From positions 35,650,001-35,714,000 of the forward strand of contig CM069132.1 in the NCBI GenBank assembly GCA_035221665.1: 64,000 nt of DNA, given 5' to 3'. The translations under genes and the position numbers were made by a program. Each line of letters opens with the position of its first letter. Position 1 is the stretch's first letter. Below are positions 1 through 64,000 of this stretch, in pieces. The stretch comes from Okamejei kenojei. Lineage: Eukaryota. The notes under the pieces were generated by a model. It saw only the letters and a program-made list of their open reading frames with translations, was not told where the DNA came from and made no database searches.

Positions 1-1602
1 TGGTTTCCTCCAATTTATTAGATAATCTATGTCAATTTATAAGATGACTCTTACCTGAAATATGATGAAGTATTTGTTTGCTTAAATAATTTCCTAAACT
101 AATTCACTTGCCTAATTTGCCTTAAATAGTATTTAAATACCTTAAATATTTAATACCTTAAATAGTAATTTAGTGACAATGTTAAAGATTAGAAAGCCAT
201 TTAAATGTTCTTTGTATTCTTACAATAAGTATTTAGGAATTAAAGTACATTGATCAAAATATAATGTTTTCTATAATTAGCATCCTTTGATATAAAATTG
301 CTGGCCTTGTTTTTAAAAAAGTGGACTCAAGAAAGGGACCTGTTATCTTGAAGTGAGATTTACATTGCTATTTTAAAATTTATTTATTTGGACTCACATA
401 TTTCAAGATCAAGATAGCTGCATGTGATGCTATTATCTTCTATGAAATAATTCAAGGAGAGAAAAATATTTTTTATTTATTTCTGAAAATATTCTGAAAA
501 TTCTGCCTATTGTTTGATAAGTATAATAGTTACAATGGTCTTGAGTTGCAACGAAAAATGAATTTCTCCTCTAATTGACACAGTTTATCCCAAGTCATGA
601 TTGATCCAAATCTGAGTTACAACAAAAACGAATTGGATATCTGTTTTTGCACTATCTGGTTAAGTGTTACTTTAGGCCACTGCATTCGGCTTTAATGCAA
701 TGAGTGAGGAGGACTAGCCCGCATATTCAACCCTTTCAACTTTTTTTTTACAAGCTGCATTGGCTAGTGCAATAGGGATCAAAAATTATGTTGGGTTCTT
801 CGGGATCTGTGTTGAAATCCAGTTTATTGGCTTTGTCGTTCTTTTGGCTCTATTGCCAGTTAAGGATTCTATGAGAACCAATTTCAATTATATTTATTTT
901 AAGGATTCAGATAACACAATCACCAATTTTATTCACAAATCGCAATCTTGTTTATGATGTCACAGGCACAATAATTATGAGAAGACGGGTTCACCTGTAA
1001 ACATGGGATTCAACCATATATTGAATAAAGTTGTTGTCTACTTATCACAAACTTGATCTCTGAGAACTAATGCAGGTGTCTGAAAGAAAAAAGTGTTCTA
1101 TATATCTTAAAGAAGGGTCAATTTTTGACAATATGCTTAGGATTCTAAACGCTGCGTCTTATAAATATAAAGTGTTCCAATTACCAAGCATTTAGTTTAA
1201 CCTTCGTCTAAATCACAGTGCGATTATTTGTTACTAAAACATGGTTTAAATTCATAAATTTCCTTACAAATGCAAGTGTAAGATTTGTATTTACTGAGAA
1301 TTAAACATAAACGACATTTTGTAACATATCTGAAAAAGATTGTGGACAGATTTCTAGCAAAATCTGAAATCAAATAGAATTTCATGCTGGTTTATAACAA
1401 ATAGTGAGCAGAGAATATAGTTTGTAATTTTTCCATAGTCATATAGCAACTTCCACTCTGTAAATTCTACAAAATAAAGCAGGTAGCACATTTATGGAGT
1501 TTTTTTTTCAAATCTGGAATGTGTGTATACAATGTATTATCGAATGTACATTTTTTTAATATGGCTAATTCCTAATTAATGTCTTCTTTTCTTTTTCTGC
1601 AG

Positions 1603-1616
1603 ACAATGGAAACGAT
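1603..1616 (+). CDS. COL1A2: Exon 2 (14 bp micro-exon, xNGND)
   Basis: Pyrimidine tract ...ttttctgcag|acaatggaaacgat|gtaagt; phase 1 to 0 as expected. Confidence 0.8.
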
Positions 1617-4600
1617 GTAAGTGTTGAAATCATTACAGTCTATTTCTTAAAAATTAAATTAAATTTGGATTTTTGTAAGGTAATTAAATATATTCTTTCT
1701 ATTGCAGGGTTACCAAGATGAATTGATGGTATGTATAATTTAACAATTATGTTATTAGTGACAGTGTGCACTGCATTTCATATGACATTTCTATGTTGCT
1801 AAAATGTAACTAGTCTAATGAAGGGTCTCGTCCTGAAATGTCACCTATTCCTTTTCTCCAGAGATGCTGCCTGACCCGCTGAATTACTCCAGCATTTTGT
1901 GTCTATCTTCGGTTTAAACCAGCATTTGCAGTTCCTTTCTACCCATAGAAGGAGAGTTATGAATTACCTAATTTCTAGCACAGTCTAATTAAACTAGCTC
2001 AATTTCCTCACTCACTGTCAGGTATTTCCAGATGCCAGTTTCAATACATTTTAATTAAAAGTCAGTTTGTACTTCTTTGGAAGTTCATGAGAGCATCTAT
2101 ACTGTTTTATATCCTGTACCCTGTGTATATTTGTCCATTAAGGTTCCTTTAGATCTATTTAAACAATTTTGTTTAATACTGATTAATGGAAACCAAATGC
2201 TGATCAGAGGCATGATTCATACTTGCCTATTCTTACCATACTTATGTAATCACTATCACTCACGAGTTAGACACATCTATTCCTATCAAATACATAATAT
2301 GCCACAGGTTCATACATAGTGCCATCTATAGTGTTTTTGCCAAATTGACAGAAACAACGAAGCAGAAAAAAACTTCAATAACAAAAATAGAATAAAGGTT
2401 GATACGTGGCTACATTCCAACTCCACATCAAATCCTTTTGAGAATTGGCTTACTGGATCAATAGCTTTGGAATTCCTTGCAATAAATCACATCAGCGTAA
2501 AGCTTGAATTTTACATGTTTTGCATTAGGTGGCTTCCTTCTTTCTCACACATTCACCCTGGGCTGGAATGCAGGATAGCCAGCAATACAGCCCTATTGTC
2601 AATTGCCTTACACCAAGGTCCACTGGATGGGACCATTTTGATTTCTTGTTTCAGCAAAAACTCCTTATTAAATTATAGACATCTGCCTTTTCTGAATCAG
2701 ACCAAGCAGTAATTTGCTCAATCGTATCCATTGCCTTTGCGATATGGTTCCAATGCAGAGAACAAACGCCATATTGAACCCCTTCTTCTTCTTTTGTGCG
2801 GCATGCACAGCCTAAAGTTGTTGGACAACTTGATATCTTTGATCTTCCATTTGTGCACATCGAGTTGATTGCATTATTCGAAACAGGATGGACCACATGA
2901 AAGTTGCAATCTTCCACCCCAGTATTGAACCCCAATCAAGTATTAGCAGGGCCATCATGAAGAAAGAATGTAATGAACTATATTATCACACTTATCCAAG
3001 TTGTTCTGGTAATGATCCTATTATTTGGATAAATAGTAGAATAATTATAAAATTCATTTTGACATTATTTCCTTACAATGTCAAGGAGTCATAATGATCA
3101 AAATTGGATAGAGAAATGAAAAACAATTACCTTATGTTTTAAGTGAAAAATGTCACACTGTAACAAAAGTCTCTGAACACCTTTCAGCTCTTAGCATTTC
3201 AAAGTGCATCTATTTGATCATCCACCATTGATTTTGTAATTGTTTACATTAATTTTCTTTCTCAGTCTCTCTGAGGAAATTAAATGTATCTGCTGGTCGA
3301 GGCTCAGTCATGGCACTTTTACCTCAAATTCAGTGTTAGCCTCAAAGCCCACTCCACTGACTTAATGGTATGACCCGAGTTGAAATTTCAGTGCAGGACC
3401 ATTCAATTGTCAGGAGTACTTCAATTTGAATTATATAAAACCAAGGCCCATCAACTTTCCCAAAAATGCAAAATATTCCTTTTTATTAATCAAACAAGTT
3501 CAGAGGGATTCCTCATTTGTACTGTCCTCAAATAATAACACCAAAACTAGGTTACAGAATTATTTAATCAGAAAAGCTTGCTCTGGGCATATTAACTGCT
3601 TGTTTACTGATATGAAAAGTATTTATACAGTGCTCTTCATGTTTTTTTTTAGGATGCATACATGTACTATAAAGCCAATGCAATACTTTTGAAATGGAGT
3701 CATTGTTCTAATGCAGGAAATACAATAGCCAAAATGTGCAAAGCAAACTTTCATAAACAGCAATGTAATAGTGATTGGATAATCTGCTTCTAATATTATT
3801 TGGTGGCAGATAAATATTGGTCATGGGATCTTACGCGTCCACCTGAGAAGGCAGACTGGGCCGTGATTTAACCTCCTGCCTGAAAGACGGCACTTCAAGC
3901 AGTGCCAGTTGAGATTTGTGTGTTGAAACCAGAACCTTCTGCCTCTGAGGTGGGAGTGTCACCTACTGAGCCTTCCAAGAAGGGACAAGGCTATTACAAG
4001 TTTGGAGATATATAGATTTGAAAGATATCTTATAATTGAAGGCTCTGCTTTCCATCTTTCCCATTAAGCATACACATAATAAAATTTTATCAAAGAAAAG
4101 AACACAGGAACTGTAATAGATCAAAGGTGTAATTATATGATGAATAACATGCTGGAACAGATTGAATTATGTTTTGGTTTCCCGTATCTAACTAGATCCA
4201 AATATTTTTGTCTTCAGGGACCACAAGGACCCAAAGGCAACCGAGGCATATCCGGAGACAGGGTATTTATGCTTTAATTGGTTTCATTGTTCAAGGAGAT
4301 TTTTTTTGTAATTAAATGTTATTAAACATGTTTTGGTGAAAATATTTCTTCTCCAGAACATTATTTGATACTTCAGTTTGTTTTCAGTTGGCATTGATTT
4401 AACAATGCCAACTGAAGCACCATTTTAATTAAATTCTTAAATATTGACTATCCACTTTGCATTTATTATGCCTTCCAGTGCAAAGTCACAATCTACATTC
4501 TTTCTATCATAGGGTCCACGAGGACCAGACGGCAACGATGGAATCCCAGGCATCCCAGGCTCTTCTGGACCTCCTGGACCACCCGGCTTTGTAAGTTACT

Positions 4601-7600
4601 AGCTGATCACATTTATAGTGGCGACAGTTCACTGAACTGAACGGAAACATATTTTGGAAATGGAGCACAGTATAATATTTGGATCTAGTGAGTGAGGAAA
4701 GGTCACTAGCCAGTGTATGCTGGAGAGAAATAGTGTAAAGTAGGACTATCCCAGCCATACTACACTGTGTCATCACCTGAAACAGAGAGGGCATCAATTA
4801 CAAGATTTGAGATGTTACGATGCGACTTTAGAAAACACTGGATGGGCTATATTTGGAGTATTGTGTGCAGTTCTGATTAGCACACTAAAGGAAGAATGTG
4901 ATTGTCTGGATTGGAGGATTTAAATTATGGGGAGCATTTAGAAGGGCTGGCATTTTCCCGGACGTGACGGAGTTTGAGAGGGTTACCTAATAGAGTAGAC
5001 AAGATTATGAGAAGCACAGATAAGGTAGATAGACAAGATATTTTCCTCATGGTGGAAGTATCAAAAAGGATGAGAGGGGATCTTATTGAAACATATAAGA
5101 TTATTAAGGGTTTAGACACGCTAGAGGCAGGAAACATGTTCCCGATGTTGGGGGAATCCAGAACCAGGGTCCACAGTTTAAGAATAAGGGGTAAGCCATT
5201 TAGAACGGAGATGAGGAAACACTTTTTCACACAGTTGTGAGTGTGGAATTCTCTGCCTCAGAGGGTGGTTTAGGCCGGTTCTCTGGATACTTTCAAGAGA
5301 GAGCTAGATAGGGCTCTTGAAGATAGCGGAGTCAGGGGATATGGGGAGAAGGCAGGAACGGGGTACTAGATGTGGATGATCAGCCATGATCACGTTGAAT
5401 GGCGGTGCTGGCTCAAAAGGCCAAATGGCCTACTCCTGCACCTATTGTCTAAAACCTGAGGGCTCAGGTTTAAGGTGAGAGAATAGAAGTTTAAGGGGGA
5501 TCTGAGGGGTAAGTTTACTACACAAAGAGTGGTTGATATCTGGAACTCACTGCCAGTGGAGGTGGTGGAATAAGATACAATTACTACAGTCAAGCAAACA
5601 AGGTGGAGAAAGATAAGGCCCCCCTAGTGCAACCAAATAGAATTGGTATAGATGGGCAAAAAGGCCATCATGGATATGATGGGCTGAAGGGTACATTTCT
5701 ATGCTGTATAACTCTATGACGCTATGAAATTCACACAGGTATATTTCCAGATATTCGAGGCAGATATTAGATATGGTCACAGCCCAATAAAAAGCAACTA
5801 CCATCCTATTGGATATTGTTTCTGCCTTGCTAAACTAGCAAATGAGGCTCCACCCATTGCATTTGACAACCATTGAATATGTAGAAAATGACCCTAATAA
5901 AAACATGAAGGATTAAAGAATTTAGTTTGATTTCTCTATTCCAATGGATAGCCTATCTCACACTCAAGACCTTCTAGATTCTGGTTAGTAAGTACGCTTG
6001 CTTTGCTTTGTATGGGAAAGTGTTTTGTATTGATCTTTCCGTTGTTAATTCTGAAGAAATATGCGTCTGCATGTGTCCAGATGTGTACATGTGTTTAACG
6101 CTCTCTTCAAGCAGTGCAGCCATGATCTTTTAATGTAGTAAATATTCCCACGAGTCATATATACTGATAATGTTAAGGACTTTCATCAAGCAGTAACGTA
6201 TTTCTGTTCTTGTTTTCAGAGCTATGCTGCTCAGTACAAACGAGACGACCAGACACCAGGAATCCCCGTACGTATTTATAACCTCTTCTACATTCATCCC
6301 GCTACACCTCGGGCTAAACATCAAGATTAGATTCTCCCTGCGCAGAAACACAAGTGTATACAAATTTATTGTTATTAACTTTTTTTTTTGCTCAATAGGT
6401 GTGAGCACATTCAAAATGAATGAAAATACTTTAAAATAATATTCAATTTAGGACATTAAAAATGAACAGGTGCAGTTATTCAAGTCAAACTACTGCAATT
6501 GTTGATGCGCAGTGGAAATGTGGGTTTATGGAACACATAAGGTATGGGCGGAAAAGTACTTATAGAGGATTGATTATGACAAGAAAGGTTTAGAAATGTA
6601 ACTTGGATTCACAAGGTACCAGAATATACCAGAACATGTGAAGCTTTCAAACTGTTAGCTTGCCTTGTTATTATAGAAGTGACCCCATATGCTACAAGGA
6701 ACATTATTCCTTCTGAATCAGATGTTCTACATAACTGTGTCGCTTTAAAATGGCCCCTTTAAAAAACAAGTGTATTGGGAGAACATTTAGTATTCCCCAT
6801 CTATACAGATTCAAGGTGTGGAGAGAATTTCTTTCACTTTGCGTGAAATCCATTTCTTATCACTGCATTCTCCTTGGATGCATTTCCAGTGATTATTTTG
6901 CCAGACATTAACTCCCACTCAGTCCAATTGATCCAGTGAAATAGATTACAGTCAAGATTAATACCACTGTGAAAACTAAAATTTTGAAATGGAAACTAGA
7001 CAGGATGCTAATTATGTGGTAGGCAAGTGAAATGTTGTATTAATTCGGCCTAAAATACAAGTAAAATCCAAATGGCATCCTCTTGTTGACTCTCCAAGTG
7101 TTATTAACCCATCTTACTGCATTATACCATATCATATCATCCCGTTTCCAAACAAAATGCTGGAGACAGTGCCCGATAGAAGATATATGGAGTACTTTGG
7201 TTTTAGTCAGTAAAAGGTTAGTTTTTTATTGTTTAAATTAAAACCTGTCCACGATTAAGCAAGCACAACTCAAAAAAAGTGGGTAATAATGAAATTCCCT
7301 CGTGTAACCTATCCTCCGATTCTAATCAGAAGATTTGGTTTTAAATGACAAATCTCATTGCAACAATGAAGGAAATTTAGGTCACTATAATTTTACAACA
7401 GATGCAACAAAAATCAGTGTTTTAGTTTGTTAGGTTAGTTTATAAGCATGTCCCAATACACATTGTCATGAGAGGCCTTTAGATAGGCACGCACAAATGC
7501 GAAGAATAGAGGGATATGAATCATGTGCAGGCAGGTTGGATGAATTTATCTTGGCTTCAGGAACAGACATTGTGGGCTGAAGGGCCTGTTCCTGTGCTGT

Positions 7601-10600
7601 ACTTTTATATGTTCAGTGGAAAGCTTGGTTTATCTGGTTGCTTACTCTTCAGAAGACTTGATCTTCATTCCAGTAATTCAACAAAGCATCTAACCTACAA
7701 CTAAATGCAATATTGCTGGAATGTTAAATTGTTGGATGTTTCACTTCTGTTAGGAACTAGCTTTTGGTTTCCTTGCTTCAGAGCAAACTTGGTTAACATT
7801 TTCGGTTTAGTTAATGGAGAACAGAGAGCTCTACAACCTGAACAATCATCCCCACCAACCACGCCATCATAAACACACAAACCTGTCATAAGCAAACACT
7901 GATCAGGCTGGAAAGCATTAAAAAATAATAACTAGAAATTCCATCAGGTCAGGCAGCAGCTCTCAAGAGAAAAAAAGTTAATTGTTTTTGGCCAATGATC
8001 TTTAATGAGAACCCATAACTTCTCAAATTATGTATCTCTCTCTCTGCAGAAGCAGTATAGCCGACTGAGAATTCCCAGCACTTTGTTGTTATAACAGATT
8101 AACTAGTTATTTAATCCTCTGCTTTCTTTGGGGGGATAATTGGTTTCAATTTTTATCATTCTAAAGCGTACTGAACATAAAAGTAATATATGGTGAGGCT
8201 TTACCATCTGAAACATGATCAACAATGCACAGTGAAGGAGTTACACATGGATGTAGGAAATGGAGGGATAAGGATCACATGCAGATAGCGGAGATTAGTT
8301 TAACTTGATATCATGTTTGGCACAAACATTGTGGGCTGAAGGGCCTGTTACTGTTCTATGTTGTAAGTTCCTGGATTAAATCACATTTTGCATTTACCTT
8401 TAATTGGTAGAAAATAAAACATGAAAACGCTGATTCCAGTGAATGTAACATTACAAGTTAACTTCTCAATTTGGTTTCACTTAAACTTAAATTCATTTGT
8501 GATTTAGTTTTCAAGGGTTGTTGTTTTAAACTGAGCCCAACTATTTTCAAAGGCTTGCCCTAAATACAGCTAAAAAGATAAGACTTATGTCCATTAGTTC
8601 ATCAATCACTCTCGGCCTAATCAGTCTTGTTTCCTTGTCAGTTGTGTTAAGTTCACTAAATATAGATATGTTTTTGTTTTAGTAGTGACTATGATATTGT
8701 ATACTAATTTAAACATTTTTTTTTTCAGGGACCAATGGGAGTGAGAGGCCCACAAGGAGCCGCTGGTGTCCCTGTAAGTATTATGATCTCTTGTCTTAAA
8801 ATCCTTACCTATTTATAATTGAAACTATGCAACACATTGTACTACCTCCATTTTTAATATTCACATTAAAGTTAATTTCAAAGACTTCACTTATAATGAA
8901 TTGTAATCAGATGCACGTGCTTCCTTTCAGGGTTCTCCTGGACCTTCAGGACAGCCAGGCATTCCTGGTGAATCTGGTTCAACTGTAAGTATACACCAAA
9001 GCCAATATTTCCTCCACTCAATATTTCCTAAATACTGGGACCATTTAGTTAATTTTTACTTTCCTTCTTTCCTTTTATTCTTCAGGGTCCAGTTGGTGCT
9101 CGTGGTCCTCAAGGTGTACCTGGAAAGCCCGGTGAAGATGTAGGTATACATTATGATTGACGACAATATGAATCATAACAGCATTTTTAACTTGTGATCA
9201 CTTCTTAACTGCAACAGTTCGCCTGACATCATAAAGAATCTAAAACAAAGAATTAAGGGAAAGAAAGCAGGAGAAGGTCTTAGTTAGCTCTTCATGGAAA
9301 GCCATTTCCATTTTGGACTAGGGATTCTGCTAAAATCTTTAATAACCATGACTTTGATCCCACTTTTCCTTGTTTTGCATAAGCATTGATTCCACTGTAA
9401 ACCAACAGTTTGTCACCCAGAAAATGATATTTTGTGATAATAAATTCTCTATTTCAAAGAATTACATGACTATTGTTGCATAAAGATTTGGATTCTTATG
9501 TATTCACCTAAATAGTGACAATTTTGGTGATCCTTTGGGATCATAGATGAAATGGAGTATCAATATTATCAACACAAAGATAATATTCCACATGTATGAT
9601 TGACGTCCCTTGTAGCAAGCATCTGATGTATTAGTGTGCACTGCACATTTTCAAGCACCAAAATATAAATATAAAGAACAGAAGCAAATGTCGGTCATTC
9701 ATCTCCTCTTCCCTGCTCTGCCATTCAACCAAGTCACATCTCATCTTTAATTTCAGTGCCATGTAATCCCATCCTTAGTGAATCCATTTTCTGCTATCCC
9801 TTTAAAATTCTGGTGCATTAAAGTCACATTTAATTACATTAAAATTCATAATGGGTTGCATATTTGCTTTATTTTTAAGTAAAAGATATCCACAATTATC
9901 CAACGTCTCACTGATATTGCCATTGCAAAAACCACCAAATTGCTTAAATGTTACCTTCATTTGATTCCTATGCAATTAAAGAAATAATAACAGAGATATG
10001 CATCTATGCAATAAAGAACAATATGACATAACATAACTGGAATAAAATGTAAACCCTTAAGAATTAGAATATCTTTAATTCATTGTAAATTCCTATCCTA
10101 GGATTCCTATTACAGAACTTGCATTATTAGATTGTTAAATATTTAGCTACTTCGGAAAAGTCAGTCAAATGTTCCAGTGATTCTTCATCTAAAATATTTT
10201 AAAAGGAATAAACATATAGAATTAACATGTTTTTGCCAGATTTGTTCCTATTACAGAGAAGACCTCTTACATTGCATTTACAATGTGGACAGCGAGTCAT
10301 GTTCTCACTGTCCCTTCAATACCTTATATACCAAATATAATGTTTGTGAGGACACAGTGGGTGTCATACGTATGCAGCTGCTCCTTGCTGCACCCTAACT
10401 GTATGATTCCTATGGCAGTACTAGCCTTTGTAGTCCTGAGGGTCAAATCACAATCCAGGCCTTGGTGCTGGAGCCGTATCTGGAAGTGAAGCAGTCCATT
10501 AAGCAATGACTGAAGATAGACACAAAATGCTGGTGTAACTCAGTGGGACAGGCAGCATCTCTGGATAGAGGGAATGGGTGATGTTTTGGGTCAGTTTAAA

Positions 10601-13600
10601 CCAGCATCCACAGTTCCTTCCTACACATAAGCAATGACTATTCCTCAGGTGATAGACCTGAGGTCCTGGACACCCTCAACATCCATTCCACTGCTTCTAA
10701 ATGTTGGCTATTCAAAAACATTTTAACCATTTTGTTAAAATTAGGAATTATTTAAACTAAAGTAATACATTTATTTTTAATTCCACTTAACTGATCTAAA
10801 ATCATTAAAACACTAAATATTATTTTTTCAGAAGAATTAAACCACTTGCACTTGCTCCCTAGGTCAACGAGCCCAGTTAAATAGATGGGATTAAACTGAA
10901 TATTCTAGCCCAGGCTGAAGCTAAAGAGTGTAACCAACACCTCAGCCAGACATGACTGAGTCCACCCCTAGATTCATTATTGAGTACATATGCACTGACA
11001 TCTGATCTTCATTCCCTGCCTAACCAATTCTTCAAAATTCAGGCAAGGAAGTCAGAAATGGCTGAGGAATATCAATAGTTTGCTTTCAAACCATCCAAGG
11101 ATCTCAATAGATTTAGGTCCAATGAACGCGTCAACTTTCCGATTGAGGGGGAAATGACGTTAGTTTTTCTATATGTTCAGCAAATGGGAATGGGTGATAT
11201 CAGAGGTGACCATGAAGCTAATCTGAACTTGATCTGTCCAAGGAATGTCTTATTCCTAATACAGCAGTCACTGATCTGGAAGACAACATTTAGGTTAAAT
11301 CTATCAGATTTTGCTAAATTCAGGCAGACAGCACTGAAGATTCATTCACCTGATAGATATTAGGCAAGTTGGAAACGCCTAGCACTTAATTGGTAATTGT
11401 TATTTGATGGCAATTATATAAAAGTCATACACTATTCGTTCTAAATACTAAAATGATGAATTAATCTACCTAGTACAGTAAATATCTGTAAAGTGCTTCG
11501 GTAATTGACATAGTGTGAAAAGTAAGATTCCATCTTTGTTTTATACAGGGTTCAAATGGCAAATCTGGCAAATCTGGCGAACGTGGTATTGTTGGACCCC
11601 AGGCAAGTGAAGTTGTTGCATGAGGTTTATCACCATTGAACTTGAAGGCATTAATCTTCCTGTACTAACAACGGCTTGACAATGTCTTTTTGTTTTGATG
11701 ATCCATTGATTATATTTCTCCTTTCCTCTTTATAGGGTGCTCGTGGTTTCCCAGGTACTCCTGGTCTTTCTGGCAGGAAAGGACACCGTGTGAGTTGAAT
11801 ATTATTTCTTTGCTACTTGATTTGTGCCACTATATGTAATTGGCCTTCATTTTATAATTTTTTTCCATTTCCTTACAGGGTTACACTGGCCTGGATGGAA
11901 CTAAGGGAGAACCAGGCTCTGCTGGAATGAAGGTAAGGCTGTAGCCACAGTAGCATTATAGTGAAGTAAGTCGAAACATTAGTTGAGGAAACATTTAGTG
12001 ATGTGATATAAAGTGGAAATTCATTAATCAGCTGCTGTTTTCTTAAATTTTGCTCACAATATAACCAGATTTTATATCAGAAAATCAAAGAGAAGCCTCC
12101 TTGATTAATTATGTTAACATTTACAAAACTTTATCTCTTGTTTTTTTTGTGAGTTTTCTCCAATTAAAGATTCTAGTGAAAACTGAGCAAATCAAAATCC
12201 TAATTGCTACTTATGGCGAAAAATGTAATTGAAATATATAATTAATTTGGATCGGAAAATATAATTGCTGTCCATTTAGGGGGAGGATGGGGGGGAGGTC
12301 CCAGGATACTGCAATTGTGGACTCCCTTGGAAAGAACAAATAGAAATCTACCTAGCCTGACCCTTTTACTACTAATGTTATAAATGGGTAGTTCAGCCAC
12401 TTTTTGTCTTCACTGTAATGATTCTTTTCAGAGCAGATATTTGCATGTTGCAATCCGAGTACATTAATCTCTGTTATTGCATAACTTTTCCATGGAAATC
12501 TTTGTTTTTATCTCATGTCTTTTTTGTACGTGTATTACATGTCTGAGATTCATCTTTTTGGTCCAGTTTGTTTGTAAGGCGATAATACAGTGACAAACTT
12601 CTCTATCAAGAGCATCTTATTAAGGAACAAAGCTTATTAAACTTGTGTTGTAGCAAAATATTCTAAAAATTGACAATAGTTAAAATTGTCATGGCAAGAG
12701 ATTTAAAAAAACACTTACTTCATTTTTCTGCTTTCCAAATCAATACTGGAATGAATAAATGTTTGATTCTCAAATGCAATCTGACCAAGATTTCTCAACA
12801 AGACTAGTTAGTGTCAGCCTTTACATCAAATAATGGAAACAAATTATGAATTTTGGGCAACATTTGCATTGCTCAAGAATTGGAAACTGGTTGGACATTT
12901 TACCCTCAATGGGTGTACGGAGAGAACAATTAAACAGAATAACGCAAGCAAAAATCAAAATATAGCACCCACAGAAAGAAACACCGGCTCCTTGCTTGCT
13001 ACCATAGTCATAAGTGATTTGCCAAACAATGTGTATACAAACCATCTGTGAAACATTACCTTCTTAGAAGAGTCATGACCCACTCTGTTGAGAAACACAA
13101 TTCAGCTTTGTAGTCATGCACAACCCAGTACTGAAATTAGAAGCAGCTGTATAATTTTAGGCCCAATAATTGTTTTCATGACAGAATGCAACCTAATTTA
13201 CACAAATCATCTGTTGGCTGCTTTAACATATTCTTAAAGAAAGGAAAGCTGCCTTGTGATTTTGAAACTGCGCTGAAGAGTCCAATGCAAGACCTTCTCA
13301 AAATGTAACTGGACATATCATGGGGAGATACCAAGTTAATCATAAAACCATGATAAAAGCCTCTCGCAGACATGACTCTCCTATGCCAGATGTTGGTTCT
13401 GGCCATTGATGCGACGTTTCACATATTATTTGATTATTTCAAAACAATCCCCATTTTATAGACACAGGTGTATCTCACAAAAAACGAAAATTCATGTTTA
13501 CTATTGTAAGCATATCTTTGATAAGTTATGTAAGATAAATATCACGGTTCTTTTGAGAAATTCACAGTCCACACAGCACTTCTCATTAATGGTCATGGCT

Positions 13601-16600
13601 GTTAATAAGGATCCTTGCACTTTCTGTTGTTCTGAGAGTTTTTAAAGAGTGAATTATTTCTTAAAAGAACCTCCCAAAAAAACTCTATAAATGTATCTTT
13701 ACTTTTGTTTGGTAAGGCAAACTTTGTTCCTTTTCCCATCTTTTATGCCGCTCTCTACTAAATTCTCATTCCAAGTGATGGATCAGTTTGACCTCCTGTC
13801 ATGCTTTCGGCCCTCTCCTCTAAAGACTATTAAGGAAGAATGAATAGAAAAATAAGTCTTAATGATGATTTTGAAATATTATTTTTAAATGAAAGCATCA
13901 GTAGTTCCCTGAACCTCAGCAGTCCATAATATATTTCTGCAAGACTGTATTATGTCAGGCCACAGTCATGCAATCAAACGCCAAAAGGTAATGATTTCAT
14001 CCAACATTTATATTGCCCGTGAATTGTTGATTCCTCAAGGATCTTGGTTATTTTTGGTTCATCAGTAATGTGCAAAAACCGTTTATTTACATATATCAAA
14101 GAAACTATATTTTCTACAACAAATGCAACACATTCCTTTCAGCAGAACATCAATAGCTGAGACAAACCTCCAGGAGTATGAAGATATTTGCAAGTGATCC
14201 TTTGATGTGTGATATTATTTGAAGGTGTTTCTCACACAGAACTGTTTGACAAACATTGATTTAGCTAATACATATTGCAGAACATTTATTGTAATAAATA
14301 CTGTGAAAAGTCAATCTAAAACTTCATACTGCTATTTTTTTAATTCCAGGGTGAAAATGGAAACGCTGGATCAAATGGTAGCCCTGGAATGGTGGTATGT
14401 GTTGCATGTTCAAAATGGAGAGATGGTTTTATTAATGCCCTGGGTAACCCATTATGACAGCTTTGTCAATAATAGTAAATAATGTAAATTTTTGCAAATC
14501 ATTGCTTGATTTGGTCACTTCCTGTCGTCTCCAATCCGCGCTTCTCGCAGTCAGCTTTCAGCCATATTTTCTGCTGCTTAGCAGGATCTATTGTCCTGGC
14601 ACCTCGATGTTGTAGTTGAGCCGTGAGGTTGAGTGGTCCATAGGTAGCGACCTGATGTCAGGCCGTGGCTCCATCCTGGATAGGATGAAGAAATTCATTT
14701 TAAAATAATGTCAACTAAAAAAGAATAAATGCCTCTTATCTGCTTGTGCTTATCTTTCTAATCATGACTCAAATGAGCTTGCATTGCGTACGCCAGACAT
14801 GGCCAGCGTAAAGCTGAGGGGCTGGATGTGAAGTGCATCCAGTGCTGCGTCCAGCAGCTGAACGAGGGTGAGATGTGCTGGCACGAGACTTTCCCCTGCT
14901 TCCCGTCTTCCACGTTTCAATATGCAGGCATGGAAAATGGAGGCAAGCTGTTCAGTGACCTAGATCTTACCAGAGTTTCTCTATGGAATTGCTGGCTGAT
15001 GATACAGGGAACAAAGTCATAATTTCACTTAACAATCTATGTGAAATAAGTGAATGCTTCTTATTTTGCAAACAGGGTCTCCGTGGTTCTACGGGTGAGA
15101 GAGGCCGCATCGGATCTCCTGGTGCAGTTGTGAGTGTCCTGTTTCTGACTCTCTCTCTATTTAGTTTATTTGTGCTCTTGGTGGAAAGCCTTATTCACCC
15201 CATGGCTGATCAGACATTTGTGCTTGGTGGACAATGTACCTATCTAACTGATTTTTCCAATTATTGATTGTACATTTGCCTTCCCATTAAATGAGACCTG
15301 TGCCAACATAGTGTAATTTTTGTAATTGTAATTTTTTTAATTAAAATTAAATTTGATTTTAACACATTAGTAATGTAAAAGAGTGATTTGCATCTTGATG
15401 GTGTGTTAAAATATTCTATTTTGTCATTTTTATGGAAGAACATATATGTGCCTTTCTTTATCATCAATTTCAAGACTGATAATCTGTCTTGTAGTATTGT
15501 GCATCTTCTGATTATATGTTTATTAAAAATGGTTTCCTGATTCATTGAAGGGTGCCCGAGGCAGTGATGGAATGGCAGGACCTTCTGGCCATCCTGTAAG
15601 TATGCCACTTGCATATAGTTATTGGGAGATCTAGCATGCCTTTCAACTCACTAAGTCCACATCAACCATCGACAAACCATTTACACTAGGCCTGCATAAT
15701 CACTTTTTTTCATTCTGTCCTCATTCCCCTCAATTCCTCCATAGATTCAACTATTCACCTGCACAATAGGGATCATTTACTCTGGCTAAGTAACTTACCA
15801 ATGTTCATGTCTTTGGCATGGCGGAGAAAACAAGAAGACCCAGAAGAACCTTATGCAGACACAGGGAGAATGTACAAACTCCATAGAGATAACCTGAGGA
15901 TCTGAATTTATACTGGGTCTCTGGCTTTGTGAGGCAACAGCTCTTCTAGCTGCACACATTTCCCCCACCATCCTATCCCCCCCTCCCTTTTTCCTGTACT
16001 GTCCCCTTCCTCATATGTTCATCCCCCTGGCTCTACATTTCACTCCTCTTCTCTGCTTATTTGACATTCTCTTCTCTTCCTTTCACCTCTCGCCTTTGTC
16101 CACTCATCTGCCAATCATACCATCCCTTATTGCCATGTTTTGTCCCACCCTCACCTCTTTTCCAGCTCCCCCCCCCCCCCCCCCCCCCACCTCACTACAA
16201 TCAGTTTGAAGAAAAGACTTGACCCGAAACATCACCTATCCATGTTCTCCACAAATCATGCCTGACCCACTGAGCTACTCCAGCACTTTATGTTTTGCTC
16301 CACATCATTTACCTGAAAGTATGATCTAAAATGATGATATCTTTTAAATGACTTCCAGTGAAATTAGTAATCATGGTAATCCTTGAAATTATTTATGACA
16401 ATAGATAATGTGGGAGTGCAGTGAAACGGATTCTGAAATACTATACCTTATACCTGATCCGAATGACTGACATTGATTGAATGTACCTATTTTCCTCATG
16501 ACAATGGTCTTTTGCAGCATTGATTGTAAATGTTGCCCAGGCAGATATTTGACACATAAGGATTATTATGGCAAATTGTATTTCTAAAATGTTCACAAGG

Positions 16601-19600
16601 TAAATATTGTTATTTTGTTACTTTACAGGGACTCGCTGGTGCAACTGGTCCTCCAGGCTTTTCAGGCAGTCCTGGTCCCAAGGTAAGTCAGCATTTTATA
16701 TTGTCAGAAATAGTGAATTATCTGGGTATGGAATATAATGCCACATAACTTTAATTGATGAGGGATGTTTTAAACTGTGATAAATAAACATTAAAGATCA
16801 TAATTATGCTTTAAATGACATATTTCAAACCATTGATTCCCATCATAAATTATCATGCATTTAAAAAATTCTTAAAGCCAAGCACCGATTTGGATTGAGT
16901 GAACATTGCTGCAGGGCAGATGATTCTCAACAAATTGCAATAATTGATTTTATTGTTTGAATGCGATTTTATACAGACCAGATATTCAATTGGTTGTTGC
17001 ATTCAATATTGTACAAATGTAAATATTGTACAATATTAAGTTGCAAATTAATTAAGTAAATGAATTCCTATCCTTTTATCTAAAGGTCACCTTCCAGATA
17101 AGCCACTGCAAGCAAGAACAATTGTTGTTTAATTTTATGATTGTCGCCTAGGAACCAATGTGACATAGAATTCAACAAATCTAAGGATGTAATAGTTAAT
17201 ACCAAAAACGTGGCCTCTATTTATTAACTGGATTTCTCGGCAGCATCCAGTGTAGATTTCTGTGCTTTTTTTATGGATAGTTGTGAGGTCACCTGACTGC
17301 TTTGGTGTCTTCAGAGCATCACTGCGTACATAAGTGTTTTATAGTTACTCAGCCACACCATGTTAATAATGAAAAAAATACATTCATTTATGTGTAAGAT
17401 AACCTCATGAAATTATTATTCATGCTCACCCTCTAAATGGTCTATGATATAACGTGGCAGGAAATAGATGTCTGCTACACCAATCTCCCAGTTTTACAAC
17501 TCTTCTAAGAAACTATGCGGAAACAAGGAGACACAATGTGGTTATTACTTGAAATATGAGATTATCCAAAATGACATTAATGGTCATGGTCATATTGATA
17601 TTATTAAGGGATTATTCCAATCATAGCTTATTTCAGAACATGAATGATCAATGTGCTTAGATTGGGTAAGCTCTCCATAACAAATTATGTGTTTCTCGAG
17701 TTTGTTGTTAGGAAAATTATGTGTTTAATTTTAAACTACTGCAGGTTCGATTTTTCCTCACTGAAACTCAACATTTGTCAAAGAAGTGCATTAATAGATA
17801 GACTGATAGACTGATATATAATTTGATAGAATTGTCCCAACAAAATAAAATAATATTTTTGATTTAATAAACTAAATAATTGTACTTGACTGACATAATT
17901 TATAATGTTATTCCATTACTTGATCAATAGGTTCTAAATGAATTGTAAGAGATTGGATTAAACATTGTTCTTATTTGGTGGTTTCATGGTTAAATGGTCT
18001 AAAAATGACCAAACCATACAGATACAAATATGAACAATATATTTATTCCAAAATGTATACATTGAGGCCAAGTTAGGTAAATTAACCATTACATCCTTAG
18101 ATTTGCTGAGTTGTAAGTTACATTGGTCCTTATGCACCAAAACCTTTTGAATTATATATCATTTTCTCAACACTAACTGAAATAATTGCACACCAATTCA
18201 TATTTTTATTAGATGAGATTCCCTCTGGTTAACTTACCAGTTGTTTTTGAATTCCAATTAAAAAAAGCAATATAATTAAATACAGCTTGAAATAATAATG
18301 TCCATTGAAAAGCAAGGTAAATAGGTAATATTCAGAAATCATGTTAGATGGAGAGGATTATAATAGTTGACATGCCAGATGCTGTATCACTTAGCTCGGA
18401 GCAAGTTAAGAAGTTTGATATACCTGTGATAACAACCCAGGCTGAACTCACAACCTGCCTTTCTTTTATTTCACTTTACAAAGGGTGAGGTTGGGCCAGT
18501 GGGTGTTCGTGGTCCAACTGGAGCTCAAGGAGCCAGAGGGGCGCCTGGTGCTGTTGGTGCCGTTGGCCCCATGGGTCTTACTGTAAGTACTTATGACAGC
18601 AATATCTTTCAAGCGTTTTAAGAAATGATCTAATTCAAATGAAAATATTCATTTCTATATTCATTCTTTTTTTTAAATCCTAGGGAAATGCAGGTTCCAA
18701 TGGTCTTACTGGATCAAAGGGTGCAATGGTTGGTACATTCAGCATGCATCTATGGTGCCTCTTCATTTAATTTCTTAGCCATCAAATACTTGACGTGTGT
18801 GTTTCTTACACAGGGTGCCCATGGTATCGCAGGTGCTCCTGGCTTCCAAGGAGCCCGTGGTATAGCCGGCCCCTCAGGTGCAGTAGGACCTGCAGGTCTT
18901 CGTGGACTCTCTGTAAGTAAAGCATGCTATCTAGCTGTCAAGCAATTGCCATAACTATTCCATCCGATGGGAGGAAATAACTATTTTTGATAACCCATTC
19001 CTTTTATCCTTATCAGGGTGACCCTGGCGTTCAAGGTATCAAGGGAGAGACCGGTTCCAAAGGCGAGCCTGTGAGTGTTTATTCTTTATGTTTCTCTGCA
19101 AGTTTGATTGTCTTGAGATTCTCTGTCATCTGTCACTCATGTCTACACGTTCCTGTTGCTAAAATTAGGGTGATGCTGGACCTGCAGGTTCCCCTGGACA
19201 ATCTGGTGAATCAGGCAAGCAAGGTTCTCGTGGTGATGTTGGTCTTCAAGGACTTCAGGGAATTCCAGGCGAAAGGGTAAAGTTAACATTACATTTTATA
19301 AACTAAATTGCAAAGCATTCAGACCTTCAGTTTTACAAATTAAATCAACATTACCTAATAATAATGTTTACAGTTATTTGGTGATATAAGTGAACTTGTA
19401 TCTTTTATTTGCAATTTTGAGCACTCAACACAATATGTGCATTGAATGTGGGCATTGTTTAATAGTTTCAGAATTCTCACCAATGTAACTGCTTTTGAAT
19501 AGTTTTGATCATTTGATCTTTATGTGGCATGTGGCAGTCCTATACACACAGACTGGGCTGCAATCCCTTTGTCTATGCAAGACCAGTCAATGTAATTTTA

Positions 19601-22600
19601 ATGATTATGTACAAAAAAACAGTAAGATTGTAATAAATTAGACAATAATATTTCTGTGTTTTTTTTATTGGCAACTTCCCAATACGTTAACATTTACAAA
19701 ATTCAATGAGATTTATTGTTGAGTACACATTCAATCTTTTATTTAATTTTATTTGTAGGGTTCCACTGGTAACCGTGGTATGCCTGGAAGTTCTGGAATT
19801 GCTGGTGCTGTGGTAAACTTTGCTCTTTTAATATTAAAAAATCAAGGAAAATGAACAGCATGTGACTGTATTTTATTGAATGATTATGTTGGTTGATTTA
19901 CAAGAGATATTCACAATTACTTTCTTTTCTATATCATCTCTAGGGTGCTCAAGGCAGACGTGGTGAAACGGGTGCTGCTGGTGCCGGAGGGCCTGCTGGT
20001 GACATGGGACGTCCTGGTGAAAGTGGTATGCCTGGTCTAAGGGTGAGCAATACTAAAGCAACAACTGCAATAATAAGCCCAGCAGAAATGAATGCAACTA
20101 AAAGTTTGCGTACTAGTATTTATTTTATTGACATACTTCTAATTTTGACTAATTGTTTAAATCTGATATGGTATTGTAGTTTATGTTAATAAACTGTTGA
20201 TAACATTTTAAAAGAAGCTTCCAACATTATGCTATAATAAAACAAAATATATATATTTCTCATTAAATCCACTATGTAATCATAATCGTACTTTATTAGC
20301 CAAGTATGTTTTGCAACATACAAGGATTTTGGTTTGCCATACAGTGATAGCAAAAAAGCAACAAGACACACAACTACATAAAAATTTGACATAAACTTCC
20401 ACCGCAGCGGCTCCTCCACATTCCCCACTGTGATGGAAGGCAATAAAGTCTTATCTTCTTTCCTCTTTTCCTCCCGCGGTTGGGGGAGTCGAACCGTCCG
20501 CAACCAGCGATCGAGCTCCCACATCGGGGCAGCCTAAGCTCCCGCATTGGGGCGGTCGAACTCCTGCGGCTTGGAGTTCCCGAAGTCGCCCGCTAACCAG
20601 GGACCGTGAGCTCCGTAATGTTGAAGTCCGCAGCTCCCAATGTTTGGAGCACCAAAGGCCGATCCCTGGCAAAGGGATCTCCCATACTGAGATGTTAAAG
20701 CCCACAGGCTCCGCGGTTTTGGAGCACTAGAAGTCCCAGCAAGTGGCCTCCAACTCCGCAATGTTAGAGTGCAGTGCCGACGGAGATACGACACGGGAAA
20801 AAGTCGCATCTCCGTTGTGAAAAGAGATAAGAAAAGTTTCCACCCACCACCCCCCACATAATACAAAACTAAAGATAAACTAAAACATACATTTTACAAC
20901 AAACTAAAAAAAACACAAAGAACGATAAAGACGGAGACAGACCGTTGGCGTGGCAGCCATCGTGCGGTGCCCACTGGTGGTAAATATATTATCTAATTTA
21001 GACATATTATGGTATTTTTGCACAATTATGTTTTTAAAAGTGAATAGCCACCAGTTTTGCTTTTATTTCATATCTTGGAACATTTATTCAATTATGTGTT
21101 ACTTGTTTCATAAAGCCTCAGGAGCAATTCATTTCTGCATATGCTGATGAGTTGTCATTTGGAATTCGCCTTTGAGAGATTTTTATAGCCTTTACAGTTA
21201 GAGAATGAATAGATCAATTTGTTGACAATCTAATGTAATCTAGCTTAATTGTATACATTATAGAATGAGATGTAAAACATTTATGCTTTCCTCACTATAG
21301 GGTCTTATGGGACAACCTGGTAGAAGTGGTATTATGGGAAATCAAGGTCTTCCAGTAAGTTTTCTCACCTTACATTAATGTGTTATTTTTCAGGGTATCG
21401 TAGGTAGTACCGGCATTATAGGTGCTCCTGGCAAATCAGGTCCTGCTGTAAGTTGGTTTTAGGTTTTATGCTCCCCTTATTGACAGCTTATTCAATCTAA
21501 TAAGTTTGAATAAAGCATGGCAAATTACATGGGAATATTACATTAGAATTATTCCCAGGCATTTAAATAATGATCAGGCATTAATTATTAGGTTTTGCTA
21601 ACTTTTAAAGTAACATTATTTTATTAAAATGCTAATTGAATAACGTAGCAGTTTAGTCTTGGTGCAGTAACTGCAAAACTCTGTGCCATTTAGTTCTACT
21701 AACAATTACTCATTTATGATGCAATAACATTGCATACATATTACTTAACAGAAAATCCCATTTAACTTAACTATTTATCTATTAATTATGTGTTCAGCAC
21801 AAAAATCGCAATTCATAATTAACAATAAATCAAAGCGTTAACTGTTTTGTCTTAGTAATTACCTAAAGATTTAAGAATCCTAATATGACAAATTGTTGGT
21901 GATCACTTAGAAACAGTTTTACAACACAGCCAAAAAGTATCTAAGACTGTCAAAACACAACAACAATTTCAGGAACAACTTTTGGTGAATAAAAGGCAAC
22001 ACTTAACAATAACTTTGTTGAGAATGTATTGCCATTTTTATATTTGAAGCATCATGTGGGCATCCTTTCGAATGTTGTTTGCAATCTAAGATACATATGT
22101 GGGGTGGCACGGCTGGTAGAGCTGCCGCTTCACAGCACCAAAGAACTAGTTTTGATTCTGACTTTGTGTGCTGTCTGCGTGGATGTGCACGTTCCCCCCA
22201 GTTTCCAGCAGGTTTCCTCCAACCTCCCAAAGATATGCTGGTTTGGAGGTTACTTAGCCTTTTTGCAAATTGCCCTGAACATGTAGGCCGTGCATACAGA
22301 AGTGGGGTAACATTGAGCTAGGGGATCAGGTGATTGATGGTCGGTGTGGACTCAGTGGGCCAAAGGGCCTGTTTCCAATCTGTATCTTTCAATCAATCAA
22401 TCAATTAATAAATCAAACAATCAAACACCAGGAAGTCTGAGTCAAAATAGCACTCGCAATTAGCCGCCTCATTTCATCCGCAGCTGTTCATTTTGATTCA
22501 TTTGCAATGTATTTCAACCTAGTCATAATTTGATTGCTTTTACTGTCACAGTTTCCTGACAGTCCAATATATAGACACGTATCTTAAAATACAAATCTTG

Positions 22601-25600
22601 CTGAAATGTATATATCAGTGGACGCAATACCCATTGAATACTTAGTGTGGATAGCTTCCTCAATTGATTTTCATATGTTGATGTCTGAATCATGTTTTAC
22701 TATAATATATAATTTGACTTTGGAAAAAAAAACTAAAGCCTACTAATGTTTTAGGGTTATGCATTTTACCTTATGCTATAATACCAACTACTATGTAATA
22801 AAAGATGAATAACAAGCATTGAGTTTTTATCTAAATATCTGCATTGATCAATAACATGCATGGAAGTAAAACAACAAACATGCATTTGTAAAAATAATCC
22901 TCAGTAACTTGTGAAGAGCATTGTTTCATTGTCTAAGATCATATATTTTAGGGTCCAAATGGTGAAGAAGGTCGTTCTGGACCCCCTGGTCCTGCTGGTC
23001 CAAGAGGTCAGGCCGGAATGATGGGCTTCCCCGGTCCCAAAGGCGCTACTGTAAGTAACATTATTATATAATAATCAGCAAATATATACCAAATGTCAAA
23101 TATATTATTGCAAGGGTTTCTGAGTGGTCTTTACTATTGATCTACTGTTAAAGCCTTTCCAAATTAAAATTCTAACCAATTTTATTCGGATCATTATAAT
23201 ACTTTCCTTACTGCCGATAAGTATGTGTGCTTTGGTTGTAACTTTGGGGGCTTTATTTAGATATAATCAAAAAGAAGTGGTGGTTTGTGCTTGGTGGTCA
23301 ACTTCATGCTGACCATCATCTGGTGTGGTTTATGGGGCCCACTCTGGCATTGTAGTTCCAATCCCACTTGTACATCAAAGCATTTTTTGGATGTTCTTCA
23401 CCTGCTCTGCGACCCTCGGTAGTCTAGGTGTTAAGCTGCAAATGTTAACTCGGAACAAAATCTTGTTAGTCATGTGAAACAATGAGTTTGTCAAATTAAT
23501 GGCTAAAAGTTTGCTTTCCAAAAATAAAATACAGTTTCTCTTCTTTCCCAGGGCACAGCTGGTAAACCTGGTGATAGAGGAGCTGTTGGTCCTGCTGGCC
23601 AAAGGGTAGGTTTAATGTCATCACTACGTTTCACAGGGTTTCAGTGATATGGTTTACTTCATGCACTGTGTTAAGCCAACACATGATACACTCAAATATC
23701 ACTATCTTTGTGCACTTGCGTTAAAGTTTATACTTTTTAAGACACATGTAGGAATAAAAGCTAATATTTTGATATCAGCAGATGAACTATAACTCTTTTT
23801 TCCAATATTTCTACAAAGCAGAAGATTAACACATTTAAAATAGCACGGGTAATGGGCTTATTGTACGAACGTTAAGTGATTGTTAATTAAAGACAATGCT
23901 CATGCTTTCCAGCCTTTAAAGTCCAATCTTCTGTAATTTCAAAAATTCCTCCAAGATTAATAATGCTGTTTAAAAATTGCGGAAAGCATATTGACTTCAA
24001 CGGAAATAAAATTGAATGATCAATGTTGCAAAGGGAGAATTTCAGTCAATGAAAACAGGATTTATAAACAGTTATTACATAGCAAAAGTCAAGAAGTAAA
24101 TGAAGTATGTATAAGTTCAACGTATATTTATTAATGTGAAATAATGTTAATATTTATGCATTGTGATTAGAATATATAATGAAGGATATTGTTTTAAACT
24201 CTAAGAAATACTTCTTGGTAATTTTAAGTTCATTTTCTATATTTTTTAGCTAATAGCTAATAGTATGTAGTGAACATAAACATCGTTGATTTTCCCAAAG
24301 GAGTTAAGAATGCCTTGAAGTGATGGGGTAGATTTTCAGTTTGAGACGTTGAGCTGGATGGTTAGGTTGCAGTACCAGCTTACATCACAGTCACTAAGGC
24401 CCCATTATTTTCAGGTTCACACCCTTGCTGAAAGCTACACGAGTGAAATGTTCACAGGATGGCATTTTCAGATTGTAGTAAATCATTTGTTTGCATACAC
24501 AGTGACCAGCTAGAAGGATCAGACCCCTCATCCACTCCTAACCTCATAAACAGTTCAGAACTAAAAGAGTATTTATCATGGTCTCTTAGTGCAGATAGAT
24601 TAGGCCCTTAAATCTCTGGCATAGAATTACTCAAAAGTCAATTGCTATTCAATGCTATTTCAGACAATCCTTCAAGGCTCCCTGGTTTTTTGGGTGAAGC
24701 AATAGTCAATGGTTGAAAATTACCTCAACTATAGGACAATGGGCAATCGTAGACATGATACATATCTATCTGAAGAACAATCCCATTCCAAAACGTTATC
24801 TATCCATGTTCTCCAATGATGCAACCTGACCTGTTGAGTTACTCCAGCACTTTGTGGCTTTTTTGTAAACCAGCATCTGCAGTTCCTTGTTTCTACATCG
24901 ATATGATATGGTGATCTTATGAAATAATGTTGCTAAACCTCTTAAACAAAAAGGAAAGAATGAAGAAGATCAGAAATACATTTACAAAATTGTCTTTATC
25001 TCCACCTTCAGAGAAGGATATTGATCAATTATATCTCAAGTAAAATTAGTTATGGTGTATAGAAACATAAGCATCTCCTAAAACGACGGTGATGAAATTA
25101 ATTTTACCCATTCATTCTGACGTTTAAATTACAGTATTAAAAATACAGACTTGACAATCTCTAAGGAGTGATAATAAGGAAGGTTCATTAATATAATGAT
25201 AACATTTTCCTCTGGTCACTTTGTATTTCAGGGTGCGCCTGGCAAAGATGGTGAGAGTGGAGGTCAAGGTGCTGTTGGTGCCGTGGTAAGTAAATCATTA
25301 CAAAAGCAGAAAACTCCAGAGCAGATCTTAGATACAACTATAAGCCTTAACAACATGTTGCATGAAAGTTATCACCCATGTTAAACATTATTAAGTACAT
25401 TCAGTTTCCTTCACTTAATCAAAAACTGCAAAACATTTAAAATAATCTGGTTTAAAGTCAAGAAGTAAATGATGTATGTATGAGTTCAACGTATATTTAT
25501 TAAAGTGAAATAATGTTAATATTTATGCATTGTGATTAGAATATATAATGAAAGATATTGTTTTTAACTCTAAGAAATATTTCTTGGTAATTTTAAGTTC

Positions 25601-28600
25601 ATTTTATATATTTTTTGGCTAATAGAAATTGGTATGTAGTGAACATAAACATCGTTGATTTTTTTTAAAAATGTCAACATTATTACAGTATGTTCATTTA
25701 CTTTCTTTGATTACCAAATCATATGTACAAGTTTCACAACATAGATACAGTTGACACTTAACAACTTGGTCATGCTGATGAATTCCATGTTATTATTCTT
25801 AAGGGTCCCGTTGGATCAAAGGGTGAACAGGGTCCATCTGGCAGTTCTGGATTCCAGGTCTGATTCTGAACTTCAATGTCTTTTTACTAACATAATATAT
25901 ATAACTTTGTTATAAATAAAACATTCATATAATGGGCATAAAATGGGTAAAGTGATTTTGTCATAAAACATATGTGTGTTGTAAATGTTTGCATGAAAAT
26001 TAATTTAAAATAAATGATTCACATTATTGCACACATAGCAGACAATTGATGTTCATACATATGTGTAAAGCCCCTGTCCCACTTACGTGTGTCCTTGGCA
26101 CGCTAATTACGCGACCTCGTGGTCGCGTTGAAGCGCGACAGTTCCATGAAGGTCGCACGCGACTTCATGCGTCCGTACAGCCCGTGGAGCGCGTGACCTC
26201 ATTTGAAGATGGGCACAAAATGCAGGAGTAACTCAGCGGGACCGGCAGCATCTTTGGAGAGAAGCAATGGGTGATGTTTCGGGTTGAGACCATTCTTCAG
26301 TCTGAAAGAAGAGTCTTGACCCGAAACGTCATCCATTCCTTCTCTCTAGAGATGCTGCCGGTCCCTCTGAGTTACTCCAGCATTTTGTGTCTATCTTCAA
26401 TTTTCGTGGCTCCACTCTTGGAGTAGAAATGGGGGCGGATCTGGACCGCAACGGCCGTGAGCCACAGGCGATCGTTTGCCTGCTTCTGCTGCTGTTGGAG
26501 GTGAGACGTTGCGTCGTACCAGGGTCTTGGGCCTGTCCCACTTTGGCCGTCAGTTACGCGACAGGTCGGAGGCGCGCAAAGATTTTGTTCGCTACAAAAT
26601 TTCGGAGCACCGCACGATTCCGCGCACAACTCCATACCCCTCCTCACTTCTCAGTGGGACCGGCCCCGCGCGGCCACATGATGCACGTGCGCCTCAACGC
26701 GACGATGAGGCCGCTTAATTTGCGTGCCAAGGACACGTAAGTGGGACAGGACCTTAACTCGTAGAATTCGGCTTGATTTTGCTGCAGCAATTAGAGAAAT
26801 AATAATTGAATCATTTTTCCAAATGTTTGTTTTGCTTTGCAGTAACCTTTAGGTTAATAATGTCAATTATATGTAACAGATTCACTTTGTAAGTTATGAA
26901 AGAGGAAGTTCCTTTAAGAAGTAAATTAATCAGTATGAGGTGAATTGCCTCAACTGGTTGCAGGCTGCAGCTAGCCTACAGTAAACTCCTCTATCATCCT
27001 GGAGCTAATCTAAAATCCATTAGCAACATTTCCATTCCGGCTATATGCAAGTGTTGTTTACCACGCTATAAAAAAACAGATATTCCTGATAAATACCATT
27101 TCATTTATTGACGTAATCTGTTCTCAAAATGACAAAGGAATATTTAAATATTACTGAATGATAAATCACTGATCAGCAACAAAAATTCAGGTTTTTAAGT
27201 GTATTCGCGCTAGTCATAAGCTGCTTACTCAATGGTATCAATGCACACACATTACCATCTGCATGTTCAATTTCCTCTTTGTTCAAATACTTGTTCCACT
27301 GACAAATTATTAGAGGGAATGATCAAATTACATAACACATACATTATCATCTTCAGCAGTATTTTCTACTACCTAATGCTTTCAAAATTTAGTGCAGTTA
27401 CTAAGCACTGACATGCGAGAATTTTCCATTTTTATTCATAATATGAAAAGTCAGTTTAAAGTATTTTATACATATAAAACATTAAAAAGGGGTATTATTT
27501 GTCGTCACCGTGTGATTTTGTCAATATGAAAATCTTTGATATTTGTTAGTACTCTCACCAAATGTTAATGGGGGGTTTTCTCACTGGTACCCTAGGGTCT
27601 ACCCGGTCCTTCTGGTGCAGTTGGAGAACCTGGTAAACTAGGTGATAAGGTAAGGAGACAATTGACTCTCTAATCTATAAAACTTTACATATAAGAAATA
27701 ACATATGATCTAACTATTTGAACCTGAATGTTTTGAAGGGGACGGTAAACATTTATCCAACTAAAGAACTATGGTAAATACTGTACAATACATATGTGAT
27801 TTATGCTCCCCTCACACATGATTGTACTGGAAATTTAATGTCAGACACCCAGTATTTCAGAAGAAGTCTGTTCATAGGCAGCCTGTTTTAAAAGACCATA
27901 ACTGGACTGCAGATAGACACAAAAAGCTGGAGCAACTAATGTAAGCAGCGTTTCAGACTCTAAACGTTACCTGTACCTTTTCCCCAGAGATGCCGCCTGA
28001 CCTGCTGAGTTGCTCCAGTTTTTTTGTGTCTATCTTTGGTTTAAACCAGCATCTGTAGTTGCTTCATACACATTACGAGACTGCATGCAGTTTTGCTCAC
28101 TTGGCTCTCATAATCATAGTTGGATAAATGTAGCCAGATAATTTTTTTTAACAGATTCCAAGCAGTGCCTTGAAGACCAAGAGGTCTGATCACATTATAG
28201 GAAATACCCTTGGGAGCATGACCAAAGGTTCACAAAAACAGCTCACAAATCTGTGATCTTGATCTCACTAGCAGTGTGTACACATGCAATAGGACGAGAA
28301 CAAAATGCATCCTCCTACATCTGGTTATCAAAATCAGCAAGTAATGAATTAATCTTTTCTGCTAGTCTTTCATCAGTGAATTACAGCTAAATGCTTTAAC
28401 ACTAGTTACATTTGTGCAAATTTAACTCTGTTGAAGACATTTTATTCAGATTTTCATCGTCACTATCTGTGTGATGATTTAAAGAAACAAGCCTGTCCAA
28501 TTTTCAATGCTTTGATTTCAATAGCAAGAAAATCAGATGGATTGTCTAATCCACAGGTCTACTCTGCTGGATGGCACTTCCAGCTGCCATTTATGTTCTC

Positions 28601-31600
28601 AACATTCACGCTGGCCATCTTATTTTATTACTGTTCACTATATATTTTTAGGAGTATCGTTTCTTTTTTGAAACATATCTCATGAATCCAAATGGGTTGA
28701 TTTTAACCAGGCCGAAACAGAGGGAAAGCACATCTTAGTTGACAGATATAGTTGGTAGCATATTTGTTTATTTTGGAATTTGAAATTATATTTTTATGAG
28801 CATTGTGATGTTGAAACATCTTCCTTATCCCTTTCTTATTTCATCACAGGGTCTGCGTGGTGACTTTGGTAGTCAAGGTGCTTCTGGAGCCAGAGTAAGT
28901 TCGAGTTTCTTTTGTGCTTTTGACCACTGAAATAGCTTAGCAAAATAGCATCATGATTACAGCAATTTCTTCATATTTCCCTACTTAGGGTGAGCGAGGT
29001 CTCCCAGGTACACGAGGCAGTGCTGGTCCTCAAGGTATTACTGGTGCCCGTGGTCCCACAGGTGCCCCTGGTGCTGATGGTGGAAAGGTACGTTGAAAGC
29101 AAATAATTTCATTGTTGCTGACCTTCTGAAAGTTCTTTGACAACATGAAAGGTTTCTTGCCTTGCATTATGCAATCTAAGCACAAAAGTCACAAACTTTG
29201 TATTTGATCCAAGTAAATTCACTGAATAGCTAATTAGTGATTTGTTACATTATACCAGAATATTTTCACAAAATGATCATTTGTTTTCAAAAATTTACTC
29301 TGAATGTAAGTTCTACTGCAGTTTGTTTTACTTGCTCTATATAGTGCTGAGTTTAAATAAATGCATCATTAGTAGGCAAAAATAATTTGAAGTATATTTT
29401 CCTTCAGTCTAAAGATCATATTAATTATATTTGAAATGAGGGTTTACTCGTGGTTGCAGTAAAGTAACCACTCGACCATTTAAGTAAAAGCATATTTGTA
29501 TATCATCATGTTTAATGCACTGTTAAATAATTATATTTTTCCCACTCAGAGATTATTACATTTTGCAAAGACTCAGTAGTTAGGGCAATTGTGAATTTGG
29601 TTGAGTAAAGTTAGGTCCAATAATACCATATCCTATAGCTTAATTTTATTAAGGAAACATATCTTAAAATATATAGAAAGTACTGGAAACAAAAATTGTT
29701 GCAATAAATCAGCACAAAACAACAAACTGGCCAAATGAAGACTATGATAGCTCTCCTCATGCATCGCCCTCGCCTTTGATCGGAGGTTATTCCCCCCCAC
29801 CTTTCACTGAATTAAACTGCATTCCCAACATAGCTGCTCCATTTGTATGAAGTTAAATATTTTTTTACTTCAGTAACTCATCACCCTTTATTTCCAACAA
29901 GCTATTGGCTAGTTAGTTATATTATTTTGTTGGGGAATTATCATTTCCCATAGTTTTTATTGAATTTATTCAAGATAATTTACACTCATCTTGTCATGGA
30001 TGCAAAGGAGAAAATATTTAAATCGCCCAATTTTTCTGATCATCAGGCAGATTTTTTTGAGAAATACTGGCAGGCTCAAGGTTTCTACACATGCAGGCAC
30101 AGATACTGAAGTCCCAAACTCCCGTGGTCCTTCACTTATGCATCTACAACTGAGTCCAGTGTTGAAGTGCAAAATTGCAGCAATCACCTCTGGTGCAGGA
30201 AGTTCCCTCCATTAAGTCAATCACATCTGGTTTAGGGAGCTCTCTCAATTGAGTCAATGGAGGAGGATGTCTTCAAAGGAACGAACAAAGTATTCATAAT
30301 TTTAGTTATTTTTAATTGCCTCAATGAAGATGAATATTTTTAATTTTTTAACATTTAGCTTGTTCACTTTTTTTAAATGTTTAAATAATTTTTCAATTTA
30401 TATTATCACAGAGGGTCATGCACCCGTGAGCCAATCATCAAGCACTTATTTACACAAATCCAATTTTCATTCTTCCCTCATCCCCATCAACCTCCTCCAA
30501 ATGTTATCACTCACTTACACACTGGCGGCAATTTACAGTGTTCGATTAACCTATCAACCCACCTGTTTTTTGGACTGGGAGGAAAGCAAAGCACTCTGGG
30601 GAAACCTATACATTCACTGAGAGAACACCAAACTCCACACAAACGGCACTGAAGCCTTGTTACTGAAGATGTGAGGCAGCAAGTCTGCATGATGCACAAC
30701 ATGCCACCCAATCATTTAATAGTTTCCCTCGTGTTTTAAATGGTTTCAACTTTTAATGTTAGTTGAGTTTTTTTTATTGTTGAGTAGTTAGATTTTTTTT
30801 TAAAATTATGAACATCTCAATGATAGAAGTATTTATAGCGATTCACAGCTTTGATGATTAGTTAAGGTCAGGGCATAGGTTAGCTGGCTGTCAACATTTT
30901 ACACAGGCTTTTGTTGCTGGCCCAGCCCTCAGCCTTCACCCCACGTAATTTGATTTCTGTACAGACTCCACAACCTCGGCACTGAGGTTGGAACCAGCTT
31001 CTTCCACCAAACACACACCAAAAGTATGCCTAAAATTAACCAGGACCTATGATAGCGGAAAAATAGGCAGGTCATTCCTGCCAGCAAGATTCTGGCCCGC
31101 GTTTCAGTCTTCCATCTGCAAACTGCACTGGTGTTCATCTGACTCCTTTGTACAGACTCTGCCAATTTTCAGTCACACACTTTTTTGCATATGACAACTT
31201 GGTCCTACTTTGCCATTAAAATATCTTTGTAACAAGAAGCAAATGATTTCCAGTTATTAGATTACAAAATATTGACTAACACACAGCAATATTGTTCATT
31301 GTCCCCAATTAGGGTGAAGCTGGTGGTACTGGACTTGTTGGTCATACAGGACCTCAAGGTTCTCAGGGTATGCCAGGTGAAAGAGGTGGTGCTGGAGGCC
31401 CTGGCACAAAGGGTGAAAAGGTAAATCTTCATCAATCTTTGGTGAAGTTAATTTTCTTTAAAAATGTATAATTTTCTTACATGCTTTATGTCTTCCTAGC
31501 TAAGTGTAAAGCTTGATTAGTAACTGTGTGGTATCCACCAATCTGAATGAAAACTACTGCTATTACATTGTATGCTTCCTGTTGATTGCTTGGTCATTCT

Positions 31601-34600
31601 ATATTCTCCACAAATGTACAAAACCATGAACAGTCTTGAAAGTATTCTCTTAAAAAATGTATGGGATGTTAAAGTGCAATAATAATGCTTCTTACTGTTA
31701 CATTAGTATCATCTTCTGACTTATTGTATGTGTCTTTATAGGGTGACATTGGTCCATTTGGTCCTCAAGGAAACCCAGGCATGGATGGTCCACGGGTATG
31801 TCTCAGATGACAATTATTTTGCCTCTTTTGTTTTTAATACCTCTTTATCCTGAAAGTACAAACCACTGAAACTGATGGCTTCGTACCTCTCCTATTCTGT
31901 AGGGTGCTGTCGGTCCTGCTGGTGCTCCTGGTCCTGCCGGCCCACCTGGTGACAGGGTAAGTTTCTGAAAACCTATATCGATCAGCTCTTGTCATCTTTA
32001 CCATAACAATTTCTCTTCTCAAGTTCTCGTACAATTTTGCTATCCAGGTTACAGTCAATCATTGCCCGGCGAACCTAAATCTAATTTGAGGAAGGTGCAC
32101 TCGATTTCTGTGAGATTTAGTTTAAATGTCTAGGAAACTATTTGCAGTGCACAAAATGAAGACTAACATAAGAGGAATGGAGAGCAGAGAGATCCAGGAG
32201 TTCTTGTCCATGCTGAAAGTACCAAGACAGCTTAGCACAGTGATTAAGATGGCTGAAAGAACACTCGCTTTAATACATCAAGGCATGCAATATAAAAATA
32301 GGGAGGTAATGGTCAAATGTATAAAGCATTATAAAGCATGTATAAAACAATCTGTACAATTATGCAGTGTTGGCTCGAAGGGCCAATTGGCCTCCTCCTG
32401 CACCTATTTTCTATTTTCTATGTACTCTGTACAGATCTGTCCACTGTAGAATTATGGACAACATATTAGAGAGAGCACAGAGAAGATTGATGTGGGTGAT
32501 ATGGTGGTACAGCTAGCACGACATGGAGCTGTGTGGTGCTATTGCCTCACAGCTCCAGAGACCTGGTTTGAAAACTGACCTCGGTTGCTGCCTGTATGGT
32601 GGGTGCATATACATTCCAATGGCAATCTCCCTGTCACTGCATGGATTCCTGCAAAGTACTGTGGTTTACTTTTACTTCTTAAAGATGAGTTGGTAGGTGA
32701 GTTAACTATTATAAATGTAACCCATATCATGACAAAACAACCACAGGGAAGTTGATATGAGAGAGAATAAACTGTTGGGAAAATTGGTCAGGGAATGGGG
32801 CTGCTGGTATTATTGTGCTGGGAGCCAGCATGGACTCAGTGGGCTTCATATCCTCCTTCTGTGTTATAATAAGTAAGTGGCCAGGGTTGGAGAATGTTAG
32901 ATGTGAGTAGAAATGACCTATGCTGGAGATGTAACTGAGATATATAAAATCATGAGATATCTAGGCAGCTGAACAATGTAACATTCCTTCACACTTTGAG
33001 CACAAAAGTCAAAAACATAGATTTAGCGCACTTTGTCAAAGAATTAGACAATATTTGGGGATCTGGAAATTACTGCCTGAACATGGAAACTCATAACAAG
33101 GGTTATGAATCTTTGAAATTTGCTACCCCAAATATTAGGCTCAATAAATACATTCGCCCTTGAAAGAGGCATATTTGCCAAATTTATTAAATCAAGAATC
33201 ATGTGGAACCAGTCGGGAAATGGAGTTTGGGTTCAGATCAGTTATGATCAGGAATGGTGCCGTATTTCTTGTGTTCTTGTTGGAAAATAGAGTAACATGT
33301 AGAATAGCACGAACACAGTGAGCCGAATGGCCTCTTTCGGTGCCTCAAATTTCCATGATCATTAAATTGATTGTTCTTCTGTGACAGCCAACATAAACAC
33401 TACTGTTCATTTGGATCATGGACAAGATTTCCCTATCGTGATAGTTTTCATTATATCACTTTTTTATTCCTGTCATCAACTAACTTACGTTTTCTTCTTC
33501 AGGGTGAATCTGGTGCCTCTGGCCCACCTGGAGCAGCTGGTGCTCGCGGGGCTCAAGTAAGTAAAGAATGCAAGAGATATTGTGTTCCTCTCTGTTTTGT
33601 GCTGTGGCGTAGGATTCCCTTGGGGCCTGCAGGAGCAAATTAAATAACTGCTGGGTAAATGGCCCGCAAGACTTACATAGGGGCTAGAGCAGAGCACATA
33701 AAGGGAGTGAGGATGGTATGGCACCTTGGCTATTTCAAAAAGCATGGATAGAGAAGCACAGAGTTGGGGTGAGGTCTTGGATCAGAAGGAAGACTCAAGG
33801 TGATTGTTGGGCACCGATGTTCATTGGTGGTAGCTGGGGAGATGATTCTGGTTGTCAATTAGTTAGGCTGTCGGAGAATGGGTAAGGAGGCATTCTGGTT
33901 GGGTGATTGGTGGTGTGGTATTTAACTTATCAGCAGCAAGCCCAGATTGAATAATTGGTGAAGCAGGAGGTTCTTATGTTATAATTTTGGGGCACATTGA
34001 TGTGATGGTTTGGGTGATTTGTGGTCAGTAGGTATGAGGTGAGTGGAAATCGGGTGACATGGTTCACCAGTTGGGAGGTTTGGAAATCAGTACAATAGGC
34101 AGGTAATGTGGGATCCTAAAGGAGAAATGGTAATGTAAAGGAGATCCACCTCAGCCAGGTTCCTAGCCTCAACTAGAATCTGCATGGGACGGTTCACTTT
34201 TCAGGCTGCAGAAATAGGTTGGGTATTTGTGTTAGGAGCCTGCTTCTGCAGAAGAGCACCCAGATCTCTTCAACATGAATTAAAATCCACAAGGTGGTAC
34301 CTGAACATCCATTGCATGCTTTTGGACACCACCACACATATCCAGGTTGCTTTATGCACCACTGGTTTAATGCAAGAGGGAACCCAAAATGGAAACTGCA
34401 GATTACATAGTTCACACAGTGTGCCATTGATCTTTGTTCATGTTACATTTTTCACCAGAATTAAATCATGTAGATCTCAAATTGCTGCCCATATATTTTT
34501 AACCAATTGTTAAAAATGCACCATAAAACCGCAATAGAATTGCAATACATTTCCAATTAGCCCTATTTCTAAGACTTTTTTCAGGCTGCTCTATGAAGTG

Positions 34601-37600
34601 GAATATTGGTGACATTATTTGCTTTGATCTTCTGCCCAGGGAGAACGTGGAGAGGTTGGTCGCAGTGGTCCCACTGGATTTGCTGGCCCTCCTGTAAGTC
34701 TGAAAACTCCTCCAATTTATTTAATGATTTTCATTTCATTTAATACCAGGCTCTTACACTTGTATGTTGTTGATTATTTTTTCTCACTGTACAGGGTGCA
34801 GACGGACACACTGGACTTAAAGGAGAGAAAGGTGTAGCTGGTGCTAAAGGAGAAGTCGGCTCTGCCGGTCCTGTGGGACATCCTGGCCCAGCTGGTGCTG
34901 CGGTGAGCCACTGAATCTAAGGCATTAGACTAATGAGCAATCCTTGTTGCAATTTTTAAAGCTGTGTTGAAATTACAAAACTTTCCAATCCATTTAACTA
35001 CTTTTGTCATTTTGTGATACCAACAATTATGAGATTGAAGGGTCTGAATTCCCTCAGATTAGTTTACATTGGAATAAATTATTGAGATGCTAATAAGCAA
35101 ATTAATTCTAGTAACATCATAATTTTTCAGCCACTGACACCAAACATTTTATTTTTCTTAATGTGTGCCTCAATATTCTATCCACAGAATTTAGCTGGTC
35201 ATGGTCAAACCCAAGTAAAGATTTTGTGATGTGATCTTATGATTGAATAACGATTCGATGAACACAGTTTCCTTGTTTCAGCATTGCTGAGCACCCATTT
35301 AGGCTATGAAAATCACACGCGTCACCTCACTGCAGCAGTTTGCTGAATTATTTCATTGTTAGAATCAAGCACTCTTTTACGAGAGATAACACCTAACAGA
35401 TATATCACACTTTCTTTATGAAACAAGTGTGCCAGCTAGAAGAAAGTGGTAGTACTAAAAATACATGTCACATGACCACTAATATTTCTGTTAAGGTCCT
35501 TGAGTGAAGATTTTTGTCTCAAGTGCAATCAGTCACAGAGCTGATGACACGTGAATTCTCTCTTGTCTGTTGGATCCACTCCTAACTCTGTATCAGAATA
35601 TCTTGAGTTCTAGAAGAAAGCTCATTTTGTCACTTGTTAATAGGAGTTCTTTCTCATGGCATAATAACTTGCAATCATCTTCTGCCTGTACTTATTGAGA
35701 AAGTGGCATGAGCAATAAGATAGATCCACTGGAATCTTTTTCCTTTTCAAACGTCCAGTAATGCAACTTAAAATAGAAATATTGAGTCAGTTGCCTAGGA
35801 AACGTCCATTTTCTTAATAAATTATGTGCTGGCATTGACTTGCTGTCTGCAAATTTATTCAGTAAAGCCTTTTAGGATTAATGTGTATCATTCAATGATG
35901 CATGCATTGACCCCTTCACCCTTGGGCTATATATTGCCACACCTATTAGTGTTGCTCCTCTAACAAAGCAATAAAAGGCACAAAGCTCTGGAGCTATTGA
36001 AGAGTTGTGAATTGTGAAGCTTGAGGAAGGAATATGGGTGGAAGGGTTGGGGGTATGGGTGTTCACGTGAGGCACAGGGAAGGGAGGGGGGGTGGAGAAA
36101 GGCAGGCAGGGAAGGAGAGGGGGGTGGTAGTTACAGAAAATTGGAGTGTTCATACCATTGGGATGTAAGCAGCCCAAGTGGAATATAAGACGCTGTTTCA
36201 CCAGTTTGTGTGTGGCCTCTCTCTGGCAATGGAGGGGGCATTGGACAGAGTGGTCAGTATGTGAATGGGAAGAGGAGTGCCGTAGGTCCAAGCACAGCTG
36301 ATTGTATCACAGAAAACACATCAGCAGGGTAGGACTGGAATATTGTACGTTACATAAATATATATTAACTGTGAACACAACAGCCCTTTATGTTAATAAC
36401 TAATTGCATTTCTCTCCTTAGGGTGCTTCTGGTGAACCTGGTCTACAAGGGGCAATGGGTTCAGTTGGTCCCACAGTAAGTTAAAAAATAATTACACTGC
36501 AAATATTTAATTTAGTAAAAAGGCTGAAATGTTTGGGATTGGGGTCTTAATTTAAATGTAAGGAATAGGTCATTTAGTTCGGATAAATTTTCACTTTGGA
36601 GGGTTATGCGTGTTCTGTTGATGAGTATGTTTAAGATTGAGATTGGTAATTTCTTGTATACAAAGTGAATGTAGAGGTACAGAGATGGGGTGCAAAGATA
36701 ATATATAACATGATCTCATTGAATGATAGAACAGTTTGGTATCCTAATCCTTCACCAACTTGAATAATTGCCTACCATTAGCTAATTTCGCAACTGCTTT
36801 ATTAATTCTAGGGTATGACCGGCTTCCCAGGTCCCGCTGGCCTCACTGGTGCTCCTGGTCCAGCTGTAAGTCATTGTAACATTCAATAATAATGTTCAAA
36901 CAAGATAAATTTGATATGCTGTGTTTAAGTACTTAGTGTCAATAATATAAATAATATTGGGATTTTGTATATGGGACACGTTTTATATTTGGCAGTGAAA
37001 CCCACACCAAATTTCAGTATTCATGTTATTCATTCTTAAACTCAGATTTTTTTTGCATTTATTACCAAAGATTAGATGTGAAGGAGATTCAAGAAGATAA
37101 TTGGATAGATTACTTCACATCCTCTTATTCTGGATGATCTGTAATTCTCGACTGCCCTAAACAAGAACTACAACTTTATGTTTAATCAATATCATGCAGG
37201 TGTTTGTTCTAAACCTCATTTAGCTCTAGGGGTCATGAAGCAGGGGGCAAGCTGGGCCATGGTCCCACTAACTGCACCCTAAAAATCATTAAATACATGA
37301 AGGAAATGCATATTTGCATTTAATACATGTGCTTGCATATTTGCGTCTAATATATATACTTAACAAACCCGCTACCAAAGCAGTCATCAAGCACATGTCA
37401 GTCTTAGGTTAGACTGCTAGCTTAATTGCAATCGTCGAAAACCCCAGATGAAGGAGGAAAAAGAAAATCAGGAACTAGGTTCCTTAATGTTCCTCAAACA
37501 TTTGAAGAAGAAAAGAAAGTAAAGTTAACGTTTCAGGTCCATTATCCTTTTTCAACCTGATGAAGGTCAAAAAGTTAAAACATTCCTCTTACTCAGATGG

Positions 37601-40600
37601 TGTATGATCTGATGAATGGTAGATTGCCATTCATCTACCAGTAACTGCAATTATTAATTGATGTTTGTTATCTGTGAATTAATTATTTGTTATTTGCTGG
37701 GCATTCCTGGAGTAAACCCTACAATGGTTAAAAAAAAACGCGACTTATCTTTTGGAATTATGATATCCATGGAGACATCAATAAGATGCATCCCACTAAG
37801 GTTTGCACAATAACAGGGCAAACAGTGTGTTTTCTAAAATAGAATGCAACACCTGACTTATCCACCTGTGTTGTTCCTTATTCTAAATTTACAAAATATT
37901 GTTTTGAAAAACATGGTAAATTGTACGTTGCTTCCAAATTTTCCATCAGTGAGGGAATAATAGAAAATATATCAGTAAGCATCAGAAATTGTAATCAAGT
38001 GCATAAATGTATATTATTAATTCATTTATCTTTGTAGGGTCCCCAAGGTTCACAAGGAGCTGTTGGTCCAGCTGGTAATTCAGGCCCACAAGGTGCAAGA
38101 GGTGACTCAGGTCCACAAGGCCGCTCAGGTCCAACAGGTCCTCCAGGTGCAGTTGGTTACCAAGGAGAAAAGGGTGCATCTGGTGAAACAGGAAATGCTG
38201 TAAGCAACGTTAAACTTGTATCAAAGATTATTTTTACTAGGAATGCAACACCTGACTTATCCACGTGTTGATCTTTCTGTACAGGGAGTTGCTGGTCCTC
38301 CTGGTCCTCATGGTTTAATTGGTCATGTTGGCACACTCGGTCTCCCAGGAGCGAGAGGTGAATCGGGTCTCCCAGGTGTCACTGGTCCAATTGTAGGTAT
38401 AAAGTTTTTATCAACCAGTGAATAATACAATGATTGGTACCATGATATGTTCATATTCTTCAAGGCTCTGTTTGGAACAAATACTACATAAAATGTTATC
38501 ACCTTAAAGTACAATATTCAAAATTATTGCATGCTTTACATTCAATTTGAATTTTATTTCATCCTTTGTTATTCAAAGCTAGGTGAAATAAATGAAAAGC
38601 TGCTGAAATATTAGGGGTTTAAAAGCCTGTAGATTGTGTTTGAGGGGAAATATTTGAAGAAGATTTATCACTGTGCTCAAGACAATTAATTTAATTTAAT
38701 TAATTTTAAAGGAAGGGCATAGAACATGGTGAACTCCTGACAGGTTAGCCTGACATAAGTTTCAGGTAAATATTGGAATCCATTATTAAAGACCTAAAAT
38801 ATTTTATTATGATCAAGCAGATTTAACATTGCTAAGGAAAGAAAAATGTGTTTGATGAATCTAAATTAGAGGATGTTTCTATTCAGGGTGGATAAGGGAG
38901 ATCAATTGATTTTTAATAGGCTCTTATAAGGTGATAGACAATATATTATTACATAATCCAAGGACAAAGTGCGGCTATCTACCATAGCTGAAAGTTTGGT
39001 TAAAAAATAGTAAACAGAAACTAAACTATCTATTTTTGTTGGTAAACTGATATTTATGGAGTAGCAGAGCAATCAGTGCTGAGCTTTCAGCTACTTACAA
39101 ATCAAATAAAAAGACCAAACTTTATGCATCTGAGTTTACTGATAATATTGGTATTGGTTTATTATTGCCACATGTACTGAGATGGTGAAAAACGTTGCAT
39201 TGCATGCTGTCCAGCAAAATCATACCATACATGAATACAATCAAACCGTGTACAACTACAATGGTTAGTGCAAAAAGAGAAAGGAAACAGAACAGAAAAA
39301 TGTAGGTGTAAATAAAAGTACAAGGGCCTCGACAAGTTAAATTGGGAGATTGGGGCTACATCCTTAGAATGGAGAGATAAGCATCAGGTGCAGGCAAATG
39401 AGATTAGTTTATCTTGGCATCATGTTTGGCATGGACATTGTGGGCTGAAGGGCCTGTACCTGTGCTGTACTGTTCCATTTAATGAGAGGCCAGTTACAAT
39501 GCTAAATACAAAGCTAAATCAGAAATGAACAATGAGGGAATGCAAAATCTGCAGTAAATAAGTTATGTACGTGGTCAGAGTGAGTATAATGTGGGGAAAT
39601 AAGATGTTATTCATTTTGCTAGGAGGAATAGTCAAATCCTTTTTTTGCAGATGGCAAGAAGCTAATTGACATGATGGAAACAATTAGGAATGCAAACAGC
39701 AAATTGATCTTTATTTAAAAGGGATTACATTAGAAGTGGAAGAAAAGCTTGTTGCTATCCTACATGCGGTATCGGTGATAACATATCAGTTTCTGAACCG
39801 CAGAATAATGATTTGAACTAACCTTTATAGATGGATTCTAGGATGAGGGAGCTCTGTGAAGTGAAATGAATGCACTAGATCGATACTCATTCACGTTTAA
39901 AAGTTTAAAGATGATCTTGTTGAAGCAAAGTTCTCCCAGGAATTGAAGAGAAAGTGCAGGCAGCATTTTCCTTCAGTCAGAGAGTCTGAACCTCGGTACA
40001 TAATCTCATGATAAGCAGCCAAGCAATAAGAACTGAGCTGAGGAAATCTTTCTTTCCCCTGAGATTGTAACCTATTGGAATTATCATTGCAAAAAATTCA
40101 CTTTTTGGGCATTATTGTAAGTTGAGACTACTAAATTGTTAGACAAGGGTATCGAGGGATGTATGGATTACCCAGGAATATAGACCTGAGCCATGAATGT
40201 ATTGGTCAGTAATAATGTCAGGATCTGGTATTTAGAAACTTCCCACTTCGGGTAACATTTGAAGTTATACAGTACTCTGTAATTTAGAAATACTGGGGAT
40301 TTTGAGTTCAATAGTATTTTTCACCAGGAAAGAATATTTTGCAGCTTTTAATATAATAAAGAGTGTGGTGATATAATGGTTAAGCTAAGAGGCTTGAATG
40401 TTGATCAAGATACATATCTTTGATCCCAGCGAGCCAGCTGAGAACTTAAATCGAAATCATAGAATTAATCTGCAAATCATGGATTAATCTGTCAATCATG
40501 GACAAAGGTTTTTTACAATGGAAAACCTATGGAATTAATAAGATGGGCGATCTCTATAGGGAAAACTCCTTCATGTCATTTCAAGAAATCAAACAAATTT

Positions 40601-43600
40601 ATGGATTACATTCAAAAGATTACTTTAAATATTTACAAATTAGAGTATGTAAAAGCAAACACACAAGAAATCAGAAATAGAAAGACAGAAATTTTAGATG
40701 AACACCCGTACACAGAAAAATTGATATCATATATTTATAACATTTTATTGGAAAACAATGTTCCAATGACAGAAATATATAGACAATCATGGGAAAACGA
40801 ATTAGGTCAATTAATCGGACTAGAAGTATGGGATGAAAGTTTACAACATATACACCATTGTTCATTAAATGCTAGACACTCTCTTATACAATTTAAAATA
40901 TTACATAGATTACATTATTCAAAATCCAAATTACATCGTTTTTTTTCAAAAGTATCTGCCATATGTGATAAATGTCAGCACTTAGAAGCTAATTTAACAC
41001 ATTCATTTACAAATTGTATAAAAATTACTAAATTTTGGACAGAAATATTTAAGATAATTTCGAATGTTGTTAATATGAATCTGATCCCTGACTCAAAATT
41101 AATAATATTGGGAATATTAGAAACAGATCAATTAATAACAATTAATCAAATAATTTTTTATTGATTACATTTTAATAATTGGGAAAAAATTAATATTGAA
41201 ATTCTGGAAAGGTCCTACATCCCCCCTAACCAAAATGTCGATTACAGGAATGTCGGAGACACTTCATCTGGAAAGATTAAGGCTTGTCCTACTGGACAAG
41301 TTGGATCTTTTCAGAGGGATATGGTCTCCATTTATTGAATATTTAAAGGGTCAAAATGGCTCGGTGCGAGAACCTGACTGAAGCCTGAATAATGGAATAG
41401 ATGAAGAATCATATATAACAAATCATGGATATATCTCCAATGATGGATAACCTGTTTAATACTACACTCATTTCTTTTTTTGATTTTCTACTTTTACTTT
41501 ATTTTTCTCTATCTTTTCCTATCTGCAATTTAAAAAAAGTATAGAAATACAAATAAGACATTGTTAATATTAATAATATTATGAGTGTATGTGAGAAGTA
41601 TATTCTATTAATATGTACTTGCGTCTAATAAAAATATTTAACAAAAAAAAATCTGCAAATAAAAAAGTAATCTTTGTAACAAGGAGCAGGAAACTAGCAG
41701 ATAATCATTAACAGTTGATCTGGTTTACCAGTGCTCTTCGGGGAAGGAAATGCGCTATCTTTACATTCAGGGCTTGCAAGTGACCCCAGTCTAGGAGCAA
41801 TTAGACATGGACAACAAATGACAGTGTTTATATCAATGTCCACGTCCCATGGATGGGAAAATGAAAAAAATAAACATAATTTCAAGAAATAACAGTTGTT
41901 ACGTTTCACAGAGAAGCTACTGGTCATCCACCATTACTCTACTGGCAAAGTACTGAGAAGTCCATGGAGAAGTGCCATAGGCATCTGTTTAAAGCAGCAG
42001 ATGGCATTTCACTGTTTTGTCAGTCCCTTTCTATTATAACCTCTGCAGAATTCTCGTGGAACCCTGCTTTGGTTGGTGCTGGAATATGCCCTATAATTTG
42101 AAATTGTTGGTGTGCCTGTCAGATAAATACTTCCCCAGGTCATGCCTCGGTGATTTAACCTGAAGTCTTTGTTATTTGTTTCCAGGGTATGCCTGGTGCA
42201 ACGGGTCCTGCAGGTCCTTCTGGTCCACGGGGTTCGGGTGGTGCCGCTGGTGCTCCTGGTATGCTTGGTCGACATGGTGAATCTGGCCGCGATGTAAGTG
42301 CACAACTATCTCACTATAGCCAACACTGGAACTGCATAACCGTATATCTCAGAACGGCAGATCATATTCTGCACATCGTACATGCAACCTTTTCTTTTTC
42401 CTTCTTGTTTTTCAGGGAAACCCTGGTACCGATGGTGCTCCTGGCCGCTCTGGATTCCCTGGGCCCAAGGTACGTACAGTCCTAATGGCTACACTCAGAA
42501 AGCTACTGTTCCTTGAACTAACGCCTACACCTAACGCTGTAGCAGTTTAAATGAATTATTTTTCTTTAGTAGACACAAAATGCCGGAGTAACTCTTTTAT
42601 TTTTGTTATGCAGGGCGAGCGTGGAGAAGGTGGCAGGGTCGGTGCTCCTGGTGCAGTTGGACAACCCGGTGCTCACGGCCAAGCAGGTCCAGTGGGCAAG
42701 ACTGGCAACCGTGGTGAGGCTGTACGTTTGCACTTTCAGTTCTTAAAGGAAGGGCCTGTTTATGAATTTCATTATATGACTTGTACGGGAAAGTAAATCT
42801 CTCTCTTCTTTTGTGCCAGGGTGTTGCTGGTTCGGTTGGCCATGTAGGTCCAATGGGTCAAAGAGGTCTTGCTGTGAGTACATCTTCACATAGCTCAAGT
42901 AATGTTCATGTTTACACATTATTAGGCTGACTTGGGTTTCAGCATCTCTCCTCGTATTCCTGGGATCAGCCACTCCACTAGGATGGCAGAATTATCAGCC
43001 TCCACCACCAGAATTACAGATCCCACCCTGAGAGGCAGAACATATTTACATCTAGATTAAGGTGTAGGGTCACCAAAGCCTTGGTGCTGATATAAGCATA
43101 AGTATTAGTAGCTCTCCCTCCCACCTATATGGGCGGTCATGTGATAGGAGTAGAATTAGGCTAATCGGCCCATCAAGTCTACTCCACCATTCGATCATGG
43201 CTGATCGATCTCTCCCGCCTAACCTCATTCTCCTGCCTTGTCCCTTAACCTTTGCCATCTGGATTAATCAAGAATCTATCTCTGCCTTAAAAAAAATATC
43301 CACTGACGTGCTCCACAGCCTTCTGTGGCAAAGAGATGAAGCTGGTACAGATGCAGCCTTATAGTGCCAGTGCCCCAGCTTTGATCCTGACCTCGGGTGA
43401 TGTCCGTGTGGTTTTCATGTTCTCCCTGTGACTGTGGATTTCCTCGAGGTGCTCCGGTTACCTCCCACAAAATCTCCAAATAAGTGTGGTTTTGCAGGTT
43501 CATTGGCCTCGATAAATTGCTCGAGATGTGTAGAAAGTGGATGGGAAAGTGGGATAATATAGAACTATTGTGAATGAGTGACTAAGCCCAGCGTGGACTC

Positions 43601-46600
43601 AGGATGCATCTTTAAATCAATCACAGCCAAACACCGTGTTACTGCCTCTCCCCCCTCGATCTCCCTTAGACCCAAGGGCTTAAGGTAGAAAAGCTCCAGG
43701 CAACGAAATGCCGGTAGGGAAGTATTGTTTCAATTGTCGTCACATGGGTCAATGCCTCATACCCTTTCTATCTAATCTTCTCCAATAGCAGCTTGAAAGC
43801 TTCGTCAGAGGTTGCAGGCCTATCTGGTTTGCTAATAAATTAGTAGTCCTTTATAATTTTATTTGTCCCTTGTTCACATGTTACCATCAATTAAAAGTGT
43901 TTATTCCACACTTTGTAGGGTCCACAAGGTCCACGAGGAGAAAAGGGTGAACATGGTGACCCAGGTTCCAGAGGCTTGAAAGGATTGAGGGGACCCGGGG
44001 GTCTGCAAGGTCTTCCTGGTGTTTCTGTAAGTAGTTGTGTTGATACTTGATCCTTCTCCCTCCCCCTTGCAACCTTTCTTCCATTGTTTGTTTTATAACA
44101 AGTGTTTCTCATTGATTTCCTTACCTTGACAGGGTATTTCTGGTGAACCTGGTAGTCATGGTGCTGCTGGACCAAGCGGCCCAAGAGTACGTAAAGAACC
44201 TTTGTTTCATAATTCAAATGATCAGTTGTTTGAAGAAATACACCAGTTGAAAAATAATCTCCTGTACGCATTGCTTCCAGGGTCCCTCTGGTCCTGCTGG
44301 TCCTCCTGGAAAAGATGGTTCCTATGGACACGTTGGTACCATAGGTCCTGTTGGTCACCGAGGTCGCAACGGTGACATGGGTCCCCAAGTAAGTTGACGT
44401 TTAGAACCTGGACAATTTTTTTTCATTATTTTTATATGCTGGAGAGTACTTTCATAAATTCAAGATACACCGCAGTGATTTAGAGCTGAAAAACTACTTA
44501 TAACGTGCAGTCACTTTGTATTATAAAGGTAGGAACCAGCTTGTTTGCAGATAGCGATTTTCCACATACAGTGTGTCAATTTAGTACTTGCTATATTATC
44601 TGAATTCAGTGATACTGGTTGAGGAGAAACTGTTGGCAGGTTAATTATTTTGCTTTTATTCAAAATTATATTATGGGATCTGTTGCGCCCAAGCAACAGC
44701 CGAGATGGATCCAAACATCAGCACCTTCAGCAGTGCAGCTGTACTGCACATGAGATATTTGTGCTCAAGTATCTGGAATGGGATGTGCACGGAGCTGTGA
44801 CTGACTCCACCAGAATGCTGCACTGGTCCAGTGATTCTGAGGCAATGAACCTGAGGCCTCTCCTATGATACCTATATGCGTACTGAAGGGCATGACTGGC
44901 AACAGGGTGCTTTCGCTTACAGTTATTATTAAACTCCTGCCCAGGCGCACAGTTGAAGAATGATCACATAGTCCATGAGGCACAAATCCCTTCCTCAGTT
45001 CAGTTATCAGTTTAGTTTATTATCACGTGTACCGAGGTACAGTGAAAAGCTTTTGTTGCATGCTATCCAGACAGCAGAAAGTCAATACATGATTACAATC
45101 AATGTATTTACAGTGTTTAGATACATGATCAGGGAATAACGTTCAGTGCAAGGTAAAGCCAGCCAAGTCTGATCAAGGATAGCCCGAGGGTCATCAAAGA
45201 GGTAGATAGTAGTTCAGCACTGCTCTCTGGTTGTGGTAGAGTGATTCAGTTGCCTGATATTAGCTGAACGTCACTTTGACCATTGTAGAAAAAGAAGGAA
45301 GTTCAAAAGTGAAACGAAATCTAAACAATTTGATCAGATAATAAACTACAATTAGAATAGAAACCATGATGTTTACTGGTTGTTTTAAAAAAAATCAGTA
45401 ATGGTCTTTTAAATGGTGAAGTGGGCTTCAGGAGCTAGGTACTCCTCCTACTAATTTGTTTCAAATATGGTCTTCAAAAACCTGAACTTAACACCTCAAC
45501 ATATGCTTTCCTTAGCCAACCTGGTTCAACACACAAAAGAGATCAAATGGTTTGGGATGAGAGTGGTAATATCGAATTGAGTGTAAAGAATCAGCCATGA
45601 TCATACTGAATGGCAGAGCAGGCTCAAAGGATTGAAGGTCCTGCTCCGGCACCTATGTGTCTATGCACATAAGTTCTGAGATGAAGCAGGTTGGCTAAGC
45701 TTTCATCAGCCTTGTGCAGACGATTAATCTCCCTGCTTCAGTTACTTGGTCACTCAGATAGCCATCTTTGATAAAAACCTGTTGCGAATTAGATATGCAA
45801 TTAACAAGAATTTCAGTGAGTCTCACACTTTCTTTTCCTAGACAGTTAGCAATGAAGTTAGCATAATTTCCCTGCAGAATAAAATCACGTAAGATCTCTG
45901 AGGAGGAATCAGACAATGGTGTGCAAGTGATGGTCGCATAATGGGAGGCAACTGAAAATAGACATAACCTTTGAACCATGCCATTTCTTAGGGTCCTCCA
46001 GGTGCTCCTGGCATCCCTGGCTTCCCAGGCGCTGCCGGCGGTCACTATGAAGTGAACTACCATCATGATGAATACCGAGCTGATCAACCAGCTGCAAAAG
46101 AGAAGGATCTTGAAGTCGATGCCAAACTGAAAGTTTTGACCAGAGAGATTGAGAACATCCGCAGCCCCGAAGGCTCAAAGAAGAACCCTGCTCGTTCATG
46201 CCGCGACCTGAGACTCAGCCATCCCGAATGGATGTCAGGTATGTTCATACAGAAAATCATCTCATTGGGCAGCATAGTGGCATAGCAGTAGAATTGCTGC
46301 CTCACAGAGACCCGTGTTTGATCCTGATCACGGGTGCTGTTTGTTTGGAGTTTGTACGTTCTGCCTGTGACCTGCGGGGTTTACTCCATTGCTCCGGTTT
46401 CCATCCGTATCCCAAAGACGTACAGGTTTGTAGGTTAATTGGCTTCTGTAAATTGCCCCTAGTGTGTAGGATGAGAAACTTGATTAAAACGCTCGATGTT
46501 CGTTGGGAACTCAGTAGGCTGAATGCCTGTATCCACACTATAACTCTAAAATACATTTTTTTTTTTTAATTAGCAGCTTTCAAATTCAAAAATCACTGCT

Positions 46601-49411
46601 GATGGCATGTAGCTGAACACAAAGGTCATAACACACAATTGCTAGTCTGTCTGAGTGAATACCTAGGGTGAAGAAAAGGGAAAAGTTGGTTGAAATTGAG
46701 TTCCTGACTCTGGTGATTGCTGGTGAATAGTTAAACTTCTGATGGCTTAGTTGTTCTCCTCTTTGAAAGCAGTCATATGAAAATTAGTCATTGAAGCAAG
46801 GTGTCAGGAGTCTACCAACACTTATAAATTGAAATAAGGAAATTAGACTGGAAAATAAAAGATTTATTTATAGACCACAGCTAGTTTTGCAGGGAACTGG
46901 AACAAACTGTCCAGAAATTGTACCATACCTACTTTAGATGCACCAATACATGTCAATATTTAGTTTAGAGCCCTAAAAAAAGGAAAAGTTAATCAAACTC
47001 CAGTGTGTATTGGTGTTAGACAAGTTTAACACCCAGAAATAAAGGCTAAAACACTATCTTTACCATTTGTGGGACTTTTGTGTGGCTCCCAACATTCAGT
47101 TGTAAATACCTGTTCCAGTTTTGTGTTTGGTATGATTTCAACTAAGAATGATCCAATTTGGGCAAGGTTGAAATTTGAGAATGTGGCACTCAAGAAATGG
47201 ATGCTACATGAAACGTATTCTAAGTCAACAAGCCCTTCTGCTCAAACTCGTCCATGCCAATGAAGATGCCCCATCTAATCTCATCCTACTTGACAGCCTT
47301 TCTTCCATAATAAACCTCTAAACCGTTCCTCTCCATTTGTGTATTTATTCTTGATTAATGCAAAGATAAATTTCACACATTGCAATAACAAGGGGAAATT
47401 GTGTATATTACAATCTTATTATATTATATTTTTGTATTACAAATCAAATTTAATGTTTGAGGTAATTTTGATTTATGCTTTTATGTTCCTTTGTCTTTGT
47501 GTGATTTGAGTGGCTACATCAATAAGAATGTTTGATTTAATGCTATAAATGTATTGCCTTAGCTTACTACTGGATCGATCCCAACCAAGGATGCATCATG
47601 GATGCCATTAGAGTTTACTGCGACTTTGTATCTGGAGAGACCTGTGTACATGCCAATCCTGACATCATTGAACGTAGGAACTGGTGGAATAACAAGCAAC
47701 AAGAACAGAAACACATTTGGTTTGGTGAAACTATTAAAGATGGTGTACAGGTAACTGAAACCCAGATGCAACATGTTACAGATAATTTTGCAGCTTTCCA
47801 TAAAGTCAGTGCAGAATAAAATGCATTTAAAATGTTAACTTGAATATTTTTATTCCAGTTCACTTACAATGATGAGCACATCACTCCAGTTGTCATGGGA
47901 ACCCAGCTGACCTTCCTGCACCTTCTCTCCAATGAAGCCTCCCAGAATATCACCTACCATTGTAAGAACAGCGTAGCATACATGGATGAGGAGACCGGAA
48001 GCCTGAAAAAGTCAGTTATCCTTCTTGGTTCCAATGATGTTGAACTCCGAGCTGAAGGTAACAGCAGATTCACATACAGCGTTATGGAAGACGGATGCAC
48101 GGTAAGTTATGGTAGTTTCTTTTAAAGCTAACCATACTTAAATGTGTTAATTATGCGTTATGTAAAAACATTGCAGTTATTAATTGGATTATCTCCGAGC
48201 AGATTTTTAAGGCATGGGTAAAAGTGCGTGAAGCTTTAGAAGCCACAGGAGCAAATTTTAAATACTGATCTGTTTACTGCTGTCTTTTTTCTTTAGTATC
48301 ACTGCCTTAATACCAATAAAAGATTCTCAAAATAAAGTGCCTTTTGTACTCTGCCATAGTATATCTATTATGTTTTTTTTTTTCCTTTTCAACACTTTAG
48401 TTATATAAAGGAACTTTAGCTCCAAATGCCACAATCATTTATTTATTGATCTCAACCATATTTCACAATTGTGTTACATCCATCAAGCACTTAGTATTAA
48501 TTTTGCATTAAATTATTTACTTTTGATAAAACCTTACTTTCTCCCCATCACCAGATTGTTTCTAACCTATCAGCATGGTAATTATTCTCAATGCTTCAGC
48601 AGTGAATCCTACACTAAAGTTAAATAAGAAGGGTCATATTATATTATGTTGATTGTGTCCCGGAAGGCAAAATATCCTTATACCAAAATTTAGATTAGTA
48701 AAACATAAGAATCTGCTACCTCCAACAATCATAGCATTGAAAAAGTTATACAGATATGTTCAAATATTTCCCAGATCTGCAACATGTACATAATCTTCAG
48801 TCATTTCTGGACATGCATTTTAAATAGCAAATATTAAAGTTCCATATAAATGTTACAACATAGAACAGTACAGCACATGAAATATATATATTGAATTGTG
48901 AACCATGTAATTTAAACTAACTTGTTCTTAGAAGTATTCTGTCAAATAAAACTTGCTTTGAATCTTGCAACACTAGATTAAATGGAATAAACTGTGGGCA
49001 ATATGAAAGGTTAGCCCCCCCCCACCCATTTAACTTTAGCTCACACAGCTGATCTCTATGCCCTTGATCAGACGCCTGTTCAAAACTGCCCAGAAGTTGC
49101 ACAGTTAATGGGGGTAACTCCAGAATCTTGAATAACCACATTAAAAATGAACCCTCTTTAGAATTGTTTTATTTATTTTTAATCATTTTTAGATTACATG
49201 TTTAGGATTTTACCAAATTTATGCATTACCTCAAAATGACATTATTCCATCTTGCTTTTAACAGAGACATACCGGTGAATGGAGTAAGACAGTCATTGAA
49301 TACAGAACAAAGAAAACATCTCGCTTGCCATTTATGGACATTGCACCTATGGATATTGGTGGCCCAGAACAAGAATTTGGTTTGGACATTGGCCCAGTCT
49401 GTTTCAAATAA
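1603..49411 (+). CDS. COL1A2: Collagen type I alpha-2 chain gene (pro-alpha2(I)), exons 2-52; exon 1 not in window
   Basis: Spliced Gly-X-Y exons of 45/54/99/108/162 bp follow the canonical clade-A order and sum to 3042 nt (1014 aa) with one exon 24. Tiny exons 2-3 and no vWC exon; exon 39 GMTGFPG; C-telopeptide without Lys; [11 protein letters not shown] (Cys2->Ser, 7 Cys in total); ends VCFK*. Confidence 0.96.
1708..1728 (+). CDS. COL1A2: Exon 3 (21 bp, GYQDELM)
   Basis: ttctattgcag|...|gtatgt; phase 0, open frame. Confidence 0.8.
1812..1945 (+). repeat. Penelope-derived short repeat with a decayed hammerhead motif
   Basis: gaagggtctcg..gaaatgtcacc...gatgctgcctgacccgctga..tactccagcattttgtgtctatcttc; family members near 10510, 16200, 24770, 26203, 27910, 54360, 56303, 59430 and 61710. 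Confidence 0.7.
3290..3975. mobile_element. Old tRNA-derived SINE fragments (DeuSINE/SacSINE-like), two pieces in opposite orientation
   Basis: tRNA-like head ggctcagtcatggcact...aagcccactcca on + and its reverse (gaaccttctgcctctgagg...ctactgagcc) near 3930-3972; a related piece lies at about 44600-44840. Confidence 0.45.
4218..4262 (+). CDS. COL1A2: Exon 4 (45 bp, N-propeptide minor helix [15 protein letters not shown])
   Basis: ttcag|...|gtattt; Gly-X-Y. Confidence 0.92.
4513..4590 (+). CDS. COL1A2: Exon 5 (78 bp, [26 protein letters not shown])
   Basis: catag|...|gtaagt; Gly-X-Y. Confidence 0.93.
4795..5720 (+). mobile_element. CR1/HER1-type LINE 3' fragments; a younger copy (about 5066-5450) is nested in an older one
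   Basis: [20 protein letters not shown]...[26 protein letters not shown] is the CR1 ORF2 C-terminus; 3' tail ggcctactcctgcacctattgtct. Confidence 0.85.
6220..6267 (+). CDS. COL1A2: Exon 6 (48 bp, [16 protein letters not shown]: N-proteinase A|Q site, N-telopeptide Lys, helix start)
   Basis: ttttcag|...|gtacgt; YAAQY resembles alpha2(I) FAAQY. Confidence 0.9.
8729..8773 (+). CDS. COL1A2: Exon 7 (45 bp)
   Basis: AG/GT; [15 protein letters not shown]. Confidence 0.95.
8931..8984 (+). CDS. COL1A2: Exon 8 (54 bp)
   Basis: AG/GT; [18 protein letters not shown]. Confidence 0.95.
9086..9139 (+). CDS. COL1A2: Exon 9 (54 bp)
   Basis: AG/GT; [18 protein letters not shown]. Confidence 0.95.
11549..11602 (+). 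CDS. COL1A2: Exon 10 (54 bp, GC donor)
   Basis: tacag|[18 protein letters not shown]|gcaagt. Confidence 0.92.
11736..11789 (+). CDS. COL1A2: Exon 11 (54 bp, K87 cross-link site KGHR)
   Basis: AG/GT; [18 protein letters not shown]. Confidence 0.95.
11879..11932 (+). CDS. COL1A2: Exon 12 (54 bp)
   Basis: AG/GT; [18 protein letters not shown]. Confidence 0.95.
14350..14394 (+). CDS. COL1A2: Exon 13 (45 bp)
   Basis: AG/GT; [15 protein letters not shown]. Confidence 0.93.
15076..15129 (+). CDS. COL1A2: Exon 14 (54 bp)
   Basis: AG/GT; [18 protein letters not shown]. Confidence 0.95.
15551..15595 (+). CDS. COL1A2: Exon 15 (45 bp)
   Basis: AG/GT; [15 protein letters not shown]. Confidence 0.95.
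15650..15955 (-). mobile_element. tRNA-derived V/HE1-type SINE, degenerate
   Basis: Reverse match to the SINE body (cacagggagaatgtacaaactcc...tgaggcaacagctct). Confidence 0.65.
16629..16682 (+). CDS. COL1A2: Exon 16 (54 bp)
   Basis: AG/GT; [18 protein letters not shown]. Confidence 0.95.
18484..18582 (+). CDS. COL1A2: Exon 17 (99 bp)
   Basis: AG/GT; [33 protein letters not shown]. Confidence 0.95.
18684..18728 (+). CDS. COL1A2: Exon 18 (45 bp)
   Basis: AG/GT; [15 protein letters not shown]. Confidence 0.94.
18814..18912 (+). CDS. COL1A2: Exon 19 (99 bp)
   Basis: AG/GT; [33 protein letters not shown]. Confidence 0.95.
19017..19070 (+). CDS. COL1A2: Exon 20 (54 bp)
   Basis: AG/GT; [18 protein letters not shown]. 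Confidence 0.95.
19169..19276 (+). CDS. COL1A2: Exon 21 (108 bp)
   Basis: AG/GT; [36 protein letters not shown]. Confidence 0.95.
19759..19812 (+). CDS. COL1A2: Exon 22 (54 bp)
   Basis: AG/GT; [18 protein letters not shown]. Confidence 0.95.
19944..20042 (+). CDS. COL1A2: Exon 23 (99 bp)
   Basis: AG/GT; [33 protein letters not shown]. Confidence 0.95.
20275..20980 (-). mobile_element. GC-rich non-autonomous retroposon-like repeat (same family as 60103-60940)
   Basis: CpG-rich island in an AT-rich intron; on -, head gggcaccg..atggctgcc and tail aataaa plus short repeats; internal ctccg(c/t)aatgtt subrepeats shared with the 60 kb copy. Confidence 0.6.
21301..21354 (+). CDS. COL1A2: Exon 24a (54 bp, candidate mutually exclusive exon)
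   Basis: ttcctcactatag|[18 protein letters not shown]|gtaagt. Confidence 0.8.
21394..21447 (+). CDS. COL1A2: Exon 24b (54 bp, candidate mutually exclusive exon)
   Basis: ttatttttcag|[18 protein letters not shown]|gtaagt; the GKxGP ending matches canonical exon 24. Confidence 0.82.
22103..22405 (+). mobile_element. tRNA-derived V/HE1-type SINE
   Basis: A/B-box-like head, tail gggccaaagggcctgtttcc, (tcaa)n end. Confidence 0.75.
22952..23050 (+). CDS. COL1A2: Exon 25 (99 bp)
   Basis: AG/GT; [33 protein letters not shown]. Confidence 0.95.
23552..23605 (+). CDS. COL1A2: Exon 26 (54 bp)
   Basis: AG/GT; [18 protein letters not shown]. Confidence 0.95.
24085..24293 (+). repeat. 209-bp intronic direct repeat, copy 1 (intron 26)
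   Basis: Near-identical to 25454-25662. Confidence 0.9.
25232..25285 (+). CDS. COL1A2: Exon 27 (54 bp)
   Basis: AG/GT; [18 protein letters not shown]. Confidence 0.95.
25454..25662 (+). repeat. 209-bp intronic direct repeat, copy 2 (intron 27)
   Basis: Near-identical to 24085-24293. Confidence 0.9.
25804..25857 (+). CDS. COL1A2: Exon 28 (54 bp)
   Basis: AG/GT (weak gtctga donor); [18 protein letters not shown]. Confidence 0.94.
26069..26754. mobile_element. Non-autonomous PIF/Harbinger-type DNA transposon (MITE)
   Basis: About 65-bp imperfect TIRs (agcccctgtcccacttacgtg... / ...cacgtaagtgggacaggacct) and a TAA target duplication at 26066-26068 and 26755-26757. Confidence 0.85.
26203..26400. 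repeat. About 200-bp palindrome of two inverted Penelope-derived termini nested in the MITE
   Basis: ttgaagatgggcacaaaatgc...cttcag|t|ctgaaag...gcattttgtgtctatcttcaa. Confidence 0.85.
27596..27649 (+). CDS. COL1A2: Exon 29 (54 bp)
   Basis: AG/GT; [18 protein letters not shown]. Confidence 0.95.
28850..28894 (+). CDS. COL1A2: Exon 30 (45 bp)
   Basis: AG/GT; [15 protein letters not shown]. Confidence 0.95.
28989..29087 (+). CDS. COL1A2: Exon 31 (99 bp)
   Basis: AG/GT; [33 protein letters not shown]. Confidence 0.95.
30415..30712 (-). mobile_element. V/HE1-type SINE, degenerate
   Basis: Reverse SINE body (caaactccacac, tgtgaggcagc). Confidence 0.6.
31313..31420 (+). CDS. COL1A2: Exon 32 (108 bp)
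   Basis: AG/GT; [36 protein letters not shown]. Confidence 0.95.
31742..31795 (+). CDS. COL1A2: Exon 33 (54 bp)
   Basis: AG/GT; [18 protein letters not shown]. Confidence 0.95.
31903..31956 (+). CDS. COL1A2: Exon 34 (54 bp)
   Basis: AG/GT; [18 protein letters not shown]. Confidence 0.95.
32130..33365 (+). mobile_element. Decayed CR1-type LINE fragments with a nested SINE (about 32500-32870)
   Basis: Translation [16 protein letters not shown] resembles CR1 RT C-terminus; CR1 3' tails; SINE head at about 32500. Confidence 0.65.
33503..33556 (+). CDS. COL1A2: Exon 35 (54 bp)
   Basis: AG/GT; [18 protein letters not shown]. Confidence 0.95.
34640..34693 (+). CDS. COL1A2: Exon 36 (54 bp)
   Basis: AG/GT; [18 protein letters not shown]. 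Confidence 0.95.
34795..34902 (+). CDS. COL1A2: Exon 37 (108 bp)
   Basis: AG/GT; [36 protein letters not shown]. Confidence 0.95.
36130..36285 (-). mobile_element. Penelope-like element fragment (C-terminus of the GIY-YIG region)
   Basis: [29 protein letters not shown] matches the PLE-type LHC...KLEEQxLIFxLGxLxPxGMN pattern also seen at 59151-59357. Confidence 0.7.
36422..36475 (+). CDS. COL1A2: Exon 38 (54 bp)
   Basis: AG/GT; [18 protein letters not shown]. Confidence 0.94.
36812..36865 (+). CDS. COL1A2: Exon 39 (54 bp)
   Basis: AG/GT; [18 protein letters not shown]. Confidence 0.95.
38038..38199 (+). CDS. COL1A2: Exon 40 (162 bp)
   Basis: AG/GT; 18 Gly-X-Y triplets, GPQGSQ...[12 protein letters not shown]. 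Confidence 0.95.
38285..38392 (+). CDS. COL1A2: Exon 41 (108 bp, collagenase site G775|L776)
   Basis: AG/GT; [36 protein letters not shown]. Confidence 0.95.
38700..40200 (+). mobile_element. Highly decayed CR1-type LINE with nested fragments
   Basis: Collinear degenerate similarity to the CR1 RT region at 62-63 kb. Confidence 0.5.
40478..41649 (+). mobile_element. 5'-truncated L1/Tx1-clade LINE (ORF2 C-terminus, 3'UTR, poly(A))
   Basis: Frameshifted ORF with [11 protein letters not shown] and the CCHC finger CDKC-x7-H-x4-C; AATAAA at 41627 and A-tail; 11-bp TSD aatctgcaaat at 40467-40477 and 41650-41660. Confidence 0.9.
42186..42293 (+). CDS. COL1A2: Exon 42 (108 bp)
   Basis: AG/GT; [36 protein letters not shown]. 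Confidence 0.95.
42416..42469 (+). CDS. COL1A2: Exon 43 (54 bp)
   Basis: AG/GT; [18 protein letters not shown]. Confidence 0.95.
42614..42721 (+). CDS. COL1A2: Exon 44 (108 bp)
   Basis: AG/GT; [36 protein letters not shown]. Confidence 0.95.
42820..42873 (+). CDS. COL1A2: Exon 45 (54 bp)
   Basis: AG/GT; [18 protein letters not shown]. Confidence 0.95.
43140..43620. mobile_element. CR1 3' tail fragment (-) followed by a V/HE1-type SINE (+)
   Basis: ccattcgatcatggctgatc (CR1 tail, reverse); SINE body ttgatcctgacctcgggt...catgttctccctgtgac. Confidence 0.65.
43919..44026 (+). CDS. COL1A2: Exon 46 (108 bp, K930 region)
   Basis: AG/GT; [36 protein letters not shown]. Confidence 0.95.
44133..44186 (+). 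CDS. COL1A2: Exon 47 (54 bp)
   Basis: AG/GT; [18 protein letters not shown]. Confidence 0.95.
44281..44388 (+). CDS. COL1A2: Exon 48 (108 bp)
   Basis: AG/GT; [36 protein letters not shown]. Confidence 0.95.
45992..46238 (+). CDS. COL1A2: Exon 49 (247 bp: helix end, C-telopeptide, BMP1 site YRA|DQP, C-propeptide start)
   Basis: [33 protein letters not shown]...[18 protein letters not shown]; AG/GT. Confidence 0.96.
46268..46550 (+). mobile_element. V/HE1-type SINE
   Basis: ggcagcatagtggcatagcagtagaattgctgcctcacag...cccaaagacgtacaggtttgtaggttaattggc. Confidence 0.8.
47563..47750 (+). CDS. COL1A2: Exon 50 (188 bp, C-propeptide/COLFI)
   Basis: [21 protein letters not shown]...[14 protein letters not shown]; AG/GT. 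Confidence 0.96.
47859..48101 (+). CDS. COL1A2: Exon 51 (243 bp, C-propeptide, N-glycosylation sequon NIT)
   Basis: FTYNDEH...[12 protein letters not shown]...[18 protein letters not shown]; AG/GT. Confidence 0.96.
49265..49411 (+). CDS. COL1A2: Exon 52 coding part (147 bp to TAA)
   Basis: [48 protein letters not shown]. Confidence 0.96.
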
Positions 49412-49660
49412 ATGAACTTGAGCTAAATTAGAATACTCTCTGCATTTTTTCTTTTATTTTTTACATTGCTGACTCATTCCATGTCTTCTGCTCATCCACT
49501 TGCTTAAGTTCTGGACTTAACGAGAAGTAGGAAATCCAAAAAAAAGGGAAATTGTTTTCTCCGTTCAATTTTAATGCAGTTCCCAACAACTTGGAAATTT
49601 GAAGAGATTATTGCAGGTGAAACCTTGCCCTAAAGGTTGAAATCAAAACAATGGAAAGTA

Positions 49661-49666
49661 AATAAA
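49661..49666 (+). terminator. Proximal polyadenylation signal AATAAA
   Basis: Canonical hexamer about 250 nt after the stop codon. Confidence 0.55.
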
Positions 49667-49747
49667 AGAAAGTGAAAAAGTGTGTCACTTGTAGTCTTTG
49701 AATATTTTCAAAGAGGAAGTTTAAAACCACAGCTTCCCAAGGTTTAA

Positions 49748-49756
49748 ACTACCTCA
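49748..49756 (+). promoter_or_regulatory. Overlapping let-7 8mer (CTACCTCA) and miR-196 7mer-m8 (ACTACCT) seed site
   Basis: aactacctca read directly in the 3'UTR. Confidence 0.65.
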
Positions 49757-49888
49757 TATACTTATTTTAAAGTATTAAACACATAATTTCTTTCTCAAAT
49801 TTAACTGTGGTACTTGGGGTTCACGTAATTTTGTAAAGGTGCTAAGTGGTATTGAATTGTGCAGATACCGTGCTTGAAGTACTAACTG

Positions 49889-49896
49889 TGGTGCTA
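49889..49896 (+). promoter_or_regulatory. miR-29 8mer seed site TGGTGCTA (second 7mer-A1 site GGTGCTA at 49838-49844)
   Basis: Direct seed match; miR-29 is an established collagen regulator. Confidence 0.7.
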
Positions 49897-50219
49897 ACTG
49901 AATGTCCCATGCCATCAATGAATCTGTCACTTTGTGAGATCACATTTCCAGTGCTGTATTAAGTTGTACAGTGGATTTTATTTCTCAGTAAAATCCTTTG
50001 AATATTGCCATGGAATCCTCTTGTCTATTCCCAAATTAAACATGTGGATACCTTCCTTGCCATTTCCATCTCATTACTTCAGGTGTTCATGCTTTTAGCC
50101 ATGCACTTTCACTCCAACTGAATGGACAAAGGAAGCAACAATTCTAAAATCAAAACAATGACAACTAAAATTGTTCCTATTTTGTATATGTGACAAGTGA
50201 GATGTTTTAATAATTGTGA

Positions 50220-50225
50220 AATAAA
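50220..50225 (+). terminator. Distal polyadenylation signal AATAAA
   Basis: Canonical hexamer with an upstream TGTA element, in the conserved-looking terminal block. Confidence 0.75.
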
Positions 50226-52817
50226 GCATGAAAATGTTCTGAAGTAACTTGTTTCATGACTCTAGTTCATGTTACAAATTCTAAAAAATGAAATATTCCC
50301 CCCCCCCACCAATCCTTAAAGTGTCAATCTTCCAAATATACAGAGGAATAACTGATTCAGATGTCACCACCTTTTTCACATGGAAATCTAAATTTGACTA
50401 TTGTTAAACATCCGGTAACAATCTCCAGTTATCCTGTACTAATCTGATCTCACAAGTTTTACTTGCGTTAAATCAGAATCAGAATCTCACTGTAGTATTC
50501 AATGTAAATAACCTGAAGGTGTGGGAAAAGTAGGGTCATCTGTGCAGTAAAATGTTTTTTAAGGTAGTAGTTTACAATGTCAAGACAAATGGATAACTTG
50601 AATGGTTCACCACTCTGGACAAATAGAAAGTATTTCTAGCACAATACTTAATTTTGTGTTCATTTCAAACACAACAATATTCTTTGTTGGAAGTAAGAAA
50701 ATATGCATAATTTAAAATGTTATGTTTTCATCTCCGTGACCCCATGTACATTTTTTAGTTTATAGCAATAAGCTATTAATGTTTCACATCACCACTTCTT
50801 CCTGAACTTTTTTCTCGCTACCACCTCACCTTGCTAATTACTTAAATACCTTCTAAAATGTCTTCTTTGACTGTGGCTTTTATCTTCCATCTGTTTGAAT
50901 TTTCCTACTGCTTTACTTTATCAGTTTCTAGATTAACCATGCACACTCACTAGTGTTGTTTTCTCCACCATTCCGGTGGGAAAATATGCTAAGGTTCTTC
51001 ACTGGAGGGTGATCTAACAAAGCAATGCATGCTTCTAAATCAAATATCTTAAACAAGACTTGGGTTTTTTTCCCCCCCCCCATATTCCAGTGAGGGTGAA
51101 ACTGCCTTTTGCAGGCCTTTACTCAAAATATTTAAATATATTTCCCTTTGGTTGGAGTTTCTGTGTGCAGTGGAGAAGTTATACAGATCAGAGGAGCATC
51201 AGCAACAAAAATGAACAAACTGCCTCTTTTTATGATTAAACTCAATCTCTTCTTTTGGTCAAAGCTTGAATCTTAGATGCAGAAGAATTCTAATAGTATT
51301 CAGTAGGGCTAATACCGTGCTGAATGGCCATGATTCAAGTGGGAGACTCACCTTAAGCATCAGCGCTCTAGCGGCACACAGGGCAGAAGTGAAGCAAGCT
51401 AGTGTGAGCCAGCACTATTTAGTAGTAAGGAAGTAGTGAATAAACACTGAACAGAAACGCTGTATCTCTAAACTAAACTTGGGTGTAGGAAAGTGTTACT
51501 GTGCGGGATTGTTGGACGGCGTGGGCCAAAGGGCCTGTTCCCATGCTGTATCTCTAAACTAAAATGGGTTAAATTGTTAATGTCAGTAATATGTTCCTAC
51601 TAGTATGATTTACTTTCATCCCTGCTACAGAGAAAATCACACCTCGACCTGGCTCAGTGTCGAAAACACCTTTGCATGCACTTTTTCACAGGAATAATGT
51701 GGATCACTAACCCAAGTCACTTCTCACCTTCAGGAATACCAAACCACAATGGCAAAAATGAATAACAGCAATGGATTGATGCTTGTTCATTACCAAAAGC
51801 ATTTCCTTAGATTCTGTTGTATGGTTCAATTTATAGAGCTTGATTTAGTTAGGAATCATCTTGGATTTCCAATGATTTTAAAACCACTTACAACCCAATT
51901 GCCAATCTTCATCCCAACTAAAACACAAGAAAGAGTTGGGCAAGGCAGGGAAAGCGTAAACAAGGAGATTCTATTTCAAACACATTCTCAGATGTTAATA
52001 TTTATGATGGTAATGCAGGCATTGGTTAAGCATCACACAAAAAGCAGGAACGAGCCTGCTATGACCTTCAATCTAGCATTCAAGGTCATAGTGTGATGAC
52101 ATTAACACATCAACACAACTCGAATGGTCTGCACAACCAGTTATGTGATTTCTACTGTGAAACAATAGAAACAATATAGGAGACAGATATCTGGAGGAAA
52201 ATGGAGAGGAGGAGTACCCCCATACTTATTAAATGTCAAAAATAAAGCCTAAGCAGGTCAGGTAATATTCATGCAGAATAAAAGAGTTAACTTTTTAGAT
52301 CCTTAAAGAGCCTTTAGGCCTCAGACATAGCTTGCTCACAATCTTCAGAAAACTCCCAGTTCAGTCATCCACATATTTGGAGGGAATACTGTCCCTCCTA
52401 ATAGGTGTTAGCAGGGAATTCTGTCCAGCCATGTCCAAGGGGAACTCCCTCTAATCAGTCACCTGGAGGATTTGTTCTGACAGATTTGCAATATGGAGCC
52501 TCTCGTAGCTAGATTACCATTCCCACAGGTGACCTGGGTATACATTGGCTGTGTGTCAGATTGGACATTGGAAATAGTTATTCATATCAAAGCCCAGCTT
52601 TAAGTACACAAGGGTAATGTATTCTAGACCTTGCTGGGTCCACTTTATATCTGTTACCACTGCAAACAAAAGAATCAAGGACATAGTCCATGAAAACATT
52701 CACTTATAAAGAATACACACAAAATGGTACATCATGATCGTCAGTATCTGTAGGTTTTCCTGGGTAACCCAAATTAAACTTTAGAACTGAGTACTGAAAG
52801 TAATAGTACAGCTAGGT

Positions 52818-53005
52818 CAGGGGTTCCCAACCTTTTTTGTCCTGTAGTACATAACAATGTTATTTCACTTATTTATGAACAACTAATGTTGAATAGAATA
52901 CCAGAACCAAACACAGTCAGTCAATGAGAAAAAATATGTACAAATCCAGAATCAACAAATTTACCCCCTGGGTTGGTGAAATTTACCCCAGGTTTGGAAC
53001 CCTTG
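52818..53005. mobile_element. hAT-type MITE (188 bp)
   Basis: TIRs caggggttcccaacct / aggtttggaacccttg; perfect 8-bp TSD agctaggt at 52810-52817 and 53006-53013. Confidence 0.9.
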
Positions 53006-54544
53006 AGCTAGGTAGTGCCCACAAGCTAGTGCTCCCAAGTGTGTACAGGAGCATGGTATTGACTGCTTGATATATATGCTGCATAAAACATTTAGAGCCA
53101 GGTTGCTCATAAACAATATTTTACATCTATAAAGTGGACAGCAGCATTTAAAGCGGGCCCATCTCTCCTGTACTTTCTGTAGCAATGTTACAAAATGTTG
53201 AGATTTTATCAATTCTGCAATTTATCTCATCAGATAAAGCATAAAAAGAAGTTTAATTTGACACCTAATTCACTTTCATATCTTCAGTATTAAAAAAGTT
53301 ATGGCCATTTTCATACTCGGAAATTAGCATCTTGTTTCCTATTGCTTTTCCATTGATTTAACACAAAAGCTGTGATCGAAGACAGTCAAAACCCATAACT
53401 TTCTTAAAAATTAAGAGAACTGAATGAAATATTCAGTTATTATAGATTCAAGTATTCTGAAACAAATATAAAACATCTTACTTGTATGACCCGAAATTAA
53501 AGCATTTAATTAGCTAATTACCTAAGTGTAGCTAATTACAAAATTAACCGTTGTGACAGAAATAGTAATAAACTCCCAGACTGCCATGAAAATTCAAAAA
53601 TGTGATATTCTCAAGATCAGAACTTTAGTATTATATGCTGTAAGTCCGTAACAGATAGGTAAATAAATTACAATTTCTAGCAATAGACCAAGTCTTTATG
53701 GAGAAGATCAGTTGCTAGCTGGTACATTGGCATATCATAATCAGTGGCATCATCATACCCCTCACATTGTAACCAATAACCAACACTGTACACCTTGTTT
53801 TTCATCAACTTTTCAATTTTGGCATTGTAAACTACAAGTTTTTGCTCTTCAAACCACGCATGACATACCTTTCTGCCCACTACTTTCCCATTAAGAATGT
53901 CCTGTAGATTCCATTTCTTAAGAAAAGGATATATATTTTTAAATAGCCTAAGTATCCAAATAACAAACTAATCCCATTCACACAAGACTTCACAATATAA
54001 CATGATTTTTAAATCTCACTGTCATGAATTTATATGCTTATCCTTAAACTTCATTGATCCATTACTGGCATTTAAGATGCTATTAGATCGGCACATAGAT
54101 ATGCAGGGAATGGAGGGATATGGTACACGTGCAGGCAGAGGAGATTAGGTTAACCTGGCATCATGTACTGTACGGACATTGTGGACCAAAGGGCCCGTTC
54201 CTGTGCTGTACTGGTTTATGTTCTATGTATTGGAGGCAATGCCTTTAACAGCCTAAACCTGATGCTCTATAGTCCCTTTCTTCAATCCCTCCATCTTTTC
54301 ACCTATCTCTCCTCATTTAAAACCTAGCTATTTGGCAAAGATTTCCTCTTCCTTCAGCAAAAAACAAGATGCTTGAGGAACTCAACGCGTCAGGCAGCAC
54401 TGGTGGAGGGAGTGGACAGATGACGTTTTCGGTCAGGACCCTTCTCCAGAGTGATTTTCTCTTCAGTTAAATGTTATTTTATAACATTCCCATTCAGCTT
54501 GTTTTATTTCATAAAAGGTGTTACAGAAATTCCCTCTAAACCTT

Positions 54545-54960
54545 TCCTATTCATGGAACCGTCCAAACATCTTCCAAATGCTGTTATTGTACCTGCCTCA
54601 AATACTTCTGTGGGCATCCCGTTCAACATACCCACATCTTCCGTGTCAAAAAGTTGCCTCTCAGGTTTCTATTAGATCTTTCTCCTCTCATCTCTAATCT
54701 ATGTCCTCTAGTTCTTGATTCTCCTTTCCTTGGAAAAAGACAGTGTATTAATCCTATCTATTCCCCTCATGATTTTATACAGCTCTATAACATCATCCCT
54801 CAGCCTCCTGTGCTCCAAGGAATGAAGTCCTAGTCTGTCCAACCTCTCCCGATAGCTTAGGCCCTAGAGTTCTAGTAACATCCATGTAAACCTCCTCTGC
54901 ACCAGTTTCAGACGGCATCTTTCCTACAGTGGGCAAAACTGAACACAATACTCCAAGTAC
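54545..54960 (-). mobile_element. CR1-type LINE 3' fragment
   Basis: Reverse CR1 motifs (aactgaacacaatactccaag, ctattcccctcatgattttatac). Confidence 0.7.
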
Positions 54961-54961
54961 A

Positions 54962-55690
54962 GCTGACCTCGGTTGCTATCTATCTGGAGTTTGCATGTTC
55001 TCCATGTGACCACGTGGGTTTCCTCCGGGTGCTCTATTTTCCTCCCACATCCCAAAGACGTGGAAGTTTGTAGATTAATTGGTCTCAGTAAAATTGCCTC
55101 TGGTGTGTAAAGAGTTGATGAGAAAAGGAGTTACAGAGAACTAGTATGAACAGGTGATCAAAGATAGGCTTGGACTCAGTGAGCCAAAGGGCCTGTTTCC
55201 ACACTGCATATCTAAAACTAAACTTGTAATGATCATCAATGGAGATCTAACTTTGCTGCCACCTGGAGGCCTAAATACAAGATATTTCTCAGGCAATATT
55301 GCAGTAATATTGTAGTCAGTTAATTTGAATGAATGTGATATCTATTAAATATTTCCTGAAATATGGGGATGGAAAATTATTTCATTTTTCATGGTACTGG
55401 TATGTTGAAGTTAAATAAAAATTCAAGGTCCCTGAGTTAGTTGCATTTGGCCCATATCCCTCTAAACATTTTCTATCCTTTTAAACATTCTACTTGTATC
55501 TGTTTTCACCATTTCCTCTGCCTGCTCATTCCATATACTTACCGCCTCCTGTGTGGAAAATCAAAGAACCCGGAGGAAATCCACGTGGTCACAGGGAGAA
55601 TGTGCAAACTCAACACAGACACAACCCAAGGTCATGATTGAACCCTGTTTTCCAGCGCTGTGAGGCAGCAGCTCTACCACTGTACCACTT
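54962..55690. mobile_element. Two V/HE1-type SINEs (about 54962-55222 on +, about 55560-55690 on -)
   Basis: SINE body and gggcctgtttcc...ctaaactaaac tail. Confidence 0.7.
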
Positions 55691-56302
55691 GCTGTCGTGT
55701 AGTTCCCTGTATTGTCCTTGCAGCCTTGCTTAAATAAAGGCACTATATTATCCAGCTTCCGGTACCTCACCCATTGCTAGGGAAGATTAAAACATTTCTG
55801 CCAGACTGATACATGCATCACGATGGTGGCAGGAGAGGTGCGTGGATGGAGGAGAGGATTGATGTCAGTGAACAGGCTATGGCCTCACCTTTCACCTGCT
55901 TGGAGTAGCTCCGGAGGTGTCCCGGTGCATAGAGGCTGAGTGGTGGCTGCAAGAGGCGAAGGAATGGCACGTTCACGGGTTAATGTGTCCATAGAGTAGG
56001 CCACAGGAGGCCCTGCAGCACCTGGGATATCATGTCGATCGGGCACTGCTGGACGTCCCACAGAGATGTATTAGACATGGGCTGCAGTGGCATGGAGTGG
56101 CTGAGCAGTGGTAGAGGACATTGACAGCATCACCAGGCCATGCCAACGTCTGCAACACCGACCCAGTGATAGTGCACCAGAAAATGGGCCTTTAAAGCCA
56201 AGCTAAGACTTTATACTTTTAAGAAAGTGTTTGGGGGTATTTTTAAAGCAGAGATTGGCAGCGTCTTGATTAGGGTGTCAAAGGTTATAAAAATAGATCA
56301 GC

Positions 56303-56340
56303 TAGGTCTGAAGAAGGGTCTCAACCCGAAACGTCACCTA
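56303..56340 (+). ncRNA. Minimal type I hammerhead ribozyme motif (Penelope-associated)
   Basis: UAGGU-CUGAAGA-A-GGGU(CUCA)ACCC-GAAA-CGUC-ACCUA: intact core, helices I and II, palindromic ACGU helix III. Confidence 0.6.
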
Positions 56341-57299
56341 TCTCCTTCGCTCCTTAGATGCTGCTGCACCCGCTGAGTTTCTCTAACCTTTTGTGTACCC
56401 TTAGCTAGGATTGAATTGTGGAGTCAACTCATTGGTCTGAATGGCCTAATTCTGTTCCTATGACTTATGAACCTGTGAATTGGAAGCCAAAAAACTTGCA
56501 GTTACAAATTTGAAAGTATTTTCTTAGAAGACACTTGTAGCAAGAGACTTATAGTCCGGTCATTCCTTCCTCACCCCACCCCTCTCGGGCAGAGGATATG
56601 GAAGCTTGAACGTGTGCACCACCAGAATCAAGAACAACATCTTTGCTTCTATTATCAGGCTTCAGAATATTCTTTCCATAAGCTACGTACGGTACAGTCT
56701 AATTCTCCACTACTGAATTGCAGGCGTTAGAATGTGTCTCTGGAACTGTTGTGCTAAAATGCTGAGAACTATATTCTGCATCTTTTCCTTCAGTCTACCT
56801 ATTATACTTGAGTTTGTCTTGATTGTATTTATGTATAGTATCATCTGATTTGACTGGATAGCATGCAAATCAAAGCTTTTTACTGTACCTCGGTGCATGT
56901 GGCAAATATAAACCTAAACCAAAACTAAGCACATGGAAATCAAGGGTACGGAATTGTGGAAATGGTTTTATTGAAGATTGAAAACAGAAAGAAAGGTGAC
57001 ATGTTAATGTCAGGAAGTGGGAGATGGCTGTCAATTTAGGCAGCACTGTTTTTTTAGCAGGGGTTATCCGAGGAAAGGGATTGTTGGAGTCAAAATAAAA
57101 TAGGGATAAAGGAACTTAGATTAATTTTCAAATTACGAAGGATAAGAAGCCACTCAATGCAATGCCTGATGAAGGAAATGAGATGTTACCTTGGCGATAA
57201 ATTATATTGTGCGAGATTATCACAAAGAGCGGTGCTAGAGGGGAATGTGCCAGAGGCATGTGGTAAGTATGACTCAAAAAAAATTGCAGACATTCAATA

Positions 57300-58460
57300 T
57301 CAGGACTGTGCAATGCTGATACAGGCCAAAGGACTGACTCACAATGCAGAAGTGCTGCCACCCAGTGAGAAAGTGAGAGAAGTGCGCTGGGCTACAAGTG
57401 AGGTTGAATCAACATTATTTCAAGACCCCCCTCTCCCCAGCATACTAATGGCTAATGTACAGTCTACAGAGAATAAGCTGGATGAACGTAAAGCCAGACT
57501 AACTTAGTGAACTGAGAGACTGCTGTGTCCTGTTTCAGACATGGCACACCCATAACATACCCGACTACCATTCAGCCCGATGGAGTCTCCCTTCACTGGA
57601 GAGACCGTACAGCATCTTTGGTAAAGGTTAGAGGAGCAGGCTTTCGAGAAAAACTCTCGACCACAGCTAAACATCCATCAAAAAAAAAATCCCTTTCGCT
57701 CTGTTCCTTGGCCACATTTCAGGAAAACTGATCACCTAGTTGTGCTTCTGCTCATTCTTACAACCCAAAACTGAAGCAGGAGGATCTGGTACAGAAAGTT
57801 GTTCAATGCTGGTTGGCAGACACAGATGGCATCTTACACAACTGCTTTGAGTCAGTGGACTAGTACACATTCAGGGATACCACAGCTAACCTGAATGAGT
57901 ACACCACTGCCGTGACCGACTTCATCAACAAGTGCGTAGAGAAGTACGTGCTGACCAAGACAATTCAAGTGTTTTCCGACCAGAAACCATGTATGAACCG
58001 TGAGGTACATTCCCAGGAAAAGGCAAGGTCCGCTGCATAAATGTCAAACAATTCCGAGCGGTACAATAAAGCTCGCTATGATCTTCGCAAAGCCATCAAG
58101 GCTTGAGTCCCAGTATAATCATTTGGACACTGGCAGAATCTTACACGGTTTGAATACTCTAACTGGCTGCAAAGCAGTCAGACGACATCAAAGGTGATAG
58201 TGCAACCTTACCTGAAGAACTTAATAACCTCGCCATGAGCAGATGGCCACAGGGCCATGACATCGTCCCATCACATTGATGCATGCCTCTTCCCAGGGTT
58301 ACTGTTGCAGAAGTTAGATCAGCCTTCCTAATGGTAAACATACGAAAAGTAACTGGCCTGGACGGAGTCACTGGCTGTGTCTTTAGGAACTAGATGGACC
58401 AACTAGCGGGAGCATTCATGGACATCTTTAAATTCTCCTTCCTCCATTCTGAGGTACATG
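57300..58460 (+). mobile_element. Decayed Rex1/Babar-like LINE (endonuclease to RT region)
   Basis: PLPSILMANVQSTENKLDERKARL; downstream remnants dcfesvdw, fsdqkpcmn and RKVTGLDGV (KAxGPDG-like) with stops and frameshifts. Confidence 0.7.
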
Positions 58461-59084
58461 AACAGCCAGCAATGTGTGCCTTAGTGAGCCTTGTGGAGAA
58501 TGTAAAGAATGGTATCAATGGGTTCATTAAAGGAGATTCGAACCACTGAGAGCAGGAGAGAAGAGGGTAATCATAAGAAGGGGTGGAATATCATAGAAGG
58601 TGGCAAATTGAAACAAAATCCTCATTATGTAATAATGAGCAATGGAGAGAGTTCCATGAAAGTATCAAGAGAAAATACAAAATTGGAAAAATACGTCTGA
58701 AGTGACAGCTAAAATTCGTATTTGAGCAAGTTAAAAGGGGAATTCCATTTATATAGATAGAATATAGACAGGAATCACGCAATCCATTGGCTTATAAATT
58801 CAGCCAGTCCAAACTTCAGAGATTTTTGAAGTAATGGCTCACTCTGGAACTTTCATGTTGCTTGCTGAGAAAAAAAGTCCCTGCCCTTGCATTGTTGCAA
58901 GATGTGGAAAAAAAGTAAGATAAAGGACTGGGTATTGCACCTCCTGCAGAAAGTGATAAGGTGGAAAACTGGATCTGGGATCTGTGAAAGGAAAGGTTTA
59001 TTCAGAATGCTGGGAGAAGGGTGGGGAAATTGTGTCTCTTGGTGGAAACTTGTTGGAATCAGAGACCCAAACAATCCTTCTAAT

Positions 59085-59530
59085 TGATGAAGCAATTCAC
59101 TTACACTTCCTCCAACTTAATGTATTGCGCACTGGAGAAATAAACACAGAGTGGTCGACCTATTTGCAAAGCTTCTCCATTCAGTCCAGCAGGGCCACCC
59201 TGAGGTTCCAGTTGCTTACTCATACTCTGACTTATCAGTCTATGGCCTCCCACACTGTTCCAACTGTACACAATGTAAGCTTGAGGAACAGGAACTCATC
59301 TTCTGTTGTGGAAAGTTGAGGCGTTTGGCTCTCAATATCAATTTCAACAATTTCTGATAACTTCATCTTTCTGTCTGTATCAGAACTGGTCAGTTCTGCT
59401 AAAGGATATCTGTCTGTGATATTAACTCGGTCTGAAGAAGGATCTCGACGCGAAACGTCACCAATTCCTTCTCACCAGAGATGTTGCCTGTCCCGCTGAG
59501 TTACTCCGGTATTTTGTGTCTATCTTCATA
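59085..59530 (+). mobile_element. Penelope-like retroelement 3' part with terminal hammerhead-bearing repeat
   Basis: FTYTSSNLMYC..GE (GIY-YIG start) and ORF ...DLSVYGLPHC...KLEEQELIF...LNINFNNF*, followed by ctgaagaagg...cgaaacgtcacc at about 59432-59462. Confidence 0.75.
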
Positions 59531-59539
59531 TTAGCTCAG

Positions 59540-59542
<3 letters not shown>

Positions 59543-59574
<32 letters not shown>
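59543..59574. repeat. (CT)n microsatellite
   Basis: Read directly. Confidence 0.95.
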
Positions 59575-59576
<2 letters not shown>

Positions 59577-59889
59577 ATTCACTGCTTGACATGCTGGACA
59601 GGAAAATGATGGATGGGATGATGTTGGGACCATACCTGGAATATTATGTACAGTTGTGGATGCCATACTAGAGGAAGGATGTGATCAAGCCAGAGAAGAT
59701 ACAATAAAGATTCATAAGGATTTTGCTAGGACAGTAAATGTTGAACATTTAATCATCCCCAAACATTTTATTGAGTTAAATATAGTCAGATAGCAAGGCA
59801 CTGGGGAGGGTGTGGAATCTAACAAGAATGCAAAGCTTTAGTTATGGAAAAGCTAATTAAATTTGAAAATGCATTTCCATTAACAGAGA

Positions 59890-61034
59890 TGGCACAGTGA
59901 TGCAGCGGTGGAGTTGCTGCCTTACAACATCAGAGGACAGGGTTCAATCCTAATTACGGGTGCTGTCTGTACGGAGTTTGCACATTCTCCCGGTAAGCTG
60001 TGTGGGTTTTTTTCCGGGTGCTTCAGTTTCCTCTCACTCCAAAGACGTACAGGTTTGTAGGTTAATTGGCTTGGTAAAATTGTAAATTGCACCTAGTGAG
60101 TAGGGGGCGCCGTCCAGTTGATATGGCTGCCCAGCCTGCAGCTGTCTGTCTTTTAACTTCTTTCTTTTATTTTAGTGAGTTTTAGTTTTGGAGTCTATTC
60201 CTTTTTTATGTGGGGGGTGGGGGGGGGGGGGGAAGGGGGAAACTGCTTTTCCTGGTCTCTACCTGGTCGGAGAGGCAGCTTTTCTCTGGGCTGCAACCTC
60301 GACCCGTCCTCGCGGCCTACCAGCGGGCCTGGAGCGGTGTTTCCTGGGGGAACCGCCCAGAACTTCGGCTTCGGAGGTGGCGCAGCGCTGGAGCACCATT
60401 GTGGAGCGGAGCGGGCGATGCCTTGCCTGGGTGGCAGAGCTGGAGCTCCGGAATGCTGAGACCGCAGGTGAACATTGCGGAGCTGCGGGACTGTGGGGCG
60501 ACCAGCTGCGGGCGGCGGCGCTAAACCTTTACATCGGGAGCCTGGGATCTCTCGGCGAGATCGCCAGGGATGGAGCTCCATCCGGCGCGGCCTTGTCGGC
60601 TTCGGAAGCCACGGTAAGGAAGAGGCCGTTCCAGGTGTCCCAAGCCGCTGTGAGGATTCTCCCGACGCCGGACCACCATCACCCGGCGCGAAGGCCTAAA
60701 ACATCGGGTCACTGTAGCGCCGACTGCGGAGGCCTCAATAGGCCTGACTATGGGTGGACATGGGGATGGGACTGAACTTTATGCCTTCCCCCACAGTGGG
60801 AACCATTGTGGGGGGATGTTTTTATGTTTATTGTTAATTCTTTAATGTTGTGTCTTATCTTTATCTGTGTGCTGCATGGCAAGTCAAATTTCACTACACC
60901 AATTGGTGTATGTGACAATAAATGTCCTTTGTCCTTTGTGCTGAGTAGGATCATGTTAGTGTGCGGGGATCGCTGGTAGGTGTGGACTCGGTGGGCCGAC
61001 GGGCCTGTTTCTGTGCTGTATCTCTAAACTAAAC
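59890..61034 (+). mobile_element. V/HE1-type SINE interrupted by a GC-rich repeat (about 60103-60940)
   Basis: SINE head and body to about 60100, SINE tail from about 60945; insert ends aataaa(tgtcctt)2; possible TSD tgagtagg at 60097-60104 and 60942-60949. Confidence 0.75.
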
Positions 61035-62082
61035 AGGACCCGACCCAAAGTGTTGCCTGTCTATTTCCATCCACAGATGCTGCCTGATGTCCTGAGTTCA
61101 TCCTGCAGTTTGATTTTTGCTTAAGATTCCAGCATCTTCATCTCATGTGTCTCCTAGATAGGCTCGAATGGCATTGCAGGAGGAGTAGTAAGCAGAGTGT
61201 TCACCTACAGAGGGTTATAAAATCATGGCAGACATAGATATGGTGGATGGTCAGTCTTTTTCCCCCAGAGTAGGAGAGTCCAAGAGGGAATATGTTTAAG
61301 GTGAGATAAATGATTTAAAGGTGACCTGAGAGGCAGGTTTTCACACAAAGGGTGGTGAGTGTATGGAATGAACTGTCAGAGGAAGAGGTAGAGATCAATA
61401 TAATTGGAGAGTTTCATGGATAGGAATGATTTAGAGGAAAATGGGCCAAATGTAGACGAAGGGGTCTAGCTCAGGAAGGCAGCTTGGTTGGCGCATGGAT
61501 TACTGGGTTAAAGGGTCTCTTTCCCTGCTGTATAACTTGATGACCCCAAGGCCAATGACAAGTTCCCATAATGGTCCATTGTTGGCTGTGGAAGGCTGCG
61601 TTATTCAACAGTCAACAATGAACCATTGTGGGCTCCACCTTTCTTGAATCATCGGTGCTGGCTCTTTGTTCTGTACTTTTTCGTACCTCTAGTTGTTCTC
61701 CCCTGACACTCAGTCCTAAGAGGAACCGAAACGTCACCACTTCCTTTTCTCTAGAGATGCTGCCTGACCTGCTGAGTTACTCCAGCATTCTGTGTCTATC
61801 TTCAGTGCAAACAGCATCTGCGATTCCTTCCCACACAATAGAAGAAGTACTGTTAGCTGCACACACAAATCGATGCACCCACGCAACCTTCTGCACTCAA
61901 GCAATCCGTGCTTGTCATTACAATGCTTGCTTGTCATTAGCTAGTGTTGTAGGCAATCCTCCCTCGCAGCAAACATTTCATTTCACAGCCATCACTTCAA
62001 GTGTAGATGGGTTTTTTAAAATTCCTAAACTAGATCAGCTACTTTGTTCTCTTCGCAATGACCTATAACTTGTTTTGAGTTA

Positions 62083-64000
62083 GAAACATAGAAAATAGGT
62101 GCAGGAGTAGGCCATTCGGCCCTTCAAGCCAACACTGCCATTCAATATGATCATGGCTGATCATTGTAATTAAGGTGAATCGTTCCAGCTTTTTCCCCCA
62201 TCTCCCTTGATTCGAACTCTTGAAAACATCCAGTGAATTGGCCTCCACTGACTTCTGTGGCAGAGAATCTCACAGATTCACAACTCTCTGAATGAAAAAG
62301 TTTTTCCTCATCTCAGTCCTAAATGGCCTACCCCTTATTCTAAAAATGTGACCCCTGGTTCTGGACTCCCCCAACATCAGGAATGTTTTTCCTGCATCTA
62401 CCCTGTCCAATCCTCTAGGAATTTTATGTTTCTATACGATCCCCTCTCATCCTTCTAAATTCCAGTAAATACAAGCCCAGATGGCCCATTCTTTCTTCAT
62501 ACGTCAGTCCCGCCATCCCGTGAATTAAACTGGTGAATCTACTTTGCACATCCTCAAGAGCAATAATGTTCTCCTTCAAATTAGGAGACCAGAAATGCAC
62601 ACAATACTCCAGGTGCGGTCTCACCAGAGCCATGTACAACTGCAGTAGGACCTCCTTGCTCCTAAACTCAAATCCTCTCGCAATGAAGGCCGACATGCCA
62701 TTGGCTTTCTTCACTGCCTGCTGTACCTGCATGTGTACTTTCAGTGACTGATGTACAAGCACACCCAGAACTCGTTGCACTTCCCCTTCTCCTAATCTAA
62801 CACCATTCAGATAATAATCTACCTTCCTGTTCTTGCCACCAAAGTGGATAACCTCACATTTATCCACACATTTATCTATATTATACTGCATCTGCCATGC
62901 TTCTACCCACTCACCCAACCTATCCAAGTCACCCTGCAGCCTCATAGCATTGTCCTCACTGCTCACACGGCCACCCAGCTTTATGTCATCCGCAAACTTA
63001 GAGATGTTACATTTAATTCCCTCAACCAAATCGTTAATATAAATTGTAATTGGGGTCCCAGCACCATGCCTTGCGGCACCCCATTTGTCATTGCCTGCCA
63101 TTCTGAAAAGGGCCCGTTAATTCCTACAGTTTGCTTCCTGTCTGCCAACCAGTTTGCTATCCTTGTCAATACCCTACCCCCAATACCATGTGCTCTAATT
63201 TTGCACACTAATCTTGTGTGGGACCTTGTCAAAGGCTTTTTGAAAGTCCAGATACATTACATCCACTGGCTCTCCCTTATCCAATCTACTTGTTACATCC
63301 TCCAAAAATTCAAAGATTTCCCCATCATAAATCCATCCAACCGATCCCATCACTGCTTTCCAAATGCGCTGCTATAACACCTTTAATAATTTACTCCAGT
63401 ATCTTCCCTGATACTGACGTAAAGCTAACTGGTCTATAATTCCCGTTTTCTCACTCCCTCCTTTCTTAAAAAGTGGAGTTACATTGGCTACCCTCCAGTC
63501 TGATCCAGAGTCGAGAGACTCTGGAACTGATCCAGAGTCGAGAGACTCTGTTCACCAATGCATCCACAATTTCTAGGGCCACATCCTTGAGTACTCTGGG
63601 ATGCAGACCATCTGGCCCTGGAGATTTATCTGCCTTCAGTTACCTAACAGCATTTTCTGACTAATGTGGAATCCCTTCAGTTCCTCCCTCTCACTAGATC
63701 CTCAGTCCCCTAGTATTTCCGGGAGATTGGTTCTATCTTCACTAAGGAAGACAAAGTACTCGTTTAAGTGTTCTGCCATTTCCTTGTTTCCCATTGTAAA
63801 TTCACCTGTCTCTGACTTTGAGAGCTACATTCGTCTTCATTAATCTTATTCTTTTTTGCATACCCGTAGAAACATTTAGTCAGTTTTTATATTCCCCACA
63901 AGCTTTCTTTCATGCTCTTCTCCCCCCCCCCCCCCCCCCCGGTCTTAATTAACCCCTTTGCCCCCCCCCCGTTGAATTCTAAATTTCTCCCAGTCCTGTT
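62083..64000 (-). mobile_element. CR1/HER1-type LINE (RT domain to 3' tail), disrupted
   Basis: GVPQGMVLGP, YINDL...KFADD and LYMALVRPHLEYCVHFWSP motifs; frameshifts; 3' tail at about 62085. Confidence 0.92.

What the first reader, a model, noticed from the sequence alone, without database searches (positions are those of the whole stretch)
21301..21447. Candidate mutually exclusive exons 24a/24b in the type I collagen triple helix
Seen: between exon 23 (99 bp) and exon 25 (99 bp), where clade-A collagens have one 54-bp exon, there are two perfect 54-bp Gly-X-Y exons, [18 protein letters not shown] and [18 protein letters not shown]. Each has a pyrimidine-AG acceptor and a GTAAGT donor. All 6 Gly are kept in both, but 0 of 12 X/Y residues match, which argues for an old duplication with both copies under selection rather than an assembly artefact or a decaying copy. 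The spacer (21355-21393) is only 39 nt and has an in-frame TAA at 21376-21378. One exon gives the canonical 1014-aa helix; both would give 1032 aa, out of register with a canonical alpha1(I). Known: vertebrate introns below about 65-70 nt are essentially not spliced, and a branch point too close to the upstream donor enforces mutual exclusion (alpha-tropomyosin exons 2/3). The branch candidates ctcAc (21367) and ttaAt (21378) lie within 25 nt of the 24a donor. I know of no alternative splicing in the major helix of COL1A2. Inference: two equal-length alpha2(I) isoforms differ at helix residues 361-378, next to the vWF/DDR/SPARC-binding region in exon 25, and may be tissue- or stage-specific.
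Basis: partly seen in the sequence, partly recalled or inferred. Interest (0 to 1): 0.93.

Follow-up and report, generated by a model that had tools for sequence, protein, structure and literature searches.

The report
Swappable exon in type I collagen
In this vertebrate, probably a cartilaginous fish, the gene for the alpha-2 chain of type I collagen holds two alternative versions of one 18-residue piece of the triple helix, and RNA from a close relative shows each message taking one or the other, so one gene makes two equal-length chains.

Summary
Real and RNA-supported. The gene is COL1A2. Between exons 23 and 25 lie two perfect 54-nt Gly-X-Y exons, 39 nt apart. One exon gives the register of rat alpha2(I); two do not.

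Raw RNA reads of a related species show both paths. Run X24: 23-24a 200 reads, 24a-25 225, 23-24b 33, 24b-25 35. X23: 12, 12, 9, 2. No 24a-24b or 23-25 joint is among the 15 rows shown (50 hidden). A contig run closer to the window shows only the 24a path. 24b is the minor form (about 14%) and looks ancestral; 24a looks derived.

Steric exclusion by the short spacer is inferred, and the spacer length was read only in this assembly. Tissue or stage regulation is not shown: the two runs do not differ. No functional difference was tested.

Seven paper searches found no report for vertebrate type I collagen. The closest system is nematode let-2 exons 9/10. This scan noted helix exon swaps before, in invertebrate fibrillar collagens on other DNA (unchecked notes). 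New variant of a known kind.

The parts
19944..20042 (+). Exon 23 (99 nt); its donor feeds either 24a or 24b
   Evidence: joints to 21301 and 21394
21301..21354 (+). Exon 24a (54 nt, helix 361-378): major form, derived-looking; two Y-position Pro, Arg at exon position 8, no Lys
   Evidence: X24 200 reads in and 225 out, X23 12 and 12, X2 contigs
21355..21393 (+). 39-nt spacer: 24a donor, three yUnAy branch candidates (A at 21367, 21372, 21378, 12-23 nt after the donor G), in-frame TAA 21376-21378, 24b pyrimidine tract and AG
   Evidence: length read only in this assembly
21394..21447 (+). Exon 24b (54 nt, helix 361-378): minor form (about 14%), ancestral-looking; keeps Lys at exon position 14 like all four paralogous exon 24s
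   Evidence: X24 33 reads in and 35 out, X23 9 and 2
22952..23050 (+). Exon 25 (99 nt, helix 379-411), common acceptor; carries the vWF/DDR/SPARC-type motif at about helix 396-405
   Evidence: binding partners of the matching PDB peptides are recalled
8729..49416 (+). COL1A2 gene body from helix exon 7 to the last coding exon, with the canonical clade-A exon chain apart from the doubled exon 24

Best explanation
COL1A2 here has a mutually exclusive exon pair inside the major triple helix. SHOWN (in related organism D; only the 24a path in the closer organism A): exon 23 is spliced to 24a or to 24b, and each is spliced on to exon 25, giving two alpha2(I) chains of 1014 helix residues that differ at 361-378; 24a makes up about 86% and 24b about 14%. 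INFERRED, exclusion: the 24a donor lies only 12-23 nt from every branch-site candidate of 24b, so the spacer cannot be spliced out, and U1 on the 24a donor and U2 on the 24b branch site compete for the same short stretch. The upstream exon wins by default and 24b is used when 24a is passed over. Both exons are multiples of 3, so nonsense-mediated decay cannot remove double-inclusion or double-skip messages; only spacer retention meets a stop. INFERRED, origin: tandem duplication of exon 24 in this gene alone, with 24b keeping the ancestral pattern and 24a diverging and taking over. INFERRED, effect: a change of the local helix surface (Arg368 and two hydroxylatable Pro in 24a; Lys374, one hydroxylatable Pro and more beta-branched residues in 24b) with length and register unchanged.
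For: Junction reads for all four either/or joints with GT..AG ends, balanced in and out (24a 200/225, p=0.24; 24b 33/35, p=0.90). Bin depths in X24 match exon-only coverage (114 vs 112 expected; 20.5 vs 21.2). The DNA-like run X16 covers both exons and shows none of these joints. Rat alpha2(I) has 375 residues between the exon 7 and exon 25 equivalents, i.e. 357+18. Both exons have strong splice sites (donors rank 12 and 1 of 42, acceptors 13 and 14 of 42). All four paralogues have a single exon 24 with Lys at position 14. 24b scores 34 against them (3.4% of 320 background windows as high) and 24a -11 (46%). Donor-to-branch distance under 50 nt is the accepted steric criterion (PMC5740500, passages), and let-2's 30-nt spacer is never excised (PMC4165533, passages).
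Against: The 24b path was seen only in organism D, not in the window's own species; the organism A contig run X2 had no coverage at 21411 (contigs drop minor branches). 50 joint rows and 21 gap rows were hidden, so absence of 24a-24b joining is not proven; read balance only caps it at about 5% of transcripts. The X16 contig spanning both exons is 32 letters longer than the window at a place not shown, so that species' spacer could be longer. 24a and 24b show no more similarity than random exon pairs, flanks included, so the duplication origin rests on position and size. X23 counts are small (its 9 reads for 23-24b start at 2 places). The ancestry test is weak (p about 0.03, overlapping windows).
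Confidence: 0.85

Rival explanations
1. Same splicing, no distinct function: an exon replacement in progress. 24a has taken over, and 24b is the old exon that still leaks into about one message in seven. It stays intact only because a Gly change in any included helix exon is dominant-negative. This rivals the functional reading, not the either/or splicing.
For: The 24b share is the same in two runs with very different expression (by read starts 4 of 23 vs 48 of 238, Fisher p=1.0). No RBFOX or QKI motif in the spacer or 300 nt upstream, and no special fold (z=0.09). In-frame helix changes act dominant-negatively (PMC9320522, passages), which explains Gly conservation without a second function.
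Against: 24b has the top-ranked donor of the gene. The only 24b difference shown in organism D is synonymous, whereas neighbouring exons show mostly amino-acid changes (383 rows hidden). Only two samples of unknown tissue were counted.
Confidence: 0.4
2. Exclusion is regulatory, not steric: the spacer is longer in relatives, or shortened by error in this assembly, and splicing factors pick one exon.
For: The X16 contig over 20953-22134 carries 32 extra letters at a place not shown; 39+32 would be a spliceable length.
Against: The spacer is 39 of the 1182 nt that contig spans. The window lies in a 164-Mb contig. The spacer holds a complete donor, branch candidates, pyrimidine tract and AG.
Confidence: 0.08
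3. The 39-nt intron is an ultra-short intron that is spliced, and a real share of messages carries both exons (1032-residue helix).
For: [quoted passage not shown] Hidden rows leave a small share open.
Against: In/out balance for both exons. The spacer is not G-rich. An 18-residue insert would break register with the alpha1(I) paralogue, whose 42 helix exons are canonical.
Confidence: 0.03
4. Artefact: the second exon is a haplotype or assembly duplication, a decaying copy, or the minor reads come from another gene copy.
For: The spacer is odd for a vertebrate; the RNA reads come from another species.
Against: The two exons are unrelated at X/Y positions. The region is single-copy. Both exons are covered by one contig in organism E. 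Reads join the same exons 23 and 25 to either exon in two samples.
Confidence: 0.02

Closest known systems
C. elegans let-2, alpha2(IV) collagen, exons 9/10 (PMC2119826, abstract passage; PMC4165533, passages)
   Same: Either/or exon pair in a collagenous domain, both 3n long, separated by an intron too short to excise (30 nt there, 39 nt here).
   Different: let-2 is a nematode network collagen; its exons are 108/111 nt, 56.8% alike in protein, differ mainly in a Gly-X-Y interruption, and switch from embryo to larva under ASD-2. Here it is a vertebrate fibrillar chain with an uninterrupted helix, equal lengths, 0 of 12 X/Y matches and no switch shown.
Sterically enforced mutually exclusive exons: alpha-tropomyosin exons 2/3 (Smith and Nadal-Ginard 1989, seen only as a reference listing; details recalled) and 57 of 629 human clusters (PMC5740500, passages)
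   Same: Donor-to-branch distance under 50 nt blocks joining of the two exons.
   Different: In tropomyosin the intron is of normal length with a far-upstream branch point (recalled); here the whole intron is 39 nt. The word collagen does not occur in the main text of the human survey; its supplements were not read.
Alternative splicing in vertebrate fibrillar collagens: COL2A1 exon 2, COL11A1/COL11A2 variable region (PMC9320522, passages), COL5A1 C-propeptide (title in a reference list only; paper not held)
   Same: Isoforms of a fibrillar collagen chain made by splicing.
   Different: Those lie in the propeptides (placement partly recalled). In the passages read, splicing changes within the major helix appear only as disease mutations. 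Here the choice is inside the major helix and keeps its length.
Helix exon clusters in invertebrate fibrillar collagens noted earlier by this scan (e1-7275146, e1-7275148; unchecked notes)
   Same: Equal-length alternative Gly-X-Y exons that keep a 1014-residue helix.
   Different: Other genomes, invertebrates, several clusters or 99-nt triplets; not tested here.

Membership tests
COL1A2 (pro-alpha2(I)) | Clade-A helix exon chain (45/54/99/108/162 nt) giving 1014 residues | tested here: met
   same chain in paralogues; canonical sizes recalled and in PMC2852846 passages
COL1A2 (pro-alpha2(I)) | COLFI C-propeptide with 7 Cys (second Cys missing) | tested here: met
   Cys counts 1+3+2+1; PDB C-propeptide matches; the rule itself is recalled
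COL1A2 (pro-alpha2(I)) | Synteny with CASD1 downstream; fifth of five clade-A loci | tested here: met
   PF07779 about 100 kb downstream, same strand; five clade-A C-propeptide loci; human gene order recalled
COL1A2 (pro-alpha2(I)) | No vWC domain in the N-propeptide | tested here: inconclusive
   Only very short candidate exons seen by eye at about 1602-1730 before the minor helix; exon 1 not located; feature from PMC9320522 passage
COL1A2 (pro-alpha2(I)) | Groups with named alpha2(I) chains in a tree | not testable with these tools
   No close named orthologue in the protein searches
Mutually exclusive exon pair | Each exon joined to both flanking exons in RNA | tested here: met
   All four joints in X23 and X24 (organism D); only the 24a path in X2
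Mutually exclusive exon pair | No double inclusion, no double skipping | tested here: inconclusive
   None among 15 rows shown, 50 hidden; balance caps double inclusion at about 5%
Mutually exclusive exon pair | Same length and frame, same protein segment | tested here: met
   54 nt each, phase 0; register with rat alpha2(I)
Mutually exclusive exon pair | Detectable homology between the two exons | tested here: not met
   27/54 nt, 0/12 X/Y, flanks at background; non-homologous pairs are also recognised (PMC4165533)
Sterically enforced pair (let-2 / tropomyosin type) | Donor-to-branch distance under 50 nt | tested here: met
   39-nt intron, candidates 12-23 nt from the donor; in this assembly only
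Sterically enforced pair (let-2 / tropomyosin type) | Lengthening the spacer allows double inclusion; branch point mapped | not testable with these tools
   needs a minigene and lariat sequencing
Developmentally regulated collagen switch (let-2 type) | Ratio changes with stage or tissue | tested here: inconclusive
   Two samples of unknown tissue, no difference

The most novel reading that the evidence does not exclude
A vertebrate lineage has evolved a regulated splice switch inside the type I collagen triple helix. Particular tissues or stages (for example dermis, fin rays, perichondrium, mineralised tissue or embryo) make the 24b heterotrimer and others the 24a one. This would change charge and hydroxyproline content at a gap-zone patch of the fibril about 5-6 nm from the vWF/DDR/SPARC-type site, and give by splicing the kind of type I diversity that bony fishes get from a third alpha chain gene.
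Probability: 0.35. Interest if true: 0.88.

Novelty: new variant of a known kind. Interest (0 to 1): 0.7.

Why it matters
The major helix of vertebrate type I collagen is normally treated as constitutively spliced, and length changes there cause disease. A length-neutral either/or exon shows a way round that constraint. It gives a natural pair of alpha2(I) chains that differ in only 12 X/Y residues, a direct test of how local sequence affects helix stability, fibril packing and ligand binding. It also bears on the 54-bp exon-duplication model of collagen evolution, since it catches a duplicated 54-nt unit tolerated by exclusion. Practical point: collagen peptide fingerprinting and phylogenies of these fishes may be comparing non-equivalent exons at 361-378.

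Tried and rejected
Protein searches for close COL1A2 orthologues failed: 5 hits among 112 candidates, none above 74% identity; 87 hits, best 72%; a helix exon query returned only unnamed or bacterial collagen-like proteins at 65% or less among the 120 listed of 3876. Conservation of the pair in sharks and chimaeras therefore stays open. PDB searches with each exon alone gave one weak C1q match each, uninformative. No run that holds the stretch is on record as RNA (no RNA holder listed); 4 of 24 runs were laid. No duplication relic in the flanks (upstream 55%, downstream 7% of 903 pairs score as high). No unusual RNA fold and no RBFOX motif; one QKI-like motif at 21697. Lys374 as a hydroxylysine or glycosylation switch was rejected: it is in the X position (enzyme specificity recalled). 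Gly-X-Y-like runs at 5645-5698 and 22339-22374 lack splice sites. A peptide-motif search of papers found nothing. The zebrafish collagen supplement held none of three motifs as text. The sequence supplements of PMC8355665, which has three chondrichthyan outgroups, could not be seen and could show which exon public sequences carry. The fourth paralogue (C7 minus strand) was read only around exons 21-25. No structure or complex was predicted: the exons are too short for those tools.

Full report
VERDICT. The steric mechanism is a well-grounded inference. Regulation and function are open. New variant of a known kind; interest 0.70.

OBSERVATION. A six-frame scan for Gly-X-Y runs recovers the full clade-A exon chain 7-48 on the + strand, with one extra 54-nt exon between exons 23 and 25. 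A scan for AG...GT-bounded Gly-X-Y exons over 1-50000 finds no other extra exon. 24a is 21301-21354 and 24b is 21394-21447; the spacer is 39 nt with an in-frame TAA. The other 41 intron lengths measured are 85 nt or more. The exons share 27 of 54 nt (background 26.4 +/- 3.2 over 276 pairs) and 0 of 12 X/Y residues. Such an element is expected about 1e-8 times by chance in this intron. The region is single-copy in the assembly.

THE GENE. It is COL1A2. The C-propeptide has seven Cys. A CASD1-family gene lies about 100 kb downstream on the same strand (human order recalled). The genome has four other clade-A loci. In rat alpha2(I) (PDB 3hqv_B) the exon 7 equivalent starts at chain residue 15 and the exon 25 equivalent at 390. 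That is 375 residues, which equals exons 7-23 (357) plus exactly one 18-residue exon.

RNA EVIDENCE. I laid 4 of the 24 runs listed on 19755-23804. X23 and X24 are raw oligo-dT reads of organism D, a relative whose indexed runs hold 0.51-0.52 of the query words; about 5% of each run was read. In X24, 23-24a has 200 reads, 24a-25 225, 23-24b 33 (24 starts) and 24b-25 35 (24 starts); the flanking joints 22-23 and 25-26 have 171 and 201. In X23 the four counts are 12, 12, 9 (2 starts) and 2. All four joints have GT..AG ends. X2 holds contigs of organism A (0.94 of words). The tool marks it as probably DNA, but it shows spliced joints at depth 4000-6000 over introns at about 40. It has the 24a path only and no coverage at 21411; contigs drop minor branches. 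X16 (organism E, DNA-like) has one contig across both exons and none of these joints.

LIMITS OF THE RNA EVIDENCE. No 24a-24b or 23-25 joint is among the 15 rows shown, but 50 were hidden. Entries and exits balance for both exons (p=0.24 and 0.90), which caps double inclusion at about 5% of transcripts (one-sided 95%). The 24b share in X24 is 14% (95% interval 10-19%). By read starts, X23 (4 of 23) and X24 (48 of 238) do not differ (p=1.0). The 24b path was not seen in the window's own species. The X16 contig is 32 letters longer than the window at a place not shown, so the spacer length is unconfirmed outside this assembly.

WHICH EXON IS OLD. Each of the four paralogues has one exon 24, all with Lys at exon position 14. 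The loci on C31 and C44 have the canonical 42 helix exons throughout; the C7 plus-strand locus shows no extra exon from about exon 9 on; the shortest intron among the exons found is 86 nt. The fourth paralogue was read only at exons 21-25. 24b keeps that Lys and scores 34 (BLOSUM62 sum over X/Y) against the four, with 3.4% of 320 overlapping background windows as high; 24a scores -11, with 46% as high. So the minor exon looks ancestral and the major one derived. This is weak statistically and no outgroup alpha2(I) exon 24 was obtained. No similarity beyond background remains between the two units, flanks included. Age cannot be read from the divergence: among the differences shown for organism D, 8 of 11 changed codons in exons 22-25 are non-synonymous; 24a has one amino-acid change and 24b one silent change (383 rows hidden).

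MECHANISM. Both exons have strong sites by a matrix built from the gene's other 41 exons: donors rank 12 and 1 of 42, acceptors 13 and 14 of 42. The only yUnAy matches upstream of 24b are at 21367, 21372 and 21378, 12-23 nt after the 24a donor. A donor-to-branch distance under 50 nt is the criterion for steric interference, met by 57 of 629 human clusters (PMC5740500, passages). In C. elegans, five 3n clusters including let-2 have spacers too short to excise (PMC4165533, passages). Human ultra-short introns exist but are mostly G-rich (PMC4463651, passages); this spacer has 5 G and no G-triplet. I infer that the spacer cannot be removed, and that U1 on the 24a donor and U2 on the 24b branch site compete, with 24a the default. 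Decay of faulty messages cannot police 3n exons, and helix length changes are dominant-negative (PMC9320522, passages), so a physical block is what would let the duplication survive. No special RNA fold (z=0.09) or RBFOX motif was found.

LIKELY EFFECT (inference). Length and register are unchanged. 24a has two Y-position Pro, Arg368, two Met and no Lys. 24b has one Y-position and one X-position Pro, Lys374 in the X position, three Ile and a Val. With D=234 (recalled) the segment maps to 0.54-0.62 D, in the gap zone. It ends 18-22 residues before the motif in exon 25 that matches the collagen II/III peptides in PDB (their partners vWF, DDR2 and SPARC are recalled), so any effect on those ligands would be indirect. 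The main functional rival (0.4) is that 24b is a leaking remnant kept clean by dominant-negative selection.

COMPARISON AND NOVELTY. It works like let-2 exons 9/10 (PMC2119826, abstract passage) but sits in an uninterrupted vertebrate fibrillar helix, has no X/Y homology and shows no stage switch so far. Natural splicing named for vertebrate fibrillar collagens concerns COL2A1 exon 2 and COL11A1/A2. Seven searches of the open library found no report of this pair, or of helix exon swapping in type I collagen. Most hits I saw only as listings; I read passages of PMC12627340, PMC2852846, PMC7461916 and PMC12562938 and section 2.2 of PMC8355665 without finding it. Subscription journals are mostly not covered, the sequence supplements of PMC8355665 were not available, and automatic genome annotations may already list both isoforms. 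The scan's own notes describe comparable helix clusters in invertebrate fibrillar collagens on other DNA (unchecked), and nothing like this sequence or in this genome.

Noticed in passing
window 23003-23032 (exon 25): This alpha2(I) chain has an alpha1-like motif (Met-Met-Gly-Phe) at helix 400-405, unlike the tetrapod alpha2(I) form (recalled). The alpha1(I)-like paralogue (L004 1501-1599) carries the collagen II/III-type site with Gln-Pro before the motif.
   Followed up: no
window 11603-11608: The intron after exon 10 starts with GC (GC-AG intron).
   Followed up: no
window 19759-23050: Helix exons diverge fast in protein: 8 of 11 changed codons shown against organism D are non-synonymous and most reads are 90-95% alike, although the last exon and 3' UTR keep about half of their 31-letter words.
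   Followed up: partly
window 8729-44388: Low proline: 126 of 996 residues in exons 7-48 with 24a (summed by hand), low against mammalian alpha2(I) (recalled).
   Followed up: no
L014 5805-5904 (G000:C7, plus-strand clade-A gene, COL3A1-like): Exon 23 is 100 nt instead of 99, a frameshift in this assembly; exon 25 of the same gene lacks one helix Gly just before the vWF/DDR-type motif, and exon 26 reads as 63 nt. Assembly error, broken allele or a divergent gene.
   Followed up: partly
window about 20290-20970 and 22050-22450: High-copy interspersed repeats in introns 23 and 24 attract many reads and contigs from elsewhere.
   Followed up: no
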